This document shows positions 1-64,000 of a stretch of 64,000 nt of DNA, in pieces. This stretch comes from Candidatus Nomurabacteria bacterium. GTDB taxonomy: Bacteria; Patescibacteriota; Minisyncoccia; Phycocordibacterales; UBA918. How positions within the stretch are numbered: position 1 is the first letter of the stretch; every line of letters starts with the position of its first letter. The stretch covers positions 624,594-688,593 of the forward strand of contig CP060228.1 in NCBI GenBank assembly GCA_023898565.1, given 5' to 3'. The notes under the pieces are model-generated. The model saw only the letters and a program-made list of their open reading frames with translations. It did not search any database and was not told the origin of the DNA. The position numbers were made by a program, and so were the translations under genes.

Positions 1-238
1 CGGGAAGCGAGTGTCCAGCGATGCCAAGTTTACCAGAGAGGTATTGAAAGAGCATGGCCATGCCGCTAGCCATCCAGATTACCCAAAGCAGGTCGTAGTT
101 AAATGTGGAGCCAGCGCCGATATTGGTCCCCCAATTGCCTGGGTCAATGTAGGCAACGCTCACTATGAGACCAGAGCCGGCAAACATCCAGAGTTGCCGA
201 TTAGTAAGAAAATTCCAAGAATGAAGTAGACGTTTCAT
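1..238 (-). CDS. mntH: NRAMP-family divalent metal (Mn2+/Fe2+) transporter, N-terminal part; the gene runs off the window start
   Basis: Minus-strand ATG at ~238 translates [75 protein letters not shown]... with the NRAMP DPGN signature. There is no stop before coordinate 1, so it is absent from the ORF track. Confidence 0.7.
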
Positions 239-516
239 GTAATAGTAAAGTTAATAAGTTAATAAGTTGGTATCCAATTTGTTTCTGTAAGAAAAGTGTC
301 CGAGTGTCTTGTCGAAAGTGTTAAAAGATGACACACAAAACTGTCAGGACTTTTGTTTTGGTAGGAGATGGCTCGGTGAGCCGAAAACAACACGCCCATG
401 TTGTCAGATTGTATCGGTTGCGTCAAGGGATGTTTGTCACAGCTGTTATGTTATGTACGATTAAACAAACAAGTCGGTACAAAAAAGTCCGAGATAAACT
501 CGGACTTTTTATACTG

Positions 517-588
517 TGATCCCACGGAGAATCGAACTCCGATTACCAGAATGAAAACCTGGTGTCCTAGCCGTTAGACGATGGGACC
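517..588 (-). tRNA. tRNA-Glu (anticodon UUC)
   Basis: The reverse complement GGTCCCATCGTCTAACGGCTAGGACACCAGGTTTTCATTCTGGTAATCGGAGTTCGATTCTCCGTGGGATCA folds as a cloverleaf. The anticodon loop is TTTTCAT and the T-arm is GGAGTTCGATTCTCC. It closely resembles E. coli tRNA-Glu. Confidence 0.8.
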
Positions 589-660
589 AAAATCTATGTG
601 CCGCACATAATACCAAACTATTGAAAAAATGCTAGTCCTTGGGTGGTGGTTGTACGAAAG

Positions 661-692
661 AAACGGCCGGCCCCGAAGGGGCCGGCCGTTTC
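661..692. terminator. bidirectional intrinsic terminator hairpin
   Basis: AAACGGCCGGCCCC-GAAG-GGGGCCGGCCGTTT gives a 14-bp perfect stem flanked by an A-run and a T-run. It lies between tRNA-Glu and the 705..1133 gene. Confidence 0.6.
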
Positions 693-704
693 TTAAACAA
701 GAAT

Positions 705-1133
705 CTACGCATTGAGCTTTACGGTTTGGTTTGGCCTGGCGCGTTCCTTTTCGACCAACTCACTGAATGGGACGGCCATCATTGGAGATTTGATGTGTCG
801 CACGGCAGTGCGATGTAGGAACTCGTCTTGTGGCATGGCGAAGCCAATTCTGATTGAGCCAAGCTCTTTTGGGGTTAAGGTAATCGTCAAGAGACTTTGA
901 TGGCTGTATGACTTTACATCGATGTGTTCGATGTTTAGTGTGTGGGGATCGTAGATAATGTTGAGATGTTTAATTTGATTTTCGGTGAGCGGATACTGCA
1001 GGAGGAAGTTTACAGTTTCGCTCGTTCCGCGATGTAGAGTTAAATCGTGGAAGAAGTTGAAGCGGCGAACGTAGGGGCTCGCGAGGAGGTTATCGTCAGT
1101 GACGAAAAGAGAATAGAAACGAATCATAGGCAT
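705..1133 (-). CDS. hypothetical protein (142 aa)
   Basis: ORF-track ORF with no recognisable motif. A TTGACA-16-TAGCAT-like promoter sits ~100 nt upstream on the minus strand (~1241-1275). Confidence 0.4.
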   Translation of the reverse strand: MPMIRFYSLFVTDDNLLASPYVRRFNFFHDLTLHRGTSETVNFLLQYPLTENQIKHLNIIYDPHTLNIEHIDVKSYSHQSLLTITLTPKELGSIRIGFAMPQDEFLHRTAVRHIKSPMMAVPFSELVEKERARPNQTVKLNA

Positions 1134-1558
1134 TGGGCGCTGTGCGCGATTAACGCTGATAATTCGCTCAACGTTGTCTTGCGTATGAAGAATCGTGAAA
1201 TTCTGGGGAAGCTACTGCGTGCAGTCTGGTGACGGTTCGCTATACGACTAGTTTTATGCTATACCGACTGCAAAAGTTGTCAAGAGATAGAAAACGCTGT
1301 TTTGCACTGGTTTTTACACCCAGTTTTGCACGACTTATATACACACTTGTGCACAGTTTATACACAGAAGTACCTTGAAATAAGGTTTTTTGTGTAGTAT
1401 TGACTAATTTCCCTGGTGTGAGAACCTATATGTAGGTTTGCGGGGTGGTGAAGTATCTTAATACTTATGCTCGAGGCTACGAGCAAAGCCCGCAAGCCGA
1501 AGCTCTACGTTGTACAAAGTAAAAGCGCCCTGGAGGGGGCGCTTTTACGTATTGATAT

Positions 1559-1594
1559 AAAACACCGGCGGCCCGAAGGGCCGCCGGTGTTTTA
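1559..1594 (-). terminator. intrinsic terminator of trxB; a second hairpin lies at ~1521-1546
   Basis: AAACACCGGCGGCCC-GAAG-GGCCGCCGGTGTTTT immediately downstream of the trxB stop on the minus strand. Confidence 0.6.
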
Positions 1595-1684
1595 TGTGTG
1601 GTTGTGCGCCGACAATTTTTTCTAGGAAAGGAAAAAATTGCTGGGGGAAATTCACAATAGTCGCTTACGCTCGTTTGTTCATTT

Positions 1685-2623
1685 CTATTTAGCTTTCAGT
1701 GTCACGTAGATGTCTTCGAGAGCACGTACAGCATCGCCAGCCGCGATGTTGTTTTGGTGATAATGCACATTAGTGCAGTCGCCAGCCGCCCAGATATTTG
1801 GAGCTGATGTTTTCTGTGTCCACGGATCAATCACGATGCGTTTGTAGTTGTCGAGTTCAACAAGTCCAGAAGCGAAGGCTGTGTTTGGTACCATGCCGAT
1901 TTCAACAAAAATACCCGTGACTGGAATAGTTTTTTCTTCGCCGGTCTTGGTGTTTTTGTAAGTGATGCCGTTCACAAACGTATCACCGTCTACTGATACT
2001 GTTTCTGCGTTAAGAATTCCTGTCATGTTCTCATGTGCCAGTACTTTTTCTACCGTAACCGGATCAGCCTTGAACGCGTCGCTGTACTGCAGGAGCGTGA
2101 CACTTTTGGTGTAGGCAAGGAGTTGTGCGGCTGTTTCAAAGCCAGCGTTGCCACCACCAATGACTACCACATCTTGTCCGGCAAATACTGGGCCGTCACA
2201 GCTGGCACAGTAGGTGAGTCCTTTATGCTCAAAGGTGTCGGCACCAGGCACTCCAAGTTTGCGCCGTTGTGAACCGGCACAAATCAAAACTGCTTTCGTG
2301 TGATGTGTGCTGCCGTCGCTGAGGGTTGCTTCATAACCACCGTCTGTTTTGGTGAGCCCACTTACTGTTTGATCACCAATAATGCTCACGTGTTCGCCCG
2401 CGTAGGTTTCAAGGTGAGTCTTTAGATTTTTAGCGAGGTCGTTACCGCTTATAGAGGGCGTACCAATCCAGTTTTGGATATCAGTTGAGACGGTGCTTTG
2501 GCCACCCCATTCTTTAGTAACAAAAAGCGTCTTAAGTTGCTTACGAGAAGCATAGACACCGGCTGCGGTTCCAGCTGGTCCTCCACCAATGATGAGTAAG
2601 TCGTACATATTCAGATTAATCAA
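1685..2623 (-). CDS. trxB: thioredoxin-disulfide reductase
   Basis: FAD motif DLLIIGGGPAGTAAGVYA, redox-active CASCDG, NADPH motif VVVIGGGNAG. Confidence 0.9.
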   Translation of the reverse strand: MINLNMYDLLIIGGGPAGTAAGVYASRKQLKTLFVTKEWGGQSTVSTDIQNWIGTPSISGNDLAKNLKTHLETYAGEHVSIIGDQTVSGLTKTDGGYEATLSDGSTHHTKAVLICAGSQRRKLGVPGADTFEHKGLTYCASCDGPVFAGQDVVVIGGGNAGFETAAQLLAYTKSVTLLQYSDAFKADPVTVEKVLAHENMTGILNAETVSVDGDTFVNGITYKNTKTGEEKTIPVTGIFVEIGMVPNTAFASGLVELDNYKRIVIDPWTQKTSAPNIWAAGDCTNVHYHQNNIAAGDAVRALEDIYVTLKAK

Positions 2624-2723
2624 TTTACAAATTGCTCACGTAGGATACCACGAAGTGATGGCAAAACGAAAAAGCGCCGTAGGCGCTTTTTCGAGAGTAG
2701 GGTGGTTTCGTGAATAAACTCGC

Positions 2724-3974
2724 TTATTTAAGTTTTGAACGGCGAAGGAAAGCTGGTACTGCACCCCAGTCATCGTCATCGTCATCGTCTGCTGCATCAA
2801 TTGGCTTTGGATCTCGTTTTGGAGCAGGAGTAGGCTCTGCTTTGGTTGCGGGTGTAGGAGCAACGTCTACTTTCGGCGCCTCCCGCTTTGGAAGGGAATT
2901 AAAGATGCGGCCACGAACAGGTTCGCTGTCTTCCTCTTCCTTTTCTTCTTCTCGTGCTCGTGGCTCAGGAGCGCTTGGAGCACGTCGCGCAATACTATAA
3001 CTACCGCTACCGTCTGATTCTTCAGGGAATCCGGTTGCGATCACCGTAACCTTGAGCTCATTCTTTTTTAGTTTTTCATCCTTGATAGCACCAAAAATAA
3101 CGCGAGCTTGTGGATCGATTGATTCAGTAATTACACGAGCAGCATCTTGAATTTCGAGCATTCCTAGGTCATCTCCGCCAGCGATAGCAAAGAGAACACC
3201 CTTTGCTCCAGTGATTGACACTTCAAGGAGAGGAGAGTTGATAGCCGCGCGAGCAGCTTCTTCAGCTCGCTTTTCTCCAGATGATACACCGACGCCCATC
3301 AGTGCTGATCCGGCATTTTCCATAACAGAACGAATGTCAGCAAAGTCAACGTTGATGATACCTGGCATGGTGATGAGGTCTGAGATGCCTTCTACCGCTT
3401 GCTTTAGAATGTTGTCGCACTGCTCAAACGCATTTCTCACTGTAGTCTCCTTATCAACAATCGCTAGCAAACGATCGTTTGGAATAATGATAAGTGCGTC
3501 TACTTCTTGCTTTAGCTCTTCAATACCTTGAAGGGCAAGACGCATACGCTCTTGTCCTTCAAACAGAAATGGTTTGGTGACTACGCCAACAGTGAGTGCT
3601 CCGCTGTCGCGAGCAATCTTGGCGACTACGGGTGCTGCTCCGGTACCGGTGCCGCCACCCATACCCCCAGTAATGAAGATCATGTCTGAACCCTTGATTG
3701 AGTTATTGATTTCCTCACGGGTTTCTTCCGCTGCACGCCGCCCCATGTCTGGATTTCCGCCAGCGCCGAGGCCACGAGTCAAATTCTTGCCGATGTGAAT
3801 TTTTTTCTTAGCAAGCGAATGATGCAGGTCCTGAGCGTCGCTGTTTATTGCAATAAATTCAACACCTTTCACTTTCGATGCCACCATGTGATTCACGGCG
3901 TTGCCGCCTGAGCCGCCGACACCAACTACGCGAATGCGTGCGAATGACTCTACGTCTGATCTAATTTGTTCCAT
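2724..3974 (-). CDS. ftsZ: cell division GTPase FtsZ with an acidic poly-Asp C-terminal tail
   Basis: [15 protein letters not shown] and the tubulin signature [13 protein letters not shown]. It lies downstream of ftsA. Confidence 0.95.
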
Positions 3975-4107
3975 ACAGAATTAATGTGTCTTGTTCACGC
4001 ACCCACCCCTGAGTACGATATTTAATAACAGATATATCATACACGTCACAAAATTATCTGTCACGATATTGACATAATTGACTTTCATGTAATTGACAAT
4101 AACAGTG

Positions 4108-5277
4108 TTATGGGAGGAATTGGCTAAGCCAGGAAAGGATATTTCGCTTGGTGTGTTTCACTATGCCAATGGTTGAGCTTTCCTCAGTATCACTTGCTCC
4201 CCACATGCAGAGGCCGTAGGCAACTGCCCAGGAAGCGTCACGGAGTTTGGTGCTTTTGCCAATATCGAGAGTAGCGATACGGGCTGGGAGTTCAAGTGAC
4301 TGTTTGGCAATCTCAGTGGTGTTGCTCACGCTTGCTCCTCCGCCAGTAAGAATAATACCAGCGGGTAGAAGTCCATCACGCTTAATTTTTTTTAAGTGAT
4401 TATCAATGAGGCTAAAAATATTTTTGAGTCGGTCCTGTACAATTTCGTCCAGCTTCTTTTTTGAAAAAGTTGCACTCGTCATAGCGCCGCGTTTAATTTT
4501 CTCAGCATCTTCGAGTGGGATTCTGAGGCCAAGGGCAATGTCGTTGGTGATGTCGCTTGATCCAGTAGGAAATATTTTGAGTGAGATTGGCGTGGAATCT
4601 TCAAAAACAACAATCGAAGTTGTTTCAGAGCCGATATTTGCCAAGATGCAACCAGCCCGCTTTTGTGCTTTGGAGAGCATGACAAAGCTGGCTGCTAGCG
4701 GAGAAGCAATAACATCTTCAACGTACACACCAAGACTTTCGATTGTCGCAATGAGATCATTCACGTGCTGCTCAAAAGTAGTGATGAAAAGGCTGTCGAC
4801 TTCAAGTTTGGTTCCCTTGAGACCTTGCGGGCGACCAAGCACTTCAGTGTTGTCAATAAGGTAACGCAGTGGAATGCTGTGGAGAATGCGACGATTGGGG
4901 ATGTGATCCATGATGCGCTCCTCGCTATCAGCCATGACTTTGTCGAGGTCTGAGGTGACAATCTCAGAGTCAGCTCGAGAGGGGATAATTTCACCATGTG
5001 AATAGATTTCCTCTAGCCCAATGCTGCCGATGGCTACGTGGGCACGCTTGATAGTAATACCAGCGTTTTTCTCTGCCTGTGCGAGCGCACTTTTGATACT
5101 ACGCGCCACTTCATTTTCCTGAAGGATGTAACCATTTTTGAGACCTCGACTCTCGGCGAGTCCGGTGCCGATGATTTCGGGCTTCATCACCCCGGAACCT
5201 TTTTTGGGCAGGCGAGCAACCGCCACTTTTACGTGGTAGGTGCCTACGTCGATACCGGTGATGATGTGATCAGTCAT
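4108..5277 (-). CDS. ftsA: cell division protein FtsA (actin-like ATPase)
   Basis: N-terminal ITGIDVGTYHVKVAVA actin fold and the canonical ftsA-ftsZ order. Confidence 0.9.
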   Translation of the reverse strand: MTDHIITGIDVGTYHVKVAVARLPKKGSGVMKPEIIGTGLAESRGLKNGYILQENEVARSIKSALAQAEKNAGITIKRAHVAIGSIGLEEIYSHGEIIPSRADSEIVTSDLDKVMADSEERIMDHIPNRRILHSIPLRYLIDNTEVLGRPQGLKGTKLEVDSLFITTFEQHVNDLIATIESLGVYVEDVIASPLAASFVMLSKAQKRAGCILANIGSETTSIVVFEDSTPISLKIFPTGSSDITNDIALGLRIPLEDAEKIKRGAMTSATFSKKKLDEIVQDRLKNIFSLIDNHLKKIKRDGLLPAGIILTGGGASVSNTTEIAKQSLELPARIATLDIGKSTKLRDASWAVAYGLCMWGASDTEESSTIGIVKHTKRNILSWLSQFLP

Positions 5278-5279
5278 GG

Positions 5280-5696
5280 CTATGAAATATTGAACGCTTT
5301 AAGGAACTTACGCTCGAGTGTATCCATTGTATCGCCATGGTCATGGCCTTTCAAATGGAGGCAGCCGTGGATAAATAGAAAAGCAACGTATCCCTCCTTC
5401 GAGAGATCAAATTTATGAGCTTCTTTATCGGCTACTTTAGGGCAGATGAAGATTTCGCCAGTTTGCTCATCGAGGGGGAACGAAAGAACGTTGGGGGTAT
5501 AGGTTTTCTTTCGGTAGGAAATATTAAGTGCAGCAGCACGGGCCTTTCCAACAAACATAAGCGACAGCTCGTATTTTTTGCCAAGAATTTTATTTTTTAT
5601 CTCCTCATACGGTAGTTTGGCAGGGTAGGTTTTGACGGTGCTCTGAACTGAAAACGTTTCCATAAGTGTGGTCATTATACATGGCTTCAGATACAA
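5280..5696 (-). CDS. ybeY: rRNA maturation endoribonuclease YbeY
   Basis: Zinc motif HGCLHLKGHDH matches the YbeY H-x3-H-x5-H signature. Its stop is 2 nt from the ftsA start. Confidence 0.85.
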   Translation of the reverse strand: MYLKPCIMTTLMETFSVQSTVKTYPAKLPYEEIKNKILGKKYELSLMFVGKARAAALNISYRKKTYTPNVLSFPLDEQTGEIFICPKVADKEAHKFDLSKEGYVAFLFIHGCLHLKGHDHGDTMDTLERKFLKAFNIS

Positions 5697-5737
5697 AAAC
5701 AGCCGTGTTTTTACACGGCTGTTTTGGAATAATAGTC

Positions 5738-5983
5738 TTATCGACGACGTCCACGAAATTCTTGTACCTTTCCGAGCTTTACGAGCTTCTCGTACACTTC
5801 GCGCTTTTCAAGCTTCTTAAGCTTAGCAGTGCGTTGTACGTTCTTGCTTTTAGTACGAGTGAAATATCGGCCACCGCGTACCTTCGGAATGATCCCAGCC
5901 CCTTGTACGCGCTTTGTGAAGCGACGGATGACATTGGCGCTGCTCTCGTTATTATTCTTTTCTACTTCAACATTGGTTGCCAT
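5738..5983 (-). CDS. rpsU: 30S ribosomal protein bS21
   Basis: From the internal Met: MATNVEVEKNNNESSANVIRRFTKRVQGAGIIPKVRGGRYFTRTKSKNVQRTAKLKKLEKR... is S21-like. The 56-aa N-terminal extension in the ORF track looks spurious. Confidence 0.75.
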   Translation of the reverse strand: MATNVEVEKNNNESSANVIRRFTKRVQGAGIIPKVRGGRYFTRTKSKNVQRTAKLKKLEKREVYEKLVKLGKVQEFRGRRR

Positions 5984-6026
5984 AGTGGCAAGAGCATACC
6001 ATTTGGTGATGATAGATGCAAGCGTT

Positions 6027-7202
6027 TTAGGCAGTAATGGCAGCCTTTCGCTTGAGGCGCTTAATGAGCGTCTCGTGGTCGATGTACTCTTGATTGCGCA
6101 GGTCCATATCGCGGAAAATAACGGTGTTCTCAACGAATTCCTTTTGGCCAATAATAAGTGTGTACTTTACGCCACGGGCTTCAGCTTCACGGAGTTGGGT
6201 AGAGAGTGAGTCGCTGGCGAGATTATGGAAAACAGGAACACCTGCTCTACGGAGTGAATCAATGAGCAGAAGACTGCGGATTTTTGGTCCAAAACCAAGC
6301 TGTACAACGAAGACAGCTGGTGTGGCTGGCTTTAAGCGTGGAGCACGGCTTGGTGCTTTGCTGTTTTTTAGTATCACGACGGCGCCCACAGCCGGCGTGC
6401 GGGTCTTGGTGGTGCGATAGACGAATTCATCAAACCGGCCACCGCGAGCGGTGAGTGGTACCTCTGTGCCCTCCTCGTTGGTTATATCAATTGAAAAAAT
6501 TGCGTCGGAGTAACACTCGTGGTGACCGAGCATTTTTGGATCAATCTCGTATGGTGTTTCGCTCATATCAAGATATTCGATTATTTCGCGGAAATGCTTC
6601 CGACTTGGATCGCTTAAGTATTCTAGCGGGTTAGGGCTACGAAAGGCGAGTTCGTGGTCTTCGGAAACGAGCTGTGACAGTGCTGCGAGCGGGTGCTCAC
6701 GCATGAGATCACGAGCCGCTGGCGGCATGGCGTCCATGCGTTTTTTAAGGAAGTTCGCGAGCTCGCGACTGTAGCGAGTAAGTGAGTCATTGTCTCCGAG
6801 TGAGTTAATGCGGACAGTGTGATCTACGTATCCGAGGTCGCTTACTAGGGCGCGAGTAGCATGAATAAGAATTGCCTCTGCGATACTGCGGTCTACGTTG
6901 AAGATGTGAAATGTCACGGCTGTTTCACCGGTTTCGGGAACCTGCTCAAATGAGTAGAGAAGTACAGGCTTTTCAAGTGCATGCAGCTTTTCATCACAGT
7001 AGGTTGCTACGCCAGAGCTCAGTAGTCCATGATGAGCATCAAAATTTCGGTTTGAATCATTGACTGAGTGAATCATCACCTTTTCACACTGTTTGCACTC
7101 AGGAGCTTTGCGTAGCTGGTCGATAGTCTGGAAGCCAAAATGCTCGGCAGTGTGATTTGCGACTTTGAGAAACTCCGTTGGTGAAAGTTGTGACATATGC
7201 AA
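6027..7202 (-). CDS. hisS: histidyl-tRNA synthetase-like class II aaRS with degenerate motifs 1 and 2
   Basis: Aligns to E. coli HisRS over HGLL, INSLGD (cf LNSIGS), TARGGRFDEFV (motif 3, cf AGGRYDGLV), TPAVGAVV and the C-terminal anticodon-binding domain VFVVQLG...LIIGQKEF. RPEGT and FRHERPQ are not recognisable. Confidence 0.75.
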   Translation of the reverse strand: MHMSQLSPTEFLKVANHTAEHFGFQTIDQLRKAPECKQCEKVMIHSVNDSNRNFDAHHGLLSSGVATYCDEKLHALEKPVLLYSFEQVPETGETAVTFHIFNVDRSIAEAILIHATRALVSDLGYVDHTVRINSLGDNDSLTRYSRELANFLKKRMDAMPPAARDLMREHPLAALSQLVSEDHELAFRSPNPLEYLSDPSRKHFREIIEYLDMSETPYEIDPKMLGHHECYSDAIFSIDITNEEGTEVPLTARGGRFDEFVYRTTKTRTPAVGAVVILKNSKAPSRAPRLKPATPAVFVVQLGFGPKIRSLLLIDSLRRAGVPVFHNLASDSLSTQLREAEARGVKYTLIIGQKEFVENTVIFRDMDLRNQEYIDHETLIKRLKRKAAITA

Positions 7203-7218
7203 TGATTTAGGTGAATTG

Positions 7219-7863
7219 TTAATTGATATACGTCTTAGGGTCGGTCAACTCTTCGGTAATAGTGACAGAGCCAGGTAAATAATTGAATTCGCTAGGTGGA
7301 AAGAGCCGAAGGAATGCGCGGCCAACAATGCGTTCTTCTTGCAGAACACCCCAAGCTCTGGAGTCTGAGCTGTTGTCACGGTTGTCTCCCATTACAAAAT
7401 ATTCACGGTCACCGAGGGTTTCGGTTAGCGCGTCAGTTGGAGCCATTGATTTGATATATGGCTCATCAATAATGAAGCCTTCTGGGTGTTCGGCGTTGGT
7501 GATGGTTACCACAGCGTTTGCTATGTCAATCTTGTCTCCAGGCACTCCTATAATGCGCTTGATAAAGAATTTTGAAGGGTCGCGCGGATAGCGAAAAATA
7601 ACCACGTCTCCGCGTGCGGGCTGATGCAGGTAGTAGCTTATTTGATCAACAATAATGTATTCACCACTGTGGAAGGTGTTCTCCATGGACGCGCCAGACA
7701 CGATAAACGGCTGTGCGATAAACATGCGAATTGGGATGACAATTAAAATCGCTATGATGGAAAAGCGAACGATTTCGGTGAGTGGGTGCTCTTTATGTTC
7801 AGCTTCAACATTCTCATTGTGAGAAGTGTCAATTGGAGGTTCTTGGTGTGAAAAATCTGACAT
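7219..7863 (-). CDS. lepB: signal peptidase I
   Basis: N-terminal TM segment, catalytic GASMENT (Ser), KRIIGVPGD (Lys) and the GDNRDNSSDSRAWG box. Confidence 0.9.
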   Translation of the reverse strand: MSDFSHQEPPIDTSHNENVEAEHKEHPLTEIVRFSIIAILIVIPIRMFIAQPFIVSGASMENTFHSGEYIIVDQISYYLHQPARGDVVIFRYPRDPSKFFIKRIIGVPGDKIDIANAVVTITNAEHPEGFIIDEPYIKSMAPTDALTETLGDREYFVMGDNRDNSSDSRAWGVLQEERIVGRAFLRLFPPSEFNYLPGSVTITEELTDPKTYIN

Positions 7864-7920
7864 AAAAAGTTACTACGTTGGCACTAGTATACGAAAATTT
7901 TTAAGTGAAAACAAATTTTT

Positions 7921-7962
7921 GGAAATATGCGTGTCGCACAAAGTGCGGCACGCATATTTCCA
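7921..7962. terminator. 19-bp near-perfect hairpin between lepB and the upstream membrane-protein gene
   Basis: GGAAATATGCGTGTCGCAC-AAA-GTGCGGCACGCATATTTCC with a T/A-rich flank. Confidence 0.5.
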
Positions 7963-7997
7963 AAAGAAAACGCACCCAATCGGGTGTGTGAATGATT

Positions 7998-8576
7998 TTA
8001 GTATCGCAATAAGTAGCGATGCAATAGGCTATACGGCAACGCTGCACTGATGGTTGTGCAGCAGAAACAGCTGCAGCCAGCGATGAGTAGAGTTTGATCG
8101 CTACTAGGGAAGCTGACCATGAATAATGAACTGAGTGCGCAAGATCCAATCGCAGCGGCCAGCAGAAGTATTTGTGGCTTTGGTCGGAATAAAGTACCAA
8201 TTATCCCACCCCCAAGACCACTGAGAATCAAAAGTAGTTGAGTGACTTCAATGAAAAACTGACGTTCTGTCGGTGAGTTATCCGCTTTTCCCAGTTCAAA
8301 CCAAATTGGTATTGGTATTTGTAAAGGTGTTGCGCCAGCAGCAGCGATCATTGCTGGCGATACTGGGGGTGGCGTGGATAGTTCGGCATACGAACGGTTG
8401 ATGATCATCGCTTCAGCGCAGAAAATAAGCAGCGAACCGAAGAGAAAGAGACAGTTGCGAGATATACGCTTGACTGTGAACTCATACAAAATCATGTTTG
8501 TAAGCCTGCTCACGGTATTCTCCTTAGAGTGGACTGGTCTGGTTGATAGCGTACGCATCTGTCTGAGTGTCGTCAA
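7998..8576 (-). CDS. hypothetical polytopic membrane protein
   Basis: 192-aa ORF with several hydrophobic segments; the start is uncertain. Confidence 0.35.
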   Translation of the reverse strand: MTTLRQMRTLSTRPVHSKENTVSRLTNMILYEFTVKRISRNCLFLFGSLLIFCAEAMIINRSYAELSTPPPVSPAMIAAAGATPLQIPIPIWFELGKADNSPTERQFFIEVTQLLLILSGLGGGIIGTLFRPKPQILLLAAAIGSCALSSLFMVSFPSSDQTLLIAGCSCFCCTTISAALPYSLLHRYLLRY

Positions 8577-8622
8577 TGGGTTGCTATTTCGCAGGTGCCA
8601 CCGTTGCTGCTAAAATAAACAC

Positions 8623-9210
8623 ATGCACTATATAGTCCCACTCGGTAATCCAGGCGATAAGTATCAAGACACTCGCCATAATGTCGGTTGGCAAGCGATA
8701 GATTTTTGTATTGGTGCTTGGCGTTTGCCGTCTTTGGTGGAGTCGGGTGGACTGTCAGGACGTCTTACCGAAGGGGTGGTGCAAGGTGGCGAAGTAACGA
8801 TTCTCTATCCAACCACCTTTATGAATAATTCTGGCAGCGCTGTGCAGAAGTTGGTACCGAAAGGTGCGACAGGACAGCTGATTGTGATACATGATGACGT
8901 TGATTTGCCGCTTGGTGAAATAAAAGTTACGCAAGGGAAGGGGGCCGGTGGCAATAACGGGGTGTCGTCGATTATTGAAAAGCTTGGCTCGAAGGATTTT
9001 GTGCGGGTGCGCATCGGGATTGCGCCAAAGAGTTTTTGGACTGGGAAGACGAAGCGGCCCACTGGAGGCGGCCCACTGGAGCGCTTTGTGCTTAAAGCGT
9101 TTACAAGTAGCGAACAAAAGCAGTTGGTAGAAGTGTTTCCACAAGTGCAGCGGGCGATTGAGACCATTGTGGCTGACGGTGTGACGAAGGCGATGAATCA
9201 GTGTAATTAA
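8623..9210 (+). CDS. pth: peptidyl-tRNA hydrolase
   Basis: MHYIVPLGNPGDKYQDTRHNVGW with the catalytic His in the NPG..Y..TRHN context. Confidence 0.9.
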   Translation: MHYIVPLGNPGDKYQDTRHNVGWQAIDFCIGAWRLPSLVESGGLSGRLTEGVVQGGEVTILYPTTFMNNSGSAVQKLVPKGATGQLIVIHDDVDLPLGEIKVTQGKGAGGNNGVSSIIEKLGSKDFVRVRIGIAPKSFWTGKTKRPTGGGPLERFVLKAFTSSEQKQLVEVFPQVQRAIETIVADGVTKAMNQCN

Positions 9211-9293
9211 AAAATTGCGTGACCGTAGGTCACGCAATTTGATGCTCTGTGCCACAATCTAAAAAAAGAATGAATGTAGGTAGATTATCTTCC

Positions 9294-9515
9294 TTAGTCG
9301 TTCTCATTCTCGTATCGGTAGTGCAGCCAGAGATCGCCGAATGATTCTTCGGTGGTTTTTAAAAACATTACCCAGACGCCGTAAATGGTTAGTACGATAA
9401 AGGTTTCGTTTGGAACTCCAGTTGCGTTGAGCAGTATGGCTGAGGCTGTGTAAAGAGCGCTGATGGTAAAGAATATGCCAATAACGCACCAGTCATCGAA
9501 GGGATCATATTCCAT
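9294..9515 (-). CDS. small membrane protein (73 aa), hypothetical
   Basis: Two hydrophobic helices. On the minus strand there is a TTGACT-17-TAAGTT promoter-like sequence and a GGAG SD 8 nt before the ATG. The gene follows the rpsA terminator. Confidence 0.45.
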   Translation of the reverse strand: MEYDPFDDWCVIGIFFTISALYTASAILLNATGVPNETFIVLTIYGVWVMFLKTTEESFGDLWLHYRYENEND

Positions 9516-9576
9516 GATTATTCTCCAAAGTTTCCGGTGGTAACTTAAGTGTATTTGGGTGATTAGTCAATGTAGT

Positions 9577-9621
9577 AAAACAAACCGGCCGGGACCCTTT
9601 GGGTCCCGGCCGGTTTGTTTT
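9577..9621. terminator. 18-20-bp perfect hairpin terminator after rpsA
   Basis: AAACAAACCGGCCGGGACCC-TTTG-GGTCCCGGCCGGTTTGTTT. Confidence 0.65.
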
Positions 9622-9634
9622 AGTTCACCAACGC

Positions 9635-10741
9635 TTACGCGTTGCCTTCCTTGAATGAAAGGGTCATCTTCTGTTCAGATGGCTCGAAGAGCGTAATCTT
9701 GAACTTGTAGACATTACCGAGTGAAAGAGCAGCCTTGAGCTTCTCTTCAGTTTCAAATTCTGAAACGTGAACGAGACCTGCTACACCTTCTTCGATTGAT
9801 GCAAGTGCACCGTGCTTGTTGTACTTAATCACAACTGCGTCTACTACCTGGTCCTTCTGGTACTTCTTACCAGCTGTTACCCATGGGTTTTCTTTAAGCT
9901 GCTTGATTGAGAGTGAGATCTTGTCATCCTTCACTTCAATCACCTTTACGCTTACCTTATCACCCACCTTGTAGAGCGCCTTGGTGTCTTCTACGAGACC
10001 CCAGTCGAGTTCAGAGATGTGTACGAGACCTTCAAGACCTGGTTCGAGCTTAACGAATACACCAAAGTCTACAGCGCCAGTAACTTCACCTTCTACGACG
10101 TTACCAACTTCGTACTTGTTTACCTTCTCTTCCTTTTCCTGCTTTTCTTCAAGCCCCTTCTCAGAGAAGATAAGCTTGTGTTCTTTAGGATCAGCCGTGA
10201 TCATTACTACTGAAAGGTGCTTACCAACGAGTTCGTTGAGCGCAGTAAGGATCTTGTCCTTGTCGCCATCAGTAACGCGTGGGTAATTTTCAGCTGAAAG
10301 CTGTGATGCAGGGAGGAATCCCTGGATGCCCTGCCAGTCGATGATAAGACCGCCTTTGTTGGCTTCCTTCACCTCGAGGCTAAGAACAGTAGCGTTCTTA
10401 ACAGCTGCTTCGGCATCAGCCCAGATGAGTGCCTGACGAGCTTCCTTGAGTGAGAGCTCAATGTAGCCATCTTCGTTGTCGGTAGTTACTACCTTAGCGT
10501 CGATGCTGTCGCCTACATTCACCTTGCGAAGAATATCGCGGGCGTTCATGTATTCACGACCATAAATAAGACCAGTACCAAATGGGGTAACGTCGATGTA
10601 CACGCGAGCGCGTCCAATCGCTGATACGACACCTGATACGATTTCTCCATCCTTTGGAGCAGCTGGTGTTTCGGCCAAAACCTTGTCCATCACACCTGAA
10701 GCGACAGCAGCGCTGTCGCTGGATTTTCCAAATCCAAACAT
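9635..10741 (-). CDS. rpsA: 30S ribosomal protein S1, short form with 4 S1 domains
   Basis: Repeated S1/OB motifs, for example GEVTGAVDFGVFVKLEPGLEGLVHISEL. Confidence 0.9.
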   Translation of the reverse strand: MFGFGKSSDSAAVASGVMDKVLAETPAAPKDGEIVSGVVSAIGRARVYIDVTPFGTGLIYGREYMNARDILRKVNVGDSIDAKVVTTDNEDGYIELSLKEARQALIWADAEAAVKNATVLSLEVKEANKGGLIIDWQGIQGFLPASQLSAENYPRVTDGDKDKILTALNELVGKHLSVVMITADPKEHKLIFSEKGLEEKQEKEEKVNKYEVGNVVEGEVTGAVDFGVFVKLEPGLEGLVHISELDWGLVEDTKALYKVGDKVSVKVIEVKDDKISLSIKQLKENPWVTAGKKYQKDQVVDAVVIKYNKHGALASIEEGVAGLVHVSEFETEEKLKAALSLGNVYKFKITLFEPSEQKMTLSFKEGNA

Positions 10742-10908
10742 TGTATTTCTTTGTTATTTCCGACGACACGCGTCCGCGCAACTGTTGCTCGTGGCCATGT
10801 CCATGAGCGCGGGGTTAAACGTGTGTCGCTAGAAGCTATTAATTACCTAAAAGGTGTGCAAAATATAGCAGAACGTAGGGAATTGTCGAGGGTGCGTGAG
10901 TCAGAAAG

Positions 10909-11001
10909 CCGAGCCGCCTCCAGTTTTTCACACGCTCCGATGTTTGCCGAGTAGCTTGGGCGCACATTCTCCGCGGACGCTCAAAACTGGAGGCGGCTCG
11001 G
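10909..11001. repeat. conserved ~93-nt hairpin element, copy A: a 19-bp perfect outer stem enclosing a conserved core
   Basis: Stem CCGAGCCGCCTCCAGTTTT / AAAACTGGAGGCGGCTCGG. The core begins TCACACGCTCCGATGTTT and ends CTCCGCGGACGCTCA, identical to copy B at 12365-12453 while the outer stems differ. Confidence 0.6.
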
Positions 11002-11008
11002 TTCGGAC

Positions 11009-11040
11009 AAAAAAGAGCGCGATACTTGCGTATCGCGCTC
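11009..11040 (-). terminator. intrinsic terminator (minus strand) of the 11065..11436 unit
   Basis: Minus sense: GAGCGCGATAC-GCAA-GTATCGCGCTC followed by TTTTTTG. Confidence 0.65.
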
Positions 11041-11064
11041 AAAGCAGAAGAACAGATGAAGTTT

Positions 11065-11436
11065 TTAGACGAGCTCAAATCGGGTCGGTTCGGACCGCCG
11101 CAAGTTGCGGCGATTGCATCGCTGATTGCGACTGTTGGATTCGTGCGCACGCTTTGTCCAGTGGTGGAGCGTGTTGCGTTCGATAGACCAAAGGCGAGCC
11201 TCAAGCCCGTTTTCGATCATGCGAACTTCCTTCTTTCGAGCACAGCTTGAGCCGCTGAAGCTCGGTTCACGAACTTCCTTGCCGGCCACCACTTCAGTCG
11301 TGATGGCCTCGACAGGCTTGGCCGGGTGACGCTTCTTTTTGAGCGTCACCCGAGCCCGATTTTTCGGATTCAGGCGGAGAACTTCCGGCATGTGTTGCTG
11401 AAGGGCGGGGTCAGTGCTGTAGAAGGTGGTGTACAT
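11065..11436 (-). CDS. hypothetical basic protein (123 aa) with a consensus promoter and SD
   Basis: Lys/Arg-rich, no recognisable domain. It is preceded on the minus strand by AGGAGA-5nt-ATG and a TTGACA-16-TATAAT promoter. An antisense 65-aa ORF (11056-11250, +) overlaps it. Confidence 0.45.
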   Translation of the reverse strand: MYTTFYSTDPALQQHMPEVLRLNPKNRARVTLKKKRHPAKPVEAITTEVVAGKEVREPSFSGSSCARKKEVRMIENGLEARLWSIERNTLHHWTKRAHESNSRNQRCNRRNLRRSEPTRFELV

Positions 11437-11481
11437 CTTCGTCTCCTGTGGTATGAGCTATGGAACAAATTGATTTTTATT

Positions 11482-11509
11482 ATTATACACAAAATTTACA
11501 TATTGTCAA
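11482..11509 (-). promoter_or_regulatory. consensus sigma70 promoter (TTGACA-16 nt-TATAAT) on the minus strand
   Basis: Minus-sense TTGACAATATGTAAATTTTGTGTATAAT. TSS predicted ~11475, about 40 nt upstream of the ATG at 11436. Confidence 0.6.
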
Positions 11510-11542
11510 TACTAATATATAAAAATAGTGATGTTTTGCATA

Positions 11543-11574
11543 GAAAAAGCCCTGCACACGTGGTGTGCAGGGCT
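11543..11574 (-). terminator. intrinsic terminator (minus strand) ending the GC-rich island transcript
   Basis: Minus sense: AGCCCTGCACAC-C-ACGTGTGCAGGGCT followed by TTTTT. Confidence 0.6.
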
Positions 11575-11579
11575 GGTCC

Positions 11580-12340
11580 AGGTTTCTCTCATCAGGCAGC
11601 TAGGGCCATGTCATGGAGCCGTCCTCCAGTTTGGTCCCTGCATCAAACAGCAGGGCGTCATTTTCTGTCACTGCGCCGACGATGGCGCTTATCCGGAATA
11701 GAACTTGCTCATGGAGACTCACTCCTGTTGGCGGGTTCACGGGGAGGCGCTCCCGCGGCGAGACTCATCTAGAGTTCGCGGCGGGAGCAGGATTGACGGC
11801 CGATTGCCGAATTGCCGGGCCTATGAGAAGGCGCGGCAGCGGCGAGCGAGGCCGTCAGAGGTAGCACATGGCGCACACTTCATCCGTGCGCCATATACCA
11901 GGCCGGACACCGGGGCTAGGAAGCGCCGGCGACCTTGGTAGCGGTGGCGGTGGTCAGCAGGTCGAAAAAAACGTTCTCTTGTGCGCCTTGCGGCGGATCG
12001 GTCAGATGCTTCATGGTGCTTCTCCTTTTCCCTTGCGGGAGTTGTATGCTCGCGCTGGCCATCGTGGCGAGTGCGAGCGGTTGAAAACCTAAACTATTTT
12101 GTTCTGAAAGATCTCATACCCTACGGGGCGGGGAAGTACACATTGTGGCGCAAACTGCAGTCTGATTAGTCAAACTCATGCAGGACTAGAGAAGTCTCTC
12201 TAGAAAACATGGGTCGACAGCCGAGACGTAGTCTCAAGCACAATATGTAGTTCTACCACGCGCCCCGTAGGGGGTTTCGTGTTCGCGCGAGTAATACTCA
12301 GCGAGCGAAAACTTATAAAAGGATAGCATACATAAATTAT
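11580..12340 (-). other. GC-rich (~62% GC) ORF-poor island of ~760 nt, bracketed on the minus strand by a promoter-like site (~12320-12350) and the 11543-11574 terminator; candidate structured RNA or micro-ORF locus
   Basis: Only short overlapping Arg-rich ORFs on either strand. Many local hairpins (CTAGAGA-AGTC-TCTCTAG; GAGAC-GUA-GTCTC). A 12-bp long-range helix CCCTACGGGGCG (12118-12129) pairs with CGCCCCGTAGGG (12262-12273). Flanking DNA is ~47% GC. Confidence 0.35.
11906..12014 (-). CDS. 36-aa micro-ORF with a strong SD (MKHLTDPPQGAQENVFFDLLTTATATKVAGAS), below the ORF-track size cutoff
   Basis: Minus-sense AAGGAGAAGCACC-ATG and a TAG stop; it lies inside the GC island. Confidence 0.2.
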
Positions 12341-12364
12341 TTGTCAAGGGTTTTGTGTCTTATC

Positions 12365-12453
12365 CTGGCGCGGCTAATTCCTCACACGCTCCGATGTTTT
12401 CAGAGACACTCTGGCACTTTCTCCCCGCGGACGCTCAGAATTAGCCGCGCCAG
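12365..12453. repeat. conserved ~89-nt hairpin element, copy B: a 16-bp perfect outer stem with the same core ends as copy A
   Basis: Stem CTGGCGCGGCTAATTC / GAATTAGCCGCGCCAG. The core ends TCACACGCTCCGATGTTT and CTCCCCGCGGACGCTCA match copy A; the variable middle forms the hairpin CAGAG-ACA-CTCTG. Confidence 0.6.
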
Positions 12454-12526
12454 AGGGACTACCACGCATAGTCGCTGCTTCTCTGACTGTCGCACGCAGT
12501 GGGTCTGGTTTGCGCAGGTTGCTGGT

Positions 12527-12569
12527 CGGGCAGAAATTTTGGCAGGCGGAGCCCCAAAATTTCCGCCCG
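12527..12569 (+). promoter_or_regulatory. 16-bp hairpin in the leader of the MBL-hydrolase gene
   Basis: CGGGCAGAAATTTTGG-CAGGCGGAGCC-CCAAAATTTCCGCCCG. A second small hairpin, CGGTA-TACT-TACCG, ends 3 nt before the ATG at 12599. Confidence 0.4.
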
Positions 12570-12598
12570 CGGCACCTTTACGGTATACTTACCGCATT

Positions 12599-13219
12599 AT
12601 GGTCATTACATATCACGGTGGTCAGTGTTTTAAAGTTTCGTTTGGTGACACGACCTTGGCTTTTAACCCAATTTCCAAAAAATCCAAACTTAGTCCAGTT
12701 AAGTTCGGTTCAGACGCTGCCTTTGTGTCGCTCTGGCACGAGGATTTTAATGGTGTAGATCAAGTAGCCCATGGTGCTAAGCAGCCGTTTGTGGTTGATG
12801 GTCCGGGTGAATACGAAATCGGCCAAGTAGTAGCGCATGGTTTTGGCGTCAAAACTATGTATGATAAGGAAGAAGCGTACAATACGATTTTTCAAGTAAA
12901 GCTCGAGGATATCAATATGGTATTTCTTGGTGCGCTCAGCGAGCCAGAGATTGACCCAAAGATTCTGAGTGAATTTGGTGATATTGATATTCTTTTTGTC
13001 CCAATTGGCGGCGGTGATGTGCTTGAGGCGCCACAGGCGTCTAAGCTTGGTGTGAAGCTCGAAGCGAAGCTGGTGATTCCAATGCACTACAATGACACAG
13101 CGCTTAAAGCTTTTCTTAAGGAAGAAAGCAAGGACGGATTAAAGCCAGTAGATAAACTCACTGTCAAAAAGAAGGACGTTCAGGCAATGTCTGGTGATGT
13201 GGTGGTATTAAAGGCATAG
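12599..13219 (+). CDS. metal-dependent hydrolase, MBL (beta-lactamase) fold
   Basis: MVITYHGGQCFKVSFGDTTLAFNP...DILFVPIGG resembles the UPF0173/YtkL-like MBL-fold family. The ORF-track start at 12341 is a TTG extension across the repeat element, so I trimmed it to the ATG at 12599. Confidence 0.7.
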   Translation: MVITYHGGQCFKVSFGDTTLAFNPISKKSKLSPVKFGSDAAFVSLWHEDFNGVDQVAHGAKQPFVVDGPGEYEIGQVVAHGFGVKTMYDKEEAYNTIFQVKLEDINMVFLGALSEPEIDPKILSEFGDIDILFVPIGGGDVLEAPQASKLGVKLEAKLVIPMHYNDTALKAFLKEESKDGLKPVDKLTVKKKDVQAMSGDVVVLKA

Positions 13220-13221
13220 TC

Positions 13222-13695
13222 ATGATCAAGCGATTTCTGCGACATTTACGACAACAACCTAAGGGTGTTCGGGACAACATCGCGCTTGGTGTCGCAGTAT
13301 CTTTCACGGCTGTGGTGGTGTTTGGGTGGATGTATAGTTTACCAATGAAGATCGCTGATCGAATGGAAAGACTTGCTTCTGGTAATGAAGAAAAGCCTGG
13401 ATTTACTGCTTTGTTTAAAGGTATTAAAGATCAGGTTGCTGAAGTGGCCGACGCAGTTGATACTGATGAAGCAGCAGTAATTCAGCTTGAAAGAGAAGTG
13501 GTTGGTGAGGATTATCAAATAGTAATGCCAAATGCCGCTCAAGTAGAATTCTCTAGTACCACTACGTCTTCGACAAAAAATGCTCAGTTAAACGTAGCTA
13601 CTTCTACCGACTCAGCAACAACGTCGCTACGCGCCATTAGAATCGTTACTACCAATACAACCAGCACCTCGTCAACCGCCTCGAGTACGCGCTAG
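13222..13695 (+). CDS. hypothetical membrane-anchored protein with a Ser/Thr-rich C-terminus
   Basis: N-terminal TM segment (ALGVAVSFTAVVVFGWMY) and a C-terminal TTTSSTKN...TSTSSTASST tail. Confidence 0.5.
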   Translation: MIKRFLRHLRQQPKGVRDNIALGVAVSFTAVVVFGWMYSLPMKIADRMERLASGNEEKPGFTALFKGIKDQVAEVADAVDTDEAAVIQLEREVVGEDYQIVMPNAAQVEFSSTTTSSTKNAQLNVATSTDSATTSLRAIRIVTTNTTSTSSTASSTR

Positions 13696-13742
13696 TGTGC
13701 TATAATCGCTATCATTTTATTCATATTCTGAACTAATTTTCT

Positions 13743-16214
13743 ATGCCGAAAAAGACCACTGCACCCGAAGTTCCTGAAGTGCCAAAGCAAGGAATTGTCG
13801 CTCAAAGCATCACCAGTGAAATGGAGAATGCGTACCTCGACTACGCGATGTCGGTAATTACGCAGCGCGCACTTCCTGATGTGCGTGACGGACTAAAGCC
13901 GGTGCACCGCCGCATTCTGTATTCGATGCGTCTCAATGGCTTGACCGCATCAGCCAAATTTCGCAAGTCGGCGACGGTAGTAGGAGACGTGCTTGGTAGT
14001 TTTCACCCGCACGGTGACGCCTCGGTATATGAGGCGATGGTAAAGCTCGCACAGCCATTTTCGACACGCTATCCGCTCGTGATTGGTCAGGGTAACTTCG
14101 GTTCGATCGACGGCGACAGCGCTGCGGCCTATCGTTACACTGAGGCTAAAATGTCACGCATTTCTGAAGAAATGCTTCGAGATCTGGAAAAAGACACAGT
14201 CAACTGGCGTCCAAACTACGACGGTACCAAAAAGGAGCCCGAAGTATTGCCAGCGGCGGCACCAAACCTTTTGTTGCTTGGTTCGCTTGGTATTGCAGTG
14301 GGTATGGCGACCAATATCCCGCCACACAATCTCCGCGAAGTCGCCAATGCAACCGCGCATCTTATTGATGATCCAGACGCGACAACCGAGGATCTTTTGA
14401 AGCATGTGCAGGGGCCAGATTTTCCAACCGGCGCGATTGCGTTCGATAAAAAGGCGATTTCGCAAGCCTACACCAACGGCCGTGGCGGTGTGGTAGTGCG
14501 TGGTGAGGCTGAGATTGTCGAAGACAAGCGGGGCGCCTTCTCTATCGTAATCACTTCGATTCCGTATCGCGTCAACAAGGCCGATATGCAGGAGAAGATT
14601 GCTAATCTCGTGCGCGAAAAGAAAATTGAAGGTATTCGCGAAATGCGTGACGAATCAACCGACGATATCCGTGTGGTGATTGAGCTCAAGACCGGCGCCC
14701 AGCCACAGACCGTGCTCAATAAGCTCTACAAGCACACGCAGCTAGAAGACACCTTCCACTACAACATGGTGGCGCTCGTTGATGGCGTGCCGCAAACACT
14801 CTCGCTAAAGGCAATTCTCCAGGAGTATGTAAAGCACCGCGCTGAGGTGATTCGTCGCCGTACGCAGTACGATTTAAATAAAGCCAAAGACCGCGAGCAT
14901 ATCTTGCTAGGTCTTAAGAAGGCGCTTGATCACATTGATAAGATTATCAAATTGATTCGTGCCGCCAAGGACGTGCCAACTGCGCACGCCGCACTTATGA
15001 AGGAGTTCAAATTCTCTGCGATTCAGGCACAGGCGATTCTTGATATGCGACTTCAGAAGCTTGCTGGACTTGAACGCAAGAAGATTGAAGACGAACTCAA
15101 GGCGGTGCAGAAGCTGATTAAGGAGCTTGAAGCGATTTTGAAGAGCAAAGCTAAGATGATGAGTATCGTAAAGTCTGAACTCCTCGAAGTGGCTGAGAAG
15201 TACGGTGATGATCGTCGTACGAAGATTGTAAAGGGAGGCGTGAAGCAGCTTTCGCAAGAAGATCTGATTCCAGACGAAGAGTCAGTGCTCGTACTTACCC
15301 AAGGGGGCTACGTCAAGCGTACCAATCCATCTGAATACAAGGTGCAGAAGCGCGGCGGTGTCGGCGTAGTTGATCTCAATACTAAGGAAGAAGACGTGGT
15401 AACTACGCTTATTACCACGTCAGCCCACAGCGATCTCCTCTTCTTCACTGACTTCGGTAAGGTCTATCAGTGCAAGATGTTTGAAATTCCTGAGGGCCGC
15501 AAGGCGACCAAGGGTAAGTCAATTATGAACTTCCTCTCAATGGCGGCTGAAGAGCGCGTAACGTCAGTCTTGGCAGTGCGCAAGGAAGATTGGGAAGGTG
15601 ACTGGTCACTCATGATGGTCACCAAGAACGGTGTCGCTAAGAAGAGCGACGCGGCTGCCTTTAAGGACGTTCGCCGCAGTGGTCTTATTGCGATTACGCT
15701 TAAAGACGACGATTCACTCATTGCTGCGATGTTTGTGGGTGCGAAAGACGAAGTGTCGCTCATTACGGAGAAGGGCCAGTCTATCCGCTTCAAGGAAAGT
15801 GATGTACGTCAGATGGGCCGCACCGCCTCTGGTGTGGGCGCCATGAAGCTTTCTAAGGGTGATGTGATTGTCTCAGCTGATGTGATTCAGGGCGGTGAGA
15901 AAGATAAGCAGGTTTTGGTAGTAACCGAGCATGGGTATGGTAAGGCAACGCCAGCAAAGGAATTTAAGGTCCAAAATCGCGGCGGCTCAGGTATTAAGGC
16001 GGCTAAGGTGACTGATAAGACTGGTAAGATCGTGCGCGGACTTATTATTACCGATGAAGAGCAGGCGGAAGGCGAGCTTGTGATCATGAGTAAGAAGGGG
16101 CAAGTGATTAAGTTGCCACTGAAGGATGTGCCGGCCCTCGGACGTGATACGCAGGGCGTGCGCGTAATGAAGATGCGAGCAGGAGATTCTATCGCTAGCG
16201 TGGTGTTTGTTTAA
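13743..16214 (+). CDS. gyrA: DNA gyrase subunit A
   Basis: [33 protein letters not shown] with the active-site Tyr region, plus C-terminal beta-pinwheel repeats. Confidence 0.9.
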
Positions 16215-16226
16215 CACGCACTTGTG

Positions 16227-16352
16227 CCATCGGGCGGACTAATTTTCAGGCACGAATCAAGTTCTCCGCTCGCTTTCCGGTTTTAATAAAGAGGCTTCGC
16301 CTCTTGACAAAAACCGGGCTCCGCGAGGCCCGAAAATTAGTTCGTCCGATGG
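16227..16352 (+). ncRNA. candidate structured RNA element downstream of gyrA: a 21-bp closing helix with G-U pairs around two internal hairpins
   Basis: CCATCGGGCGGACTAATTTTC ... GAAAATTAGTTCGTCCGATGG with two G-U wobbles. Internal hairpins are CCGGTTTT..AAAACCGG and AGAGGC-TTC-GCCTCT. An intrinsic terminator follows at 16377-16409. Confidence 0.35.
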
Positions 16353-16376
16353 CTGAAGATGTATTGAGGGAGAAAT

Positions 16377-16409
16377 GCGGCGGGACCTTCGGTCCCGCCG
16401 CTGTCTTTT
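16377..16409 (+). terminator. intrinsic terminator
   Basis: GCGGCGGGACC-TTCG-GTCCCGCCGC followed by TGTCTTTT. Confidence 0.65.
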
Positions 16410-16454
16410 CACATAAACCAAAAATTCCACCTATCTCTGGTGTATAATAATCGC

Positions 16455-17003
16455 ATGAATACACCAATTGGCGGTCGGTTTGTCATGCCGGATGTGGTCG
16501 CATCACATTTTCACCTTAATGAGGGTGATTTAGTAGCAGATTTTGGCGCTGGTAGCGGTTTTTTCTTAAAAGCGCTTTCAAAAGCCGTGGCCGATACTGG
16601 TCGGGTTTATGCTTGTGAAATTCAGAAGCAATTGGTAGAAAAACTTGGTGAACTGGCGCGACTTCAAGGGCTTGGTAATGTGTATCCGCTTTGGTGTGAC
16701 CTTGAAGAAACAAACGGCATTAAAATCGGCACTGGTGAATTGGATGCGGCAATTTTGGTCAACACCCTCTTTTTGATTGAAGATAAGCAAGCTGCTGTAA
16801 AAGAAATGGGTCGCGCACTACGTAGCGGGGGTAAGTTTTTTGTTATTGACTGGACTGAGTCATTCGCTGGCATGGGGCCACAGCCACAAAATGTCATAAC
16901 TGCATCAGAGGCGACAGTGCTATTTGAGGCGAATGGATTTGTGCTTGAGCGTGAGTTTCCGACTGGTGATCATCACTATGGATTAGCTTTTCGTAAGATA
17001 TGA
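16455..17003 (+). CDS. class I SAM-dependent methyltransferase
   Basis: Motif I DFGAGSGFF. The ORF-track start at 16440 is GTG; the ATG at 16455 is preceded by TGGTGTATAAT (an extended -10) 6 nt upstream, which suggests a leaderless mRNA. The stop overlaps the next start (ATGA). Confidence 0.7.
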   Translation: MNTPIGGRFVMPDVVASHFHLNEGDLVADFGAGSGFFLKALSKAVADTGRVYACEIQKQLVEKLGELARLQGLGNVYPLWCDLEETNGIKIGTGELDAAILVNTLFLIEDKQAAVKEMGRALRSGGKFFVIDWTESFAGMGPQPQNVITASEATVLFEANGFVLEREFPTGDHHYGLAFRKI

Positions 17004-18310
17004 AACTCAGACCCTTTGAATTAGCATTGGTGGTTATCTTTGGTGGCATGATGATGGCGGCACTCATTATGCTTAAGGTGTATCAGCCGCCGGCAGATCC
17101 CAATGATCCTGCCGTGGTCTTTGATGGTCAGGTAACTATTTGGGGTGTGTTGCCGAGTGGTGAAATTGGTAGTTACCTTGGAGAGCTTGCCGGCGAAAAT
17201 CCTGCCTATGGACAAATTACATATCGTCAGTATTCTCCAGAAGAATTCAATTCAGTATTGGTCAATGCTTTGGCTGATGGTCGGGGTCCAGATTTGCTCC
17301 TTATTTCTCATGAGCAACTCGTACAGATGCGCCCGCGCATTCAACCAATTTCATATGAATCATACCCACTTCGTGATTTTAAAAACAATTACATTGACGG
17401 AGCGGAGATTTTTGCACTGAGTGATGGTCTCTACGGAATGCCTATTGCGGTTGATCCGTTGGTGATGTACTGGAATCGAAATGTTCTCTCTAACGAAGGC
17501 TTTTTGACTGCGCCAAAAACATGGGAGAGCTTGGTGAATGTTATGTTTCCAGCATTGATTGATCGAGGATTTGACCGAGTGATCAACCGCAGCGTGGTGG
17601 CTATGGGCGAATACGGAAACGTACGTAATGCTTTTGGAATCGTTTCCGCATTGTTGATACAGCAAGGTTCACAGGGTGTGGTTGACGTAGATGGAGAATA
17701 CCGTATTCGTCTGCGAAATTCTGTCGCAGCAGACGTTGATCCTTTGTATGCCGCCGCTGATTTCTACACTCGATTTAGCCGTCCAAACAACTCTTTGTAT
17801 TCATGGAATCGTTCTTTTGTGGAGGATCGTCAACAGTTCATCGGTGAGGATTTAGTGTTTTATTTTGGTTACGGAAGTGAAGCGAGTCAAATTGAACGCA
17901 TTAATCCAAATCTTAGTTTTGATATTGCAGAAATGCCACAAGGTGAATCTGCCACGCTCAGACGAACGTATGGTCGGTACTACGCATTGGTCGCGTTAAA
18001 ATCATCAGATAATTTAAACGGTGCTTTGGCTGTAATGTCAAACCTGGCCACTTCGGAGAGGTCAGCTGAAATTGCAAGGCGCATCAAGATGGTGCCGGTA
18101 TACCGGAGCTTGGTTGCTGCAGGTAGTAACGACACAATTGGCCGAGTAACATATTATACGGCACCAGTAACGTTTGGCTGGCTTAATCCAGATTTGCAGG
18201 CTTCAGAGGCGTATTTTGAAGCTGCAATGCAAGACATCAACGAAAACAGATCATCGGTAGATGGTGGGGTGTCTGATTTGGTGGGACGTTTGTCAGCTGA
18301 GTATAAATAA
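17000..18310 (+). CDS. membrane-anchored extracellular solute-binding protein-like (SBP family 1-like)
   Basis: N-terminal TM segment, then VTIWGVLPSGEIGSYLGELAGENPAYGQITYRQYSPEEFNSVLVNALADGRGPDLLLISHEQL, which resembles an SBP_bac_1 N-lobe. No permease or ATPase genes are nearby. Confidence 0.5.
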   Translation: MKLRPFELALVVIFGGMMMAALIMLKVYQPPADPNDPAVVFDGQVTIWGVLPSGEIGSYLGELAGENPAYGQITYRQYSPEEFNSVLVNALADGRGPDLLLISHEQLVQMRPRIQPISYESYPLRDFKNNYIDGAEIFALSDGLYGMPIAVDPLVMYWNRNVLSNEGFLTAPKTWESLVNVMFPALIDRGFDRVINRSVVAMGEYGNVRNAFGIVSALLIQQGSQGVVDVDGEYRIRLRNSVAADVDPLYAAADFYTRFSRPNNSLYSWNRSFVEDRQQFIGEDLVFYFGYGSEASQIERINPNLSFDIAEMPQGESATLRRTYGRYYALVALKSSDNLNGALAVMSNLATSERSAEIARRIKMVPVYRSLVAAGSNDTIGRVTYYTAPVTFGWLNPDLQASEAYFEAAMQDINENRSSVDGGVSDLVGRLSAEYK

Positions 18311-18316
18311 AGTGTT

Positions 18317-18697
18317 ATGACTAACTATGTAGAGTTATTAAAGAAGCAGGTTGTATCGAAGAGCGCTTCGGTGATGGTCGCGATTCTTGCTCTTACGCCG
18401 CTTGTCTCTTCAGCCCAGATTAAATTTAATTTAAAATCACCGCTTGATCCCAGTATCGTTACTGTTGAAGGTTTGTTGGTGGCAATTCTTAATGTGTTCA
18501 TTGTGATTGCTACGCCGATTATTGTACTGTTTATTATATACGCCGGTTTTATGTATGTGACAGCCAGAGGAAACGCCCAGCAGGTTGAGCAGGCTACAAG
18601 AGCGTTAACATACGCAGTCATTGGAGGGGTCATCTTGCTCGGTGCGGTGGCTATAGCCGGTATTGTTAAAGGTGTGGTTGATGCGTTTGCGGCTTAA
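18317..18697 (+). CDS. TrbC/VirB2-like type IV secretion pilin family protein, paralog 1
   Basis: Signal/TM segment plus the shared core VIATPIIVLFIIYAGFMYVTARGNAQQVEQA and a second TM helix, as in the CPR T4SS-pilin family. Confidence 0.6.
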   Translation: MTNYVELLKKQVVSKSASVMVAILALTPLVSSAQIKFNLKSPLDPSIVTVEGLLVAILNVFIVIATPIIVLFIIYAGFMYVTARGNAQQVEQATRALTYAVIGGVILLGAVAIAGIVKGVVDAFAA

Positions 18698-18717
18698 TGT
18701 AGTTCGTACACAGTAGT

Positions 18718-18984
18718 ATGTCTGAGCCTTTTAAAAATCCTCTCACCTTTACGTCGATCACTGAAATGATTGTTGCTATCATGAATGTGGTGATTATCAT
18801 TGCTACGCCGATTATCGTTTTCTTTTTAATTTACGCCGGTTTTATGTATGTGACTGCGCAAGGGAATCCGCAGAAGATCGAGATTGCTTCTCGATCGTTA
18901 CTGTACGGTATTATTGGCGGCGTTATTATTTTGGGATCGGTAGCGATTTTGGCGATTGTCAAAAATGTTGTCGGCGCATTTTAA
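18718..18984 (+). CDS. TrbC/VirB2-like pilin family protein, paralog 2
   Basis: IIATPIIVFFLIYAGFMYVTAQGNPQKIEIA is nearly identical in core to paralog 1. Confidence 0.6.
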   Translation: MSEPFKNPLTFTSITEMIVAIMNVVIIIATPIIVFFLIYAGFMYVTAQGNPQKIEIASRSLLYGIIGGVIILGSVAILAIVKNVVGAF

Positions 18985-19002
18985 TACAGATAATTAAAAA
19001 AT

Positions 19003-19254
19003 ATGAAACCAACTACCTATTCAGAACTTGTGGAACTCATCATTAATATTATAAATCTAGCCATTCCAGCTCTCTTTGGTGTTGTCTTTGTGTTTTTTAT
19101 CTGGAAAATGATTGATTCTTGGGTGATTCGTGGTGGCGAAGAATCAGCGCGTGAGGCAGGGAATAAGTACGCTGTTGCAGCAGTGATTGCATTTGTGCTC
19201 ATGATTAGCGCGTGGGGCATCGTAGCGCTCATCAAAGATTCTATTTTTGGATAG
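19003..19254 (+). CDS. small two-TM protein, divergent member of the pilin-like array
   Basis: 83 aa with two hydrophobic helices flanking a charged loop (RGGEESAREAGNK). It sits within the array. Confidence 0.45.
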   Translation: MKPTTYSELVELIINIINLAIPALFGVVFVFFIWKMIDSWVIRGGEESAREAGNKYAVAAVIAFVLMISAWGIVALIKDSIFG

Positions 19255-19256
19255 GT

Positions 19257-19646
19257 ATGAGTACAGTACGCGTGTGGTCTGTGATAGCAATGAGTGCCTT
19301 TGTTTGGCCGTATTCAGTTGCGCATGCGCAAATTGCGAATTCTAGCAATGGTGGATCGCTCCAGTCGTTGCTCATTAATATTTTACATTTTATTAACTCA
19401 ACGATTATCCCCTTTATTATCGGTATTGGGTTTTTATACTTCGTGTGGGGTGTCTTCCTCTACTTTATTGTCGGCGGTGCAGACGAGGAAAAGCGAGCTA
19501 AAGGGCGAAGTTATGTGGTCTCAGCGACAGTGGGATTTGTGGCGATCATTATCTTTTTCGGTGTTATTAACATGCTTGTTTCAAGTACTGGTCTTGAGGG
19601 AGAGTCGCTCCAGTACATGCCGGTAATCCCGCTTATTGGCTCATAG
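19257..19646 (+). CDS. TrbC/VirB2-like pilin family protein, paralog 3
   Basis: Signal peptide ...SVAHA, then IIPFIIGIGFLYFVWGVFLYFIVGGADEEKRAKGRS and a second TM helix. Start trimmed to the ATG at 19257. Confidence 0.6.
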   Translation: MSTVRVWSVIAMSAFVWPYSVAHAQIANSSNGGSLQSLLINILHFINSTIIPFIIGIGFLYFVWGVFLYFIVGGADEEKRAKGRSYVVSATVGFVAIIIFFGVINMLVSSTGLEGESLQYMPVIPLIGS

Positions 19647-19741
19647 TGATATCAGTGTATAACTCTTACAAGATGACTTTTTTTGTCCTATACTATATAG
19701 GTAGACGTTATAACGTTGTTAATTTATAAATATAAATACGT

Positions 19742-20131
19742 ATGAAAAAAATCGGATATCTAGCTGCAAGTGCAAGCACGTTGTTGCTGCCAGCACTTGC
19801 GTCCGCTCAGCTTGCTAATTCCACTAATGGTGATGGTGGGGCGCTGCAGGATTTGATGCAGAACATCCTAGAGTTTGTAAATGGAACCATTATTCCATTC
19901 ATTGTTGGTATCGGCTTCCTTGTATTCGTATGGGGAATGTTCAAGTACTTCATTGCGGGTGGTGCAAATGATGATGCTAAGGAGCAGGGAAAGAGCCTTA
20001 TGATTTATGCGACTCTTGGCTTCGTGCTTATCATTGTATTCTGGGGTATCGTCAATCTTCTTGCTGATACTACTGGTCTTGCTGAAGACTACAACAACAA
20101 CTACACACCAACAGTGGTTGTTCCTAGCTAA
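19742..20131 (+). CDS. TrbC/VirB2-like pilin family protein, paralog 4
   Basis: Signal peptide ...ALASAQ, then IIPFIVGIGFLVFVWGMFKYFIAGGANDDAKEQGKS and a second TM helix. Confidence 0.6.
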   Translation: MKKIGYLAASASTLLLPALASAQLANSTNGDGGALQDLMQNILEFVNGTIIPFIVGIGFLVFVWGMFKYFIAGGANDDAKEQGKSLMIYATLGFVLIIVFWGIVNLLADTTGLAEDYNNNYTPTVVVPS

Positions 20132-20133
20132 TT

Positions 20134-20191
20134 GCTTGCTATATCAACAAAAAGCGCTGGCAAGCCAGCGCTTTTTGTTGATATAGCAAGC
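20134..20191. terminator. 28-bp perfect palindromic hairpin between convergent genes
   Basis: GCTTGCTATATCAACAAAAAGCGCTGGC-AA-GCCAGCGCTTTTTGTTGATATAGCAAGC. Confidence 0.6.
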
Positions 20192-20211
20192 TCCTGCTTT
20201 TTGTGATGGTC

Positions 20212-20919
20212 TTACCAAAACTTCTTGGGTAAGACACGGTACTTTAAGAGCACCAGACCGGCCTCGAGCGCATCCTTGAAGATAATTTTTTTTCCCTCTT
20301 CGGGACTGCGAGGGGTGTATGAGATAGGAAGTTCAGTAATGTTGTAACCGTTGCGTAGCAGCTTTGCGGTTACTTCTGGGCAAAAGCTGAAACGTTCTTC
20401 TTTGAGTTTTAATGTTTGCAAAATATCACGTCGTATCAGCTTGTAGCAAGTTGGTTCGTCGGTAATCTGGCTCCCATATAGAATATTGGTGAGCAAAGAA
20501 AGTGATATGCCTCCATAGTAAAAAATAGTTCTTTTTTCGATATGTAGGTTGCTTTTTGCTCCCAATCGACGTGATCCGTACACAGCTGGTAAATCATGCT
20601 CTACCGCATATTTTAGAAGCGCAGCAATGTCACGTGAATCATATTCTAAATCGGCGTCTTGGATAACTACATACTCACCAGAAGCTGCTGCCAGGCCGGT
20701 CCGGATGGCACCGCTTTTCCCTCGATTTCTTTTGTGTTCAATGAGGGTGATAGGGTGGCTAGATTTTTTAAGGAGCGCAATGGTGGCGTCTGTTGATCCG
20801 TCGTCAACCACAATAATTTCTTTTTTGATACTGCCAAAATCAACAGCACATAATGCGTCCAGCATTTGTTCGATTGTACCTTCTTCATTATAGGCGGGAA
20901 TGATAATTGAGAGTTTCAT
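20212..20919 (-). CDS. GT2-family polyprenyl-phosphate glycosyltransferase (DPM1/GtrB/ArnC-like)
   Basis: MKLSIIIPAYNEEGTIEQ...VVDDGSTDAT...VIQDADLEYD carries the GT-A DXD motifs. Confidence 0.85.
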   Translation of the reverse strand: MKLSIIIPAYNEEGTIEQMLDALCAVDFGSIKKEIIVVDDGSTDATIALLKKSSHPITLIEHKRNRGKSGAIRTGLAAASGEYVVIQDADLEYDSRDIAALLKYAVEHDLPAVYGSRRLGAKSNLHIEKRTIFYYGGISLSLLTNILYGSQITDEPTCYKLIRRDILQTLKLKEERFSFCPEVTAKLLRNGYNITELPISYTPRSPEEGKKIIFKDALEAGLVLLKYRVLPKKFW

Positions 20920-20953
20920 TTGGTTCAGTACTATTGATACATTTTACTATAAA

Positions 20954-21370
20954 CTATACTTTCATGTCCCCAAAGGCATAAAATTTAATGAGTAAAAAGT
21001 TAATCATAAAACTAAAACCAAGTGCGATGATTTTGCTCATCATGACGGGAAAAAGAAACAGTTCAACACAGATTACGACTGTGCCGAGGTTTGCTAAAAA
21101 GCCGACCGCACTTGAGGCAAAGTGTTTTACAAATGTAGCGCCAAAAGAACTTTTGCGCGAGAAGATAAGGAGGTTTGATAGTAAAAAATTGGTGATAGTG
21201 CCGGTTACAAACCCTCCTGAAACTGCAAAAGTGTAGTGCCAAGGCACTGTCTCCAATAGGGCGTATACAGTAGACAGGTCAATCACTGCCGCCATGCCAG
21301 CCACGAAAAAGTACGCAGCAAATTGCTTGCTTACATAGCGGGTACAGATAAATTGATACAACGCTCGCAT
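20954..21370 (-). CDS. GtrA-family small membrane protein (glycolipid flippase-like)
   Basis: 138 aa, four TM segments, C-terminal INFLLIKFYAF resembling the GtrA signature. Adjacent to the GT2 gene. Confidence 0.7.
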   Translation of the reverse strand: MRALYQFICTRYVSKQFAAYFFVAGMAAVIDLSTVYALLETVPWHYTFAVSGGFVTGTITNFLLSNLLIFSRKSSFGATFVKHFASSAVGFLANLGTVVICVELFLFPVMMSKIIALGFSFMINFLLIKFYAFGDMKV

Positions 21371-21403
21371 AATGTTCTGTCTTTACTATGTTACTATGTT
21401 ACT

Positions 21404-23134
21404 ATGTGGCTTAAAAAATATGGTGTGTACGGAGTAGTTTTTATGATTGTCTTCGTATTTTTATTGTGTGCAAAATATCCATTCGCTAATTTTAGCGGCA
21501 CTCGAGATTCATATTATCATACTGGCCATTCGATGGCGTATAAGTTTCACACCCCGTTTAACTATCCGCAGCTGACGTATCTAAATGAATACCCTTCAGA
21601 TCCGTGGTGGGGCTATCACCAGCTTTTGGCTCTGAGCTATACCGGTCTTGAGCAAGGTGATATTAAAGCAATAGTCACCAGGACAATCCTGCTGCATATT
21701 TTTTTGAGTTCGCTACTTATTGTGAGTATTACGCTGTTGGCAGTTGAGTACTACAGACATATGCAGCCTCTATACAAGCGTCTGTTACGTGTGCACAGCA
21801 TTCCGGACGCGCAAACGATCATCTCTGCCGCAACAGTTGCGAAGGTTGTCCTTCCAGTTTTGTTTTTTTTAACGTCGCTCCTGTTTTTGTATCGCGCAAC
21901 TTTTATGGAGCGACCACACGTGCTCATGATCATGTTTGTGGTCATGGGGATGTATTTTTTGCTTAAGCGGCAGTATTGGTGGTTGTCTCTGATGGCAGTT
22001 TTGTCGGTTCTCTGCTATTCGATGTCACTCTTTATATTTTTGCCAGCGACGGTCACGCTGGTTGGTTGGTTGCTTGTGGATCGGTCAAAAACAGGTTTGG
22101 TGGAGGCGATGAAGCCGTTTTGGTATACGGTATTCGGTTTTGTGATTGGGGTGTTACTACATCCGGCGTCGTGGGGGTATTTGCTAAATGGAGTGTTTTT
22201 CCATGCGTTTGCCATACTGCAGAGCTTTTCTTGGTTTATTGATTCTGAATTATCAGTGTTGGGTATACCGGGTGAAATGATGTACAATAAATCGTTAACA
22301 TTTAGTGCTCCGTTGGTTATTCTTACTACCGTATTTACGGGCATAGTATGGCACCGTTTGGTATCGGGTAGAAAGGAATTTCAAGTTTTATCAAGACAAC
22401 ATCGGTCATTGTTTACTATTGAGGCGGGTTTTTCAGTAGTGGCGTTAGCACTCGGACTCGCATCTTTTTTTGTATTGAGAACAGCAGAATACAGCTCACC
22501 GTTTTTATCGGTAGGTTTTGTTGCTTTCTTTTTCGGTTTCCTTTTGCCGGTACTAAAGTTGCTGCATGAAAAAATTATCGAGGATAAGAGCGAGTTCTCA
22601 TCGTTTTACAGACAAGCAGTTCGGGTGTCTGTGGTGTGGTATCGTTCATCTTTACTAAGAGGATTGTTTGTGGTGTGTATTTGCCTCCTCATTGTTTCTG
22701 TATTTACCTATGGCAAAACAAGAGCAAATCTTTACCCGATGGATCGGTTATTAGGTGCGAATAATTTCTTGGCAGGAGAAGAGGGTCGCGGAGTTATTTT
22801 AGGTAATGATTTTGCGTCTTATGCGCAAGGGTCATTCCAAACTCCTGACCACCTATATGCACAGGGCATGGATCCGCGAATGACGTATTTTTTCGATGAG
22901 CAGGTAGGTTTTTGTGTCAACGCTTTTCTGAGAGCAGTCAGAACAGACGGTGTACATTTTGACGGTGATGCGTGTATGCCAGAAGTAGTAGAGCGATTTA
23001 ATATTACCCACTTTTTGCTCGACGGTACTGACGCTACTGATTCTGTGCTCAACTATTACGAAGAACGACTTAATCTAGAATTGGTTTACCAAGACGAAAA
23101 GTACCCGCAAGTAAAAGTGTATAGGGTAGAGTAG
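21404..23134 (+). CDS. large polytopic membrane protein, putative GT-C fold glycosyltransferase (GtrC/YfhO/PMT-like third component)
   Basis: About 577 aa with ~12 predicted TM segments. It is divergent from the gtrA-like/GT2 pair. The ORF-track start at 21323 is TTG; the ATG at 21404 follows a TTACTATG x3 tandem. Confidence 0.45.
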   Translation: MWLKKYGVYGVVFMIVFVFLLCAKYPFANFSGTRDSYYHTGHSMAYKFHTPFNYPQLTYLNEYPSDPWWGYHQLLALSYTGLEQGDIKAIVTRTILLHIFLSSLLIVSITLLAVEYYRHMQPLYKRLLRVHSIPDAQTIISAATVAKVVLPVLFFLTSLLFLYRATFMERPHVLMIMFVVMGMYFLLKRQYWWLSLMAVLSVLCYSMSLFIFLPATVTLVGWLLVDRSKTGLVEAMKPFWYTVFGFVIGVLLHPASWGYLLNGVFFHAFAILQSFSWFIDSELSVLGIPGEMMYNKSLTFSAPLVILTTVFTGIVWHRLVSGRKEFQVLSRQHRSLFTIEAGFSVVALALGLASFFVLRTAEYSSPFLSVGFVAFFFGFLLPVLKLLHEKIIEDKSEFSSFYRQAVRVSVVWYRSSLLRGLFVVCICLLIVSVFTYGKTRANLYPMDRLLGANNFLAGEEGRGVILGNDFASYAQGSFQTPDHLYAQGMDPRMTYFFDEQVGFCVNAFLRAVRTDGVHFDGDACMPEVVERFNITHFLLDGTDATDSVLNYYEERLNLELVYQDEKYPQVKVYRVE

Positions 23135-23154
23135 TATAAAGTTGAGAACCTTCC

Positions 23155-23568
23155 ATGTGGTATCATTTTAGAATGAAACAGTTCTTGCGTACGCATCTCT
23201 ACTTATTTTTGCTTTTTGTTTTGCCGGCAGTAACATTCGCAGCGCCGCCGCCGGGGACGACTGAGGCACAAGCGTTTGTTGACAAGCTCAACTCAGTAAT
23301 TTTGTTCCCAACCATTGCACTTCTCAGTGCCGTGGCGTTCTTTGTATTTTTGTGGGGAACTGCTCAGTACTTCATGAACGCAAATAATGACGCAGCCCGG
23401 GAGCAAGGGGTGAAGCACATCACTTGGGGAATTATTGGCTTGGTAGTGATGTTATCTGCATTTGCTATCTTGGAGCTTGCTACCACAACTGTCGGATTGA
23501 GTAATGAGCTCGATTGCGCTAATGATCCAGCAAACTGCGCCAATAATCCATTTGTGGTGCCTACGTAG
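23155..23568 (+). CDS. TrbC/VirB2-like pilin family protein, paralog 5, with a Cys-containing C-terminal tail
   Basis: Signal peptide, then ALLSAVAFFVFLWGTAQYFMNANNDAAREQGVKH and a second TM helix; the tail contains CANDPANCANNP. Confidence 0.55.
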   Translation: MWYHFRMKQFLRTHLYLFLLFVLPAVTFAAPPPGTTEAQAFVDKLNSVILFPTIALLSAVAFFVFLWGTAQYFMNANNDAAREQGVKHITWGIIGLVVMLSAFAILELATTTVGLSNELDCANDPANCANNPFVVPT

Positions 23569-23591
23569 TGGTGTATAAAAGAAGGCCCGAG

Positions 23592-23622
23592 CGCTTGCGC
23601 TCGGGCCTTTTTAAAAGAACGT
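23592..23622. terminator. hairpin terminator
   Basis: AAGGCCCGAGCGC-TT-GCGCTCGGGCCTT followed by a T-run. Confidence 0.6.
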
Positions 23623-23632
23623 GAAGGAGAGG

Positions 23633-24550
23633 CTACGTCGCCGGTACCGCTTTCACAAAGATAGTTACCTTTGTGATGTCCGGGGTTTTACCCCAGCCAC
23701 TCGTGTACTCGTACTGTACCGACAGACGCAGTGCCAAACGGTACACACCTTGGATGCTGCCGGAATAAGTGAACGGCTTTTCGATTATGGCATAATCCTC
23801 TACCTTGAGGCTACGATGTTTGTGCTGCTCCTTAAATTCAGGAGCAAAATCGTAGACCAGTCTGTGGCCCGGGACCGGTGCTAAGAAGAACTCTTTCGTG
23901 TCGTTACAGACCACGATGTTTTGTCCTTCCGGGAAGACGTCAATGATGCCGCCTTCTTTGCCACAGCCGGCTGGCTTGTCGCCAAAGGCTACCTCGACCG
24001 CGCGAACAATTTTCTCGTCCGCATCGGTCATTGCCAAGGTTACACCGCCGAGAGTTCCAACGACCATGAACACTGCTGCGCCTCCGAACAGAATGATGAG
24101 CAGAAGTCCGATGTTGCCCAGCAAAATATCTACCAGACTATCGTTCCGCCATTTCTTCGGTCCTTTCGGTTTTTTCGGCCACACCATCCAGAGGATGAAA
24201 AGGCCGATGCCGACGGCGACTAAGTCAATCCACCAGCGGTTGGGCTCTACCTCAGCGGGGCTGAAGTGAAGTGCAGTGCCGGTGGGTGTGCTGGCGAACC
24301 AGGTGCCGACTTCGTTAAGGATGTTGGTCCAGTTTGCATATACTGCCAAGAAGGCAGCAACGGCAAGCAAGATTTTCAGCCACTTCAGCTTCATCAGTGA
24401 ACCGATGGAGCTGTTGATATTGCTTCTCAGATTCCCGGTCAAGGTTGGACCGGGTTTCGTACCTTGGGTGCGGAACAAACGATTGATGAATGTTCCGGCC
24501 ATGATGAGTGCTCCGCAGAACACCAGAAACACGATCCAGCCTGTACTCAT
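23633..24550 (-). CDS. hypothetical membrane protein: N-terminal multi-TM half plus a C-terminal soluble domain
   Basis: 305 aa. It lies 12 nt downstream of the SPFH gene on the same strand, so they are probably an operon. Confidence 0.5.
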   Translation of the reverse strand: MSTGWIVFLVFCGALIMAGTFINRLFRTQGTKPGPTLTGNLRSNINSSIGSLMKLKWLKILLAVAAFLAVYANWTNILNEVGTWFASTPTGTALHFSPAEVEPNRWWIDLVAVGIGLFILWMVWPKKPKGPKKWRNDSLVDILLGNIGLLLIILFGGAAVFMVVGTLGGVTLAMTDADEKIVRAVEVAFGDKPAGCGKEGGIIDVFPEGQNIVVCNDTKEFFLAPVPGHRLVYDFAPEFKEQHKHRSLKVEDYAIIEKPFTYSGSIQGVYRLALRLSVQYEYTSGWGKTPDITKVTIFVKAVPAT

Positions 24551-24562
24551 GATGTGTTACTC

Positions 24563-25723
24563 CTATTTTCTGAGACTAGTTATGAGTGCGGTAATGAGAG
24601 TGCTGACATCGCCTCCTTTTGCTACCGCATCGACCAGCGCTCGATTTTCAAGAATCGCTTTTTGCAGAGTTGGGTCAAGGTTCATGAGAACTTTGGCCAT
24701 ACTTTCTTGGCCAGCTGCTACGCCTTGATCGCTCAAGGCGCGGGCACGACCTTCTTGACGTCCGATTGCCGGAGCATGCAATTTGCTACGTTGCTCAGGC
24801 GGCAATTCATCCTCGAAATCTGTAATGTCGATCTTGAGAATGATGATGCCGAGGTCGGCCAGTTTCTTGCCCGAGTAGCTGCAGTTGTCGATGGTGTCAA
24901 AGACGTAATCTTTAACACCCTTTTGAATGAGAGTTGCCACCAGGCTGGTGATTGCCTCCTTGGTATCGTTTGCTTTTTGCTTGGCCCAGATTTGCTTGTC
25001 GATATTGCCGATGACATCGTCGAGCGTTACTTTACTGCGGACGACATTTCGTGCTACCGACTTGAGCGCCTGGTCGAGCAAGACGTTCCAAGACTCCGTG
25101 AGATACAGTGCCTCTTCAATCTTGTCCGGGTCAATCATGACCTGGGCCGAGCCTTCAACGGTGAAGGGGACGGTTTGAATCTCTGCTCCGGCGTACTCGA
25201 AGTACCAGGTAAATGGCGCAACGCGTACGTGGTTGGAGTAGTACCCCGGTTCATCTTCTTTGATGACTCGGTAGACTCGTTTTCCGCCCTCTTCTTTCAC
25301 TTTGTATCGTGGCAAATCATACGTCTTCGGCTCAGTGAAATACGGCACGTAAACGTGCACTTTCGCAATGTTCCAGACGTATTGTTTGTACAACATCCAC
25401 AGACCGAAAAGAGCGTCAGAATGCACCGGCCCGCTTGCTTCGCCGTCGATAGCGTAGAAGAACCGGCCGGAATAGTCGATAGCAACTTTACGACCGGTGC
25501 CAACCTCGATGAACATTGAGATCTTATTGGGCTGATTAGGATCGTGCAGCAGCTTGTCTTTCATGAAAGGTGAAAGGAGGGCAAAAACCAAGATGGCCAG
25601 TGCAACTCCCGAGATTGCTGCTACTACAGACAGCCAGATGGTGAGCCAGATTTCGCTAGTCAGCGCAGCTACAACACCGAGCAGAGACATGACGATTATG
25701 AATCCGCCAAAGATGACGTTCAT
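24563..25723 (-). CDS. SPFH/band-7 (stomatin/flotillin/HflKC-like) domain membrane protein
   Basis: N-terminal TM helices. The core VMIDPDKIEEALYLTESWNVLLDQALKSVARNVVRSKVTLDDVIGNIDKQI matches the SPFH pattern, followed by a coiled-coil-like tail. Confidence 0.55.
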   Translation of the reverse strand: MNVIFGGFIIVMSLLGVVAALTSEIWLTIWLSVVAAISGVALAILVFALLSPFMKDKLLHDPNQPNKISMFIEVGTGRKVAIDYSGRFFYAIDGEASGPVHSDALFGLWMLYKQYVWNIAKVHVYVPYFTEPKTYDLPRYKVKEEGGKRVYRVIKEDEPGYYSNHVRVAPFTWYFEYAGAEIQTVPFTVEGSAQVMIDPDKIEEALYLTESWNVLLDQALKSVARNVVRSKVTLDDVIGNIDKQIWAKQKANDTKEAITSLVATLIQKGVKDYVFDTIDNCSYSGKKLADLGIIILKIDITDFEDELPPEQRSKLHAPAIGRQEGRARALSDQGVAAGQESMAKVLMNLDPTLQKAILENRALVDAVAKGGDVSTLITALITSLRK

Positions 25724-25948
25724 GATGTTTCTCCTTCAATTTTCAAAGCAGCGTGTTTGCTGCGAACAATTTTGGCTGGGAAAGCCCCAGCTGAATCTGC
25801 TAGTATAATATCATAAATAAATTAAAAAGTCAAGTTATAGTGTATTGGTACAGGGCTATAAATAAGGCTACTTTTAAGCTATTTGCTTAAAAGTAGTGAA
25901 TTTGGAGTGAGACTAGATTAAATATGGCCTTGGTTAGCTTCGTGTGGT

Positions 25949-27007
25949 ATGATTTGCGCCATGAAAAAGTCTACAGGACGGGATTTGCGAAGTCGTGAGC
26001 AAAAGCGCAAAGATGCTGCGCTTGATACGCGCGAGCGTACCACTGTGTCGTTTTATCGGTATGTAAAGGTGGCCGACCCGAAGGAGTTTCGCGCGCGTTT
26101 GCTGGCGAAGTGGGGCGAACTGGGCTGTATGGGGCGCATTTATGTTGCGACCGAAGGAATTAATGCTCAGATGAATGTACCAAAGGAAAATTGGGAAGCG
26201 TTTGATACCTGGGTGCAGGCGCAGCCGGAGCTTGCGGGTATTCCATACAAAATCGCTGTTGAAGAGGGCGAAGCGCCATCATTCTTTAAGCTGACGGTAA
26301 AAGTGCGTGAAAAGATTGTGGCTGATGGGCTCGATGACGCGTCATTTGACGTGACTAATACCGGCGAGTATCTCACTGCTGCGCAAATGAATGAATACAT
26401 CGACGATCCAGATGCGGTTGTGTTTGATATGCGTAATAACTACGAGGCTGAAGTGGGGCATTTCAAAAATGCGATTACACCCGATGATTTTGTGACGTTT
26501 CGTGATGAACTGAAGCGTACGCCTGAGCTACTGCGGATTCATCAGAATAAGAAGATTGCTATTTATTGTACTGGCGGGATTCGTTGTGAGAAGGCGAGTG
26601 CATGGCTGAAGCATAACGGCTTCAAGGATGTAAAGCATCTCAAAGGCGGTATTATTGACTACAAGCGTCAGGTGGAGGAAGAGGGGATTGAGAATAAGTT
26701 CATGGGTAAGAACTTTGTGTTTGATGAGCGTCTTGGTGAACGCATCAGCGATGATGTTATCTCGACTTGTCATATCTGCCGAAAGACCAAGAGCGATACG
26801 CACTACCACTGCAAGAATCAGATTTGCCACTCGCTGTATATCGGTTGTGATGAGTGCGTGACGAAGCGAGGTGGCTACTGTAGTCGCACTTGCCAGGCGG
26901 TAGATAAACTGCCAGCTAAGACGAAGAAGACACTGGCGCGCTGGTACAACACGTACGTGCGTAAGCGTAAGCCGTTTACGAAGACACGTTGGCGTAGTGA
27001 AAAATGA
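25949..27007 (+). CDS. trhO: rhodanese-domain tRNA U34 hydroxylase TrhO (YceA/UPF0176)
   Basis: VSFYRYVKV...GRIYVATEGINAQMNV, the rhodanese active site YCTGGIRCEKAS, and a C-terminal Cys-rich CxxC...C tail. Confidence 0.8.
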   Translation: MICAMKKSTGRDLRSREQKRKDAALDTRERTTVSFYRYVKVADPKEFRARLLAKWGELGCMGRIYVATEGINAQMNVPKENWEAFDTWVQAQPELAGIPYKIAVEEGEAPSFFKLTVKVREKIVADGLDDASFDVTNTGEYLTAAQMNEYIDDPDAVVFDMRNNYEAEVGHFKNAITPDDFVTFRDELKRTPELLRIHQNKKIAIYCTGGIRCEKASAWLKHNGFKDVKHLKGGIIDYKRQVEEEGIENKFMGKNFVFDERLGERISDDVISTCHICRKTKSDTHYHCKNQICHSLYIGCDECVTKRGGYCSRTCQAVDKLPAKTKKTLARWYNTYVRKRKPFTKTRWRSEK

Positions 27008-27058
27008 GGAGGGTGAGTAAAGCCGCGATTCTCGAAGAGAATCGCGGCTTTATCTTTG

Positions 27059-27140
27059 TGCGCAGGAGAGGACTTGAACCTCCACGGATTGCTCCACTAG
27101 TGCCTAAAACTAGCGCGTATACCAATTTCGCCACCTGCGC
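27059..27140 (-). tRNA. tRNA-Leu (anticodon UAG), long variable arm
   Basis: The reverse complement GCGCAGGTGGCGAAATTGGTATACGCGCTAGTTTTAGGCACTAGTGGAGCAATCCGTGGAGGTTCAAGTCCTCTCCTGCGCA has the anticodon loop TTTAGGC. Confidence 0.8.
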
Positions 27141-27255
27141 GTGTGCGTGGCGAGTATAGCAGAGAATAGGGAAGAATGCGAGGGGTGGAAGCGGTGGGTG
27201 ATGTAGAAAAAACGGCAGATTTTCCAGAGGAAAATCTGCCGTTTTTTCTGTGTTG

Positions 27256-27328
27256 TCCGCCCACTAGGACTCGAACCTAGGACCTTACGGTTAAGAGCCG
27301 TCTGCTCTACCAGCTGAGCTATGGGCGG
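27256..27328 (-). tRNA. tRNA-Lys (anticodon CUU)
   Basis: The reverse complement CCGCCCATAGCTCAGCTGGTAGAGCAGACGGCTCTTAACCGTAAGGTCCTAGGTTCGAGTCCTAGTGGGCGGA has the anticodon loop CTCTTAA. Confidence 0.75.
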
Positions 27329-27365
27329 ATACCAAATATTGGTGCGCAGAGTGTAGCGCATTATT

Positions 27366-27695
27366 GTGATTTCTGCAACAGCTTTTGTTATCATTCAAGT
27401 ATACAGTATGTGGGAAATTATTTTAGAAAAATACCATGAGTTGCAGTGGCCAGTTTTTACAGGTTTGATTTTTGGGTATGTGGTAGTGGATGGGTTGTAT
27501 GCGTACTATACGCTCGCGGTTGCTCGACATAACGCGGCGGTATCTGCGCACACTAGTGCGATACTGCATATCCTCTTAGCAGTTGGGGTGCTTAGTTATG
27601 TGGAGAATTTTTTGTATATTATTCCAATTGCTATTGGGTCTTGGGTTGGAACGTATCTGGTGGTACAGCGGGAAGCAAAAGCCGGCAAGCGATAG
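27366..27695 (+). CDS. small membrane protein (109 aa), hypothetical
   Basis: Three hydrophobic helices, followed by a 13-bp hairpin terminator AAGCCGGCAAGC-GATA-GCTTGCCGGCTT (27679-27710). It is embedded between tRNA genes. Confidence 0.5.
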   Translation: MISATAFVIIQVYSMWEIILEKYHELQWPVFTGLIFGYVVVDGLYAYYTLAVARHNAAVSAHTSAILHILLAVGVLSYVENFLYIIPIAIGSWVGTYLVVQREAKAGKR

Positions 27696-27715
27696 CTTGC
27701 CGGCTTTTGCTTCTA

Positions 27716-27804
27716 GTGCCCGGGGCGGGAATTGAACCCGCACGCCGTTTGAATAGGCAAGGGATTTTAAGTCCCTCGTGTCTACCGATTTCACCACCCG
27801 GGCA
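27716..27804 (-). tRNA. tRNA-Leu (anticodon UAA), long variable arm
   Basis: The reverse complement GCCCGGGTGGTGAAATCGGTAGACACGAGGGACTTAAAATCCCTTGCCTATTCAAACGGCGTGCGGGTTCAATTCCCGCCCCGGGCA has the anticodon loop CTTAAAA. Confidence 0.8.
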
Positions 27805-27830
27805 CACTACATCGCACGCGATGTACGTGA

Positions 27831-27902
27831 GTCCTGGGCGGGAATCGAACCCGCGCATGGCGGTTTTGCAGACCGCAGCGTTACCACTTCGCCACCAGGA
27901 CT
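27831..27902 (-). tRNA. tRNA-Cys (anticodon GCA)
   Basis: The reverse complement GTCCTGGTGGCGAAGTGGTAACGCTGCGGTCTGCAAAACCGCCATGCGCGGGTTCGATTCCCGCCCAGGACT has the anticodon loop CTGCAAA. Confidence 0.8.
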
Positions 27903-27985
27903 TATGAAAATGTACGGTGTACTGTAGCATTATTATCTGGCTCTGACAAAAGCTGCTACTTAATAAATTCTGGTATAATTTTGTA

Positions 27986-28474
27986 ATGAAAGAAACAGTT
28001 AATTGGCGACATAATAAAAAGGTCCGCCTCGCAATTATTGTAGGATTATTGGTGATTGTTGGAATTATCGCTTTGCTTTTTGAAAAGGCAAGAATCTGGA
28101 TGATTGGTGTAGCGATATTACTATTCGCTGCACTTGGTCTTGAAGTTACAAATACTGATGTTGACATGGGCACTCTCGTGGAAACTCGTTCAGTATCAGA
28201 CTCTATGATTGAGCGAGATGAGTCTGGCAATCTAGAAGCATCAGCTGAGGGTGGTTTCCTTACTTCAATTCTGCGTGATAAGGAGGGTAATGAGGTGGCA
28301 GAAGGTACTCCTGGAGCAAAGCGAACTGACGAATACAATTGTGATGATTTTGCTACACAGGCAGAAGCACAGATCTTCTTTGATAATGCTGGCGGGGTTG
28401 CGGGTGATGTAAATCGTCTCGATGGAAACAAAGACGGCGTGCCGTGTCAAAGTTTGCCAAAAGGTGCAAATTAG
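27986..28474 (+). CDS. membrane-anchored Excalibur (extracellular calcium-binding) domain protein
   Basis: N-terminal TM helices and a C-terminal DVNRLDGNKDGVPCQSLP Excalibur motif (DxDxDGxxCE-like). TGGTATAAT sits 6 nt before the ATG. Confidence 0.7.
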   Translation: MKETVNWRHNKKVRLAIIVGLLVIVGIIALLFEKARIWMIGVAILLFAALGLEVTNTDVDMGTLVETRSVSDSMIERDESGNLEASAEGGFLTSILRDKEGNEVAEGTPGAKRTDEYNCDDFATQAEAQIFFDNAGGVAGDVNRLDGNKDGVPCQSLPKGAN

Positions 28475-28522
28475 GACAGTTTGGTATACTGAAAGTCCTT
28501 AATCGTCATAATTGTAGACGTT

Positions 28523-28930
28523 ATGTCATATAAAATTGAAGAGGTTGAAGGTATTGGTCCAGAATACGGATCAAAATTACGAGAGGTTGATATTCAGACT
28601 ACTGAAGACCTACTCCGACGCTGTGGAGACAAGAAGGGTCGTGAAGGAGTATCGACAGAAACAGGTATTTCTGAAAAGCATCTCCTGGAATGGGTAAATC
28701 TTTCAGACTTGATGCGCATCAATGGTGTCGGTGAGGAGTTTGCTGATTTGCTTGAAGAGGCTGGTGTAGACACGGTGAAGGAGCTGAAGAACCGAAACGC
28801 AGAGAATCTAGCTGCAGCGATGGCTGAAGTAAATGAGAAGAAGAATCTTACGCAGCGTGTTCCATCAGCTGAGACAGTTCAAAAATGGATTGATGAGGCA
28901 GGGAAAATGGAGCCGATGGTGAGTCATTAG
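28523..28930 (+). CDS. DUF4332-family protein with two helix-hairpin-helix motifs
   Basis: IEEVEGIGPEYGSKLREVDIQTTEDLL and INGVGEEFADLLEEAGVDTVKELK are HhH repeats. Confidence 0.6.
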   Translation: MSYKIEEVEGIGPEYGSKLREVDIQTTEDLLRRCGDKKGREGVSTETGISEKHLLEWVNLSDLMRINGVGEEFADLLEEAGVDTVKELKNRNAENLAAAMAEVNEKKNLTQRVPSAETVQKWIDEAGKMEPMVSH

Positions 28931-28969
28931 GAATAAATAAAAAAGGCGCCCGCGAAGCGGGCGCCTTTT

Positions 28970-29329
28970 TTATGCTGCTGTCTCGTCTCCTTTCTTCTTC
29001 GCGTCTTCAATTTCTCGTACAAGCTCGTCCATGTATTGACGGTGTTTTTCACCAGCATCAATCATGAATTCGAGGTGGGGGATGTGACGCAACTTCGATT
29101 TCTGCTTAAGAAAATTACGTAAGTTGGTGCCGTTTCGTTTGAGGAAAATCTGCGCATCGGATTCGCGGCCGTCAGGAATGGTGGTGAAAAAAATAATCGC
29201 GCGGCGCAGGTCTGGTGACACATCAACACTCGTAATCGTGATGAGTGGGTCGGTGTTGGCTTCTTGGCGCACAAAAGTAGCGGCAAGTTCCTGAAGGAGT
29301 TCGGTCACTCTAATCTTTCGGTCCTGCAT
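28970..29329 (-). CDS. rbfA: ribosome-binding factor A
   Basis: 119-aa KH-like RbfA pattern (RVTELLQEL...ITITSVDVSPDLRRAIIFFT), immediately downstream of infB. Confidence 0.8.
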   Translation of the reverse strand: MQDRKIRVTELLQELAATFVRQEANTDPLITITSVDVSPDLRRAIIFFTTIPDGRESDAQIFLKRNGTNLRNFLKQKSKLRHIPHLEFMIDAGEKHRQYMDELVREIEDAKKKGDETAA

Positions 29330-29330
29330 A

Positions 29331-30857
29331 CTAGCTAATTACCGTATCAAATGGCTTGAGGTAGTCGCCTGGAGCAATTTCTGCCTTGGTTTCAAGCTGC
29401 ATACCAAATTCACCCTCAGTCACTTGCTGAACGTCAGATTTCTGCTGCTGGAGGTTTTTGATGGTACCTTTCCCGATCTCGATATCGCGACGCATAATCT
29501 TTACTCGCTGGTTCATCTTGATAACCCCTTCGTCGACACGGCCGCCGAGTACGTGGGTCATTTTTTGTACGCTAAAGTGCTTGAGGATTTTTACGAGACC
29601 AGTCTCAATCTGTTCCTCTTGCTTTGGCGTGCGGTTCTTAAGTGCGGTTTCAAGCCACTCAGAGAGTTCATAGATAATATCGAAGGTGTCGATCTCAACA
29701 TCGAGACGTTCGGCAAGGTCTTTGGCAGCGCGGTCTACTTTTACATTGAAGCCAACGATAATAGCGTCGTCAGTAGCGCTTACATTCTGTACATCGTTTA
29801 CACTAATATCTCCAACACCCTTGTCGATAATCTTTACGACAATACGATCTGACTCAAACTTCTCGAGTTCGTGCTCAATCGCGTCGAGAGTGCCGAGTAC
29901 GTCGGCCTTGATGAGAATTGGTACAACGGGAAGCTTACTGCGCTTTACCGGAATAGTTGGCGCAGTTTCACTATTTTCAGCTGCTACCATCGCTTCAGCT
30001 TCCTTTTTGCTTGCAACCGTCACAAAGGTACTGCCAACTTCAGGAATTTCAGTGAATCCCACAATCCGCACTGGTGCAGACAGCCCGGCTTCTTTTACTG
30101 GTTTGCCTTGGAAATCTTCCATGATTCGTACTGGTGAGAAGCTTTTGCCCGACACGACGAACTGACCGCTCTTAAGCGTGCCGTTCTCTACGATGAGTGT
30201 AGCAGTATTGCCGCGCTTTGGATCCATCTTGCCTTCGATGATTTTCCCGGTTGCTGGTGCGCTGGTGTCGCCAGAGAGTTCGGCGAGGTCTGCCGCGAGT
30301 ACGACGAGGTCGAGGAGGTCGTCAATACCAGTGCCAGCTTTAGCAGAAATTGGTGCCCACGGAATATCGCCTCCCATTCCTTCGATGTAGATTTCGTTCT
30401 CAATGAGGGTGGCTTGCGTGCGCGGGATGTCGGCACCTGGCTTGTCGATTTTGTTGATGGCTACTACATACGGGATGTCAGCAGCCTTGATAGACTCAAG
30501 TGCTTCGAGCGTTTGCGGCTTCACGCCATCTTCGGCAGACACCATAAGAATAGCGACGTCAGCAACATCAGCACCGCGTAGGCGCATCTTCTGGAACGCG
30601 GCATGTCCTGGGGTGTCGAGGAAGGTGATGTGTTCTTCAGCGCCTTCTTTTGTTTTGTGCGGTACAACATACGCTGAGAGATGCTGAGTGATACCACCAG
30701 CTTCGCCGTCGACGATGTTGCTCTTACGAATTGTATCGAGAAGGGTAGACTTGCCGTGGTCAATGTGACCCATTACCACCACTACTGGTGGTCGCTTGAT
30801 AATATTTGAAGCTGCCTGCTTAGATTTTTTAGCCATATGTATACTTTTGCGCCGCAC
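29331..30857 (-). CDS. infB: translation initiation factor IF-2, short form lacking the long N-terminal region
   Basis: G-domain [25 protein letters not shown] and NKIDK, followed by the beta-barrel and C-terminal domains. The first codon in the track is GTG; the ATG at ~30836 (MAKKSKQ) is the likely start. Confidence 0.9.
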
Positions 30858-30999
30858 GCGTTAAAACACCCATGGGGTGTCTTCTGGTAAATAATTGGGG
30901 TGGAGTATAGCAGATATGTGCGATTTTATCCAGAAAAATCAATAAAATTTTGCAAGTTTCATCTTTACTAAAAAATAAATTTGTGTCACTCTAAATGTC

Positions 31000-32217
31000 A
31001 TGAAATGGTGGGGTAGTAAAAAAGAGCAGAGCGAGCGGGTGTATCTCGACTGGGCGGCAGCGACGCCGCTTTTGCCGGAGGCAAAAGCGGCGATGGAGCC
31101 GTACCTTGGCGACGTGTTTGGTAATGCGAGCGCGATTCATAAAGAAGGTCAGGTGGCAAAGCGCGCGCTTGAGGAGGCGCGCGAGAAAGTGGCTCGGGCG
31201 CTGCAGGTCCGGCCAGAGTTTGTGACCTTTACTGGTGGTGGAACAGAAGGAAATAATCTTGCAATTATGGGGACGATTATGCGCTTGCGGGCAAATTGTC
31301 GTGAGTTTTCTGATATGGAGATTATTACGACCGCGATTGAGCATCCTTCAATTACTGAAACCATGCGCGCGCTCGAGCGTCGTGGGGTAGTGATTAAGCA
31401 GGCACCAGTAGACGAAACAGGAAAAGTGAAGGTGGCAGAGTTTAAAAAACTGCTTACCGAAAAGACGGTGTTGGTGTCGCTCGCGTACGCTAATAGCGAG
31501 ATTGGGGTGATACAGCCGCTGCATCATATAAAGAAGCATATAAAAGAGGCAGCGGCTGCCTTTAAGACAGAAATTAGGCTGCACGTGGACGCAGCGCAGG
31601 CGCCGCTTTGGCTGTCATGTCAGTTTGATACGACAAGTGCAGACTTGTTGGTGCTTGATACAGCCAAGTGCTGCGGGCCGAAAGGGGCGGGTGTCTTGGT
31701 GCGGGCGCGAGGTATCGAGCTTGCGCCGTATCAGTTTGGTGGTGGTCAGGAAGCGGGGCTACGTCCGGGGACTGAAAATGTTGCGTCGGCGGCAGGGGCG
31801 GCGGTAGCGATTGAGGTGGCGCAAGAGGATTGGCGTGCGCGAGCGGAGCGAGCGCGCACAATCCGCGATACTGGAATTGCGGCAATTATGGCTGCCGTAC
31901 CACAGGCGATTTTGAATGGTCCAACGGGTGAGGAGCGACTGGCAAACAATATAAATATTTCTATTCCGGGGCTTGATACTGAGTATGCAGCGGTCTGGCT
32001 TGATGCACGCGGCTTTGCGGTTAGTACTAAGTCGGCGTGTGCTGGCGCGGGCGGCGGCGAGAGCGTGGTGGTGCGAACCATTTCAGACGATGCCGCCCGC
32101 GCCTCTTCCACCCTCCGCTTCACCATCGGCCCCTCTACAACCGTCGAAGACCTGCAAAAACTAGCGGCTGCCCTCAAGGAGCATGTGGCGCTAATGAGTG
32201 ATTTGACCTCAAGCTAA
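31000..32217 (+). CDS. cysteine desulfurase (class V aminotransferase, NifS/IscS-like)
   Basis: VYLDWAAATPLLPEAKAAM, a PLP-lysine region, and the C-terminal Cys loop SACAGAGGGESV. Confidence 0.8.
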   Translation: MKWWGSKKEQSERVYLDWAAATPLLPEAKAAMEPYLGDVFGNASAIHKEGQVAKRALEEAREKVARALQVRPEFVTFTGGGTEGNNLAIMGTIMRLRANCREFSDMEIITTAIEHPSITETMRALERRGVVIKQAPVDETGKVKVAEFKKLLTEKTVLVSLAYANSEIGVIQPLHHIKKHIKEAAAAFKTEIRLHVDAAQAPLWLSCQFDTTSADLLVLDTAKCCGPKGAGVLVRARGIELAPYQFGGGQEAGLRPGTENVASAAGAAVAIEVAQEDWRARAERARTIRDTGIAAIMAAVPQAILNGPTGEERLANNINISIPGLDTEYAAVWLDARGFAVSTKSACAGAGGGESVVVRTISDDAARASSTLRFTIGPSTTVEDLQKLAAALKEHVALMSDLTSS

Positions 32218-32329
32218 TTCCGTTGCAATATACGAAGACCTGGTACGTATTACTGAATGTAAGATGCTGTTCTGGATAGCCTAGCCGCCCGAATGACTGC
32301 CAGTGTCGTATAATGAAAACATAGATTTT

Positions 32330-35044
32330 ATGCCGAATTTTCACAATTTTACAACCAAAGCCAAAGAAGCGATTCGCAAAGCGCACGAGCTTGCTATCGA
32401 GCGCGGACAAAACCATGTCAGTCCAGTGCACCTTATGACTGCACTCGCGATGCAAGATGAGAGCGCAGTGATTGCGATTCTTGACCGACTTGATATCGAT
32501 ATTATTGCCTATACAGACTTGCTCCTTGAAGCACTTGAGATGCCGGAGGCACAAACCACCATCTCACAGTCGTATCAGTTGTATCTCACGCCAGAGCTAG
32601 CTAAAGCGCTGGAGTTTTCTGGTACCTTTGCCGAACAGCTTGGCGATTCGTATGTAGGTGTGGAGCATCTTTTCGTTGCCACACTAGAACATCCTGGTCC
32701 AGCGATTGAAATCATGCAGCGGGTTGGTATTGATAAACTGCGTGTGATGGAAGCGATTAAAGAGCTGCGTGAAAGTGATGTGCAGGATGCACAGCAGCCA
32801 AAGAAGTATCGTACGCTCGCCAAATACACGCGCAATCTCACTAAGATGGCGCAAGAGAACAAAGTCGACCCAGTGATTGGGCGCGATGTGGAGATTCAGC
32901 GCGTGATTCAGATTTTGTCTCGTCGCACAAAGAATAACCCAGTTCTCATCGGAGAAGCGGGAGTTGGAAAGACAGCGATTGCAGAAGGATTGGCGCAGCA
33001 GATTGTGCTCGGGCAGGTGCCAGAGTCAGTCAAAGAAAAGGAAATCCTTATGCTGGATCTCGGGCTGTTGGTCGCAGGGACTAAGTTCCGTGGTGAGTTT
33101 GAAGAGCGTCTCAAGGCGGTGATGAAAGAGGTGGAAGCGGCGGCTGGACGCATCATTCTCTTTATTGATGAACTCCATACGATTGTCGGGGCGGGGCAAG
33201 CTGACGGCTCGATGGACGCGTCTAATATGCTGAAGCCCGCTTTGGCGCGTGGTGAGATTCGTATTATTGGAGCGACAACTTTGAAGGAATATCAAAAGCA
33301 TATTGAGCGCGACCCAGCGCTCACGCGTCGCTTCCAGCCGGTGTATGTAAATGAGCCAAATCAAGAAGATGCGGTAGCGATTTTGCGCGGCTTGGCAGAG
33401 AAGTATGAGCTTTTCCACGGCGTACGTATTACCGATGATGCGATTCTCGCAGCTGTTAATCTTTCGTCTCGCTATATTACTGATCGTTTCTTGCCTGATA
33501 AGGCAGTGGACTTGGTCGACGAAGCTGCATCAGCACTCCGTATTTCACTTGAAAACAAGCCAGACGAACTCGTGGAGACAGATCGAAAAATTCGTCGTCT
33601 AGAGATTGAACGTGAGGCACTTCGTAAAGAAGTGGAGATTGCGGCTAACAAAAAGAAAATCAAAGCTCGTATCAAAGAAATTGAGCACGAAATTGGCGAG
33701 TATAAAGAAACGACCTCAAACCTCGAGACAAAATGGAATAATGAAAAAGAGGCGCTTGGTGAAATCAGTAAGCTGAAGAAGGAACTAGAAGAGCTTCGTG
33801 TCGAAGCTGACAATGCCGAGGCCACTGCTGACCTCATTCGCGCAGCAGAGATTCGCTACGACACGATCCCAGCGGTTCAGAAAGAACTCGATACAAAACT
33901 AAAGCGACTCAAGAAGCTGCAGCGCAGCCGACGCCTACTTAAGGAAGAAGTGACTGAAGAAGATATTGCGGCGGTGGTGTCACGTTGGACAGGTATTCCG
34001 GTCTCGCGCATGCTTGAAGCTGAAGTAGAGAAGTTAGCGCGTATGGAAGAAGTGCTACACGAAAAGGTGGTGGGACAAAACCATGCTGTAAAGCTCGTGT
34101 CAGACGCAATTAAGCGCGCTCGAGCCGGTATCTCAGACCCAAATCGGCCAATCGGCTCATTCCTCTTTCTTGGACCAACTGGTGTTGGTAAGACCGAGCT
34201 CTCGCGCGCCCTTGCAGAATTTATGTTTGATGATCCTGATGCACTCCTTCGCATCGACATGTCTGAATTTATGGAGAAGCACTCGGTGTCTAAGCTGATT
34301 GGTTCGCCGCCGGGCTATGTGGGACATGATGAAGGTGGTGGACTCACCGAAAAGATTCGTCGTCGTCCGTACGCCGTGATTTTGCTCGATGAGGTAGAAA
34401 AGGCGCATCCTGAAGTGTTTAATATTTTGCTTCAGGTACTCGACTCAGGACATCTCACCGACGCCAAGGGTCGCAAGGTAAACTTCAAGAATACGGTCAT
34501 TATCATGACGTCTAATATCGGCGCTGAGCATATTGACCGTATGTCCACCTTTGGTTTTGCCGATGATCATGGTGAATCAGCCCAGTTTGTGCAGGCGAAG
34601 GATAAGGTGATGGAAAGTCTCAAGCAGTACTTCCGTCCAGAATTCCTCAATCGTCTTGATGAAATCATTGTCTTCGAGCTACTCACGCCTGAGGTGATCG
34701 CTGAGATTGTAAAACTCCAGATGGAAGAAGTGACTGACCGACTTCATAAGAAAGAAATTAAACTTAGCGTGACCGATGAGGTGCTCGAATATCTCGCTAA
34801 GGAAGGTTACGATCCAAAGTTTGGTGCACGTCCACTGCGTCGTCTCATTCAGAGCAAGATTCTTACGCCTGTCGCCAATATGATGGTGGGCGAGGGAATG
34901 CTCCAAGGTGGAACGGTAAATGTCTGCATGAAGAAGGGTGAATTAGTCTTTGATGTAAAGAAAACTGGCCGTCGTAAGGTTGCTGCGAAAAAGACTGCAA
35001 AAACAAAAACGGAAGTGAGAAAAAAAGAAGCCGTAACCGCATAG
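32330..35044 (+). CDS. clpB: AAA+ disaggregase ClpB
   Basis: N-domain repeats, two Walker A boxes ([15 protein letters not shown] and [15 protein letters not shown]), and a long coiled-coil M-domain between NBD1 and NBD2. Start trimmed to the ATG at 32330. Confidence 0.9.
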
Positions 35045-35087
35045 AGAAAAACCGCCTGTCAGGGCGGTTTTTGATAAATGGTTTTGG

Positions 35088-35681
35088 TTAGGAGATCTCT
35101 CCTTGTTGTGGATGAAAGAGACGCCCTGGTTTACCAAATTCCGACAAGACAGTAAACCAGCCACCTGCCAGTGGAATAATGGAAACGTAGCGAAGTGGTA
35201 CGATTTCCTCGGCGGTTTGCCTGTCGAGCCAACCTTGCTTGCCGTTTTTGTAGACTGCAATATGGTCTTCGGCCCATTCGATTGACGCATAGCCATCATC
35301 GCCGATAACAGCGTGGTCACTTACTCGAAAAATGAAGCAACGCTTATGTTGGTCTACAAGATGGAAGAGTTCTTCTGATATTTCGAGAATGGAGTAGTAC
35401 CGAGCGGCGCCTAGTATCACTTGTTTACTTGGTATGTGAAACAGACCGCGGAATTCACCGCATTGTAGCTCGAGATACAGTCGACTTTTCTTTCGGGTGG
35501 GACGAATGCTGGTGTAGAGCAGTTTAGCAACAAGCTTGCCTTGATGCAGATCAAACAGGCCCCATTTGCTCGTACTGCTTTTTACCGCTATAAGGCCATC
35601 GGTTGCAATTTCATTACTGAAGTCCTTGAAGTCGACGTATTTTTTAGACAACCGCTCAAGCTGTGTGGGGGTTGAGCTCAT
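35088..35681 (-). CDS. WG-repeat protein, hypothetical
   Basis: Repeated K/G-W-G-hydrophobic-hydrophobic-D/N modules (SKWGLFDLHQGKL, GKQGWLDRQTAEEI, AGGWFTVLSEFGK). Confidence 0.5.
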   Translation of the reverse strand: MSSTPTQLERLSKKYVDFKDFSNEIATDGLIAVKSSTSKWGLFDLHQGKLVAKLLYTSIRPTRKKSRLYLELQCGEFRGLFHIPSKQVILGAARYYSILEISEELFHLVDQHKRCFIFRVSDHAVIGDDGYASIEWAEDHIAVYKNGKQGWLDRQTAEEIVPLRYVSIIPLAGGWFTVLSEFGKPGRLFHPQQGEIS

Positions 35682-35818
35682 GATTTGTCCTCATGAAAAA
35701 AGTTTGGAAAGAGCTGCCTCTGCTGGCACTTATAACTAAGTCTAACCACGATGTCAATAAACTATTGTTCTATCTCCAGATTTAGCTAAAAGTCCCCTGA
35801 ATGGGGACTTTTCGTGTG

Positions 35819-35901
35819 TGCGCCGGGCTGGATTCGAACCAGCGTAGACATATGTCAACGGATTTACAGTCCGTCGCGATTGACCGCTCCGCCACCGACG
35901 C
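35819..35901 (-). tRNA. tRNA-Tyr (anticodon GUA), long variable arm
   Basis: The reverse complement GCGTCGGTGGCGGAGCGGTCAATCGCGACGGACTGTAAATCCGTTGACATATGTCTACGCTGGTTCGAATCCAGCCCGGCGCA has the anticodon loop CTGTAAA. A hairpin terminator lies at ~35789-35812. Confidence 0.8.
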
Positions 35902-36067
35902 AGATACGTGATTGTCTCAAGGATTGTGCTTGAGTTGCAACAAAATAGCATATTTATTTCGTTTTTCAAAGCTTTAGTCACTCGGTGGTGTGGGTTGTGG
36001 ATGAGACAATGATCTGTATGACTAGGTGCTATACTAAATATATATTTGGTAATTTTATTTGAGAATT

Positions 36068-36928
36068 ATGAGATTTCTTCCTGTTATCGCGCTTATTGTG
36101 CTGCTGTTTGTATCTCCTGATGCATCTGTTGGCGCAGGATTGGCACCAAACTGTGCTGGCGCAACATGTGGCTCTTGTGATGTGGTGGCGATGGCAAACA
36201 ACATCGTGAAGTGGCTCATTGGGGTGCTCTTTGTGATTTTTGCCATTATGGTCGCTGCGGGTGGTTTTGGCTTAGTAACGTCTGGAGGAAATCAGGCTGC
36301 TAAGGAAGCAGCCAAGAGTCGTATTAGTAACGCTATTATCGGTATCGTGCTTGTGCTCGCAGCGTGGCTTTTGGTCGATACGCTTATGCGAGCATTGCTT
36401 TCAGGTACTGAAGGTAAGATTAATGGGAATTTCTGGTATACCATTGAGTGCACCCAGCAAACAGCTACTGAAGATGTGCCAAGCGAGGAAATCAAAATGC
36501 CAGAGGATGCAAATGGTGATCCGGTAGCTGACTGTAGTAACCCCGCTTCCTTAATTGCGAAGTTTAATGGGTCACCACAAGGGGTGGAGGATAATCCAGC
36601 ACTGAGGACCATGATTAATTGCTACCTAGCGGACCCGGGGATTGCTGCCTTGGTTGATACTTCTAAAATATTCACATATGACCAGTCACATCCTATTTGT
36701 GCCAACACTAACGGTAATCCAGTCTGTGGACCATGTAGTCACAGTCGCGGCTCATGTCACTATGGTCGAGGAAGTGGTAAAGGTGCACAGGCGGTTGACT
36801 TTAATGCTAAAGGTAACGCCGAAAATGAACTCTACAAGCTGATAAAGGCTAAACAAGGCGTGTGTGGTGGTAAGCTTAATCCTGAAGGAAATCATACACA
36901 CATCAGTCTTGATACTTGTGGAAGCTAA
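36068..36928 (+). CDS. fusion protein: TrbC/VirB2-like pilin N-module plus a C-terminal LAS-family (M15/VanY/YcbK-like) zinc peptidase domain
   Basis: N-terminal signal peptide and ANNIVKWLIGVLFVIFAIMVAAGGFGLVTSGGNQAAKEAAKSRISNAIIGIVLVLAAWLLV (pilin core). C-terminal ...CHYGRGSGKGAQAVDFNAKG...NPEGNHTHISLDTCGS fits an H-x(n)-D ... H-x-H zinc ligand pattern. The ORF-track start at 36059 is TTG, so I trimmed it to 36068. Confidence 0.55.
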   Translation: MRFLPVIALIVLLFVSPDASVGAGLAPNCAGATCGSCDVVAMANNIVKWLIGVLFVIFAIMVAAGGFGLVTSGGNQAAKEAAKSRISNAIIGIVLVLAAWLLVDTLMRALLSGTEGKINGNFWYTIECTQQTATEDVPSEEIKMPEDANGDPVADCSNPASLIAKFNGSPQGVEDNPALRTMINCYLADPGIAALVDTSKIFTYDQSHPICANTNGNPVCGPCSHSRGSCHYGRGSGKGAQAVDFNAKGNAENELYKLIKAKQGVCGGKLNPEGNHTHISLDTCGS

Positions 36929-36980
36929 GAAAAAGCGGCCCGAAGGGCCGCTTTTGATATCTAGTGTAAGGTGAATTTTG

Positions 36981-37051
36981 CGGGTCCACTCCGACTCGAA
37001 CGGAGGACGGCGGTTTTGGAGACCGCTGTTTTACCACTAAACTATAGACCC
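36981..37051 (-). tRNA. tRNA-Trp (anticodon CCA)
   Basis: The reverse complement GGGTCTATAGTTTAGTGGTAAAACAGCGGTCTCCAAAACCGCCGTCCTCCGTTCGAGTCGGAGTGGACCCG has the anticodon loop CTCCAAA. A hairpin AAAAAGCGGCC-CGAA-GGGCCGCTTTT lies at 36929-36955. Confidence 0.8.
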
Positions 37052-37111
37052 AAGTGGCACTCAAATTGAGTGCACCAATACTAGCCGATGTGGCGCGTAA
37101 GCGCAACTTGT

Positions 37112-38008
37112 TTATTCGGCGAGGAAGTCGCTTACGCGCCGCAAAATCGCTTCGCGATTTTGCGGCGCAAACCACTCAATTTCTTCATCTCGCTTCAGCC
37201 ATGTCAGTTGACGCTTGGCAAATTGTCGAATCTTGGTGTTCAGAACTTCAGTCATTTCTGATTCGCTCAGTTCGCCTTGGAGATGTCTCGCTAAGTAGCG
37301 ATATTCAAGGCCTATATCTTCCATGCGCTGGTAGTTGACTCCAGCTCCATGCAGATTTCTTGCCTCAACAATCATGCCACTCTTAAGGCGACTGATGAGG
37401 CGCCTGTAAATAGTATCGTGTAAGATTTCTTTTTCGATATCAATACCGAGTATTAGCCACTCATATGGGGACTCCGTTTCAGTTGGCAGAGGAACATTCC
37501 CGAGAGTGTGAATGATTTCAAGTGCGCGAATGAGGCGACGGCGGTTGTGTGTGTCGATAGTAGCAGCTCTCACAGAGTCTTTCTCAAGTAGCATTTCCAT
37601 CAAGGTGGCGTTCGAGAGGTTTCCAAGAGACTCTCGAAAAGTCTCGTCTGGCTCGACTGGTGCTGAGGTGCTTTTGCCTCGTAAGAGATCGAGATAGAAA
37701 AAGGAGCCGCCGGCGACAATCGGGGTGCGGCCGCGCTTCAGGATATCCTGAAGCGCGGCCGCACCGTCACGCGCAAAATCCGCCCCGGTGTACACATCCA
37801 TGGGGTCACAGATATCCAAGAGATGATGTGGCACCCCGTCCATTTCGTCTGTAGTGACTTTCCCTGTGCCTAGGTCCATTCCTCTGTATACTTGGCGTGA
37901 ATCAGCCGAAATCACCTCGCCGTTATACTTTTTGGCAAGTTCGATAGAAAGTGATGTTTTGCCGGAGGCGGTTGGGCCAACGACAGCGATTACTTTGGGC
38001 TTTGTCAT
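37112..38008 (-). CDS. miaA: tRNA dimethylallyltransferase
   Basis: P-loop VIAVVGPTASGKTSLSIELA and the motif ISADSRQVYRGMDIGT. Confidence 0.9.
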   Translation of the reverse strand: MTKPKVIAVVGPTASGKTSLSIELAKKYNGEVISADSRQVYRGMDLGTGKVTTDEMDGVPHHLLDICDPMDVYTGADFARDGAAALQDILKRGRTPIVAGGSFFYLDLLRGKSTSAPVEPDETFRESLGNLSNATLMEMLLEKDSVRAATIDTHNRRRLIRALEIIHTLGNVPLPTETESPYEWLILGIDIEKEILHDTIYRRLISRLKSGMIVEARNLHGAGVNYQRMEDIGLEYRYLARHLQGELSESEMTEVLNTKIRQFAKRQLTWLKRDEEIEWFAPQNREAILRRVSDFLAE

Positions 38009-38076
38009 ACGGGGAGTGTATCAGAAAAGTGGCAGTTTGTGGTATGATGCGGCCGTTAATGTTCTAAAATTTCGCT

Positions 38077-38673
38077 ATGGAAGAAGTAATCTACGAATCA
38101 GTTGACCTGTTTACCATTGGTGATGAAGTGCCGGAAGAACTGGCGTTTCCAATCTACCACAATGATGATATTGGCGAGCTTAGTTTTGAGTCGCTTCGAG
38201 GCAAATGGGTAATTTTGATGTTTTATCCTAAGGACTTTACGTTTGTCTGTCCGACTGAGCTTGGAGAAATGGCTTCACTCTACGAAGAATTTACCAAGGA
38301 AGGGGCAGAGATTGTATCTGTTTCTACCGATACTCCAGAGGTGCACAAAGCCTGGCATGACGTGTCACCGGCCATAAAGACTATCAATTTCCCGATGGCA
38401 GCTGATCCGAGTCACTTACTTTCAGATTTGTTTGGTGTGTTGGACGCTGAAGAAGGAGTGGCACGTCGGGGGACGTTCATTATTTCTCCGGACGGTGTGA
38501 TTAAGGGGGTGGAGATTACTGATGATGCAATTGGGCGCAGTGCAAAGGAAACACTTCGTAAGTTTAAGGCAGCAAAGTACGTAGGTGAGCATCCAAGCAA
38601 TGTATGTCCAGCGAGTTGGAACGAAGGTGATGAAACGCTTACACCAGGCGTAGATATGGTAGGGAAGATTTAA
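38077..38673 (+). CDS. 2-Cys peroxiredoxin (AhpC/Tsa family)
   Basis: Peroxidatic Cys in FTFVCPTE and the resolving Cys in NVCPASW. Confidence 0.9.
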   Translation: MEEVIYESVDLFTIGDEVPEELAFPIYHNDDIGELSFESLRGKWVILMFYPKDFTFVCPTELGEMASLYEEFTKEGAEIVSVSTDTPEVHKAWHDVSPAIKTINFPMAADPSHLLSDLFGVLDAEEGVARRGTFIISPDGVIKGVEITDDAIGRSAKETLRKFKAAKYVGEHPSNVCPASWNEGDETLTPGVDMVGKI

Positions 38674-38721
38674 GGGATGGAGAAGTAAAAGAGCGCCGGC
38701 GAAGCCGGCGCTCTTTTATCT

Positions 38722-38803
38722 GTGCCTCGGGAGGGAGTCGAACCCTCAAGCCTTGCGGCATACGATTTTGAGTCGTACGTGTATACCAATTCCACCACCG
38801 AGG
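38722..38803 (-). tRNA. tRNA-Leu (anticodon CAA), long variable arm
   Basis: The reverse complement GCCTCGGTGGTGGAATTGGTATACACGTACGACTCAAAATCGTATGCCGCAAGGCTTGAGGGTTCGACTCCCTCCCGAGGCA has the anticodon loop CTCAAAA. A terminator hairpin lies at 38687-38717. Confidence 0.8.
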
Positions 38804-38960
38804 CAGGTGTGATGTGAGGATGAGTGTAGCAGATTATGGCGGAAATGAGAACTATTTGAGATGAGCTGCGCCTATTTCGCTGTGCATAACTCACCTGTGT
38901 TAGAATACTCTTATATCGAGTGTTGGACGCTCGGAGGTATTTGAACGATAGTTTTTTCCT

Positions 38961-40250
38961 ATGGCATTTCAAGGTGATTCAATTTATTGGGTAGAAGTAG
39001 AAAAGGTAGTTCCGAATCCGTTTCAACCCCGACGCGAATTTGATCAGGCAAAGCTGCAAGAGCTGTCTGATTCTATTCGCATGTACGGTGTGTTGCAGCC
39101 GCTCACAGTGACACGGAAAGAGATTCAGCGCGAAGATGGTACGTTTTACTCAGAGTATGAGCTCATCGCTGGTGAGCGTCGTTTGCGTGCGAGTAAACTG
39201 GCTGGCGTTGCACAAGTGCCGGTGATTATTCGTGAAGGTGAGCAAAATGAACAAGAAAAGCTTGAGCTTGCGATCATCGAAAACCTCCAGCGTGAAGACT
39301 TAAATGCCGTAGACCGTGCCATTGCCTTTAAGCAACTGGCTGACATGTTTGGTCTCTCTCACGCACAGGTGGCACAGAAAATGGGCCGTAGTCGTGAATA
39401 TGTCTCCAACTCTATCCGTCTCCTTGGTCTTCCAGAACATATGCTGCAGGCGCTTAAAACCGGTGAAATGATGGAGGGGCATGCTCGCACACTCCTTATG
39501 CTTACCGATCGTCCTGAAGAACAGGAGGTCGTCTTTCGGGAAATTCTTCTCAAGAAGCTTTCGGTGCGTGAAGTAGAGCGTATTGTACGCAAGATTGCGA
39601 CCGATAAGGTGCGCAAAAAGAACCCAGGTGAGTTTGATGCAAATCTAATTGATTTTGAAAAGCGCTTTACTGAAACTTTGGGTACACGCGTCCAGATTCA
39701 AAAGACTGATTTTGGCGGCAAGCTAACCATCGATTATTTTTCTGAAGATGATTTGGAGAGTATTTTGAAGCGCATCAAAGATGAGGTGGCGGAGCAGTCA
39801 GGGGGCGCGACGGCAGTTGCTGCACTTGCTGCAGCGACACCGCTTGAAATGTCCGCCAGGGAATCTGTCGTGGCAACGGAGACGCCGACAGAGTCTGCTG
39901 TACACCAGGCTACTGCCGAACATATTCTCTCATCACACATACGAGAAGACTCAGCTGAAAAGGTCTGGCAGCCGATTATGCCATCGCCAGAAAATGACTC
40001 GACTCCTCTGACGCCAGTTCAGACTCAGACTATGTCCGAATATAAGTCGGCTGAGCCAGTTTTACCGGTCGAGCAAGACCAATATGCAACAACAACAGCA
40101 CATTCAGTGGTAGAGCCACCAACACCTCTGATGAGTGCCGACGAACAAACACCAGAGCCAAAAGAGACCAGTCTTTCTGACGTGCAACACACACCGGAAC
40201 CAGTTGCTGACGATAGTGATTTGTACTCAATTCGAAACTTTGGTGTTTAA
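38961..40250 (+). CDS. parB: ParB/Spo0J partition protein with a long low-complexity acidic Pro/Thr-rich C-terminal extension
   Basis: ParB box GERRLRAS and an HTH, followed by ~140 aa of low-complexity tail. Confidence 0.8.
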   Translation: MAFQGDSIYWVEVEKVVPNPFQPRREFDQAKLQELSDSIRMYGVLQPLTVTRKEIQREDGTFYSEYELIAGERRLRASKLAGVAQVPVIIREGEQNEQEKLELAIIENLQREDLNAVDRAIAFKQLADMFGLSHAQVAQKMGRSREYVSNSIRLLGLPEHMLQALKTGEMMEGHARTLLMLTDRPEEQEVVFREILLKKLSVREVERIVRKIATDKVRKKNPGEFDANLIDFEKRFTETLGTRVQIQKTDFGGKLTIDYFSEDDLESILKRIKDEVAEQSGGATAVAALAAATPLEMSARESVVATETPTESAVHQATAEHILSSHIREDSAEKVWQPIMPSPENDSTPLTPVQTQTMSEYKSAEPVLPVEQDQYATTTAHSVVEPPTPLMSADEQTPEPKETSLSDVQHTPEPVADDSDLYSIRNFGV

Positions 40251-41806
40251 AGTTCGTGTTCGACTGCGTTTCGTATACGCCGCCGTGCCAAAGAAGTTTT
40301 TGCAAAGTCGAGCCATTTTGGGCTCGGTTTTGCTGATTTACGGGTTTCAATTTCCACAATGTCGCCATTTTTGAGCACTGTTTCAAGCGAAACGAGCTTT
40401 CGGTTTACCTTTGCGCCAGAGGTGTGATCTCCTACTTCTGAGTGAATAGCATAGGCGAAGTCAATCGGAGTGGCGCCGACAGGGAGGTCGACCACATCGC
40501 CAGTTGGAGTAAAGACAAAAATACGATTTGAGAAGAAGTCAGACTGGGCATCTGCCACAAACTCGCTGGTTGGATTTTTGGTGTCTGGGTTGTAGGTTTG
40601 GCCAATCTGTGAAATCCAGCGGGGGATTTTGTGCTGGTGGGAGGTTTCTTCTGATATGGCTTTCACGGTCTCCGCTTCTTCAGTTTCGATGTCTCGTTTT
40701 GAAAATGGTTTAAAGAGGCTTGGGATTAGGGTTGAGAACATCGAGGGTTTTTTAGGAGGGAGTGGATCACTGACAGCTGGCTGCTTATAAAACACATGCG
40801 AAGCGACACCAAATTCAGCTTCTTGGTGCATTTGCTTGGTGCGAATCTGAATCTCCATGATAACTCCATTTGGAGTAGTGACGGTGGTGTGGATTGACTG
40901 ATAGCCGTTTGGTTTTGGAAACGCAATGTAGTCTTTTACTCGCTGTGGTAGTGGTCGCCAGAGATCATGGATAATGCCGAGCGCTCGGTAGCAGTCTTCG
41001 ACGGTTGTGACTACAACGCGCATGGCCATCAAGTCGTACACATCATCAATATTCCACTCCTTACGTTTGAGTTTGTGGTACAGACTGTAAAGACCTTTAA
41101 CACGATAGGAAGTTTGAAAATTGAGTAGATTACGGTCAGCCAGGCGTTTTTGCAGAATTTTTCGTTCGCGTTCGAGCACTTCTTTGGCGTTGCCAAAACG
41201 CTTGATAAGTAGTTCGGTAACACGTTTGGCGTCTTCTGGATAAACGTACGGGAAAGCTAAGTCTTCGAGCTCTTTACGCAACTTACCCATTCCGAGCCGG
41301 TGCGCCACTGGAACGTAAATTTCTAGCGTTTCTCTGGCAATGCGCTGCTGTTTTTCGGCTGGCACGTGGTGTAGTGTCTCCATGTTGTGGAGACGGTCCA
41401 CGAGCTTAATGATAAGCACGCGAATATCTTGGCTGGTAGCAACAAACAACTTCCGTAAACTTTCGTTGTGACGGTCGGTGCCGTAGTAGCGCACTGAGCT
41501 GAGTTTCGTAACGCCTTCGACGAGAAAAAGTACTTCATCACCAAATTCACGTTTTAAATCATCGTCGGTTACCTCGGTGTCCTCGATGGTATCATGAAGC
41601 AGTCCTGCGCAAATGGTGCGCGGCCCCATGCCCATAGCGGCGAGCTTGTATCCGACAGCAGCTGTGTGAATCATGTAGGGATCGCCAGAATAACGTTTAT
41701 GGTCCTTGTGAGCTTCCGCAGCAAAGCTGTAGGCTTTACGAACTAGTTCACGATCAGTGTCGCTCGGGTGATTGAGTTGGGCAATAATTTCATCTGCTGA
41801 GTGCAT
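40247..41806 (-). CDS. bifunctional (p)ppGpp synthetase/hydrolase (RelA/SpoT homolog), compact form
   Basis: HD hydrolase motif (LLHDTIEDT) and the synthetase domain (YQSIHTTV), with a short C-terminal region. Confidence 0.85.
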   Translation of the reverse strand: MHSADEIIAQLNHPSDTDRELVRKAYSFAAEAHKDHKRYSGDPYMIHTAAVGYKLAAMGMGPRTICAGLLHDTIEDTEVTDDDLKREFGDEVLFLVEGVTKLSSVRYYGTDRHNESLRKLFVATSQDIRVLIIKLVDRLHNMETLHHVPAEKQQRIARETLEIYVPVAHRLGMGKLRKELEDLAFPYVYPEDAKRVTELLIKRFGNAKEVLERERKILQKRLADRNLLNFQTSYRVKGLYSLYHKLKRKEWNIDDVYDLMAMRVVVTTVEDCYRALGIIHDLWRPLPQRVKDYIAFPKPNGYQSIHTTVTTPNGVIMEIQIRTKQMHQEAEFGVASHVFYKQPAVSDPLPPKKPSMFSTLIPSLFKPFSKRDIETEEAETVKAISEETSHQHKIPRWISQIGQTYNPDTKNPTSEFVADAQSDFFSNRIFVFTPTGDVVDLPVGATPIDFAYAIHSEVGDHTSGAKVNRKLVSLETVLKNGDIVEIETRKSAKPSPKWLDFAKTSLARRRIRNAVEHEL

Positions 41807-41895
41807 CTTTTCATTCTAGAGACAGAAGGGGAAAAAGACAAGGAGGAGGGGGTATAAAACGGCCCGAACCTACAAGGTTCGGGCCGTTTTTGAGT

Positions 41896-44253
41896 TTACT
41901 GCTTTAGTAGCTCCATCGCCACTTCAAGCGTAATATCTTCAGTCTTGATATTGTCTGGAATGCCGATGCGCTTAAAGCCTTTTTTCAGATAGCGTCCTGA
42001 TTTTGATTCAAACACGTTCACGAGCTTACGAGTTTTTGGGTTCACACCCAGTTCTTTGAGCAGCTTTTCTCCCTTTCGGAGCTGCTTTGGTTCAGCAAGA
42101 ATTTCGAGTGCGCGTTCGTAAGTGATGGTGTATGGATCGTCTTCGCCCTTCAGTGAACGGAAATCACCAGCGTGCCCAATGTACGGCCCGTACTGACCCG
42201 TGTTGGCAATAATCGGCTCTTCGGTCTTTGGATGGAGGCCAAGTTCACGCGGGAGTAAGAGGAATTTTACTGCGTCTTTGAGTGTGACATCTTCAGGCTT
42301 CATGCCAGCTGGCAGTGAGGCGCGCTTAGGGGTTGGGGTTTTCTTGCCCTTTACTTTCTCTGGTGTGGAGCCGAGCTGCACGTATGGGCCAAAGCGACCG
42401 TTGAGTACGAAGATTGGTTCTCCTGTTTCTGGATGGTTGCCGATTGGTTCATCAGCCTTTACTTCAGAACCATCGATGAGGCGGGCACCCTCACAATCTG
42501 GGTAGCGACTACATGAGAGGAAGGTGCCGTTGCGGCCAAGTTTCTTCACCATGTTGGCGCCACAGTCTGGGCAAGGGAACTCTTTTGGTCCAGGGCCAAG
42601 CGTGGTGAGCTTCTCGATATCTTCTTTAGCGGCTACAGCCTTGGTGAATGGTGTGTAAAAATCCTTGAGGGTTTTGAGGTAGGTGCGGTCACCAGTGGCA
42701 ATCTCATCAAGTTCGTCTTCCATTTCAGAGGTAAAGTCATCGCTGATGTAGTCAGCAAAGTGTTCTTCGAGGAAGGTGGATACTACATCGCCAGTGTCGG
42801 TCGGAATGAGCGTGCGACCTTCTTTTTCAACATAACCACGCTGCACAATGGTATTCATGATTGAGGCGTAGGTAGACGGGCGACCGATACCGCGCTTTTC
42901 AAGTTCTTTAATGAGACCGGCTTCAGTGTAGCGGTTTGGTGGTTGGGTTTGTTTAGCTTCGATATCGACGCTTTTGCAAGAAAGCATGTCGCCTTTGGCG
43001 AGCTTTGGCACTTCGGTATCTTCGCCGCGCGCGCGTGGGTCGGCTTTAAGCCAGCCGTCAAAAATGACGCGGGAACCATTCACTGCAAAGTCAGGAATAG
43101 TTTCTTTGCTGTCGGTGACATTGGTGATGAGCTTGGTGCGCTTTAAGGTCGCGTCGGCCATTTGTGATGCGACCGCCCGCTCCCAGATGAGTTCATAGAG
43201 TGCTTTTTGATCTCCGGTAGAGCCGGCCTGGTGTTTGCCAAAGTTAGTCGGCCGAACCGCTTCGTGAGCCTCTTGTGCGTTCTTACTCTTGCTTTTGTAC
43301 GTGCGTGGCTGGACGTACGACTCACCATACTCTTTATGAAGGAGAGCAATGATTTGCTTCTGTGCTTGAGCTGAAAGGGTGGTGCTGTCAGTACGCATGT
43401 AGGTGATGTGACCGGCTTCGTAGAGTTTTTGCGCCGCGCCCATGGTGCGAGACGGTGAGAAGCCTAGGCGAGTGCTGGCGGTCTGCTGGAGCGTCGAGGT
43501 AGTAAACGGTGGGCGCGGCGCACGCTTCGCCTCAGTTTCTTTAATATCAGAAATTACCCAGTCGTGTTTTTCGCCGACTGTCTTAATACGCTCCGCTTCT
43601 TTTACGTCAGTCGGCTCAGTGCTACAAGTAAACGGTATAACCGCTTTACTGTCCTTCAGATTCGCCGTCAGCACAAAATAATCTTCCGGAATAAAAGCGC
43701 GGATTTCACGCTCACGCTCCATTACGATACGTAGTGCTGGCGACTGCACGCGACCAGCCGAGAGGCCATAGCGCACTTTTTTCCAGATGAGACCAGACAG
43801 GTCGTAGCCCACCAAGCGGTCGAGCACACGACGCGCTTCCTGCGCTTCTTTGAGATTTTCATCAATCTTGCGCGGATGCTCAATCGCTTCCTGGACGGCG
43901 TCCTTGGTAATTTCATTAAACGCCACACGCTTGAGGTTTTTGTTGTGTGGCTTCAGTAGCTCGGCCACATGCCAGGCAATCGCTTCACCTTCACGGTCGG
44001 GGTCGGAAGCAAGTAGCACCTCGTCGGCCTTTTCTGCAGCCTTTTGCAGTCCCTCAATTACCTTCGCCTTACCCGGAGAAATAATATAGCGCGGCACAAA
44101 CCCGCCCTCGATGTCGACGGCGTCTTTGTTGGTCTTTGGCAGGTCGCGGACATGGCCAATAGAAGACAGTACTTTATAGCCAGTACCGAGATATTTCTCG
44201 ATAGTTTTGGCCTTGGCTGGCGACTCTACGATTACGAGGGTTTGCTTGCTCAT
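41896..44253 (-). CDS. topA: DNA topoisomerase I
   Basis: TOPRIM domain LVIVESPAKAKTI..., the active-site Tyr region, and C-terminal zinc-ribbon motifs (CPDCG...C). Confidence 0.9.
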   Translation of the reverse strand: MSKQTLVIVESPAKAKTIEKYLGTGYKVLSSIGHVRDLPKTNKDAVDIEGGFVPRYIISPGKAKVIEGLQKAAEKADEVLLASDPDREGEAIAWHVAELLKPHNKNLKRVAFNEITKDAVQEAIEHPRKIDENLKEAQEARRVLDRLVGYDLSGLIWKKVRYGLSAGRVQSPALRIVMEREREIRAFIPEDYFVLTANLKDSKAVIPFTCSTEPTDVKEAERIKTVGEKHDWVISDIKETEAKRAPRPPFTTSTLQQTASTRLGFSPSRTMGAAQKLYEAGHITYMRTDSTTLSAQAQKQIIALLHKEYGESYVQPRTYKSKSKNAQEAHEAVRPTNFGKHQAGSTGDQKALYELIWERAVASQMADATLKRTKLITNVTDSKETIPDFAVNGSRVIFDGWLKADPRARGEDTEVPKLAKGDMLSCKSVDIEAKQTQPPNRYTEAGLIKELEKRGIGRPSTYASIMNTIVQRGYVEKEGRTLIPTDTGDVVSTFLEEHFADYISDDFTSEMEDELDEIATGDRTYLKTLKDFYTPFTKAVAAKEDIEKLTTLGPGPKEFPCPDCGANMVKKLGRNGTFLSCSRYPDCEGARLIDGSEVKADEPIGNHPETGEPIFVLNGRFGPYVQLGSTPEKVKGKKTPTPKRASLPAGMKPEDVTLKDAVKFLLLPRELGLHPKTEEPIIANTGQYGPYIGHAGDFRSLKGEDDPYTITYERALEILAEPKQLRKGEKLLKELGVNPKTRKLVNVFESKSGRYLKKGFKRIGIPDNIKTEDITLEVAMELLKQ

Positions 44254-44336
44254 ATATTAGGTGAGATTAATAATTAGTTTTATTGAGGCTAATAAATACT
44301 AGTCAGCGTAGATTCTGTCAACTTCTTTGTAGCACA

Positions 44337-45200
44337 CTAGCGTGTTCGTCGATATATATTTTGCTCTGAAACAATGCAGCCTTGAAGTTCGAGTAACATG
44401 AGTGTCTGGGAGGCTTCGGCAGTAGGAATGGCTAGTTTTCTGATTAGTTCGTCTCTGTGGACGGGTTCTTGGAGAAGGTCAAGTATTCTCGCTTCGGCTG
44501 GGGACAAGTCGAGTGTGTTTTGGGTTGGAGTATCAGAATCGTGCGGAATATTAAGTGCTTCGAGAATGTCTGCAGCACAGGTAACGGGTGTCGCACCAAG
44601 CTTGAGGAATTGGTGTACACCAGCACTATTGGCGGAAAATATACTGCCCGGCACCACTAAAAGTTCACGATTATAGTCGGCGGTCATTCTTGCGGTAATC
44701 AAGGTACCGGATTTTTCTGCTGCCTCTACGAGCAAAGTAGCTTTGCTAATGCCTGCCACCAGGCGATTGCGTTGCGGGAATGACCATTTGGTGGCGCGGA
44801 AGTCAGGAGTAAATTCTGATAATAGTCCACCACCAGATTCTAAAATACGGTGAGCGAGTCGCTTGTGGCTACTCGGATAGAGTACATCATCACCAAGGCC
44901 GCTGCCGGGGATGGCGAGGGTATACATATTATTAGAGAGTGCTGCTTCGTGTGCAAGCGAGTCGATGCCAAGCGCCAGGCCAGATACAATGCCGATAGGG
45001 TAGTTGTGCAGGCCGCCGACTAGTTCGTTAAGCACTTGTTTGCCGTAGGTGGTGTATTTGCGAGAACCGACGATGGAGAGGAGAGTGAGGTCGGCGGCCG
45101 GCAGTTGTCCTCGGTAATTGAGGGTGGTAGGCGGCTGCGGAATTTCCCGCAGGCCTGCGGGAAATTCCGCAGCTGGGACGTCTTTAATCTCAAAGTGCAT
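44337..45200 (-). CDS. dprA: DNA processing protein DprA (Smf)
   Basis: Rossmann-like core IVGSRKYTTYGKQVLNELV...IVSGLALGIDSLAHEAAL. Confidence 0.8.
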   Translation of the reverse strand: MHFEIKDVPAAEFPAGLREIPQPPTTLNYRGQLPAADLTLLSIVGSRKYTTYGKQVLNELVGGLHNYPIGIVSGLALGIDSLAHEAALSNNMYTLAIPGSGLGDDVLYPSSHKRLAHRILESGGGLLSEFTPDFRATKWSFPQRNRLVAGISKATLLVEAAEKSGTLITARMTADYNRELLVVPGSIFSANSAGVHQFLKLGATPVTCAADILEALNIPHDSDTPTQNTLDLSPAEARILDLLQEPVHRDELIRKLAIPTAEASQTLMLLELQGCIVSEQNIYRRTR

Positions 45201-45279
45201 GGCTAAATGCTAGCACACACTTGAAACCAGCGCGGATACTTTGTTCGACGTGCGTGCTATCATATTTATAACGATATTT

Positions 45280-48066
45280 ATGTCTGAACGTTTACCAAAT
45301 AGTTCACTGAGTGACGTCCCTAACTACAGCAATCTTGGTGGTGATATTGTCTTGAGTGCTGAATCTGTACAGCAAACAGAAGCTGAAAAAATAACCGCCT
45401 TGAGTGAGGCTGTTCATGCTGCCTCAGATAAAATCACTGCACTCAAGGAACAGCGGTTCAAGACAATTGAAAACGGCAAAAAAACAGAACTAACTGACCA
45501 AATAGACACGTTACAAGATTATATTGACAAACTATGTGCTGAAAAATCTGATTTGACCGCTGACGATACAGCTGCCATTGAAAATGAGCTTCGGCAACAC
45601 TTAGATTTTGAAGCGGCGAAAGAGTACGACGAAATGTCGCCAGAGGATTTTGATGACTTATTAACGGCCGAAGAAATTGAACAAGAAACCCTGCGGCACT
45701 ACGAGGCCTTTTTAGCGAAACAGAGAAATGAAGACGAAAACTTGCCAGTACTGACCGACATAGATGAGGAGGCTACTCGAAGTTATCAAGAGAGACACAG
45801 TGTTGATGATGGGATTCCTGTGCTGACTGATGTGATTAAAGACGGCGAAGATGATATTCAGGTGTCTCCCAAAAGAGTCGAAACAGGCAACAGTATCGAT
45901 AATTCTGAAGACGTGGCGGCGTTGTTCGGTGAGGCTGGTCGACAGGAAACAGTGGCAAAGATTACGGTCGAGGAACAAATCTCAGTTGCAAAGTATCTGA
46001 TTAAACAGATTGACAAGGGGGTTCAGGACAATATCATCTCAACTGCTGCCGCGGATGCTGCGGTAGCTGAACTCGAGAATCGTATTTATGGACTTGAGCG
46101 GCAGTTGTCCGGCGAGACTTCAAACAAGAATGCCGTGTTGAAAAAAACAGACGAAGTACTGCGTCAATTAGCTCGTCGGAACGGAACGTACACAGTGCCG
46201 GAGGTCACTACTGAAAACCAAGAAACACCGATGCACGAAATGACTCCAGAAGCAGAGGCAGAGCAGGAGCAGGAAGTGCGTGAGTTTGAGCAGGAGGCGA
46301 TTCCGCTCAGTGAATATACGACAGCAAAAAAGGAATTCAAAGCAGCAAAGCGTGTGTACTTAGAAGCTTTGGAGAAACAGTACCGTAAGCGCAATGTACT
46401 TTCAAAAATGGGAGAAACTTTTGGCGTGGGCCAGAAGCGAGCATTTACTCCAGAGGAGCAGGTTGCGTACGACACGTACATGGCAGCCAGTAAGAAATTT
46501 TACGAATACACTAAAGCCACTGGCGTGTATGACAAACTCCAGGTACGCATGATTGCGCGCTTAGAACGGCAGCATGAAAAGGGATTGTCATTAGAGCATG
46601 AGACGCCACTGGCGGTAGCGCCGTTAGTAGCTGATCGATTTGTGTTTAATCCAGCACAGGCACGCCTTGATGTGCAATCTGGTTTTTTGCCTGAGTCGGT
46701 GCAGGATGTGAAGAAGCGTCTGCTGCGGTGGGTGAAACAACACCCGTACGTAAGTGTTGCAGCGGGTGGAGCGCTCACTACATACGGACTCACGGTCAAT
46801 GCTCCTGGCGTGCTTGCAGCTGCGGCGAGCGGCATGATGGGTCGGCGATTTATTGTAGACCGGAAGGCGGCCGCGCTTGATGATACGGGCGAACAGGTTG
46901 TCGATGATTTACAAAGTGAAGCGTTACCTGACCTCGAACAGCTAGAAGCTCGTTATTTTACAGATGCTCGTCGGCTCGCTATTTCCCGTAATCGTAATCG
47001 GGCAGTTGCTTCAGCGCTCGGACTTTCAGCCGCAGCTGCTGCGGAGTCACTGCTTGGTGATCCGGATTTTACTCAAGCGTCTGAAGTAGTTAATGAGCCT
47101 GGTGATGACCGTGGTCAAGAGTTGCGCATGCCGGAATCAATTGCTGACAAGCTGGCTCGCGCTGATCGGGTAGCACCAATGTCTCCAGAGCATATCGCTC
47201 AGTTTGAGAGAATGGAAAACAGTGGAATCTTAAGCGCTGATTCATGGAGTCGGGCGGCTGCGCCACAGACAGATACGGTTGGTTCGCCGGCCGGGATTGA
47301 AAATCCAAATTGGGTCAAACCAGGAATCGATGCCGAATTAGGTGTTGTTTCTGACGGAGGCACCAACGCACTGCCTGGTGTGGTGCAGCCGGGGATTGAC
47401 TACGCTGCATCAGGTGCTGTGCCGGCCCCAGCATCATCGTCGATTGAATCCGTGCCAGTGCCACCGGCTCCAGCTACTCCTGCTCCGGCTCCTGTCGTAG
47501 AGACTGGTCCGAATCATCCTGCGCCTGTTGCTGAGTTGCAACCTCAATCGGTCGAGTCTGGTCCAGTCCAAGCGGTTACTGATGAGGCGCGAGTATCGGG
47601 TCGGGCCGAAATTTTGGCTGAACGAACCCATCTCGATTCTGTTGCAGCGCTTGAGCGGATACATGGATACCAGCCACGAGTGGCAGCGGGGCTAGATGCG
47701 CTGGTTACGACACCGATTGCCGGCCAAGATATCACGCATCACATGTATGCGGAGATGGTTAAGGCCTACGAGGCTGGAATGTTTAATTTGCCTGCAACGA
47801 GAGCTGAGTATGTGAGTCATAATCCGACGGCATTTTTTAGTTTTATTGAAGAACACGCAAAGGAATTAACCAATAATAAGTTCAGTGCCTTCTTAGGTGG
47901 ATCAGACTCGCTTGGTCTGTCGCCAGACGAATGGAAAGCGCTCGGCTTTAGTAGTGGTGACCCACAGGTTATTTCACCAGCAGATAAGATTCAGACAGGG
48001 AAATTAATCAAGCTCATTCTTGAAAATGCGGCTGAGGAAATTAACGGCAAATTAAAACCAAGTTAA
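45280..48066 (+). CDS. large hypothetical protein (~929 aa): acidic coiled-coil N-half, Pro/Ala-rich linker, C-terminal domain of unknown function
   Basis: No recognisable catalytic motifs. The ORF-track start at 45241 is TTG, so I trimmed it to the ATG at 45280. Confidence 0.5.
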   Translation: MSERLPNSSLSDVPNYSNLGGDIVLSAESVQQTEAEKITALSEAVHAASDKITALKEQRFKTIENGKKTELTDQIDTLQDYIDKLCAEKSDLTADDTAAIENELRQHLDFEAAKEYDEMSPEDFDDLLTAEEIEQETLRHYEAFLAKQRNEDENLPVLTDIDEEATRSYQERHSVDDGIPVLTDVIKDGEDDIQVSPKRVETGNSIDNSEDVAALFGEAGRQETVAKITVEEQISVAKYLIKQIDKGVQDNIISTAAADAAVAELENRIYGLERQLSGETSNKNAVLKKTDEVLRQLARRNGTYTVPEVTTENQETPMHEMTPEAEAEQEQEVREFEQEAIPLSEYTTAKKEFKAAKRVYLEALEKQYRKRNVLSKMGETFGVGQKRAFTPEEQVAYDTYMAASKKFYEYTKATGVYDKLQVRMIARLERQHEKGLSLEHETPLAVAPLVADRFVFNPAQARLDVQSGFLPESVQDVKKRLLRWVKQHPYVSVAAGGALTTYGLTVNAPGVLAAAASGMMGRRFIVDRKAAALDDTGEQVVDDLQSEALPDLEQLEARYFTDARRLAISRNRNRAVASALGLSAAAAAESLLGDPDFTQASEVVNEPGDDRGQELRMPESIADKLARADRVAPMSPEHIAQFERMENSGILSADSWSRAAAPQTDTVGSPAGIENPNWVKPGIDAELGVVSDGGTNALPGVVQPGIDYAASGAVPAPASSSIESVPVPPAPATPAPAPVVETGPNHPAPVAELQPQSVESGPVQAVTDEARVSGRAEILAERTHLDSVAALERIHGYQPRVAAGLDALVTTPIAGQDITHHMYAEMVKAYEAGMFNLPATRAEYVSHNPTAFFSFIEEHAKELTNNKFSAFLGGSDSLGLSPDEWKALGFSSGDPQVISPADKIQTGKLIKLILENAAEEINGKLKPS

Positions 48067-48068
48067 TC

Positions 48069-48365
48069 ATGCAGCAGTCACTAACAGAAAAAGTTGCGCA
48101 GTTGCTGACTTTGGAAAACATGCCAGAGTCGCAGCAGTTGGCAGTGTGCGAGCGAGTGGGCAGTATCGCACTCGAGGCGGCGCTAAATCGACAATTAGTT
48201 TCCTTAACACCCGAACAAGTTGCTGAGCTTGAGTTGTACCTTGATGTGCATGATGATTCCGCAAACATTTTTTCATTTCTGATTGAACGTTATCCAATGC
48301 TCGAGACGTATTTTGAGGAAGAAGTGATGGCACTGCAGCTCGAGATTATATCGATTATGTCATAG
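48069..48365 (+). CDS. small acidic helical protein (98 aa), hypothetical; 2 nt after the preceding stop
   Basis: It is translationally coupled to the 929-aa ORF. Confidence 0.45.
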   Translation: MQQSLTEKVAQLLTLENMPESQQLAVCERVGSIALEAALNRQLVSLTPEQVAELELYLDVHDDSANIFSFLIERYPMLETYFEEEVMALQLEIISIMS

Positions 48366-48500
48366 TGAGAAACAGCCCTAGGTATAGGGTTGTTTTCGTG
48401 TATAATCAGCGAATTAATCATAATCGCGGCGGGGGTGATTATTGCGCCGGATATTTTCTTTAGAAAATATCCGGCGCAAGAAACATCCGCTCAAAATTTC

Positions 48501-49763
48501 ATGTTAGATATAAAATTCATCCGAGAAAACTTAGACGTAGTCAAAATGGCGGCCAAGAAGAAGAAGTCGTCGATTGACCTCGATCGACTAGTCGCCGTGG
48601 ATGATTCCCGCCGCGATTTGATGCAACGTCTTGAAGAAAAACGGGCTGAGCAAAATAAGGTGTCAGACGGTATTCCGACTGCTCAAGATTCAGCAGTTCG
48701 CCAGCAACTCATCGAGCAAATGCAGGGGCTCAAGGCCGAGATTCAAAAAGAAGAAGAGGCGCTAAAGCCAGTGATGGAAGAGTGGCAGGCGCTGATGCTT
48801 CAGGTACCTAATGTGCCAGATATGTCTGTACCCGATGGTGACAGTGATGCTGATAATGAAGAAGTGAAAACGTGGGGCGAGCAGACTAAGTTTCCGTTTG
48901 AAGCGAAAGATCATGTCGAGCTCATGCAAAAGCATGGCATGGTAGATTTTGAGCGTGGTGCGAAGGTGCATGGTTTCCGTGGGTACTACCTCTTAGGTGA
49001 CGGCGCTAAGCTTTCTTGGGCGATTTGGAACTACGCCAATCAATTCTTTATGGAAAAGGGCTTTACGCCTGTATTGCCACCAGCGGTAGTGCGTAAATCA
49101 AATCTCTACGGTACCGGTCACTTACCAAATGATGCTGATGATGTGTATCGTACCCAGGACGAGGATTACCTTATTGGTACGAGCGAGGTGTCGGTTATGG
49201 GGTATTATGCTGACGAGATTATCGATAAAGAGCTTTTCCCGGTTAAATTCCTTGGTTTCTCACCATGCTTCCGTCGTGAAGCGGGCAGTCATGGGAAGGA
49301 TACTCGCGGTTTAATTCGCGTCCATGAATTCTACAAGCTCGAGCAAGTAATGCTTTGTGAGGCGTCACACGAAGAGAGTGTTCGTTGGCACGAGTGGATT
49401 AATCGCAATACTGAAGAGTTTATCGAGTCGCTTGGTATTCCATATCGTACCGTATTGAACTGCGGTGGTGACCTCGGGCAAGGACAGGTGAAGAAGTATG
49501 ATGTTGAGCTCTGGGTGCCTGGTGAACATACGTACCGTGAGATTAGCTCAGCGTCATACTTCCACGACTTCCAGACTCGTCGCTTCAATATTCGCTATCG
49601 CGACGCAGAAGGGAAGGTGCGCTACGCTCACTCACTCAACTGTACGGCTATTCCAACGCCACGCATTCTCGTGTCGCTGATGGAAAACTTCCAGCAGGAA
49701 GATGGAGCCATTAAGATTCCCGAGAAGTTGGTGCCGTATTTTGGTAAGGACAAGATTGGATAA
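48501..49763 (+). CDS. serS: seryl-tRNA synthetase
   Basis: N-terminal coiled-coil MLDIKFIRENLD..., class II motif 2 GFSPCFRREAGSHGKDTRGLIRVHEF, and motif 3. The ORF-track start at 48390 is TTG, so I trimmed it to 48501. Confidence 0.9.
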   Translation: MLDIKFIRENLDVVKMAAKKKKSSIDLDRLVAVDDSRRDLMQRLEEKRAEQNKVSDGIPTAQDSAVRQQLIEQMQGLKAEIQKEEEALKPVMEEWQALMLQVPNVPDMSVPDGDSDADNEEVKTWGEQTKFPFEAKDHVELMQKHGMVDFERGAKVHGFRGYYLLGDGAKLSWAIWNYANQFFMEKGFTPVLPPAVVRKSNLYGTGHLPNDADDVYRTQDEDYLIGTSEVSVMGYYADEIIDKELFPVKFLGFSPCFRREAGSHGKDTRGLIRVHEFYKLEQVMLCEASHEESVRWHEWINRNTEEFIESLGIPYRTVLNCGGDLGQGQVKKYDVELWVPGEHTYREISSASYFHDFQTRRFNIRYRDAEGKVRYAHSLNCTAIPTPRILVSLMENFQQEDGAIKIPEKLVPYFGKDKIG

Positions 49764-49829
49764 GGTGAAAAAAGCGGCGGGCCCCTTTGGGGCCCGCCGC
49801 TTTTTTCTAATCCATGCTACGATACCACT

Positions 49830-50711
49830 ATGAAAAAACTCCGAAGACTTGATCCGAATACGGTGGTGCTACTCAAGCATATTGGTTTAGGGGTCGTTAT
49901 GGTCGGAGTGGTTGCGCTTATTGTGACTGGTATTTGGTATGGCACTCGGGTACCGTCACTTACTATTACCAAGGTGGAAGCGGTTGGTGGTGAAACAATT
50001 GATACCAAATCAATCGTGCGCATTGCAGAAAGCAAACTTGAAGGTGAGTACATTGGACTCATCCCGCATCGATTTGTCTGGCTATATCCTGATGACCTAA
50101 TTAAGGAGGAGATTAGGTCGATTGATCGTATACACAATGTTCAGCTCTGGCGCAGCGATACTACGTTGCGCATTACATTTGATGAGTACGTGCCTGCTGC
50201 ACTCTGGTGCACTGCTGTTGCAACAGAAAATTGTGTGTTTGTGGATGCTGCTGCGTATGCATTTTCAAGTGCGCCACGTTTAGATGGTGGTTCATTCCTA
50301 CGCTTCATCACCACTGATAAGCCAGCTACAGTAGGTGAGATGATGCTGGACAAGGAAACTTATCACATTGCTCGAGAGCTCGAGCAGCTCCTGGCAACAA
50401 AGGGGTGGTTTGTGTCACAAATTGAAATTGATCAAGTCGGTGATGCTTTCTTGACCTTGGCGGAGGGTGGAGAATTGAAAACTGCACTTGATAGTTCCCC
50501 ACAAGAAACAGTCGACAATCTTTTTGTTGTTCTCACGTCCAAAGAATTTACACACTTACGACCAGGCAATTTTGTCTATATTGATTTGCGTTTTGGCAAT
50601 AAAGTTTTTGTAAAAGAAAAAGAAACCACCCCTGAGGGGGTGGAAGAGATAGGTCAGTACTCACCGCTTGATGAAGCGAGGGAGCTTGGCTCCGATGAGC
50701 ATGGTCAGTAA
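49830..50711 (+). CDS. FtsQ/DivIB-like cell division protein (TM plus POTRA)
   Basis: N-terminal TM segment, then LTITKVEAVGGETIDTKSIVRIAES...LWRSDTTLRITFDEYVPAALW, which matches the FtsQ POTRA pattern. It is not adjacent to ftsA/ftsZ. Confidence 0.5.
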   Translation: MKKLRRLDPNTVVLLKHIGLGVVMVGVVALIVTGIWYGTRVPSLTITKVEAVGGETIDTKSIVRIAESKLEGEYIGLIPHRFVWLYPDDLIKEEIRSIDRIHNVQLWRSDTTLRITFDEYVPAALWCTAVATENCVFVDAAAYAFSSAPRLDGGSFLRFITTDKPATVGEMMLDKETYHIARELEQLLATKGWFVSQIEIDQVGDAFLTLAEGGELKTALDSSPQETVDNLFVVLTSKEFTHLRPGNFVYIDLRFGNKVFVKEKETTPEGVEEIGQYSPLDEARELGSDEHGQ

Positions 50712-50957
50712 GCTGATTTAACAGCCCGGTAAAAATGAAGTATGCGTAGGAGGCTTCACTACAGCCGCCAAGACCTTTACAGATCAGGTACAGCCAGAAT
50801 GAGCCCAACGCAAAGGCTGCTGCAATGAAGGCAACCGCGAGGAAGAGCACTCCGAGCAAACGTTTCATGTTGGTAGCTCCTAAGAAACTTTGTTATTAAT
50901 AACACAAAAAACATGTTTTGTAAAATAAGAGCCGCCCGATATTCGGGCGGCGTAGTG

Positions 50958-51359
50958 TTATCGTAGTCGAAGCCAGAAGCGCTTGAGTGCAGCAATGACC
51001 GTCACAAGCAGAAGTAAGTAGACGGCGGTATGGACAGGATGTGAGGCTTGGTTAGTCAGAGACTTTGCACTTCCAGGCAATTGTGTAATGGTCCAACACA
51101 AAGTTCCGAGACTGACTACAAGGAACAGGTCAGTGATGAGAATGAGATTCAAACGGCTTTTGGGCGACATGATGATCTCCGGTCGATTGTCTTCTAGTGT
51201 AATATCATGAGGTGATTTTAATGTAAAGAAACCGCCTAACAAGAAGGCGGTTTCAGACTCAGCAATGTCACTTAATTTCTTCTCTTTTTCATAAAATGCG
51301 TGTCTAACCAGGTATAGACCAGGTTGTTCCATTTCCAGAAAATCGTTTGACCTTCCCAA
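50958..51359 (-). CDS. small hypothetical membrane protein, start uncertain
   Basis: Part of a run of four short minus-strand membrane ORFs (50548-52043), some of which overlap. Confidence 0.35.
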   Translation of the reverse strand: MGRSNDFLEMEQPGLYLVRHAFYEKEKKLSDIAESETAFLLGGFFTLKSPHDITLEDNRPEIIMSPKSRLNLILITDLFLVVSLGTLCWTITQLPGSAKSLTNQASHPVHTAVYLLLLVTVIAALKRFWLRLR

Positions 51360-51595
51360 AATAGACAGTCTACAACACCGTATGCAGCCAGAGTAAAGCT
51401 GACGAGGCAGAGAGAAATCCAGATACCCAGGAGGCCGATGAGGATTACTCCAATAAGATAATTTACGAAGAGGTTACTCTGCGTGAGTGGTTCGAGGGGC
51501 AGGATCAGTAGACAGGCGAGTATTGACGAAAGTAGGGAGATGATGAGTACAACCAATCCCTTAATTGACTGCTCAATTCTGGTTGTGGTGTCCAT
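51272..51595 (-). CDS. small hypothetical membrane protein (107 aa)
   Basis: Three hydrophobic helices. Confidence 0.4.
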   Translation of the reverse strand: MDTTTRIEQSIKGLVVLIISLLSSILACLLILPLEPLTQSNLFVNYLIGVILIGLLGIWISLCLVSFTLAAYGVVDCLFWEGQTIFWKWNNLVYTWLDTHFMKKRRN

Positions 51596-51689
51596 GATTG
51601 CTTCCTTATAAAAAACATTCTGTCTACTACGATTGCATGTTTAGATACTTTTGGCAAAAAGCAAAAGGCGCCGACCTTTGGTCGGCGCC

Positions 51690-52043
51690 TTACATTTTCC
51701 GGCGAATTAAGCGCCAGCGTAGCTGCGGTTTCCAGCGTGGCACTATTGCCCAGAGGCAGCCGCAGTATATGTTGAGCACACCGCCCACAAAAACAAAGAG
51801 GCTAATGATGAGAATTCCGATATACGGAAGTGTCATATCAACCAAGCTCGCAATTCTGAGGATGTATTCGTTGGCTAATAGTTGTAAGACTCCCGTGCAG
51901 TACACCAGAATTCCTTGCCATCTGATAGTGGTGATTTTTTCTCCAAACTCATTATATTTTTCCAAGGTGCTCTCCTTGCAAATATTACTCCTGCCAGTAC
52001 AATGCCACGACAATGAATTTTTGGCAAAAGTTACCAAAACCAC
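51690..52043 (-). CDS. small hypothetical membrane protein, followed by a hairpin terminator at 51664-51691
   Basis: The terminator AAGGCGCCGACC-TTTG-GTCGGCGCCTT sits immediately 3' of the stop. Confidence 0.4.
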   Translation of the reverse strand: MVLVTFAKNSLSWHCTGRSNICKESTLEKYNEFGEKITTIRWQGILVYCTGVLQLLANEYILRIASLVDMTLPYIGILIISLFVFVGGVLNIYCGCLWAIVPRWKPQLRWRLIRRKM

Positions 52044-53098
52044 TGCATGTTGTAGCGCCGATGGCAGATGTTACCGACGCAGCCTTTCGTCGGATGATTG
52101 CGAAGTATAGCGCGCACGAGCGAGCGGATGGTTTGGTGGGTGGGCCGGACGTGATGTGGACGGAGTTTGTGGCTGCTGACGGGCTCGTGCGCGCGACACC
52201 AGAAGGGAAAGAGAAGTTGATGGCTGATCTTATCTACGCCGAGGAAGAAAGGCCAATTGTGGCGCAGCTGTTTACGAGCAATCCCGAACATATGGAGTAC
52301 GCAGCAAAGCTTTGTCGCGATTTAGGTTTTGACGGTATCGATATAAATATGGGCTGCCCTGACCGAGCGATTGAGCGCCAAGGCTGTGGCTCGGCCATGA
52401 TTAAGACGCCAGATGTGGCACGGGAAATTATTCGTGCCGCGAAGCGTGGTGCGGGCGATATTCCGGTGACGGTAAAAACCCGCGTGGGGTATGGACATGA
52501 TCAGCTTGAGGAGTGGCTGCCGGTTCTTCTAGAAGAAGAACCGGCAGCCGTGACTATTCATGCACGGACAAGAAAAGAAATGAGTAAAGTACCAGCGCAG
52601 TGGGAGCGGGTGAAGCGAGCGGTGGAGATTCGTGATGCGCTTAAGTCGGAAGCACTGATTTTAGGGAACGGTGATGTGTTGTCGCTTGATGATGCGCGCC
52701 GGAAAGCGGAGCTTTCCGGCGCTGATGGTGTGATGATTGGCCGCGCCCTATTTGGCAATCCATGGTTTTTCCATCCGACCAAACGCCTGCCAGTACGACT
52801 CACTGCTTTGCCAACTGCCGGCGTAGACCGTGATACGATTCATGAGCAAGATACAGCCGACGAAACTCTTGAATACATTACGCTAGAGGAGCGACTGCGG
52901 GTAATGGTGGAGCATACGAAGCTGTTTGCAGAATTGCTACCGTTTAAAAATTTCTCCGTGATGAAGAAGCACTACAAAGCGTACGTGAACTCATTTCATG
53001 GTGCGGCGGAACTGCGCGCAGAACTGATGGAGCAAAACACGCCGGAAGAGATTGAGATGGTGGTCGAGCGGTTCCTTTCGACTACAGACTGTGCATAG
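52013..53098 (+). CDS. tRNA-dihydrouridine synthase
   Basis: VAPMADVTDAAFRRM and an FMN-binding TIM-barrel pattern with the catalytic Cys in NMGCP. Confidence 0.85.
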   Translation: MNFWQKLPKPLHVVAPMADVTDAAFRRMIAKYSAHERADGLVGGPDVMWTEFVAADGLVRATPEGKEKLMADLIYAEEERPIVAQLFTSNPEHMEYAAKLCRDLGFDGIDINMGCPDRAIERQGCGSAMIKTPDVAREIIRAAKRGAGDIPVTVKTRVGYGHDQLEEWLPVLLEEEPAAVTIHARTRKEMSKVPAQWERVKRAVEIRDALKSEALILGNGDVLSLDDARRKAELSGADGVMIGRALFGNPWFFHPTKRLPVRLTALPTAGVDRDTIHEQDTADETLEYITLEERLRVMVEHTKLFAELLPFKNFSVMKKHYKAYVNSFHGAAELRAELMEQNTPEEIEMVVERFLSTTDCA

Positions 53099-53136
53099 TG
53101 CACGTGCGAATATTGTGTAGCGCTGTACACTAGATA

Positions 53137-53421
53137 GTGATGAATGAGGTGTTACACGCAAATATATTTTTCCTGATTGCGAGTATTGCGACGGTGGTAT
53201 TTTGTATTTTTATTTGTTTCATTTTGTTTCATGTACTCAAGATTGTGGCGAGTCTTCGTCGTATCATTGAGCGAATTGAAGCGGGAAGTGAAGCAATTGC
53301 GCAAGATATGGCACATGTGCGCGAGCTTGTAGCAGGCGGCGGCATTATTGCTCGGGTGGGACGCTTCTTCATGGGGTCTACGCGCGGTCGCAGAAAAAGT
53401 CGTTCGTACGATGATGAATAA
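53137..53421 (+). CDS. small membrane protein, hypothetical
   Basis: One TM helix followed by a charged tail. Confidence 0.4.
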   Translation: MMNEVLHANIFFLIASIATVVFCIFICFILFHVLKIVASLRRIIERIEAGSEAIAQDMAHVRELVAGGGIIARVGRFFMGSTRGRRKSRSYDDE

Positions 53422-53438
53422 TTTTAATACTAAGTACT

Positions 53439-53897
53439 ATGGCAGCAAAAAAGAAAGTAGTGAAGAAAGTGGAAGAAATGACTCCGGCTCAGAAGATTGG
53501 CGTGGGTGTTGGTCTGACTGCAGCTGCAGTAGCAGCCGCTGGTGCCTATTTCCTTTATGGCAGCAAAAATGCTGCTAAGAATCGAAAGACCGTAAAGAGT
53601 TGGGCACTCAAGGCTAAAGCAGAAGTGCTCGAGAAGCTTGAGGATGCAAAAGAAATGACTCGTGAAGAGTATGAAGAACTTATCGCGGCAGTCGCCGGCA
53701 CGTATGCTGGTGTGAAGTCGGCTACCAAATCTGATTTGAAGGAGTTCAAGTCAGAAATGCTCGATCACTGGAAAACAATCGAAAAGATGGCGAAGCCAAA
53801 GAAGAAGGCGGCGAAAAAGGCTGTAAAGAAAGCCGTGAAGAAAGTTGCCAAGAAGGTAACAAAAACTGCGAAGAAGGCAGAAAAGAAAGTTGCGTAA
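53439..53897 (+). CDS. Lys/Ala-rich histone H1-like protein with an N-terminal TM segment
   Basis: The C-terminus KPKKKAAKKAVKKAVKKVAKKVTKTAKKAEKKVA is built from (A/V)KK repeats. Confidence 0.5.
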   Translation: MAAKKKVVKKVEEMTPAQKIGVGVGLTAAAVAAAGAYFLYGSKNAAKNRKTVKSWALKAKAEVLEKLEDAKEMTREEYEELIAAVAGTYAGVKSATKSDLKEFKSEMLDHWKTIEKMAKPKKKAAKKAVKKAVKKVAKKVTKTAKKAEKKVA

Positions 53898-53959
53898 GCT
53901 ATGCACAGAAAAACCGGCGCGGGCCCTTTGGGCCCGCGCCGGTTTTGTATCATAGTAGT

Positions 53960-54766
53960 ATGAAACGACTGCTTGTAGCCTTTTTCCTTCTCGCTGCTTT
54001 GGTGGTTGTTAGTGATCCTTCCAAAATAAAAGCATCGACCCCAGTTCCGCTCGCGGCGGCGGAACGAGCAGTGGTCACCAAGATGGTTACGCCTGCCGTA
54101 AGTGCTAAAGCGTACACGGTATTTGATGTGACAACGGGAGAGATTTTGCTATCTAAAGACGCAGACGAAGAACTACCAATTGCTTCAGTCACCAAGCTTT
54201 TTACTGCTGCCGCTGCGCTCGAACTGTCGCCTGATGAGGAGGTTGTTGTTTCAGCGGCTGATGTGGCCACTGAAGGGCGGGCCGGCAAGCTCAAAGCTGG
54301 TGATGAATATAGTGTTCACGAGCTCCTCTTTCCGCTCCTCTTGGAGTCTTCCAACGATGCTGCAGCTGCACTCTCGCGTGTGACTGGGCCGATTGCAGTC
54401 GGCTCGCATTCGCTCGCCGACACCTCTGGCCTCTCCGACGCCAATATCGCCTCAGCTCGAGAGCTAGCGACGGCGGTACGTGAGTTGTACTTCACCAAGC
54501 CACACCTCTTCGATATCACCAAGCTTTCGCAAAAAGTAGGGGAGTACACCGGCTGGATCAATAACTCTCCGGTGCGAGACTTACCCGGCTACCAAGGTGG
54601 CAAGCATGGCTATACAGTGGCCGCGGGCCGTACTTTGGCAGCTATTTTTAGTGAGGATGCACTCCAAGGTCGGACAGTCGGCTATATTGTACTTGGTAGC
54701 GATGATGTGCGTAGTGATGTGGAGCTGCTGCGGGCGAGCGTGGAGGAGGCGGTACGACTGCAGTAA
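53960..54766 (+). CDS. D-alanyl-D-alanine carboxypeptidase (S11/PBP5-like, low-molecular-weight PBP)
   Basis: Signal peptide, SVTK (SxxK) and SSN-like motifs. The ORF-track start at 53945 is TTG, so I trimmed it to 53960. Confidence 0.75.
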   Translation: MKRLLVAFFLLAALVVVSDPSKIKASTPVPLAAAERAVVTKMVTPAVSAKAYTVFDVTTGEILLSKDADEELPIASVTKLFTAAAALELSPDEEVVVSAADVATEGRAGKLKAGDEYSVHELLFPLLLESSNDAAAALSRVTGPIAVGSHSLADTSGLSDANIASARELATAVRELYFTKPHLFDITKLSQKVGEYTGWINNSPVRDLPGYQGGKHGYTVAAGRTLAAIFSEDALQGRTVGYIVLGSDDVRSDVELLRASVEEAVRLQ

Positions 54767-54786
54767 AATTTGCTATACTGTGTGCC

Positions 54787-55818
54787 ATGTCAGTCACTGC
54801 AGCACTCTATCGTAAGTATCGTCCGCAAAGCTTTGCCGACGTTCGAGATCAAGATCATATCGTTTCTGTTTTAGAAGGCGCTATCAAGAAAGGGGAAATT
54901 CCCCACGCAATGCTCTTTTCAGGCACGCGCGGTACCGGAAAGACCACCTTGGCAAGACTCTTTGCTAAGGCGATTGGTACGTCGGATATAGACTTGTATG
55001 AAATCGACGCTGCTTCAAATCGTGGTATCGACGATGTGCGTGAACTCAAGGAAGCCGTGCACACGCTCCCGTATGAGTCCGAACACAAGGTGTACATTAT
55101 CGACGAGGTGCATATGCTCACCAAGGAGGCCTTTAACGCACTCCTTAAGACTCTTGAAGAGCCGCCGGTGCATGTCGTTTTTATTCTCGCAACTACCGAG
55201 GAGGATAAGCTACTGGATACCATTCTGTCTCGCTGTCAGGTCTTCCGCATGCACTCACCGTCGCGTGCTGTTTTGGCTGCCACGGTGACTGACGTAGCAG
55301 CGAAAGAAGGCTTTACACTAAGTCCTGACGCAGCGGACATGATTGCGCTCGCAGCCGACGGCTCATTTCGTGACGCGCTTGGCGTGACACAAAAGGTAAT
55401 TATGGCTTCTGGTGACGCGATTGGCAGCGTGGACGAAGTTGCGGCTATTATTGGTGCGCCAAAGACTGCAATTATGACTTCACTGCTTGAAGCCTTGCAT
55501 ACCAAAGACAGAGCGACTGCTCTAACGGCGGTAGGAGAGGCGGTTGAGAGCGGAGTAGACATGAAGCTCTTTGTTCGCTTGCTTCTCGAGCAAGTACGGG
55601 CGATTATGCTGATTCGTAACGTACCTGCTAAAAAGGACGCTATTCTAACTGCTTTTGGTGAGGATGTGCGCGAAAAGCTCGCGTTGTACGCAGGCGGAGC
55701 TTCTCCAATTAACTCTCATGCCCTTTTGCGTCTCTTAGAGGCAGCCGAATTAGTGTCTCGCTCGCCGATTCCACAAGCACCGCTTGAGATTGCATTGATA
55801 GATATTGCCGAGAAATAG
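54787..55818 (+). CDS. dnaX: DNA polymerase III subunit gamma/tau, gamma-length form (343 aa)
   Basis: YRKYRPQSFADV, Walker A GTRGTGKTT, DEVHMLT and SRCQ. Confidence 0.85.
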   Translation: MSVTAALYRKYRPQSFADVRDQDHIVSVLEGAIKKGEIPHAMLFSGTRGTGKTTLARLFAKAIGTSDIDLYEIDAASNRGIDDVRELKEAVHTLPYESEHKVYIIDEVHMLTKEAFNALLKTLEEPPVHVVFILATTEEDKLLDTILSRCQVFRMHSPSRAVLAATVTDVAAKEGFTLSPDAADMIALAADGSFRDALGVTQKVIMASGDAIGSVDEVAAIIGAPKTAIMTSLLEALHTKDRATALTAVGEAVESGVDMKLFVRLLLEQVRAIMLIRNVPAKKDAILTAFGEDVREKLALYAGGASPINSHALLRLLEAAELVSRSPIPQAPLEIALIDIAEK

Positions 55819-55819
55819 T

Positions 55820-56434
55820 ATGGAGATTTATTTTGTGCGCCATGGGCAGACTGATGGCAATCTTTCTCGTCGTCATCAGATTGATACTACAGAACTCACG
55901 TTTACCGGTCGCGAGCAGGCCGTGGCAGCCGCTAAAAAAATTAAAGCGCTTGAACCGACACATATTATTACCAGCTCACTCGTGCGCGCGATTGAAACGG
56001 CGCGGGAAATCGGCAACGAGTGCTCTATGGTGCCGGAGGTTTCTGGTCACTTCGTAGAAATCATCCGCCCGGACAGCATGGTTGGTGTACATCATTTTAG
56101 TTTTACATCACTGTGGTTTTATGTGCAGTGGTATTTTGGAAGAGATACAGCCAAGACACTCGGTGGAGAATCATACAGAGATTTACGCAATCGGATTGAA
56201 CGAGCCAAGTCTGCCCTCGCGGAGTTGCCTCAAGATGCACGGGTGGTGGTGGTCTCACACGGCGTGTTTATCAATTTCTTTTTGATTCATATGTGTGATG
56301 GGCGTTGGATGTCGCCACTTCGAGCCTTGCGGGCACTTAAGAGTATTCTCCATATGCCCAACACTAAAATTACAAAAATATCTTATGACCCAGCAGTGTC
56401 AGATAATGTTTGTGCTTGGGCTGTCGATAGATAG
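55820..56434 (+). CDS. histidine phosphatase superfamily protein (phosphoglycerate mutase-like)
   Basis: MEIYFVRHGQTDGN is the RHG catalytic motif. The track's TTG start at 55805 overlaps the dnaX stop. Confidence 0.75.
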   Translation: MEIYFVRHGQTDGNLSRRHQIDTTELTFTGREQAVAAAKKIKALEPTHIITSSLVRAIETAREIGNECSMVPEVSGHFVEIIRPDSMVGVHHFSFTSLWFYVQWYFGRDTAKTLGGESYRDLRNRIERAKSALAELPQDARVVVVSHGVFINFFLIHMCDGRWMSPLRALRALKSILHMPNTKITKISYDPAVSDNVCAWAVDR

Positions 56435-56472
56435 CTTGAAAGTTCTCAAATTTCTGGCAGTATAGTGCCACT

Positions 56473-56501
56473 GGGGCGAAATTGCTTCGCAATTTCGCCC
56501 C
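56473..56501. terminator. 13-bp hairpin terminator
   Basis: GGGGCGAAATTGC-TTC-GCAATTTCGCCCC. Confidence 0.6.
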
Positions 56502-56661
56502 GCCAAACAAATTGCCAGATCGTCTAATGGAATGAAATCACAGATTTCATTCTTGGCCAGCGCTCGGAACATGAATATAAGCAAGCTCATATTCAGTTCC
56601 TCGCTTGACCAAGTCAGGACTACCGTCCTCTCATTAGGCGACCAGGCAGCAAAGTAAACTT

Positions 56662-56731
56662 TGCCCGATCGTCTAATGGTAGGACTCTGGTTTCTGGCAC
56701 CAGCTATCGAGGTTCGAATCCTTGTCGGGCA
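56662..56731 (+). tRNA. tRNA-Gln (anticodon CUG) with a U1-A72 pair and G73
   Basis: TGCCCGATCGTCTAATGGTAGGACTCTGGTTTCTGGCACCAGCTATCGAGGTTCGAATCCTTGTCGGGCAG. The T-arm is nearly identical to that of E. coli tRNA-Gln. Confidence 0.75.
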
Positions 56732-56809
56732 GCTCGCTAATTTATCCTTATTTATCAATACTAAAATATAGCACCATCAGGACTGTGGAACTTTTGGTAT
56801 ACTTAAGTT

Positions 56810-57136
56810 ATGAATGAAAATATTCCAACAAACGAAGGTAATGTTGAAAAGTTTCCAAACGAGCGGGAGATTTTAAATCTTTTCGAGGAAATTATCGGTG
56901 GCGATTTTGAAATATCTCGACAGCTAGAAGATGAAGGTGGTTTGTATATACTCGAAGTACGTACAAAAGATGAGATTGGTGACGTGGTTCAGTACAACTA
57001 CATACGAGCAGGTAAGTATCCAGAGGGGAGCTCCTCAGAGACGGTGATTGATGTGATTTATTATGATGGTGACATTCCTGTTGGTGGACACCCTGTGAAA
57101 AAGTACAAAGAGGGTGTTTGGGTAGATGAAGTTTAA
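56810..57136 (+). CDS. hypothetical protein (108 aa)
   Basis: No recognisable motif. Confidence 0.45.
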   Translation: MNENIPTNEGNVEKFPNEREILNLFEEIIGGDFEISRQLEDEGGLYILEVRTKDEIGDVVQYNYIRAGKYPEGSSSETVIDVIYYDGDIPVGGHPVKKYKEGVWVDEV

Positions 57137-57364
57137 GACAGTAAAAAAGTTCGAACATTGTTCCAAACAGCCAGTACTCTCTCAGCCGTCCACGTGGCTG
57201 AACGTAAGGGGTCACGACAGCGTTTGATGCGCAGGTAGTCGCCCAGACGAATATAAAAAACTTTCTTAAGTCACCTTCAACAGCAAAGTTTTGCATGTCG
57301 GATATGGAAGATTTGGGCGACGACCAAGTAATTCGGTTGTAAATAATGTGCTATTCTTTTTCTA

Positions 57365-58177
57365 ATGAAGCCAGAAGATATCGAGTCTGAAAACAGATTA
57401 AAAAAGCACTTTACTGAAGTGACCTCATTGTCAAAGTATTTGACTTTATTATTATTCATCGCTATGCCATTTATAGGTGGTTGGGTTGGATATGCTTACG
57501 CTCCAGAAAAAGTAGTTGAGGTAGAAAAGGTAGTGATCAAGGAGGTGTCAGTGGAGGTTCCTGTAACTGATATTGTGTCGGATGGAGGCATGGTGAAGGA
57601 AGACGCTTATGATTGGTGTATCCGAAATGGTGGTGTCGACAGGACATTGAGTTTTAATGCTCCCAAAGTGTGTATTTTAAAAAATAAGGCATACAAATTT
57701 AACTGTGTCAGCAACAATAAATACTTTGTTATTCAAAACAGCGTAAGTGGAGGATATGCAAATATCGTTGTTAAGCAAAAAGGTTCGTCGGAGCAAATCT
57801 TCCCTTGCGAGTATTCTGTTGATGCTGGTGATTTTGTAATAGAGAGTGAGGGCCCGGACTATCTTTTTGCATTGGAAGGTAACCACCTGCTCGTTGATAG
57901 TGGTACCGGACCTGCTCCTCGAGGTCTGACGGTCTATGATCTTCTTACTGAGACAAAAGTTTTCGACGATTCTTACTTGGGTCCAGTGGGTATCAAAGAC
58001 GGGCAAGTAACCTACTGGACCACTTCTGCTACCGAAGCTTCAGAAAGCAATTGTCCTGAATATTCTGAGATAAATAATAATTATTTGACGCCTGCTATTG
58101 ATGATCATGTTATGCTTGATTTGGCGACTTTGTCTAAGATTAAATTGGGAGACAGTAGGTGTTCAGCACGACAATAG
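57365..58177 (+). CDS. hypothetical secreted/membrane-anchored protein (270 aa)
   Basis: N-terminal TM segment and a Cys-containing ectodomain. TGCTATTCT (an extended -10) lies 7 nt before the ATG. Confidence 0.5.
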   Translation: MKPEDIESENRLKKHFTEVTSLSKYLTLLLFIAMPFIGGWVGYAYAPEKVVEVEKVVIKEVSVEVPVTDIVSDGGMVKEDAYDWCIRNGGVDRTLSFNAPKVCILKNKAYKFNCVSNNKYFVIQNSVSGGYANIVVKQKGSSEQIFPCEYSVDAGDFVIESEGPDYLFALEGNHLLVDSGTGPAPRGLTVYDLLTETKVFDDSYLGPVGIKDGQVTYWTTSATEASESNCPEYSEINNNYLTPAIDDHVMLDLATLSKIKLGDSRCSARQ

Positions 58178-58250
58178 TCCCAACTTCATCCCAAACAGCC
58201 AGCACTACAACTCTCTTCACGCGCAGCGGCAAAATGGGTAGAATAGACGC

Positions 58251-58817
58251 ATGTTGTTTTTTTATTTGCAGGAGATTAATTTCGCGCTTGCGCTTGGAGG
58301 CTTGGCGTTGCTGACCGCGACCATGCTCCTCTACGTCGATTTTTTTGTTTATAAGGGCAAATATTTTGCTGCAAAGCTTAGGCGGTGTCTCTGGTACATT
58401 CCGATGTTTATCACGGTGACTTCGGTCGCACTGTCGCTTCTGTACTCGGAGTATTTTGGGTTTGTGCCGTGTTCGCTTTGTTGGTTGCAGCGCATTGCGA
58501 TTTATCCGCAGGCGCTCCTGTCAATTATGGCTCTTAAGGTTAGGGATACTGTGTATTTTCCGTTGTATGGAATTGGGTTGTCGATTTTTGGTTTCTTGGT
58601 GGCTGCCTACCAGTACATGTACCAGATGATACCGAAAGAAAAACTAGAGTCTGGAGTTTTGCCGTGTCTGGTAGACGGAAGCGGAGCAGACTGTGCAGAA
58701 AAGATTATTAACGAATTTGGGTTTGTGACATTTCCGTTTATTTCAGCGGTTACGCTGGCGTTTCTCATTGTAGTATATCTGTATCTGCGAAAATTTGGTG
58801 AGGTGAAAGGAGGGTAA
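58251..58817 (+). CDS. DsbB/BdbC-family disulfide bond formation protein
   Basis: Four TM segments with the redox pair in VPCSLCWLQR; a second Cys pair lies in the later loop. Confidence 0.7.
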   Translation: MLFFYLQEINFALALGGLALLTATMLLYVDFFVYKGKYFAAKLRRCLWYIPMFITVTSVALSLLYSEYFGFVPCSLCWLQRIAIYPQALLSIMALKVRDTVYFPLYGIGLSIFGFLVAAYQYMYQMIPKEKLESGVLPCLVDGSGADCAEKIINEFGFVTFPFISAVTLAFLIVVYLYLRKFGEVKGG

Positions 58818-58884
58818 GACTGGAACGGGCCAGCTGTCGCGTCAGTAGATAAGCCTGGCATCAATCTCTGGTATACTTTTTGTA

Positions 58885-59172
58885 ATGAATAAGATTAGCG
58901 AACAAGCAGCGCGAGTGGAAGCGGAGATTAAAAAGCTTGAGGCTATGGGTGGTTCGATCACAGGTATGGGGAAGCAGGTGCGTGATTCGGTGTTTGCGCG
59001 CTTCCCGGTAGTGTTTGTTCTTCTGTCGACTTTTGGTTTGGTGGCGACTTTATACGGGTTTGAGAAAGTGATTGATGAAGTTGATTTCTTTGCGGAACAC
59101 CCGTTTATGATTTTGCTCGCTGGATTGATTTCGCTTGCGCTTACCGGAACGCTTTATAAAAAATTGAATTAA
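58885..59172 (+). CDS. small membrane protein (95 aa), hypothetical
   Basis: TGGTATACT lies 7 nt before the ATG, which suggests a leaderless mRNA. Confidence 0.45.
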   Translation: MNKISEQAARVEAEIKKLEAMGGSITGMGKQVRDSVFARFPVVFVLLSTFGLVATLYGFEKVIDEVDFFAEHPFMILLAGLISLALTGTLYKKLN

Positions 59173-59225
59173 ACTTTAGTTTCCTGCAGCGTTGCTTCGC
59201 GTTGGCTCTGGTATAGTAGAGGAGT

Positions 59226-59393
59226 ATGGAACAAAAACATTACATTTGCCTTGGCGGATGCCGTGGTGTGTCAGAACATCCGGGGGTGTGCCAGGCGCCT
59301 GATTGTGAGAATCATCAGCACGAACTTATCGAATGTCACTGTACTGATGGGTTGCATAATAATTTTGAACCAGTCGAGTCGGATGTTGAATAG
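59226..59393 (+). CDS. unannotated 55-aa Cys/His-rich putative metal-binding protein (MEQKHYICLGGCRGVSEHPGVCQAPDCENHQHELIECHCTDGLHNNFEPVESDVE)
   Basis: GGAG SD 4 nt before the ATG, 6 Cys and 6 His. It is followed by a hairpin plus T-run at ~59395-59425. The 69-aa alternative frame at 59251-59460 in the track looks like noise. Confidence 0.45.
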   Translation: MEQKHYICLGGCRGVSEHPGVCQAPDCENHQHELIECHCTDGLHNNFEPVESDVE

Positions 59394-59456
59394 CAAAAAC
59401 GGGCCCTGGGCCTGTTTTTGTTTGACTGAAAGTGATGGAGGTCGTACGCTACGTGG

Positions 59457-60719
59457 ATGAATAAAACTGATGGCGGTGAACGAACTATCTGGGACGTGGT
59501 GGTAGTAGGTGGTGGGCCAGCGGGGATGATGGCGGCGGCAACAGCCGCCGCCTCTGGTGCCTCGGTGCTCCTCTTGGAAAAGAATAATCGCTTAGGCAAG
59601 AAGCTCTCCATTACTGGTGGAGGACGGTGTAATATCACCAACAATAAGCCAGTTGTGCGCGACATGCTGGCGTCATATAAAGATGAAGGTAAGTTTCTGT
59701 TTTCTACCTTTTCGCAGCATGGTGTTGTGGAATCGCTGGCGTGGTTTTTGGATCGCGGCATGGCTGTAAAAGAAGAAAACGAAGGGCGCTTGTTTCCGGC
59801 AAGCGAATCAGCCGAAGACGTGTGTCGATTACTGGAAACGGAATTGCAGAAGCAGGCGGTGGCCGTGCTTTCAAATCAGACGGCACTTCGTATCTCTAAG
59901 AATCAGGTTGAGCAACACTTTGTCGTTGAGACAGAGGCAAATGTATTCCAGGCAAAACGGTGTGTGCTTGCCACTGGTGGCTATGCTCGCCCTGATACTG
60001 GTTCGACGGGTGATGGTTTTCTTTGGTTGCAGTCCTTTGGGCACACGATTCACAAAAATAGCGGCGCTTTGGTGCCAGTAGTGCTTCGCACTGTTTGGAC
60101 AAAGTCACTCAGCGGTCTCACACTGCCGGAAGTGGGGGTGAGCGTATGGGTGGATGGAAAAAAACAGTTTGCCAAAACCGGGCGTGTGCTTTTTACACAC
60201 GTTGGTCTCTCTGGTCCGCTTATTTTAAACATGAGTAAACAAATCGGTGATTATCTGTCTGAGGGCTCGGTAGAGCTTCGATTCAATTTGTTTCCCGGTG
60301 TCGATGCTGGTGTGCTGAAATTACAGCTCACAGAATTACTGACGTCAAACAAAAAGCTGCAGAACGCTTTGGCGGAAGTGCTTCCGGCTCAGCTGGTGCG
60401 AGGGTTGCTTGGTGAGCTTGGTATTGACGGTGAAACACCGTGCCATAGTGTCGAGCGGGAAGTGAGAGGGTTGCTGTTGCAGGCGTTCCAAAGCATGCCG
60501 CTTGTGGTGGATGGACTGCTCGGAGAAGATAAGGCGATTGTTTCTTCAGGTGGAGTGGAGTTAACTGAAATCGACTTCAAAACCATGTCATCAAAATTGA
60601 TACCAGGGCTGCATGTGGTGGGAGATCTTTTGAATATCAACCGACCGTCTGGTGGGTACAGCTTGCAGTTGTGCTGGAGTACTGGGTATGTGGCAGGGCT
60701 GCATGCGGCAAGGGGGTGA
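59457..60719 (+). CDS. FAD-dependent oxidoreductase, HI0933/BaiN (YhiN) family
   Basis: Dinucleotide motif VVVVGGGPAGMMAA, then GRCNITN. Confidence 0.75.
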   Translation: MNKTDGGERTIWDVVVVGGGPAGMMAAATAAASGASVLLLEKNNRLGKKLSITGGGRCNITNNKPVVRDMLASYKDEGKFLFSTFSQHGVVESLAWFLDRGMAVKEENEGRLFPASESAEDVCRLLETELQKQAVAVLSNQTALRISKNQVEQHFVVETEANVFQAKRCVLATGGYARPDTGSTGDGFLWLQSFGHTIHKNSGALVPVVLRTVWTKSLSGLTLPEVGVSVWVDGKKQFAKTGRVLFTHVGLSGPLILNMSKQIGDYLSEGSVELRFNLFPGVDAGVLKLQLTELLTSNKKLQNALAEVLPAQLVRGLLGELGIDGETPCHSVEREVRGLLLQAFQSMPLVVDGLLGEDKAIVSSGGVELTEIDFKTMSSKLIPGLHVVGDLLNINRPSGGYSLQLCWSTGYVAGLHAARG

Positions 60720-60740
60720 GAGTTTGGTACACTATAGAAT

Positions 60741-60989
60741 ATGTCCGCTCGAGTTTCACAAGGTGTAGTGCACAGAGTGCCGAACGATATGCGGGTAATG
60801 CTGACGTCGGCACCGGAAGTGTTGACGGCTTGGAATAAGCTCACGCCACTGGCGCGCAACGAATGGATTTGTTGGACAACTTCGGTAAAGAAGGCGGAGA
60901 CTAGGGCGCAGCATATTGAGCGAGTGCGAGCTGATATGTTAAAAGGCAAACGTCGGCCGTGTTGTTGGCCAGGGTGTCCGCATCGATAG
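60741..60989 (+). CDS. YdeI/OmpD-associated family small protein
   Basis: TAWNKLTPLARNEWICWTTSVKKAETRAQHIERV fits the family pattern. Confidence 0.5.
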   Translation: MSARVSQGVVHRVPNDMRVMLTSAPEVLTAWNKLTPLARNEWICWTTSVKKAETRAQHIERVRADMLKGKRRPCCWPGCPHR

Positions 60990-60990
60990 C

Positions 60991-61026
60991 AAAAGCCGGC
61001 AAACGCGCAGCGTTTGCCGGCTTTTG
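60991..61026. repeat. terminator-hairpin repeat copy 1; an identical 37-mer occurs at 63107-63143
   Basis: CAAAAGCCGGCAAACGCGCAGCGTTTGCCGGCTTTTG. A variant with a different loop lies at 27679-27710. Confidence 0.7.
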
Positions 61027-61041
61027 CTATACTAATAGTAT

Positions 61042-61428
61042 ATGAAGTGGGCAGCTGCATTAATCGGACTATTTTTCTTAGGAGGCATTCAACTAGGTTT
61101 GTTTGTGTTGTCTGTCGACAGGGGCGAAATGAGCGCGGGTGAGAGTGATTGCCCGTTCATGGCTAACCATGAAGTGTGGTGTCCGATGGATTTGTTTGAT
61201 CACATAAGTGCCTGGCAGGCTAACTTCGTTACTTTAGTACCATCGGTTATGGTATTTTTCGGACTTGTTACGGTTGGGGTGTTGCCACTTTTTTTAATCT
61301 CAGTAATCAGGCCCGATTCTCCAAGACAGGTTTCCCCCACGGCACGTCACTGGCGAGATATTCATAATCCTCTTAGGGAGCTGTTTGCTAGCGGTGTTTT
61401 ACATCCTAAGGTGTACCTACAATCTTAG
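61042..61428 (+). CDS. hypothetical membrane protein (128 aa)
   Basis: Two or three TM helices. It lies between the terminator repeat and the multicopper oxidase gene. Confidence 0.45.
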   Translation: MKWAAALIGLFFLGGIQLGLFVLSVDRGEMSAGESDCPFMANHEVWCPMDLFDHISAWQANFVTLVPSVMVFFGLVTVGVLPLFLISVIRPDSPRQVSPTARHWRDIHNPLRELFASGVLHPKVYLQS

Positions 61429-61457
61429 TTTATTTTTTAAAGGATAACTAAGAGAAT

Positions 61458-63095
61458 ATGAAATACATAGTAAGTATTATTGTAGCTGCGTTTATTATTG
61501 GTGGCGCTGTCATGCTTTCAAAGCAAGCGCCAAGAGAATTGCTCTATGGTGTTGAGGAAGGGAGAATGGAACTGTTTGACGAACATGACGTACCTTTGGT
61601 ACAGCCAACAGAAGTCGTAGAGCTCAAAGATGGTGACGCGTTTGATTTGACGGCTTCAATTGTGAAGCAGGAAGTTGGTAATCGAGTAGTAAAGCGTTTG
61701 GCATACAATGGACAGATTCCAGGGCCGGTCATTAAGGTAGAAAAGGGTGCAAAAGTGACTATTAATTTTACGAATAAAATTGACATGGATACCGCACTTC
61801 ATTCGCACGGATTGCGCGGTGATTGGAAAATGGATGGGGCGGTACCGATAACCCCACCGGTCGCAATCGGCAAATCGTTTTCGTATGAGCTCGAATTCCC
61901 CGATGCTGGCGTGTATTGGTATCATCCACACGTGCGAGAAGATTACCAGCAAGAGCTCGGTCTCTATGGGAATTTTATTGTGGAGGAGGAACAGTATTGG
62001 AACCAAGTGGCAGCAGAAGAATATCTGATTGTGGACGATATTTTAGAAGACGGGAGATTTTATAGCGACGTGATCACCAATACGCTTATGGGTCGGTACG
62101 GTAACAAGTTGCTCATAAATGACCAGGCTGACTATGAACTCTCCGTTTCTGCTGGTAATGTAACAAGACTTTTTATTACCAACGTGGCCAATACTCGGAC
62201 TTTCGACCTAGCGTTTCCTGGTGCTGAAGTGAAGAAGGTGGGTGGAGATTTGGGTCGGATTGAGCATGAGGAGTTGATAAGTCATCAGATAATTGCGCCA
62301 GCTGAGCGATATGTGCTTGAGGTGGTGTATGCGGAGCCAGGTGAATACATCATTGAACATCGTGGTCAGTTACTTGGTAAGGTTGCTGTGAGTGAGTCAC
62401 ACGAAGGTGTGTCTGATGACTTTTCTGTGCTTAGAGATAATGTAGATGATTATGCGGCTATTCGTACAAATTTTGCTTCGTATTTGGGAGCAGAGCCAGA
62501 CAAACAGCTTCGTCTTACCATGCACATGAAAGGCATGGGCGGCGGAATGATGAGTGGCGGAATGATGAGTGGCGGCGAAGGGGTAGTGAATCTGATGGGC
62601 ATGGAGATGACTCACGAACAAGCAGTAGAGCATTGTGAGATGATGCCGCAAATGGCTGGCTGCGAGCCGTATTTAAGTGCTGAAGGTCATGTAAGCGACG
62701 GTATCGAGTGGGAAGATACTATGCAAATGATGAATAATACAAGTACAGATGAAACGCTTGAATGGGTGATTGAAGATACTGCTACCAAGCTCCAGAATGA
62801 AAAGATTGACTGGCAATTTAGAGCGGGAGATATGGTAAAAGTGCGGGTGTATAACGATCCAGAAAGCATGCATCCAATGCAGCATCCGCTACACTTCCAT
62901 GGCCAGCGTTTTGTGGTGTTGGCGCGTGATGGTGCTCCAAATGATAATCTGCAGTGGAAGGATACGGTCTTAATTCCGCAAGGTCAGACTGTCGATCTCT
63001 TGGTGGATATGAGCAATCCTGGCAACTGGATGGCGCACTGCCACATTGCTGAACATTTACATGCCGGCATGATGTTTCAGTTTAAGGTTGAGTAG
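61458..63095 (+). CDS. multicopper oxidase (CueO/laccase-like) with a Met-rich insert
   Basis: Copper ligands HSHGL, WYHPH and HCHIAEHLHAGMM; the Met-rich loop is MHMKGMGGGMMSGGMMSGGEGVVNLMGMEM. Confidence 0.85.
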   Translation: MKYIVSIIVAAFIIGGAVMLSKQAPRELLYGVEEGRMELFDEHDVPLVQPTEVVELKDGDAFDLTASIVKQEVGNRVVKRLAYNGQIPGPVIKVEKGAKVTINFTNKIDMDTALHSHGLRGDWKMDGAVPITPPVAIGKSFSYELEFPDAGVYWYHPHVREDYQQELGLYGNFIVEEEQYWNQVAAEEYLIVDDILEDGRFYSDVITNTLMGRYGNKLLINDQADYELSVSAGNVTRLFITNVANTRTFDLAFPGAEVKKVGGDLGRIEHEELISHQIIAPAERYVLEVVYAEPGEYIIEHRGQLLGKVAVSESHEGVSDDFSVLRDNVDDYAAIRTNFASYLGAEPDKQLRLTMHMKGMGGGMMSGGMMSGGEGVVNLMGMEMTHEQAVEHCEMMPQMAGCEPYLSAEGHVSDGIEWEDTMQMMNNTSTDETLEWVIEDTATKLQNEKIDWQFRAGDMVKVRVYNDPESMHPMQHPLHFHGQRFVVLARDGAPNDNLQWKDTVLIPQGQTVDLLVDMSNPGNWMAHCHIAEHLHAGMMFQFKVE

Positions 63096-63106
63096 GTAGG
63101 TTTGCT

Positions 63107-63143
63107 CAAAAGCCGGCAAACGCGCAGCGTTTGCCGGCTTTTG
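63107..63143. repeat. terminator-hairpin repeat copy 2, identical to 60991-61026
   Basis: CAAAAGCCGGCAAACGCGCAGCGTTTGCCGGCTTTTG immediately after the multicopper oxidase stop. Confidence 0.7.
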
Positions 63144-63245
63144 TAATACTACTCATCATTTCGTGTAGTAATATCTAGAGAAATGCAGTCTTTCTTTAAT
63201 TACTAATCTGCCAACCGTTACAATACGTTGGCAATAACGAATCGT

Positions 63246-64000
63246 ATGAAATTATTCTCTTTTATTGGACGCTATAAGTGGTATGTCGGTACGGTGGTCA
63301 TCATGGCTGGCGGGCTTTATTTTTATAATCAGGACACCACTGATACAGAAGCAGTCACTAATTTCTACGTTGTAGATACCGTTGAACGTGGTGAGGTGAC
63401 GTCAGGTATTCAGACCACGGGTGATATTGTAGCTGCTCAGAAGCTTGATATTGATGTGTATAAGCAGCTGAGTCGAATCGATGAAGTAAATGTCCAAAAT
63501 GGTAGTCATGTCGAAGTCGGAGATGTCTTGCTGTCTTTTGATAAGAGTGATGCGTATGTAGATACACAGTCAGCGCGTGTGGCGGTGGCTGAAGCGGCAC
63601 TCGCACTTGAGGAAGAGCAGGCAAGTGCCGTGACACCAAGTACACAAATTCGCACGAAAGAAAATCAAATTGCTGGCTATGAAAAAACTATCAGTGACGC
63701 TACGGCCGACATTGCTGATGCGTATGTGGACTTTTTGAACGAGGATTTGGAAGTGGTAGCGCATCCAGATAAGGCAGCTGTGTTATCGGAGCGCACCGAG
63801 CCGCAACTGTCTGGGCGGTATGTCAGCAATATTGAAGGAGTGTACGTGATTGAAGTGTATGGTTCTGGTGCAGATTCTGGGTTTTCGTATCGACTCTCAG
63901 GTCTTGAGACAGCGACAGAGGAAGTGATATTTGGAAAAGCAATGGATATCGGAACGCGTGGACTGAAGGTGACATTCCCAAGTGGTACTAAAAATGGTGA
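63246..64000 (+). CDS. HlyD-family periplasmic adaptor (membrane fusion protein), 5' part; the gene runs off the window end
   Basis: MKLFSFIGRYKWYVGTVVIMAGG (TM), then a beta-barrel/coiled-coil region GDIVAAQKLDI...VEVGDVLLSFD. No stop in the window. Confidence 0.55.
   Translation, partial: MKLFSFIGRYKWYVGTVVIMAGGLYFYNQDTTDTEAVTNFYVVDTVERGEVTSGIQTTGDIVAAQKLDIDVYKQLSRIDEVNVQNGSHVEVGDVLLSFDKSDAYVDTQSARVAVAEAALALEEEQASAVTPSTQIRTKENQIAGYEKTISDATADIADAYVDFLNEDLEVVAHPDKAAVLSERTEPQLSGRYVSNIEGVYVIEVYGSGADSGFSYRLSGLETATEEVIFGKAMDIGTRGLKVTFPSGTKNG

Follow-up and report, generated by a model that had tools for sequence, protein, structure and literature searches.

A family of intergenic hairpin elements with a near-invariant core and compensated stems in Patescibacteria

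The window, a stretch of 64 kb from a Candidatus Nomurabacteria genome, contains two hairpins, here called copies A and B. Their cores are near-identical and their stems are of unrelated sequence, which raises the question of what kind of element they represent and on which strand it acts. An earlier note on the window had described both copies with perfect stems of 19 and 16 bp, and both were confirmed in the sequence. The arms of copy A, 19 nt each, were 100% complementary and lay 55 nt apart. Those of copy B (12365-12380 and 12438-12453) comprised 16 nt, were 100% complementary as well and were separated by 57 nt. On the minus strand, an extra closing U.G pair (12437/12381) extended the stem of copy B to 17 bp. 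The 18-mer TCACACGCTCCGATGTTT, reported as identical in both cores, occurred exactly twice in the 64 kb, with 0.08 occurrences expected by chance, and no third match was found in the window at up to 3 mismatches. The 3' block of the core, CGCGGACGCTCA, was also identical in the two copies. Compared with shuffled sequence, both copies folded with z values of -5.1 to -6.8 on either strand. The stem as a guide RNA against another locus was considered and rejected; neither stem matched elsewhere in the window at up to 3 mismatches. The features of the two copies and of their surroundings are listed in Table 1.

Table 1. Positions of the two hairpin copies, their parts and the neighbouring signals in the window; parts are named as read on the folding strand.
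Feature	Position	Strand	Remarks
Copy A, whole element	10909..11001	-	covariance-model match 10912-10998, 89.9 bits
Copy A, P1 5' arm, 19 nt	10983..11001	-	folding strand; 100% complementary to 10909-10927
Copy A, internal loop 5' side, GA	10981..10982	-	invariant or near-invariant across the family
Copy A, P2 5' strand, GCGUCCG	10974..10980	-	
Copy A, apical cap, ~34 nt	10940..10973	-	5' part semi-conserved (CG GGGR..ARUGCY), remainder variable, length almost constant
Copy A, P2 3' strand, CGGA-G-CGU, bulged G	10932..10939	-	
Copy A, internal loop 3' side, GUGA	10928..10931	-	
Copy A, P1 3' arm	10909..10927	-	complementary to 10983-11001
Copy B, whole element	12365..12453	-	covariance-model match 12366-12452, 88.3 bits
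Copy B, P1 5' arm	12437..12453	-	16 Watson-Crick pairs and closing U.G (12437 with 12381)
Copy B, GA loop side (12435-12436) and P2 5' strand (12428-12434)	12428..12436	-	
Copy B, apical cap	12394..12427	-	local hairpin CAGAG/CUCUG inside
Copy B, P2 3' strand (12386-12393) and GUGA loop side (12382-12385)	12382..12393	-	
Copy B, P1 3' arm	12365..12381	-	
Promoter TCGACA-16-TATATT	10889-10862	-	consensus scan
Promoter TTGACA-16-TATCCT	12347-12320	-	consensus scan
Terminators	11040-11015 and 11574-11548	-	consensus scan

Further copies were identified with pattern scans and a covariance model. An exact scan of one genome per species with a two-block pattern from the shared core returned 34 loci. 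At 28 of these, the core was flanked by complementary arms, and all 28 originated from 10 Patescibacteria MAGs labelled as Nomurabacteria, Parcubacteria, Paceibacteria or 'Saccharibacteria'. Several MAGs held 3-7 exact-pattern copies. The remaining six matches were located on G+C-rich non-CPR contigs, showed odd spacing, were stemless and corresponded to about the chance expectation. A looser pattern yielded 75 further loci in metagenomes; about 14 metagenome matches in G+C-rich non-CPR contigs were stemless and were attributed to chance. The covariance model, built from the first 30 copies, recovered additional copies with substituted cores. Together with the pattern scans, the model search that the note had proposed gave a family of about 87 distinct copies, all of them in Patescibacteria MAGs or metagenomes. 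The copy number, estimated from the exact-pattern matches, was roughly ten per ~1-Mb genome. No true copy was present in IMG/VR viral contigs, GenBank phages or PLSDB plasmids; the viral-contig match L035 was inspected and discarded as G+C-rich and stemless. Rfam 15 gave no match over copy A or B at gathering thresholds. With permissive filters, no match was obtained between 10700 and 12700 at E<=10, in agreement with the note, which had recognised no riboswitch or ribozyme in the core. Full-text searches of the literature, made with words of the core and on repeats or RNA motifs of Patescibacteria, yielded no description of the element. Copies A and B form part of an apparently undescribed Patescibacteria family of non-coding hairpin elements, each about 105-110 nt long.

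On the window's minus strand, the element is composed of the P1 5' arm, GA, GCGUCCG, the cap, CGGA-G-CGU, GUGA and the P1 3' arm. GA and GUGA lie opposite each other in an asymmetric, purine-rich internal loop, followed by P2, a helix of 7 bp that is nearly invariant and contains a bulged G. The cap starts with CG GGGR..ARUGCY, continues with about 15 variable nt and ends with RA CAU. Its length was near constant, mostly with 29 variable nt, and it contained no consistently conserved helix. The core was 96-97% identical in all genomes compared, and it includes two GAGCGT words 42 bp apart, about four helical turns. The median length of P1 was 21 bp and its distribution peaked sharply at 21-23 bp; by alignment of close paralogues, many copies reached 24-25 bp. 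The inner part of its 5' arm was frequently AUAUUUU, and the family consensus was (CC)TATCCCCTCAYNACATAYTTY. Outside this consensus, the flanks of close paralogues were unrelated. A coding mini-ORF was considered on both strands and rejected. An 18-codon TTG...TGA frame on the minus strand fitted some copies, with a putative stop that was not conserved and a changing length. An ATG frame on the plus strand also fitted some copies, and copy A had an early stop after the conserved ATG. The middle of the core varied between 26 and 30 nt, so that no open frame was preserved across copies.

The pairing of P1 was maintained by compensatory change. All 16 modelled P1 pairs changed on both sides in the 87-sequence alignment, 95.3% of the P1 cells were paired and 470 cells were compensatory, compared with 117.5+-9.9 in shuffles. 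None of 500 shuffles reached the observed value, and sliding the P1 partners by 1-3 columns reduced pairing to about 44%. These data bear out the proposal of a structure-constrained element in the earlier note. Its statement that the two stems differ in sequence also held; they are, however, not free of common ancestry, because most family members share the P1 consensus. The GC-rich stems of copies A and B were among the most diverged in the family. By their consensus, the P1 stems are compensated, diverged versions of one ancestral stem and not random sequence. The note had further argued that the sequence would be the same in a shared DNA repeat. This was wrong, as the family consists of dispersed multi-copy repeats with a stem consensus and genome-specific subfamilies. 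The pairing of P2 was only weakly tested because this helix is nearly invariant. Among the 87 copies, pair 25-66 was C-G in 76 and U.G in 11, and pair 21-72 was G.U in 84, A-U in two and G-C in one. Pair 23-69 was G-C in 56 copies, G.U in three, A-U in two and A.C in 26.

The acting strand, left ambiguous by the note, was settled by the mismatches in P1, which place the window's minus strand under folding constraint. Read on the minus strand, full-length P1 stems contained 1531 Watson-Crick pairs, and their non-Watson-Crick positions were 74 of the G.U type and 18 of the A.C type (binomial p=3e-9); A.C on this reading corresponds to G.U on the opposite strand. RNAalifold energies of three subfamilies also favoured the folding strand over the other, with -28.5/-20.9, -28.2/-16.3 and -23.8/-7.7. 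Mutation alone cannot produce such a wobble asymmetry; therefore, one strand must fold while single-stranded, as RNA or ssDNA. Copies were also sorted by whether a gene ended within 40 nt. The wobble ratio was 10:4 for copies in sense to such a gene, 20:7 for antisense copies and 44:7 otherwise. The bias thus held for sense, antisense or neither, so selection does not act on folding inside host mRNAs. The strand-specific folding constraint is a property of the element and not of a host mRNA.

All copies were intergenic. Their orientation relative to the flanking genes was random, with 33 sense and 35 antisense copies toward gene starts and 31 sense and 38 antisense copies toward gene ends. Between a typical element and the stop codon or terminator preceding it there were a few tens of nt (median 33-59 nt), and the next start codon followed at about 100 nt. 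Strong sigma-70-like sites beside the elements pointed outward in 31 cases and inward in nine. The inward sites were 3 and 6 of 72, the outward ones 17 and 14. On either side of the element, the distance between the stem base and the -35 hexamer of the outward promoter was usually 5-25 nt. Sigma-70-like sites pointing into the element, which could serve as its own promoter, were not enriched on either strand. No conserved promoter was found upstream of P1, and neither a terminator nor a T run followed it. Intrinsic terminators directly preceded copy A and the copy at L027, and separate canonical terminators were present beside copy A and at L027, L067 and L112. The hairpin itself was rejected as an intrinsic terminator, having a loop of 55-59 nt, no U tract and such separate terminators beside it. 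A link to replication direction was also dismissed; orientation relative to local GC skew was 25:32, and 9:18 at strongly skewed loci, without significance.

The flanking genes were ordinary core genes, including rpsB, rpmE, rplY, rpsP, dnaA/rnpA, rpoD, tyrS, truB and the gene for RNase R. Among about 45 flanking proteins from 8-14-kb pieces around copies, no transposase, RAYT, integrase or reverse transcriptase was detected. Genes bracketed by two copies (L098, L100 and L064) were unrelated and non-HUH; they included one DEDD-type exonuclease domain and one spurious ORF. In a search for an autonomous parent element, isolated half-cores did not occur beyond chance in about 0.34 Mb, and the one near L022 was a truncated third copy. 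On the minus strand of the window, copy B is followed by TTGACA-16-TATCCT, a GC-rich stretch of about 750 nt, a terminator, a promoter with 12/12 consensus positions, a 123-aa orphan ORF, a second terminator, copy A, TCGACA-16-TATATT and finally rpsA with its leader. The consensus scan recovered the -35/-10 hexamers that the note had reported beside the copies on this strand, and likewise the hairpins it had mentioned. Both copies are upstream of a minus-strand -35 hexamer, i.e. outside the transcript. On the plus strand, a 65-aa ORF overlaps the 123-aa ORF in antisense and showed no family match.

Elements were gained and lost between related genomes. The gene order gyrA-x-MBL and, divergently from it, rpsA-pth was conserved in relatives whose S1 is 89-92% identical, and the MBL/rpsA spacers of L112-L116 (584-1134 nt) contained no copy. 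This spacer was filled in the window, in L062 (S1 87%) and in L067, where the copy matched copy A in its orientation and in its distance to the rpsA -35 downstream of it. L116 showed a shorter, related hairpin family at this position, which kept the loop words and had no adjacent canonical stem. Three further pairs of orthologous spacers were filled in one genome and empty in the other, with a difference of about 110-120 nt (L003/L068, L024/L047 and L056/L092). Where both genomes were filled in one spacer, the stems were unrelated and the two elements agreed in orientation in four cases and were opposed in four, the latter including L014/L069, L023/L104 and L070/L048. The rpsA, dnaA, rplY/pfkB and rpsB spacers were occupied in distantly related genomes. 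No target-site duplication or target word was seen and, in three subfamilies, no direct repeat flanked the stems; the filled and empty spacers of a pair were too diverged to show the junctions.

Copies also formed clusters. L062 held three side by side in the MBL/rpsA spacer, L024 three in 4 kb and L081 two adjacent ones, and L022 carried two copies and a truncated third (~6975-7025). Neighbouring copies were often mutually inverted (L022, L062, L081 and L024), and decaying copies were found at L062 (b and c) and L019 (7743). Identity in the variable columns was 0.61 within genomes and 0.47 between them. The copies of JBBTRC01, a MAG from Hainich well H41, were 0.78 identical in these columns, which suggests a recent burst. 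Those of JBDLTL01, seven in number, were 0.43 alike, suggesting old lineages; each had an exact core and a paired stem, a comparison of core conservation that is biased by the exact-core requirement of the scan.

Copies A and B point in the same direction. The 1.36 kb between them are lineage-specific DNA and contain the orphan ORF and a decayed ABM-monooxygenase remnant of 60-64% GC. A contig from another sample encodes an intact 94-aa ABM monooxygenase, of which the window keeps only the last residues (…TTATATKVAGAS*); the homology of this contig to the window breaks at about 11964. The 123-aa ORF had no homologue except itself among 5.8 billion proteins. This GC-rich island is decaying foreign DNA. 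There was no sign that copies A and B had mobilised it, and L067 has the equivalent of copy A without the island. Copies A and B are most likely neither the ends of the island nor regulators of rpsA or the MBL gene, and instead two old members of the family that diverged independently.

The family is best explained as a non-autonomous, REPIN- or ERIC-like replicator with a strand-specific single-stranded intermediate, and we give this explanation about an even chance of being correct. It is favoured by the random orientation, the clustering, the truncated and decayed copies, the genome-specific subfamilies and the turnover in spacers. The independent, repeated occupation of the same promoter-upstream spacers and a strand constraint that is blind to transcription point in the same direction. 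The elements would form a small, REPIN-like replicator population within each genome and would spread via the intermediate, either ssDNA or an RNA copy. A putative conserved trans-acting protein may recognise this intermediate at the invariant module of loop and P2, with P1 probably serving as a double-stranded handle of defined length. Copies would survive where a spacer separates a terminator or stop codon from the promoter that follows, as is the case for both window copies. Several observations speak against a replicator. The lack of a transposase, RAYT, integrase or reverse transcriptase gene beside the copies is weak evidence, as a few percent of each genome were covered. Neither a target-site duplication nor a conserved target word was seen. 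The stem termini drift with compensation, unlike classical terminal inverted repeats that are read as duplex. The diverged copies of JBDLTL01 with their exact cores require either rapid copy turnover or selection at each locus, and the latter would favour a host function. Spacers shared by distant genomes could also reflect retention instead of repeated insertion.

The main alternative, a stand-alone family of small structured RNAs of about 105 nt, transcribed from the window's minus strand (the 'GAGCGUCCGCGG...' strand) and acting as a protein-binding scaffold, is rather unlikely. The GA/GUGA loop together with P2 would be the protein site, similar to a k-turn, and the ~22-bp P1 a dsRNA handle, e.g. 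for RNase III or a dsRBD protein, a division of roles that we likewise rate as rather unlikely. The strand-specific wobble tolerance and the better alifold energies of the minus strand agree with it, as do P2 pairs 21-72 and 25-66, which are compatible only with this strand, and a P1 whose length stays close to two helical turns. Covarying helices on both sides of an invariant internal loop and bulged helix usually mark a protein-binding RNA, and this alternative accounts better than a replicator for the conservation of each copy, including the exact cores of old, diverged copies. Transcription is the difficulty, given the lack of a conserved promoter before P1 or terminator after it, the scarcity of inward promoter-like sites, the terminators directly in front of copy A and L027 and the random orientation relative to genes that could supply read-through. 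In addition, pair 23-69 was A.C in 26 of 87 copies, the loop, as read from the sequence, would not fit the canonical k-turn rule and the element was present or absent between close relatives. More broadly, the element might be the RNA or folded-ssDNA partner of a putative conserved Patescibacteria protein, either for hairpin-dependent mobilisation or as a multi-copy structured RNA, a tentative reading on the unlikely side. In its mobilisation form, an enzyme would read the invariant loop and bulged-helix module plus a ~22-bp duplex of any sequence; in its RNA form, selection would act at each locus, upstream of core promoters such as those of rpsA and dnaA.

A role as duplex DNA just upstream of promoters, where the element would bind a nucleoid or regulatory protein or insulate transcription units from one another in either orientation, is improbable. 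The location between a stop codon or terminator and an outward promoter, the spacing of the GAGCGT words by about four helical turns and the recurrence in front of the rpsA promoter (in the window, in L067 and in L062, and by the related family in L116) would fit such a site. It explains neither compensatory change over 21-25 bp nor the 4:1 strand bias of the wobble pairs, and close relatives run the same promoters without the element. The note had also suggested an att-like or cassette-boundary role, which was unsupported as a general property. A folded-ssDNA recombination site resembling attC at the ends of mobile cassettes, with the window pair bracketing and mobilising the GC-rich island, is very improbable, even though the window copies are in direct orientation around lineage-specific DNA, copies cluster and a strand-specific hairpin with conserved unpaired bases recalls attC. 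Most copies were solitary between housekeeping genes (rpsB, rpmE, rplY, dnaA, rpoD, tyrS and truB), neighbouring copies were often inverted, no integrase was seen nearby and L067 has its copy upstream of rpsA without an island. Moreover, the stem base, where attC holds its R''/R' cores, is the most variable part and contained no conserved recombination core. Scarcely credible is a cis-acting RNA such as a riboswitch, leader or attenuator for rpsA on the minus strand or for the 65-aa ORF or the MBL gene on the plus strand. In its favour, there is a gene downstream of each window copy on either strand, and core conservation is high. Against this stand the position of both copies upstream of the minus-strand -35, the random orientation to downstream genes across 87 copies, the unrelated functions of these genes and the relatives with 89-92% identical S1 that have no element. 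The 65-aa ORF, for its part, has no family match and is antisense to the 123-aa ORF, for which a consensus promoter and a terminator were found.

Short intergenic palindromes that occur as repeats, among them REP/REPIN, ERIC and Correia elements, are well known, and the present family is unrelated to them in sequence. REPINs are reportedly REP doublets that form hairpins and are mobilised by RAYT transposases, according to the work of Bertels and Rainey. Like REPINs, the elements described here are single long hairpins of ~100 nt without coding capacity, intergenic in either orientation, with several to many copies per genome and genome-specific sequence clouds. In both, the hairpin is kept by compensatory change and is thought to act single-stranded. 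REPINs differ in having conserved REP ends that are recognised by a protein and a variable middle, whereas here the hairpin ends were least conserved and the centre was near-invariant. Furthermore, no RAYT or other HUH gene was linked to the family, sequence similarity was absent and the copy number was low. ERIC/IRU sequences are 127-bp imperfect palindromes of Enterobacteriaceae, and their mobility has rarely been observed. They share with the family the small size, the imperfect palindrome, the intergenic position in both orientations, the conservation across genera and the maintained pairing. In contrast, ERIC/IRU have been described from within transcribed regions, and their conservation extends over the entire palindrome; the hairpins analysed here, from another phylum and without sequence similarity, are often located between a terminator and the next promoter and are conserved only in an asymmetric core. 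Correia elements (NEMIS/CREE) of Neisseria and other MITEs resemble the family in their length of 100-150 nt, inverted termini of 20-26 bp, intergenic and promoter-adjacent location and possible RNA hairpins. Inverted termini of 21-25 bp and a multi-copy distribution with presence/absence polymorphism among related genomes, as in MITEs, were found here, and a flanking target-site duplication was not. The terminal inverted repeats of Correia elements are conserved and accompanied by a duplicated TA target, unlike the compensated, variable termini of the present elements.

Integron attC sites, which are read as a folded single strand, also conserve structure over sequence, fold strand-specifically and carry unpaired bases as identity marks. 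Their arrangement is the reverse, with conserved R''(RYYYAAC)/R'(GTTRRRY) at the stem base and a variable top. They occur in arrays of one orientation beside intI, whereas the hairpins were scattered among core genes in both orientations. The asymmetric internal loop, in which tandem G.A/A.G pairs can form beside P1 (5'-GA / 5'-..UGU-GA), and the canonical helix P2 are reminiscent of a k-turn. Unlike in a k-turn, a 3-nt bulge would place G opposite G beside the G.A pairs, and the predicted G.U pair would leave a bulge of only 2 nt. From the sequence of the loop, the k-turn likeness would be a resemblance only. A relation to TIGR-Tas or box C/D RNAs was rejected, as these form tandem arrays with different motifs.

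Patescibacteria comprise a large share of bacterial diversity and have tiny genomes with very little non-coding DNA. To our knowledge, almost nothing has been reported about non-coding elements in this phylum. About ten copies of ~105 nt in a ~1-Mb genome, with a core that is essentially invariant across orders, are noteworthy in this setting, as is a stem of 21-25 bp that is rewritten by compensation under a folding constraint on one strand. What is new is the reversed conservation pattern, a drifting clamp around an invariant asymmetric centre, and no such repeat was found described for the phylum in the libraries searched. The family would be either one of the clearest REPIN-like intragenomic replicators outside Proteobacteria or a new structured RNA with a protein partner. 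If the reading with a partner protein is true, it would represent a new CPR-specific system of nucleic acid and protein. For CPR genomes, the family offers a possible marker of the turnover of spacers, and it is a candidate for an Rfam or repeat-library entry. Copies A and B were both present in a second strain of the organism that carries the window (98.8% identity), where a single SNP in copy B disrupts a P1 pair; the DNA between copies A and B differed by dozens of substitutions and indels.

The GC-rich stretch (60-64% GC, window 11580-12290) between copies A and B, the two main-family hairpin elements of the window, is foreign DNA in decay. Compared with loci L122 (150-434) and L117, it retains just the 3' terminus of a gene for an ABM monooxygenase. 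A contig that came from a different sample carries this gene complete, at 94 aa. In a strain 98.8% identical to the window, numerous indels were found across the island. An orphan ORF of 123 aa is also located between the two copies. Its promoter matched the sigma-70 consensus at 12 of 12 positions, and it carries its own terminator. No Pfam match was obtained, and among 5.8 billion proteins no homologue except the protein itself was detected. The 65-aa plus-strand ORF that the earlier note placed downstream of copy A overlaps this minus-strand ORF in antisense.

Features other than copies A and B, in the window and in compared genome or metagenome loci (L-numbers)
Feature	Location	Strand	Remarks
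Orphan ORF, 123 aa, very basic	window 11065-11436	-	promoter 11509-11482, terminator 11040-11015
rpsA leader, ~120-150 nt	window ~10742-10860	-	also upstream of rpsA in L112, L115, L116, L062, L067
MBL-fold hydrolase promoter hairpin	window 12527-12569; L112 5434-5474; L116 4883-4925; L062 ~3741-3781		
Inverted repeat, 18 bp, around 69-nt A+T-rich loop	L115/L114 5350-5454		adjoins MBL gene
Large hairpin	window 16221-16358		two 31-nt arms with 84% complementarity, directly 3' of gyrA stop codon
Shorter hairpin family	L116 1003-1071	-	
Shorter hairpin family	L116 1132-1202	+	
Shorter hairpin family	L116 5632-5712, ~5740-5790		
Main-family copies, spacer at dnaA start	L015 4477-4563, L055 1727-1813, L076 487-573		

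The rpsA leader, a candidate S1 autoregulatory leader, was conserved across relatives and had no Rfam match. Its long-range stem, CGACACACG ... CGCGUGUCG, encloses a variable hairpin. The MBL promoter hairpin has a 16-20 bp stem and a 3-11-nt loop and lies just 5' of the TATACT -10 in every relative, where pairing was retained and the sequence differed. Only ~9 nt separate this -10 from the ATG, suggesting a leaderless or near-leaderless MBL mRNA. Words of 19-25 nt from the L115/L114 loop recurred identically in L045 and L018, so the inverted repeat may represent another small repeat family.

The shorter hairpin family of L116 has the core GAACAYUYCCCC.AAAAU..UGUGCA.. and stems of 6-28 bp. Its overlap with the main family is limited to two words next to the stem, UUUUGA.. 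and ..GCGUGUGA(A/G)AAA, and it was not seen elsewhere among the loci examined. The rpsA -35 is located about 30 nt downstream of the hairpin at ~5740-5790. The hairpin following gyrA holds a 76-nt loop with a small hairpin of its own; no further copy was found in the window or the compared loci.

Main-family copies were present next to dnaA in three distantly related genomes, with dnaA ~72% identical at the DNA level. Their orientations differed, and the spacer in L015 is dnaA|rnpA. Either this spacer is a hot spot for insertion, or the copies have been retained close to the presumed origin region.

Follow-up and report, generated by a model that had tools for sequence, protein, structure and literature searches.

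A predicted minus-strand transcription unit with SD-led mini-ORFs and a stop-codon pseudoknot between rpsA and an MBL-fold hydrolase gene of Candidatus Nomurabacteria

An unannotated and self-contained transcription unit, as predicted from its promoter and terminator, is located on the minus strand at 11544-12347 of the window, which is the whole 64,000-nt stretch of DNA analysed. This island lies between rpsA and the gene of an MBL-fold hydrolase. Our preferred, though tentative, reading is that it represents an autonomous, translated, structured micro-ORF or dual-function RNA, possibly ribosome-sensing, and that it is an enlarged copy of a fast-evolving unit found in the rpsA/MBL spacer of many Paceibacteria (CPR). 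CPR/Patescibacteria have tiny genomes with hardly any non-coding DNA, and to our knowledge very few regulatory RNAs or small proteins are known from them. Since these genomes are so compact, a predicted gene of 0.8 kb with its own promoter and terminator and with no conventional ORF is worth annotating. The features of the unit are as follows.

12320..12347, minus strand: promoter with the -35 box TTGACA at 12347-12342, a 16-nt spacer and the extended -10 box TGCTATCCT at 12328-12320; 10/12 consensus match
12284..12307, minus strand: 5'-terminal hairpin CGCUCGCUGAGUAUUACUCGCGCG, whose CGCUCGC start is common to the L014 and L015 units
12119..12272, minus strand: rod-like 154-nt hairpin closed by a perfect 12-bp helix
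12078-12048 and 12041-12029, minus strand: two small hairpins before sORF1, the second with a GCAA tetraloop
11916..12027, minus strand: SD (AAGGAG within 12027-12015) and sORF1 (ORF 12014-11916)
11749..11899, minus strand: GC-rich spacer with the strong hairpins H1 (11899-11860), H2 (11857-11794) and H3 (11788-11749)
11725-11713, minus strand: SD/anti-SD hairpin GGAG-UGAGU-CUCC, followed by mini-ORF a (ORF 11712-11689, AUG to UAA, MSKFYSG and stop)
11656..11691, minus strand: H-type pseudoknot, beginning at the stop codon of mini-ORF a
11688-11684 / 11677-11673, minus strand: pseudoknot stem S1, GCGCC/GGCGC, starting at the first base after the stop codon
11681-11678 / 11659-11656, minus strand: pseudoknot stem S2, CGUC/GACG
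11672-11660, minus strand: A-rich linker AGUGACAGAAAAU, joining S1 and S2
11636..11655, minus strand: hairpin Hx, CCCUGC-UGUUUGAU-GCAGGG
11627-11615, minus strand: SD/anti-SD hairpin GGAG-GACGG-CUCC, followed by mini-ORF b (ORF 11614-11600, MTWP and stop)
11544..11574, minus strand: intrinsic terminator with the 12-bp stem AGCCCUGCACAC-CAC-GUGUGCAGGGCU, then UUUUU

The GC content of the island (11543-12350) is 0.561, that of the whole 64-kb window is 0.478, and those of the flanking rpsA and MBL genes are 0.478 and 0.443, respectively. It peaks at 0.623 at 11600-12000 and is 0.513 in the 5' third (12016-12313). The GC of about 62% given in the preliminary description is therefore right for the 3' two-thirds but too high for the island as a whole. 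The same description saw no ORF longer than about 80 aa and regarded the existing ones as Arg-rich junk on the plus strand. The longest ORF lying wholly within the island is indeed an Arg-rich plus-strand frame of 83 aa without a Pfam match, but a spurious plus-strand ORF of 148 aa (11326-11772), antisense to ORF123, enters the 3' end. No Pfam domain was found in any of the island ORFs. Both of the flanking genes named earlier are present, but ORF123, a 123-aa gene with its own promoter (a perfect TTGACA-16-TATAAT at 11509-11482), intervenes between the island and rpsA. ORF123 (USN88508.1, locus tag H6780_03375, from a Candidatus Nomurabacteria MAG) was an orphan in the homologue search and has no match in Pfam or NCBIfam.

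The island promoter reads TTGACA-16-TATCCT with an upstream TG and is near-consensus, and the transcript probably starts near 12313. The initial impression of a TTGACA-like -35 site and a clean terminator bracketing the island on the minus strand is thus borne out by this promoter and by the long terminator stem with its T-run. In the 2-kb region, promoter-like sites number 4 against 1.4 expected, and terminator-like sites 7 against 2.4 expected. The promoter box TTGACAAATAtTTTA..TGCTAnnnT also heads the equivalent unit in L012, L014, L015, L057, L076, L114, and L146.

The 776-nt minus-strand RNA has a folding energy of -330.8 kcal/mol, compared with -259.7 +/- 8.3 in shuffles (z -8.56). The plus strand also folds strongly against shuffles (z -9.08), so that the signal comes from inverted repeats at the DNA level and does not reveal the strand. 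The 12-bp helix CCCUACGGGGCG/CGCCCCGUAGGG (12272-12261 / 12130-12119), previously noted as closing a 5' domain of about 150 nt, was confirmed. The rod that it closes occurs in the window, L001, and L002 only and is absent from all other relatives compared. Six strain differences fall in the rod region and none of them is compensatory; pairs are broken instead. No further copy that would mark the rod as a MITE was detected in the window or in any compared locus. Its identification as 6S RNA was rejected, for it has no central bubble, no Rfam match, and no conservation. The GC-rich spacer is the strain-variable part of the island: L001 carries an unrelated hairpin in place of H1, and the H2 interior is replaced in L002, L008, and L010. 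We read the 154-nt rod and H1-H3 as lineage-specific padding rather than a conserved core.

The synteny check proposed earlier showed conservation of the flanking gene order. In Paceibacteria, synteny of the rpsA(-)/MBL(+) spacer extends over 45 genome loci and about 70 metagenome loci, well over 100 in all, and the spacer length is highly variable, from 190 to 2776 nt in the 45 genome loci. The rpsA/MBL-spacer unit was defined by the same locus and strand, a TTGACAAAT..TGCTAnnnT promoter, an XPPX sORF, an M-x-W mini-ORF and/or a stop-codon pseudoknot, and a terminator. It was recognised in at least 14 species with the same orientation and plan; units were read in L011, L012, L014, L015, L016, L019, L037, L056, L057, L076, L106, L114, and L146. 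The plan starts with a strong promoter, a structured leader, and an SD-led short D/G/A-P-P ORF. GC-rich hairpins, M-x-W-(P/Y/K) mini-ORFs, and a terminator follow, with the stop-codon H-type pseudoknot in six species. The window copy has every element of the unit plus the lineage-specific 154-nt rod, and it measures 770 nt against 180-500 nt in relatives. In L012, the unit sits between two genes, each with its own promoter and terminator. Recognisable modules were present in only about 14 of the 85 distinct spacers, and the island cannot be aligned to any relative outside these shared modules. A metagenome scan with the MBL protein for closer relatives returned nothing above 83% identity. The earlier idea of one discrete, conserved structured RNA of about 770 nt is not supported, as the bulk is unalignable and the 154-nt domain is species-specific with non-compensatory differences. 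The alternative offered with it, a micro-ORF locus or undescribed RNA, has fared better, for SD-led short ORFs and the pseudoknot recur in relatives at the same place and in the same orientation.

Two diverged copies of a 97-nt hairpin motif, in which 16 of the 17 stem pairs covary, lie 1454 nt apart on either side of the island. They are only 70% alike and their stems are unrelated, so they are no fresh duplication. A search with the motif pattern gave no match in viral contigs.

These flanking copies would also fit a degraded foreign insert or junk, that is, a hairpin-rich and fast-decaying spacer in a recombination hot spot, transcribed or not, with no selected function. So would the GC content, 8-14 points above that of the genome, a bulk without homolog in relatives, the segments swapped locally between near-identical strains, and the widely varying spacer length. 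We regard this explanation as very unlikely, because at least 14 species with spacers that cannot otherwise be aligned have the modules in the same order and orientation, because the matches of the pseudoknot model described below are significant and locus-specific, and because promoter and terminator are intact in a streamlined genome of 0.95 Mb. Nor is there positive evidence for the foreign origin once suggested. Comparison of the island with plasmid and phage collections by blastn gave no match, and with no Pfam domain in the island ORFs or ORF123 and no fresh duplication at its flanks, the island was not recognised as a horizontally acquired cassette or mobile element. Similarity of the island to the co-occurring high-GC Paracoccaceae contigs is limited to about 22 nt. 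The sole contig with an apparent foreign gene, L007, seemed to fuse an ABM monooxygenase to the 3' half of the island as an 'ABM gene cassette' variant and was rejected as a chimeric metagenome scaffold. The first 407 nt of L007 derive from Paracoccaceae/Maritimibacter (92.6% to L068), true ABM proteins end in ...TATREKDFFRMV whereas the L007 version ends in ...TATATKVAGAS, and the join falls in about 21-22 nt common to both organisms.

The preferred reading of a translated RNA draws on coding signals in sORF1. Its product, MKHLTDPPQGAQENVFFDLLTTATATKVAGAS, has 32 aa plus stop and carries a D-P-P motif. Between the window and L001, the frame is kept through a 3-nt deletion of one codon and two synonymous changes (CAU>CAC and GAU>GAC), followed by in-frame divergence, and the Pro-Pro codons vary across eight species in the third position only (CCG/CCU/CCC). 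At the level of sequence, the in-frame indel, the synonymous changes, and the third-position-only Pro variation show coding signatures in sORF1. D/G/A-P-P sORFs occupy the equivalent position in L014, L015, L016, L019, L076, and L056. A peptide alignment from eight species gave lengths of 14-35 aa with only about 6-8 positions in common. Short ORFs with Pro-Pro make up 7 of 43 on the minus strand and 2 of 27 on the plus strand (Fisher p 0.47).

It is conceivable, if somewhat unlikely, that the unit is an ordinary small-protein mRNA working through its peptides, above all the 32-aa one with the DPP motif, and that hairpins and pseudoknot only give this mRNA stability or tune it, without any sensing. 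The good SD of sORF1 together with its coding signatures, the peptide-level similarity across eight species, and the own promoter and terminator agree with such an mRNA. A gene caller had called sORF1 on L008, and the protein library entry P0011 (32 aa) is 97% identical to the sORF1 peptide. However, the peptides differ in length and have few positions in common, and no family emerged from HMMER, Pfam, or NCBIfam; in a full HMMER search, the 32-aa peptide matched nothing but the variant from its own strains and two proteins of low complexity. ORFs of four codons such as MTWP are also unlikely to give functional products. Furthermore, the conservation of the pseudoknot at the nucleotide level with covariation indicates a role at the RNA level and thus speaks against an mRNA that acts through peptides only.

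Mini-ORFs a and b have 7 and 4 codons, and the SD of each lies inside a 4-bp SD/anti-SD hairpin. The module of mini-ORF a is a direct-repeat paralogue of that of mini-ORF b (repeat family D4). Mini-ORF b reads AUG ACA UGG CCC UAG and, with its Trp codon, is placed about 25 nt ahead of the terminator. In 66 kb of spacers, the strict arrangement GGAG-N-CUCC-AUG was found four times on the minus strand and not once on the plus strand. The three AUGs preceded by an SD lie at 12014, 11712, and 11614, and equivalent frames exist in relatives. M-x-W mini-ORFs are found at the equivalent place in at least nine species (MTWP, MCWP, MKWP, MTWYAE, MNWYPE, MKWYSE, MTWKSV, and MTWKSIIGF). Trp occupies codon 3 in 8 of 30 SD-led minus-strand ORFs of 3-10 codons, against 1/61 expected (binomial p 2e-8). 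The plus-strand control gave 1 of 15 (Fisher p 0.23), and because of the small numbers neither this enrichment nor that of Pro-Pro is significant against the plus strand.

The nucleotides around the mini-ORFs are conserved (CGCCyAUGAmnUGG, GAAUAAGCGCC) beyond what an SD needs, and this conservation fits an RNA-only constraint equally well. If the unit were a structured sRNA with no coding role at all, its short ORFs and GGAG boxes would be by-products of GC-rich helices and AUGAcuUGG would be an RNA motif; the fold z of -8.6, the pairing of the SD boxes in hairpins, and the covarying pseudoknot point the same way. We nevertheless hold this reading quite unlikely. An SD-to-AUG spacing of 7-9 nt is kept in every unit examined, codon 2 of the mini-ORFs varies freely while UGG is fixed, and a non-coding RNA would not account for the third-position Pro variation and the in-frame indel of sORF1; no Rfam family covers the unit either.

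For the stop-codon pseudoknot module, the covariance model R2 matches the window at 11652-11725 with 56.4 bits (E 4e-10). Within the 863 kb searched, its other matches are only equivalent sites in L012, L014, L016, L076, and L114 (two copies), so that the module is found in six species, with E from 1e-8 to 1e-12, exclusively at the rpsA/MBL locus. For S2, pairing between a species' own loop and own tail averages 4.4 bp, compared with 2.6 bp in cross-pairings, and 37 of 20000 permutations reach the observed pairing sum. Covariation, for which a test had been suggested at the outset, is thus seen in S2 of the pseudoknot but not in the strain differences of the rod.

The pseudoknot has an architecture which we take to resemble preQ1-I or SAM-II aptamers. 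This likeness, the GC-rich and structured character of the island in an AT-richer genome, and an overlapping tmRNA-tag-like frame would speak for a divergent copy of a known RNA (tmRNA, RNase P RNA, 6S RNA, SRP RNA, or a known riboswitch or leader). We consider such a copy extremely improbable. Scanning the whole window against Rfam with cmscan at the gathering score gave tRNAs only, and ARAGORN reported 9 tRNAs and no tmRNA, in agreement with the first description, which had looked for RNase P P4, SRP domain IV, tmRNA T-arms, and group II domain V and had seen none of them. A permissive Rfam scan of 11400-12650 (E<=10) returned only chance-level matches to unrelated families, with no match to the tmRNA clan, RNase P, 6S, SRP, PreQ1, SAM-II, or any other riboswitch. 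Among models for RNase P/SRP/6S/OLE, GOLLD, ROOL, HEARO, and raiA, none was recognised in the island, and no known family appeared in 18 related loci (11, plus seven at E<=5). A trpB motif match in L016 (37 bits) was discarded as it covers only two tandem terminators. The tag-like frame, M-A-L-A-A then UGA UGA at 11609-11592, was likewise dismissed as a tmRNA tag since it is not kept in relatives and no tRNA-like domain accompanies it. A gene association typical of riboswitches was not found either; the neighbours are rpsA, the MBL-fold hydrolase gene, and orphan genes.

Returning to the reading of a translated, possibly ribosome-sensing RNA, we infer its mechanism from the observed anatomy and comparative evidence. 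The island RNA would be translated, and ribosome occupancy of the short frames would select local folds. Ribosomes delayed at Pro-Pro, at the Trp codon, or while terminating beside the pseudoknot would affect the pseudoknot, the SD hairpins, and pairing between Hx and the terminator. The last of these is a possible alternative pairing, a candidate suggested by a 6-7-nt repeat (CCCUGC/GCAGGG) that the arms of Hx have in common with the core of the last terminator stem; the Hx stem CCCUGCAC/GUGCAGGG serves as the terminator of the L014 unit. The transcript may thus be a small RNA that senses ribosomes or the state of translation, comparable to a leader-peptide attenuator turned into an independent unit or a dual-function sRNA. 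It might act on its own stability or termination, and perhaps also on read-through toward ORF123 and rpsA, although cis-attenuation is not needed given the perfect promoter of ORF123. A bolder and doubtful proposal sees in the unit the first member of a new class of CPR RNAs that stand alone and sense translation. In these RNAs, mini-ORFs with Trp or Pro codons and stop codons next to a pseudoknot would signal the status of ribosomes, EF-P, or aminoacyl-tRNA. Together with the adjacent covarying 97-nt motif and the structured leader of rpsA, the mini-ORFs would adjust expression around the gene of ribosomal protein S1 in organisms that rely on a host for their amino acids.

The analysis yields three RNA elements absent from Rfam, namely the mini-ORF and stop-codon pseudoknot module, the 97-nt hairpin motif, and the rpsA leader, and also a family of Pro-Pro peptides 14-35 aa in length. 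Should the unit sense translation, it would show how an obligate symbiont without amino-acid synthesis monitors supply. If there is no sensing, it is still a clear case of fast locus turnover that keeps short functional modules.

Among known systems, the island is like tmRNA, RNase P RNA, and 6S RNA in being GC-rich, ORF-poor, highly structured, and several hundred nt long, but has no tRNA-like domain, no P4, and no central-bubble rod. Its pseudoknot is like those of preQ1-I and SAM-II aptamers and of luteovirus-type frameshift sites, with a G+C-rich S1 of 5 bp and a loop whose 3' end supplies the 5' strand of S2; as in small H-type pseudoknots, an A-rich third loop of 9-13 nt (YAACAUAAAU) leads into a covarying S2 of 3-6 bp. 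Unlike small H-type pseudoknots, it has no Rfam match and no slippery heptamer, and its S1 begins right after a stop codon; unlike preQ1-I and SAM-II riboswitches, the island has no ligand or gene association pointing to a riboswitch. Leader-peptide attenuators include trpL, thrL, and tnaC, and the Pro-codon leaders mgtL/mgtP of Salmonella. Compared with these as they are commonly described, the island likewise has very short SD-led ORFs in structured RNA, with Trp and Pro-Pro as candidate diagnostic codons, a terminator 15-40 nt after the last mini-ORF, and repeated segments that may allow alternative pairings. In contrast to them, the island has its own promoter and strong terminator, a consensus promoter precedes the next gene, there is no attached operon for biosynthesis or transport, and there is a single Trp codon in place of a run. 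Short SD-led ORFs of an attenuator are thus present, and a regulated gene in the same transcription unit is not, ORF123 having its own promoter. Dual-function or attenuator-derived sRNAs are represented by SgrS/SgrT, RNAIII/hld, and rnTrpL with its 14-aa peptide peTrpL in Sinorhizobium. Published work describes rnTrpL as an attenuator RNA from a small ORF with Trp codons that acts in trans, and the leader peptide peTrpL as taking part in ribosomal gene regulation (bioRxiv 10.1101/606483; PMC7298713). The island has no sequence or structure similarity to SgrS/SgrT, RNAIII/hld, or rnTrpL, and its 770 nt exceed the size of a typical sRNA. Like the dual-function sRNAs, however, it is predicted to be a stand-alone, terminated small transcript that encodes one or more peptides.

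The GC-rich island at 11543-12350, on the minus strand between rpsA and an MBL-fold hydrolase gene, is an autonomous promoter-to-terminator unit. Its GC content is 0.561, and 0.623 was obtained for 11600-12000; the approximately 62% of the preliminary description therefore holds for that inner part and not for the island overall. The values are 0.478 for the 64-kb window and 0.44-0.48 for the two genes nearby, rpsA and MBL. The earlier account of ORF poverty was borne out, as the longest ORF wholly within the island has 83 aa and the Arg-rich plus-strand ORFs have no Pfam match. The minus-strand promoter-like site, the terminator and the 12-bp helix proposed there were all located.

Features of the island and its neighbourhood, in minus-strand order
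12599-13219, plus: MBL-fold hydrolase gene (Pfam Lactamase_B_3), divergent from the island
12362-12460, minus: 97-nt hairpin motif A, between the MBL gene and the island
12347-12320, minus: island promoter, TTGACA-16-(TG)CTATCCT
12272-12261 / 12130-12119, minus: 12-bp helix closing the rod (a 154-nt hairpin)
11574-11544, minus: intrinsic terminator of the island, 12-bp G+C-rich hairpin and T-run
11509-11482, minus: promoter of ORF123, perfect TTGACA-16-TATAAT, after the island
11436-11065, minus: ORF123, orphan gene of 123 aa
11040-11015, minus: ORF123 terminator
10908-11004, minus: hairpin motif B, between the ORF123 terminator and the rpsA promoter/leader
10741-9635, minus: rpsA, preceded by its own promoter and leader

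The suggested search for known RNAs was carried out with Rfam at the gathering score over the whole window, with Rfam at E<=10 across 11400-12650, and with ARAGORN. No known RNA was matched in the island, and known families are excluded as far as these two tools detect. Compared with dinucleotide shuffles, the 776-nt minus-strand RNA folds better by 8.6 SD, and its complement folds equally well (z -9.1). Therefore, inverted repeats in the DNA account for the signal, which is no guide to the strand in use.

Eight metagenome contigs from the window species carry island copies with 97.6-100% identity. L001, a contig of GCA_020428845.1, is 97-99% identical over most of the island, but about 117 nt (11975-11858) are replaced there, so that the end of the first short ORF (sORF1) and hairpin H1 are swapped for unrelated sequence that again forms an ORF end and a hairpin. 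Hairpin H2 has a replaced interior (11840-11825), with a net insertion of 8 nt, in L002, L008 and L010, and L002, L003, L006 and L008 differ by a 6-nt indel at 11586. These local swaps between near-identical strains point to putative recombination or slippage hot spots at hairpins. The rod (12272-12119) and H1-H3 (11899-11749), which account for most of the island's extra length and GC, are present solely in the window species, and the six differences between the window and L002 in the rod region are all pair-breaking or in loops. On these grounds they are treated as probable lineage-specific padding or expansion rather than the core of a large RNA of ribozyme type. The data lend no support to a single conserved structured RNA of about 770 nt.

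The scaffold L007 (ERZ28655574) matches the window solely over 10994-11964, with an ABM-monooxygenase gene beyond. Its nt 1-407 are 92.6% identical to a Paracoccaceae contig of the same study. An exact-cluster look-up placed the ABM protein in a Maritimibacter/Paracoccaceae cluster, the proteins of which end ...LMTTATREKDFFRMV..., not ...LMTTATATKVAGAS. The join (window 11964-11943) lies in about 21-22 nt, GACCTGATGACCACCGCCACC, common by chance to both organisms, and the island shares nothing with Paracoccaceae contigs beyond it. A cassette swap of the ABM gene was rejected on account of the Paracoccaceae 5' part, the wrong C-terminus and the join in shared nucleotides; L007 is a chimera of Paracoccaceae and Nomurabacteria DNA. 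The resulting artificial fusion protein is present in public protein collections (P0004). Plasmid and phage collections gave no match to the island, and the earlier foreign-insert reading gained no support.

A rival explanation is that the island is a decaying hairpin-rich spacer. With the MBL protein as a query, 54 genome loci and 80 metagenome loci were obtained, almost all from Paceibacteria/'Parcubacteria'. The rpsA(-)...MBL(+) arrangement is kept in almost all of them, so that the flank synteny proposed for checking was found; the island body has no homolog alignable by blastn in relatives, and the spacer varies from 190 to 2776 nt (45 genome loci). Blastn detects conservation only for the promoter box and for a 150-nt leader of rpsA. 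Read on the rpsA strand, however, the spacers of at least 14 species hold a recurring unit beside the MBL gene. It consists of a promoter (TTGACAAATAtTTTAnnTGtGCTAnnnT), a structured leader of 50-300 nt often starting ..CGCUCGC.., a strong SD and first short ORF with X-P-P-X a few residues after the start, G+C-rich hairpins, one or two SD-led mini-ORFs of the type M-x-W-(P/Y/K), and an intrinsic terminator. In L012 the unit sits between two protein genes, each with its own promoter and terminator, and therefore behaves as an independent gene.

A purely non-coding sRNA is another rival explanation. The island's short frames are SD-led and conserved, and contain Pro-Pro and Trp.

First short ORFs and mini-ORFs in the window and related loci
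First short ORF, window: MKHLTDPPQGAQENVFFDLL...
First short ORF, L001: MHLTDPPLSAQE...
First short ORF, L016: MQTHDPPHAAQTKET
First short ORF, L015: MKDPPVQLAPIDFYFANLD
First short ORF, L076: MKDPPVSVTSVDIE
First short ORF, L014: MSTGPPGATAPVFVNDDNLD...
First short ORF, L019: MNIAHAPPAPTAQVDVVTWN
First short ORF, L056: ...NDPHPVPTSID...
First short ORF, L037 / L106: MKPPEQ / MKPPK
Mini-ORF, window and L015: MTWP
Mini-ORF, L011: MCWP
Mini-ORF, L146: MKWP
Mini-ORF, L014: MTWYAE
Mini-ORF, L012: MNWYPE
Mini-ORF, L076: MKWYSE
Mini-ORFs, L114: MTWKSV, MVWIEM
Mini-ORF, L057: MTWKSIIGF

Several observations speak for reading of the short frames. In its conserved 5' part, sORF1 of L001 is distinguished from the window copy by a one-codon in-frame deletion and the synonymous changes CAU>CAC and GAU>GAC; beyond it L001 has diverged by indels, yet a frame of 35 codons is open. 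The two Pro codons vary in the third position only (CCG/CCU/CCC) in eight species, and the SD-to-AUG distance is 7-9 nt in all units. Among SD-led ORFs of 3-10 codons on the rpsA strand of 85 distinct spacers, 8/30 have Trp as codon 3 against about 0.5 expected (binomial p 2e-8, uncorrected for shared ancestry), and 1/15 on the other strand. Fisher tests against the plus strand, likewise uncorrected, were non-significant because the counts are small (p 0.23 for Trp, p 0.47 for Pro-Pro). The peptides have no relatives outside the species detectable by HMMER and no Pfam or NCBIfam family.

A GUG-initiated frame of 46 codons (11740-11600, minus; (M)NPPTGVSLHEQVLFRISAIVGAVTENDALLFDAGTKLEDGSMTWP*) crosses the pseudoknot described below and terminates in mini-ORF b. 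With its N-terminal Pro-Pro and C-terminal TWP it resembles the single short ORFs of L019 (..APPAP..VVTWN*) and L146 (..ETPPMKWP*). One possibility is that a single longer short ORF was ancestral and that the mini-ORFs are its remnants or internal starts. Another frame overlapping mini-ORF b (11609-11592, minus; AUG GCC CUA GCU GCC UGA UGA) encodes M-A-L-A-A with two stops, like the end of a tmRNA tag. This assignment was rejected; since the frame is not kept by relatives and a tRNA-like domain is lacking, the likeness was judged a coincidence.

A plain small-peptide mRNA is a further rival. There is also evidence for RNA elements around the mini-ORFs. The island has SD-sequestering hairpins and a covarying pseudoknot that begins at a stop codon. 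Immediately ahead of both window mini-ORFs, a (11712-11689) and b (11614-11600), stands GGAG-N5-CUCC-AUG, a layout in which the SD is paired with an anti-SD abutting the start codon. As direct repeats (family D4), the two modules are paralogous. Within the spacers, the strict GGAG/CUCC-AUG pattern has four occurrences on the rpsA strand and none on the opposite one. Directly after the stop codon of mini-ORF a come GCGCC-loop-GGCGC, the A-rich linker YAACAUAAAU, and 3-6 nt able to pair with the loop's 3' end, a predicted classical H-type pseudoknot. It has seven copies in six species, and its second stem varies: CGUC/GACG in the window, CUACA/UGUAG in L014 and L076, GACCU/AGGUC in L016, and UCAC/GUGA and GGGU/ACCC in L114. 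Loop and tail pair over a mean of 4.4 bp within a copy versus 2.6 bp across copies, and 37/20000 permutations attained the observed sum. A covariance model of the mini-ORF and pseudoknot module (R2) matched these seven sites only in 863 kb of window and loci (E 1e-8 to 1e-12; window 11652-11725, 56.4 bits). The terminator stem CCCUGCAC/GUGCAGGG is common to the window and L014, and its core recurs in the window hairpin Hx (11655-11636), which would permit alternative pairings.

The surroundings contain further RNA elements. The motif of about 97 nt has a conserved core, UGAGCGUCCGYGGRG ... AACAUCGGAGCGUGUGA, enclosed by a long outer stem. The stem sequence is different in each copy, and both window stems (16 and 19 bp) are perfect.

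Copies of the 97-nt motif
Window: 12362-12460 and 10908-11004, minus
L013: 4630-4727; L021: 4258-4355; L020: 5554-5650
L073: 2866-2962, minus, and 2965-3062, plus
L101: 2925-3021 and 416-515; L088: 2222-2318; L083: 3102-3208

Over 12 copies, compensatory changes affect 16/17 outer pairs, 92.6% of cells are paired, and the score was reached by 0/500 shuffles. The motif has no Rfam and no viral match. The two window copies, 1454 nt apart, bracket the island and ORF123; in relatives the motif lies immediately upstream of the rpsA promoter, and L073 has two adjacent copies on opposite strands. The rpsA leader (10742-10895, minus) is conserved in almost every relative. It combines an invariant long-range helix (CGACACACG/CGCGUGUCG), an inner 6-bp helix covarying in 5/6 pairs (CCGCGC/GCGCGG, CUCUGU/ACAGAG, CUGCGU/ACGCAG), and a hairpin of variable length inserted between them. 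This candidate leader for autoregulation by S1 has no Rfam match at the gathering score. The MBL start is preceded at about 30 nt by a 16-bp hairpin (CGGGCAGAAATTTTGG...CCAAAATTTCCGCCCG, 12527-12569), which adjoins a conserved GTATAC(T) box; most relatives (L011, L013, L014, L016, L025, L040 and L043, for example) have a hairpin there with another stem sequence, often with a CGAAG/CAAAG loop.

ORF123 (USN88508.1 / H6780_03375 of the Candidatus Nomurabacteria MAG) was found in its own cluster alone among 5.8 billion proteins, with no Pfam or NCBIfam match. Its C-terminus SRNQRCNRRNLRR..F is similar to the tail RRQRNNGYRKCNKRETIRR..F of acidic proteins that have 170-215 aa and an N-terminus reading NRFG..DDGTDLGF; these are encoded in the same spacer of L012, L013 and L014. 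In L026 and L057, the spacer ORFs have a different, basic tail (R.RAP.WQ...). Together these proteins look like a fast-evolving gene family.

The island finding is genuine, and no catalogued family explains it. The island RNA would be translated, and the progress of the ribosome would alter the RNA fold and hence the fate of the RNA. The ribosome might be slowed by Pro-Pro, by the Trp codon, or during termination directly before the pseudoknot or near the terminator. We infer a dual-function sRNA, or a device similar to a leader-peptide attenuator that now stands alone as a gene. Direct tests are possible for the modules and for both covarying RNA elements nearby, and current understanding is not overturned. 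Classical attenuators have a regulated downstream gene, whereas the downstream gene here has its own consensus promoter. Since this defining feature is missing, we do not call the unit an attenuator; it may work like one. The description that fits it best is a new variant, restricted to one clade, of the micro-ORF / leader-peptide RNA theme.

Follow-up and report, generated by a model that had tools for sequence, protein, structure and literature searches.

A conserved four-class array of VirB2/TrbC-like pilin genes, away from secretion ATPase genes, in a clade of Paceibacteria

To our knowledge, the host-dependent CPR/Patescibacteria carry the only type IV secretion system (T4SS) known to be essential for growth, for which neither a substrate nor a visualised structure is known. 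Tandem arrays of VirB2-like genes have already been published in these organisms (PMC12102498, PMC10633639, PMC12857230), and the locus that we describe here is a well-conserved further example. Surveying the phylum, Quiñonero-Coronel et al. (2025, PMC12102498) counted 441 VirB2-like arrays in 383 assemblies, and defined an array as 2-11 pilin genes of low mutual identity, placed in tandem or with one non-pilin gene between them. These arrays were most abundant in Microgenomatia and Saccharimonadia. In the same work VirB4 was found in 2,417 of 3,035 Patescibacteria assemblies, with a pilin gene near virB4 in 1,135 of 1,948 VirB4-positive ones (PMC12102498). As a case in point, Southlakia epibionticum ML1 has a six-pilin PF18895 array (SEML1_0014-0019), essential according to Tn-seq, within a T4SS cluster that also codes for a VirB4-like protein (SEML1_0008), PrgI (SEML1_0010) and a VirB6-like protein, and has no solute-binding protein (SBP) (Wang et al. 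2023, PMC10633639). Nanosynbacter lyticus TM7x likewise has a 'Sec-secreted array' (McLean et al. 2020, PMC7427843). Pili have yet to be visualised in any of the Patescibacteria, and a review speaks only of a 'potential to elaborate conjugative pili'.

The array considered here belongs to a complete 951,832-bp Paceibacteria MAG from activated sludge (CPR/Patescibacteria; Candidatus Nomurabacteria/Kaiserbacteria; locus tags H6780_*, proteins USN88514.1-USN88533.1 among them). The window, that is, the whole 64-kb stretch of DNA that was analysed, codes for seven small membrane proteins, P1 to P7, each with two helices and each a member of the T4SS pilin family. The five co-directional small ORFs at 18317-20131 described in an earlier note on this DNA are present (P1 to P5), as are two further copies, P6 and P7, the start of P6 now being set at 23173 instead of 23155. 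An HMM built from the seven proteins, run against all 648 six-frame ORFs of at least 45 aa, revealed no eighth copy (next best E = 0.23). The genes around them in the window are housekeeping ones (gyrA, IF2, clpB, tRNAs), with no prophage. The main features are as follows, the letters A to D standing for the classes discussed below.

16377-16401, terminator-like hairpin after gyrA
16455-17003, plus strand, class I SAM-dependent methyltransferase, 182 aa, first gene past the gyrA terminator
17000-18310, plus strand, MalE-type solute-binding-protein homolog, 436 aa, predicted to be membrane-anchored (TM helix at residues 7-25)
18317-18697, plus strand, P1, class A, 126 aa, predicted signal peptide; PF18895 31.7 bits, PF04956 (TrbC) 28.1 bits
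18718-18984, plus strand, P2, class A duplicate, 88 aa, without signal peptide; PF18895 31.9 bits
19003-19254, plus strand, P3, class B, 83 aa, without signal peptide; PF18895 28.6 bits
19257-19646, plus strand, P4, extra copy of class C, 129 aa, predicted signal peptide; PF18895 21.3 bits
19742-20131, plus strand, P5, class C, 129 aa, predicted signal peptide; PF18895 38.4 bits
23173-23568, plus strand, P6, class D, 131 aa, predicted signal peptide, Cys pair in the C-terminal tail; PF18895 31.8 bits
23582-23609, terminator-like hairpin downstream of P6
36068-36928, plus strand, P7, a single 286-aa protein; PF18895 42.5 bits

The gaps separating P1 to P5 measure 20, 18, 2 and 95 nt, the last one being an AT-rich spacer that precedes P5; for P4 we follow the gene callers in starting at the ATG rather than at the GTG of position 19212.

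The earlier note had proposed that these proteins are TrbC/VirB2-like pilins and had suggested a Pfam HMM search as a check. In that search all seven match PF18895 (T4SS_pilin), with E-values from 7e-11 to 3e-4, and thus fall in the T4SS pilin family rather than in an unrelated two-TM family. Six of the seven exceed the gathering score of the model (26.6 bits); P4 stays below it, yet it shares 58% core identity with P5. The TrbC model PF04956 is more selective: only P1 passes its cut-off (27.9 bits), with P2 at 21.9, P5 at 16.2, P6 at 13.6 and no match for the rest. The top NCBIfam model is the same for all seven, NF045849, a Mycoplasma ICE 'pilin-like conjugal transfer protein' (E = 4e-9 to 3e-4). 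Searches of the PDB by profile and by fold retrieved no solved VirB2/TraA pilin; the two-helix hairpin is a non-discriminating fold. The only PDB profile matches of the P1/P2 alignment, to designed 'Pizza' beta-propeller repeats, were discarded as spurious: they come down to a single short shared word, AGxxYVTxxGN, and have per-domain i-Evalues of about 100. Small two-TM proteins are generic, to be sure, and JGI calls some of the homologs 'YidH (DUF202)', so that one may imagine a misleading Pfam name covering an unrelated family, holin-like or derived from phages. We find this extremely improbable. The PF18895, PF04956 and NF045849 matches mutually agree, and a holin or phage origin was rejected because PHROGs gives no annotated phage family for the seven proteins (a single weak match, of unknown function, for P1 at E = 0.007) and because their surroundings are of the housekeeping type, not a prophage.

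Within the family, the copies differ more than had first appeared. A core motif had been read as nearly identical in the five tandem ORFs; the string IIPFI(I/V)GIGFL.FVWG turns out to be common to P4 and P5 only. P1 and P2 have a distinct core, IATPIIVxFxIYAGFMYVTA, with 63% core identity between them, and every pair other than P1/P2 and P4/P5 has 15-34%. The mean core identity within the array is about 30% (range 15-63%), as compared with a mean of 25% and a maximum of 54% in the published arrays (PMC12102498). The architecture thought to be shared by these ORFs is retained in part. Hydropathy places two hydrophobic helices on either side of a short polar loop in all seven copies, whereas the signal peptide, predicted in P1, P4 and P5 (three of the five tandem ORFs) as well as in P6 and P7, is absent from P2 and P3, whose ORFs allow no upstream extension. 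In the P5 family, which counts 980 homologs (60-99% identity for the best 120 of the 980), the entropy of the TM-loop-TM core is about 0.33-0.53 bits, against 1.5-2.0 bits at the termini, as one would expect of a packed hairpin with exposed termini. P7 has conserved Cys clusters both in its N-terminal segment and in its C-terminal domain, which implies that its two ends are extracytoplasmic. Each pilin would then span the cytoplasmic membrane twice, as a hairpin of two helices, with its short loop on the cytoplasmic side and both termini facing outward. Five copies would be inserted via a cleavable leader, P2 and P3 without one, and the exposed N- and C-terminal tails would be what varies between species around a conserved hairpin core.

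Comparison with relatives points to an old organisation. In all 69 complete related loci, each from a different GTDB species, the order is fixed: gyrA, methyltransferase, MalE-like protein, then A(1-2)-B-C(1-3)-D. Each of the 69 complete arrays has exactly one class-B gene, 12 of them have a second class-A gene, and the copy number of class C varies from one to three across species. P6 is the final gene of the ancestral array and comes directly after class C in relatives. Orthologs can be told apart class by class; they are 50-69% identical in relatives whose GyrA is 84-90% identical (52-60% for the orthologs of P1), and P4 is 44-48% identical to the orthologs of P5. The methyltransferase keeps its position in nearly all of those among the 79 related loci that extend far enough to include it; its assignment comes from precomputed Pfam matches (Methyltransf_11/25/31) on the identical gene in locus L001, and its stop codon shares the sequence ATGA with the start codon of the MalE-like gene.

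Such a fixed A-B-C-D order argues for old, non-redundant subunit classes rather than for antigenic variation. The earlier note had suggested antigenic or functional diversification of a surface filament used for host attachment or DNA uptake. The antigenic reading is also suggested in published discussion (PMC12102498): the paralogs would be interchangeable major pilins, recently diversified for antigenic or host-range variation, as proposed for the VirB2 paralogs of Bartonella and Anaplasma. It is true that the variable parts are the exposed N- and C-terminal tails, that the count of class C genes changes between species and that an extra diverged copy, P4, is found here. However, four classes in one order with one-to-one orthology in 69 loci, a between-class identity of only 15-34%, differences in leader status and tail features, and the absence of repeats or recombination cassettes all speak against this account, which we consider distinctly improbable. 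In the account that we favour, the gyrA-linked operon (methyltransferase, MalE-like protein and pilins) codes for four ancient and non-redundant pilin classes, A-B-C-D; in the present lineage class A has been duplicated to give P2 and class C to give P4, and a glycosylation cassette has been gained between C and D. This last stretch, 20212-23134, and the hairpin that precedes it contain the following features.

20146-20177, likely bidirectional terminator, a G+C-rich hairpin with A-/T-run flanks between the convergent P5 and GT2 genes
20212-20919, minus strand, GT2 (Pfam Glycos_transf_2, 1e-35)
20954-21370, minus strand, GtrA (Pfam GtrA_DPMS_TM, 9e-15)
21404-23134, plus strand, GT-C-fold polytopic protein, 576 aa

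The hairpin at 20146-20177, unlisted by the pattern scan, was read directly from the sequence: aaaaagcgctggcaagccagcgcttttt. The three-gene cassette is absent from 79 of 79 related loci; it interrupts the array as an insertion specific to the present lineage and is not an ancestral part of it. Its third product had been read in the earlier note as either a GT-C enzyme or a VirB6-like protein. The former reading prevails. The AF2 model (pLDDT 90.8, pTM 0.91) matches STT3, PglB, ALG9 and AftA; its best Foldseek match in the PDB is STT3 8age_A (E = 7e-8; query-normalised TM-score 0.56, target-normalised 0.51), and all 11 PDB matches at E <= 0.001 are GT-C enzymes. No VirB6 came up in this fold search, and the VirB6 candidate was ruled out. 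A GT-C enzyme is expected to have a conserved acidic residue in its first external loop and genes for the supply of a lipid-linked sugar donor close by; here D35 and H39 (consensus DDPYYH) hardly vary among 46 homologs, and the GT2 and GtrA genes are adjacent. The protein has no Pfam or NCBIfam match, existing Pfam GT-C models included; its family is small and has no Pfam model. Glycosylation of the pilins by the adjacent cassette was considered as a general mechanism, P4 and P5 having N-x-S/T sequons after the leader. The idea was dropped because the sequons of P5 are not conserved among 121 homologs, where only N47 is kept, and because the cassette is missing from the related loci.

What, then, would assemble these subunits? 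The earlier remark that no T4SS ATPase is in view, and no VirB6 gene either, is borne out by negative Pfam scans of about 45 ORFs of the window. VirB4, VirD4, VirB11 and VirB6 were found neither in the 64 kb nor in extensions of about -3 kb and +10 kb, and no Walker A motif occurs in the window's unannotated ORFs. Similarly, in 79 related species there is no VirB4, VirD4, VirB6 or PrgI in the 10 kb on either side of the array; the one P-loop ORF that reaches 450 aa in these loci is a TOTE primase-helicase. VirB4 is listed as present in two related genomes that have the same gyrA-linked array (L037, GCA_001781415.1, and L060, GCA_001783565.1), which makes an unlinked T4SS the likely partner. 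The account that we favour, with moderate confidence, is that the array codes for VirB2/TrbC-like pilins of four ancient classes, assembled by a T4SS encoded elsewhere in the genome. A chromosomal system of the monoderm type (VirB4, VirB6, PrgI) would extract the subunits and assemble them into a pilus or an envelope-spanning conduit made of major and specialised minor subunits, which may serve the host-dependent lifestyle. Against it count the absence of T4SS genes from the surroundings of the array, the lack in P2 and P3 of the leader usual in VirB2, and two related assemblies, named below, that are listed as VirB4-negative.

Two further features of the locus bear on this proposal. The first is the MalE-like protein, encoded directly upstream of P1 with no ABC permease or ATPase near it. 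Its orthologs have SBP_bac_1/SBP_bac_8 domains, the NCBIfam match to MalE has E = 7e-4, and a profile of 24 orthologs matches sugar-binding SBPs and MBP in the PDB; the best native SBP is 4r9f (E about 2e-10), the top rows, down to 3e-12, being MBP-fusion constructs. In 69 loci the SBP gene is always co-oriented with the pilin genes, with a median gap of 6 nt to the first of them. The array is thus constantly paired with an orphan sugar-type SBP, and the gene order predicts their co-transcription.

The second is P7, named 'TrbC/VirB2 family protein' at NCBI (USN88533.1), where a signal peptide, a CxGxxCxxC motif and the pilin hairpin are followed by a Cys-rich extracytoplasmic C-terminal domain. 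Its AF2 model (pLDDT 84 overall) shows helices 36-71 and 76-110, the hairpin exceeding 90. In the C-terminal domain, H231 and D244 are invariant and H276 and H278 at least 90% conserved among 37 orthologs. This domain is probably a divergent zinc peptidase of the M15/LAS type, a group in which His, Asp and His zinc ligands are set in a beta-alpha-beta-beta core. A weak trimmed hhalign comparison with paralogs that bear PF08291 (P = 0.0013, probability 19%) aligns the H/D/H residues of P7 with their SxH, AxD and HxH motifs, and three of the top six BFVD matches, all weak, are annotated as Peptidase M15A or 'Peptidase' (best M15A E = 0.15). For the same domain, Pfam (E up to 10), PDB phmmer and PDB profile searches were all empty, Foldseek gave nothing below E = 0.5 in the PDB for P7, and a whole-protein hhalign of P7 with M15_3 fusions aligned only the pilin domain. 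In at least 21 of the 120 P7 homologs listed, the pilin domain is fused to M15_3, M15_4, VanY, SLT or NlpC/P60. In P7 and its relatives, the same hairpin would tether a cell-wall hydrolase outside the membrane, and these repeated fusions may fill the role of VirB1, a component missing from most VirB2-positive genomes in published surveys.

These two features can also be turned into an argument that dispenses with the T4SS altogether. The PF18895 hairpin would be a general membrane anchor or envelope-organising module, working with the MalE-like SBP or with hydrolases and never polymerised. Fusion to at least five hydrolase families is how a membrane anchor would behave, not a polymerising subunit; the array never lies beside T4SS genes in 79 species; an orphan sugar-type SBP is always found just upstream, in the same orientation; and of four related assemblies that have the array, two (L087 and L090) are listed without VirB4. 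However, these VirB4-negative assemblies are the smallest drafts, of about 0.63-0.65 Mb. The whole 20-kb neighbourhood is syntenic in the clade, so that the adjacency of the SBP may be an inherited order and not a functional linkage, and the S. epibionticum T4SS cluster, with its PF18895 arrays, has no SBP. Furthermore, HMM matches relate the family to TrbC/VirB2 as well as to the pilin-like proteins of Mycoplasma ICEs. On balance we think this alternative rather unlikely. A bolder variant, to which we give little credence, would see in the gyrA-linked operon a self-contained, clade-wide module: the orphan MalE-type SBP and the four obligatory classes would form a heteromeric surface conduit importing host-derived glycans or cell-wall fragments, P7-like tethered hydrolases would open the wall, and the PF18895 hairpin would have been repurposed, possibly independently of VirB4.

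Pilins assembled by an unlinked T4SS remain our preferred explanation, and the locus leaves the general picture of the Patescibacteria T4SS unchanged. It does add that, in one large Paceibacteria clade, four pilin classes are kept in a fixed order, away from ATPase genes, which favours an assembly of several subunits over antigenic variation.

The comparison with known systems may be summarised as follows. Canonical VirB2/TrbC/TraA proteins (Agrobacterium T-pilus, RP4, F) are found as one major pilin per system, encoded beside virB3/virB4 in diderm hosts, and some are cyclised. The proteins described here resemble them in their two hydrophobic helices and short loop, preceded by a predicted leader in five of the seven, P1 even passing the TrbC threshold; they differ in that there are four to seven paralogs, two of them leaderless, in a host of the monoderm type and without a linked ATPase. 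The cell-wall hydrolases PrgK, TcpG and TraG of Gram-positive T4SS are membrane-anchored and play the VirB1 role. P7 and its relatives similarly hold a domain of the peptidoglycan-hydrolase type outside the membrane on a TM anchor, but the anchor of P7 is a VirB2-like hairpin instead of a single TM helix, and its catalytic domain is weakly assignable. With GtrA/GtrB/Gtr(type) modules the inserted cassette shares a GT2 enzyme similar to polyprenyl-phosphate sugar synthases, a GtrA flippase-like protein and a GT-C-fold transferase; its GT-C protein, however, lacks a Pfam model, and the cassette is not conserved with the pilins. The epibiotic CPR bacteria S. epibionticum and TM7x likewise encode four to six small, divergent PF18895 proteins side by side, but there the arrays lie inside a T4SS cluster, whereas here the array has no linked T4SS gene. 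Finally, P1 to P5 fit the published definition of Patescibacteria arrays (PMC12102498); in the present lineage alone, three inserted genes part P6 from the others. Like those arrays, ours is tandem, co-directional and chromosomal, has PF18895/PF04956 proteins and no relaxase. It differs in belonging to Paceibacteria, in being linked to gyrA with a methyltransferase and a MalE-like SBP upstream, in its interruption by a glycosylation cassette, and in a fixed four-class order that, in 79 species, never comes within 10 kb of virB4.

The window is chromosomal CPR/Patescibacteria sequence, with gyrA, clpB, infB, topA, parB, relA/spoT, ftsZ/ftsA and nine tRNA genes. A strong terminator lies directly 3' of gyrA; beyond it, co-transcription signals join the pilins to a methyltransferase and a binding-protein homolog (SBP).

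Pilin genes and the genes leading into them
16455-17003, class I methyltransferase, first gene after the gyrA terminator
17000-18310, plus strand, membrane-anchored SBP homolog, MalE-type, 436 aa; its start overlaps the methyltransferase stop
18317-18697, P1, co-directional with P2-P5
18718-18984, P2, co-directional with P1 and P3-P5
19003-19254, P3, co-directional with P1, P2, P4 and P5
19257-19646, P4, co-directional with P1-P3 and P5; ATG at 19257 chosen by gene callers
19742-20131, P5, co-directional with P1-P4
23173-23568, P6, further copy outside the P1-P5 tandem
36068-36928, P7, further copy, a single 286-aa protein

The five co-directional small ORFs that an earlier note placed at 18317-20131 are real, beginning 6 nt past the SBP gene and spaced by 20, 18, 2 and 95 nt, and so are the two additional copies; an HMM made from the seven found no eighth among 648 six-frame ORFs. 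Their proposed TrbC/VirB2 membership was upheld by Pfam: all seven match PF18895 (T4SS_pilin), six of them above the gathering score, and P1 also passes the threshold of PF04956 (TrbC/VirB2). P4 is under the PF18895 gathering score, yet shares 58% identity with P5 across the core. P7 is already named 'TrbC/VirB2 family protein' at NCBI, where proteins identical to P1 (USN88514.1), P5 (USN88518.1, H6780_03425) and P7 (USN88533.1) belong to a MAG labelled Candidatus Nomurabacteria bacterium (951,832-bp contig); identical proteins also stand under Kaiserbacteria. A holin or phage origin of these ORFs is disfavoured. In every copy two hydrophobic helices flank a short polar loop, forming a hairpin with both termini outward. 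To that extent the common architecture claimed earlier stands; the signal peptide, however, is missing in P2 and P3, neither of which can be extended upstream. The core motif described as nearly identical across the five (IIPFI..GIGFL..FVWG) is restricted to P4 and P5, while P1 and P2 have a separate common core (63% identity) and all other pairs are 15-34% identical.

A scan with the P1/P2 alignment, using one genome per GTDB species, gave 79 related loci in MAGs of Kaiserbacteria, Nomurabacteria and other Paceibacteria. Where sequence reaches, they share a neighbourhood of SPase, Pth, S1, MBL, gyrA, methyltransferase, SBP and pilins, followed by two minus-strand membrane genes, rhodanese, infB, nifS and clpB. 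The pilins form four conserved classes, A (P1/P2-like), B (P3-like), C (P4/P5-like) and D (P6-like), and the order A-B-C-D is invariant in all 69 loci complete from the SBP through the last pilin (ABCD 38, ABCCD 16, AABCCD 8, AABCCCD 4, ABCCCD 3; the window is AABCC-D). Identity to own orthologs is 52-60% for P1, 60-61% for P2, 55-62% for P3, 63-69% for P5 and 51-61% for P6, as against 84-90% for GyrA and 48-62% for the SBP. The 121 sequences of the P5 family have an almost fixed TM1-loop-TM2 core, with entropies of 0.33-0.53 bits, and a variable mature N-terminal segment and C-terminal tail (1.5-2.0 bits). Fixed order, class-specific orthologs and conserved core argue that the paralogs are old and non-redundant. 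This pattern would fit functional specialisation, whether as major and minor subunits or as distinct roles, with variable exposed ends. The antigenic diversification proposed earlier, as variation among interchangeable copies, does not fit these classes, of which only A and C vary in copy number.

The C-terminal tails of P4, P5 and P6 (19600-19646, 20095-20131, 23520-23568) have in common a P-x-V-x-(V)-P motif, with P123 90% conserved within the P5 family, and those of class D contain two conserved Cys (LDCA....C); possible roles are a processing or recognition signal, or a disulfide-bonded loop. The window also encodes a DsbB homolog (58251-58817) and a multicopper oxidase (61458-63095), consistent with extracytoplasmic disulfide formation, which the Cys-rich ectodomains of P6 and P7 would require. 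The minus-strand pair at 23633-25723, among relatives always oriented convergently with the last pilin gene, encodes fast-evolving membrane proteins of 305 aa (four TM helices) and 386 aa (two), too divergent for cross-species alignment; the positional counterpart of the latter in one related locus (L008) bears Band_7/SPFH. In another relative (L032, 15631-17760) the array is followed downstream by a TOTE conflict-system primase-helicase (AEP-TOTE + ResIII), a defence-type insertion with no relation to the pilins.

Between classes C and D, the window carries genes for a GT2, a GtrA and a 576-aa polytopic protein (20212-23134). All three are absent from the 79 related loci; the cassette is therefore a lineage-specific insertion, and the ancestral array ended with P6. 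Neither Pfam nor NCBIfam has a match for the 576-aa protein (21404-23134), whose small family comprises 68 representatives at 50% identity. AlphaFold modelled it with confidence (pLDDT 90.8, pTM 0.91), and the significant PDB matches are exclusively GT-C enzymes, namely STT3 (7e-8), PglB, ALG9 and AftA, with STT3 and PglB the nearest solved structures; the VirB6-like identity that the earlier note raised as an alternative to GT-C is accordingly rejected, and GT-C retained. Together with an acidic, DDPYYH-like motif conserved in the first loop and the GT2 and GtrA neighbours, the modelled fold points to a three-component lipid-linked-sugar glycosylation cassette. Glycosylation of the pilins by it was considered and rejected as a general mechanism: the P4/P5 sequons are not conserved, and no relative links cassette and pilins.

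Orthologs of the 436-aa SBP carry SBP_bac_1/8, and a profile of 24 of them matches many sugar SBPs in the PDB, the best native one being 4r9f (E ~2e-10) and the top rows, down to 3e-12, MBP-fusion constructs. In the 69 loci it always immediately precedes the array (median gap 6 nt), and no ABC permease or ATPase was found near it. That the four classes build a heteromeric uptake conduit coupled to the SBP, possibly VirB4-independent, strikes us as quite improbable.

The 37 P7 orthologs retain the leader, a CxGxxCxxC motif, the pilin hairpin and a Cys-rich C-terminal domain in which H231 and D244 are invariant and H276 and H278 nearly so. The site is syntenic, between clpB and miaA/parB/relA/topA. 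In relatives other pilin fusions, with SLT or NlpC/P60 domains, occupy the clpB-miaA interval, a conserved site of hairpin fusions to cell-wall hydrolase domains (M15-type in homologs); two such fusions stand side by side in L011 (8474-10918) and L012 (9021-10852). In at least 21 of the 120 homologs listed, the pilin domain is joined to an M15_3, M15_4, VanY, SLT or NlpC/P60 domain. For the P7 C-terminal domain, sequence searches returned nothing and Foldseek gave no PDB match for P7 with E under 0.5; three of the top six BFVD matches are Peptidase M15A or 'Peptidase', at E 0.15 or worse, and the SxH, AVD and HxH residues line up when trimmed profiles are compared with those of the M15_3 paralogs (P = 0.0013, probability 19%). 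On this weak evidence the domain is likely, though not established, to be a divergent LAS/M15-type zinc peptidase. It is on firmer ground that the clade has repeatedly used the pilin hairpin as a tether for a cell-wall hydrolase on the outer side of the membrane. The main rival reading, in which the hairpin is a T4SS-independent membrane module acting with the SBP and hydrolases, we consider possible but unlikely.

No ATPase is linked to the array, as the earlier note had observed: Pfam scans of about 45 window ORFs gave no VirB4, VirD4, VirB11, VirB6 or PrgI, and unannotated window proteins have no Walker A motif. A 941-aa acidic protein (45241-48066), coiled-coil- and Pro/Ala-rich and encoded divergently from dprA, lacks TM helices, a leader and Walker motifs and matches nothing in Pfam or NCBIfam. 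Contigs with identical end genes extend the view, with no T4SS genes ~3 kb upstream (Nramp, DUF1697) or ~10 kb downstream (MacAB-like, ArgRS, RsgA). Four assemblies of the 79 loci occur in a published table (Quiñonero-Coronel et al., 2025; PMC12102498): the two larger, GCA_001781415.1 (963 kb) and GCA_001783565.1 (757 kb), are VirB4-positive, and the two smallest drafts (647 and 633 kb) VirB4-negative. Since two array-bearing assemblies have VirB4, a T4SS is present in this clade, its genes lying over 10 kb away from the array; Paceibacteria virB4 is located near dnaA (PMC12102498). Such an unlinked, monoderm-type T4SS would take the pilin subunits out of the membrane and assemble them into a pilus or conduit of conserved core and variable exposed tails, with P7-type fusions perhaps supplying the VirB1-like wall-opening activity, and the assembly may serve a host-dependent lifestyle.

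The top NCBIfam model for all seven ORFs, NF045849 (E = 4e-9 to 3e-4, below cut-off), is the 'Mbov_0395 family pilin-like conjugal transfer protein' of Mycoplasma ICEs, which suggests that VirB2-like proteins are also present in a monoderm ICE setting, at odds with the statement that VirB2 homologues are missing from the Gram-positive T4SS classes. Next to the Saccharibacteria T4SS lies an array encoding four to six small Sec-secreted proteins (McLean et al., 2020; PMC7427843), and the PF18895 array SEML1_0014-0019, within the S. epibionticum T4SS cluster, is essential (Wang et al., 2023; PMC10633639). VirB4 occurs in 2,417 of 3,035 Patescibacteria assemblies, 1,948 of these VirB4-positive assemblies having VirB2-like genes, with 441 arrays of 2-11 pilin genes each at a mean identity of 25% (Quiñonero-Coronel et al., 2025; PMC12102498), and a 2025 review names VirB2-like arrays a hallmark of the Patescibacteria system (PMC12857230). 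The window array is thus a further example of an already published phenomenon.
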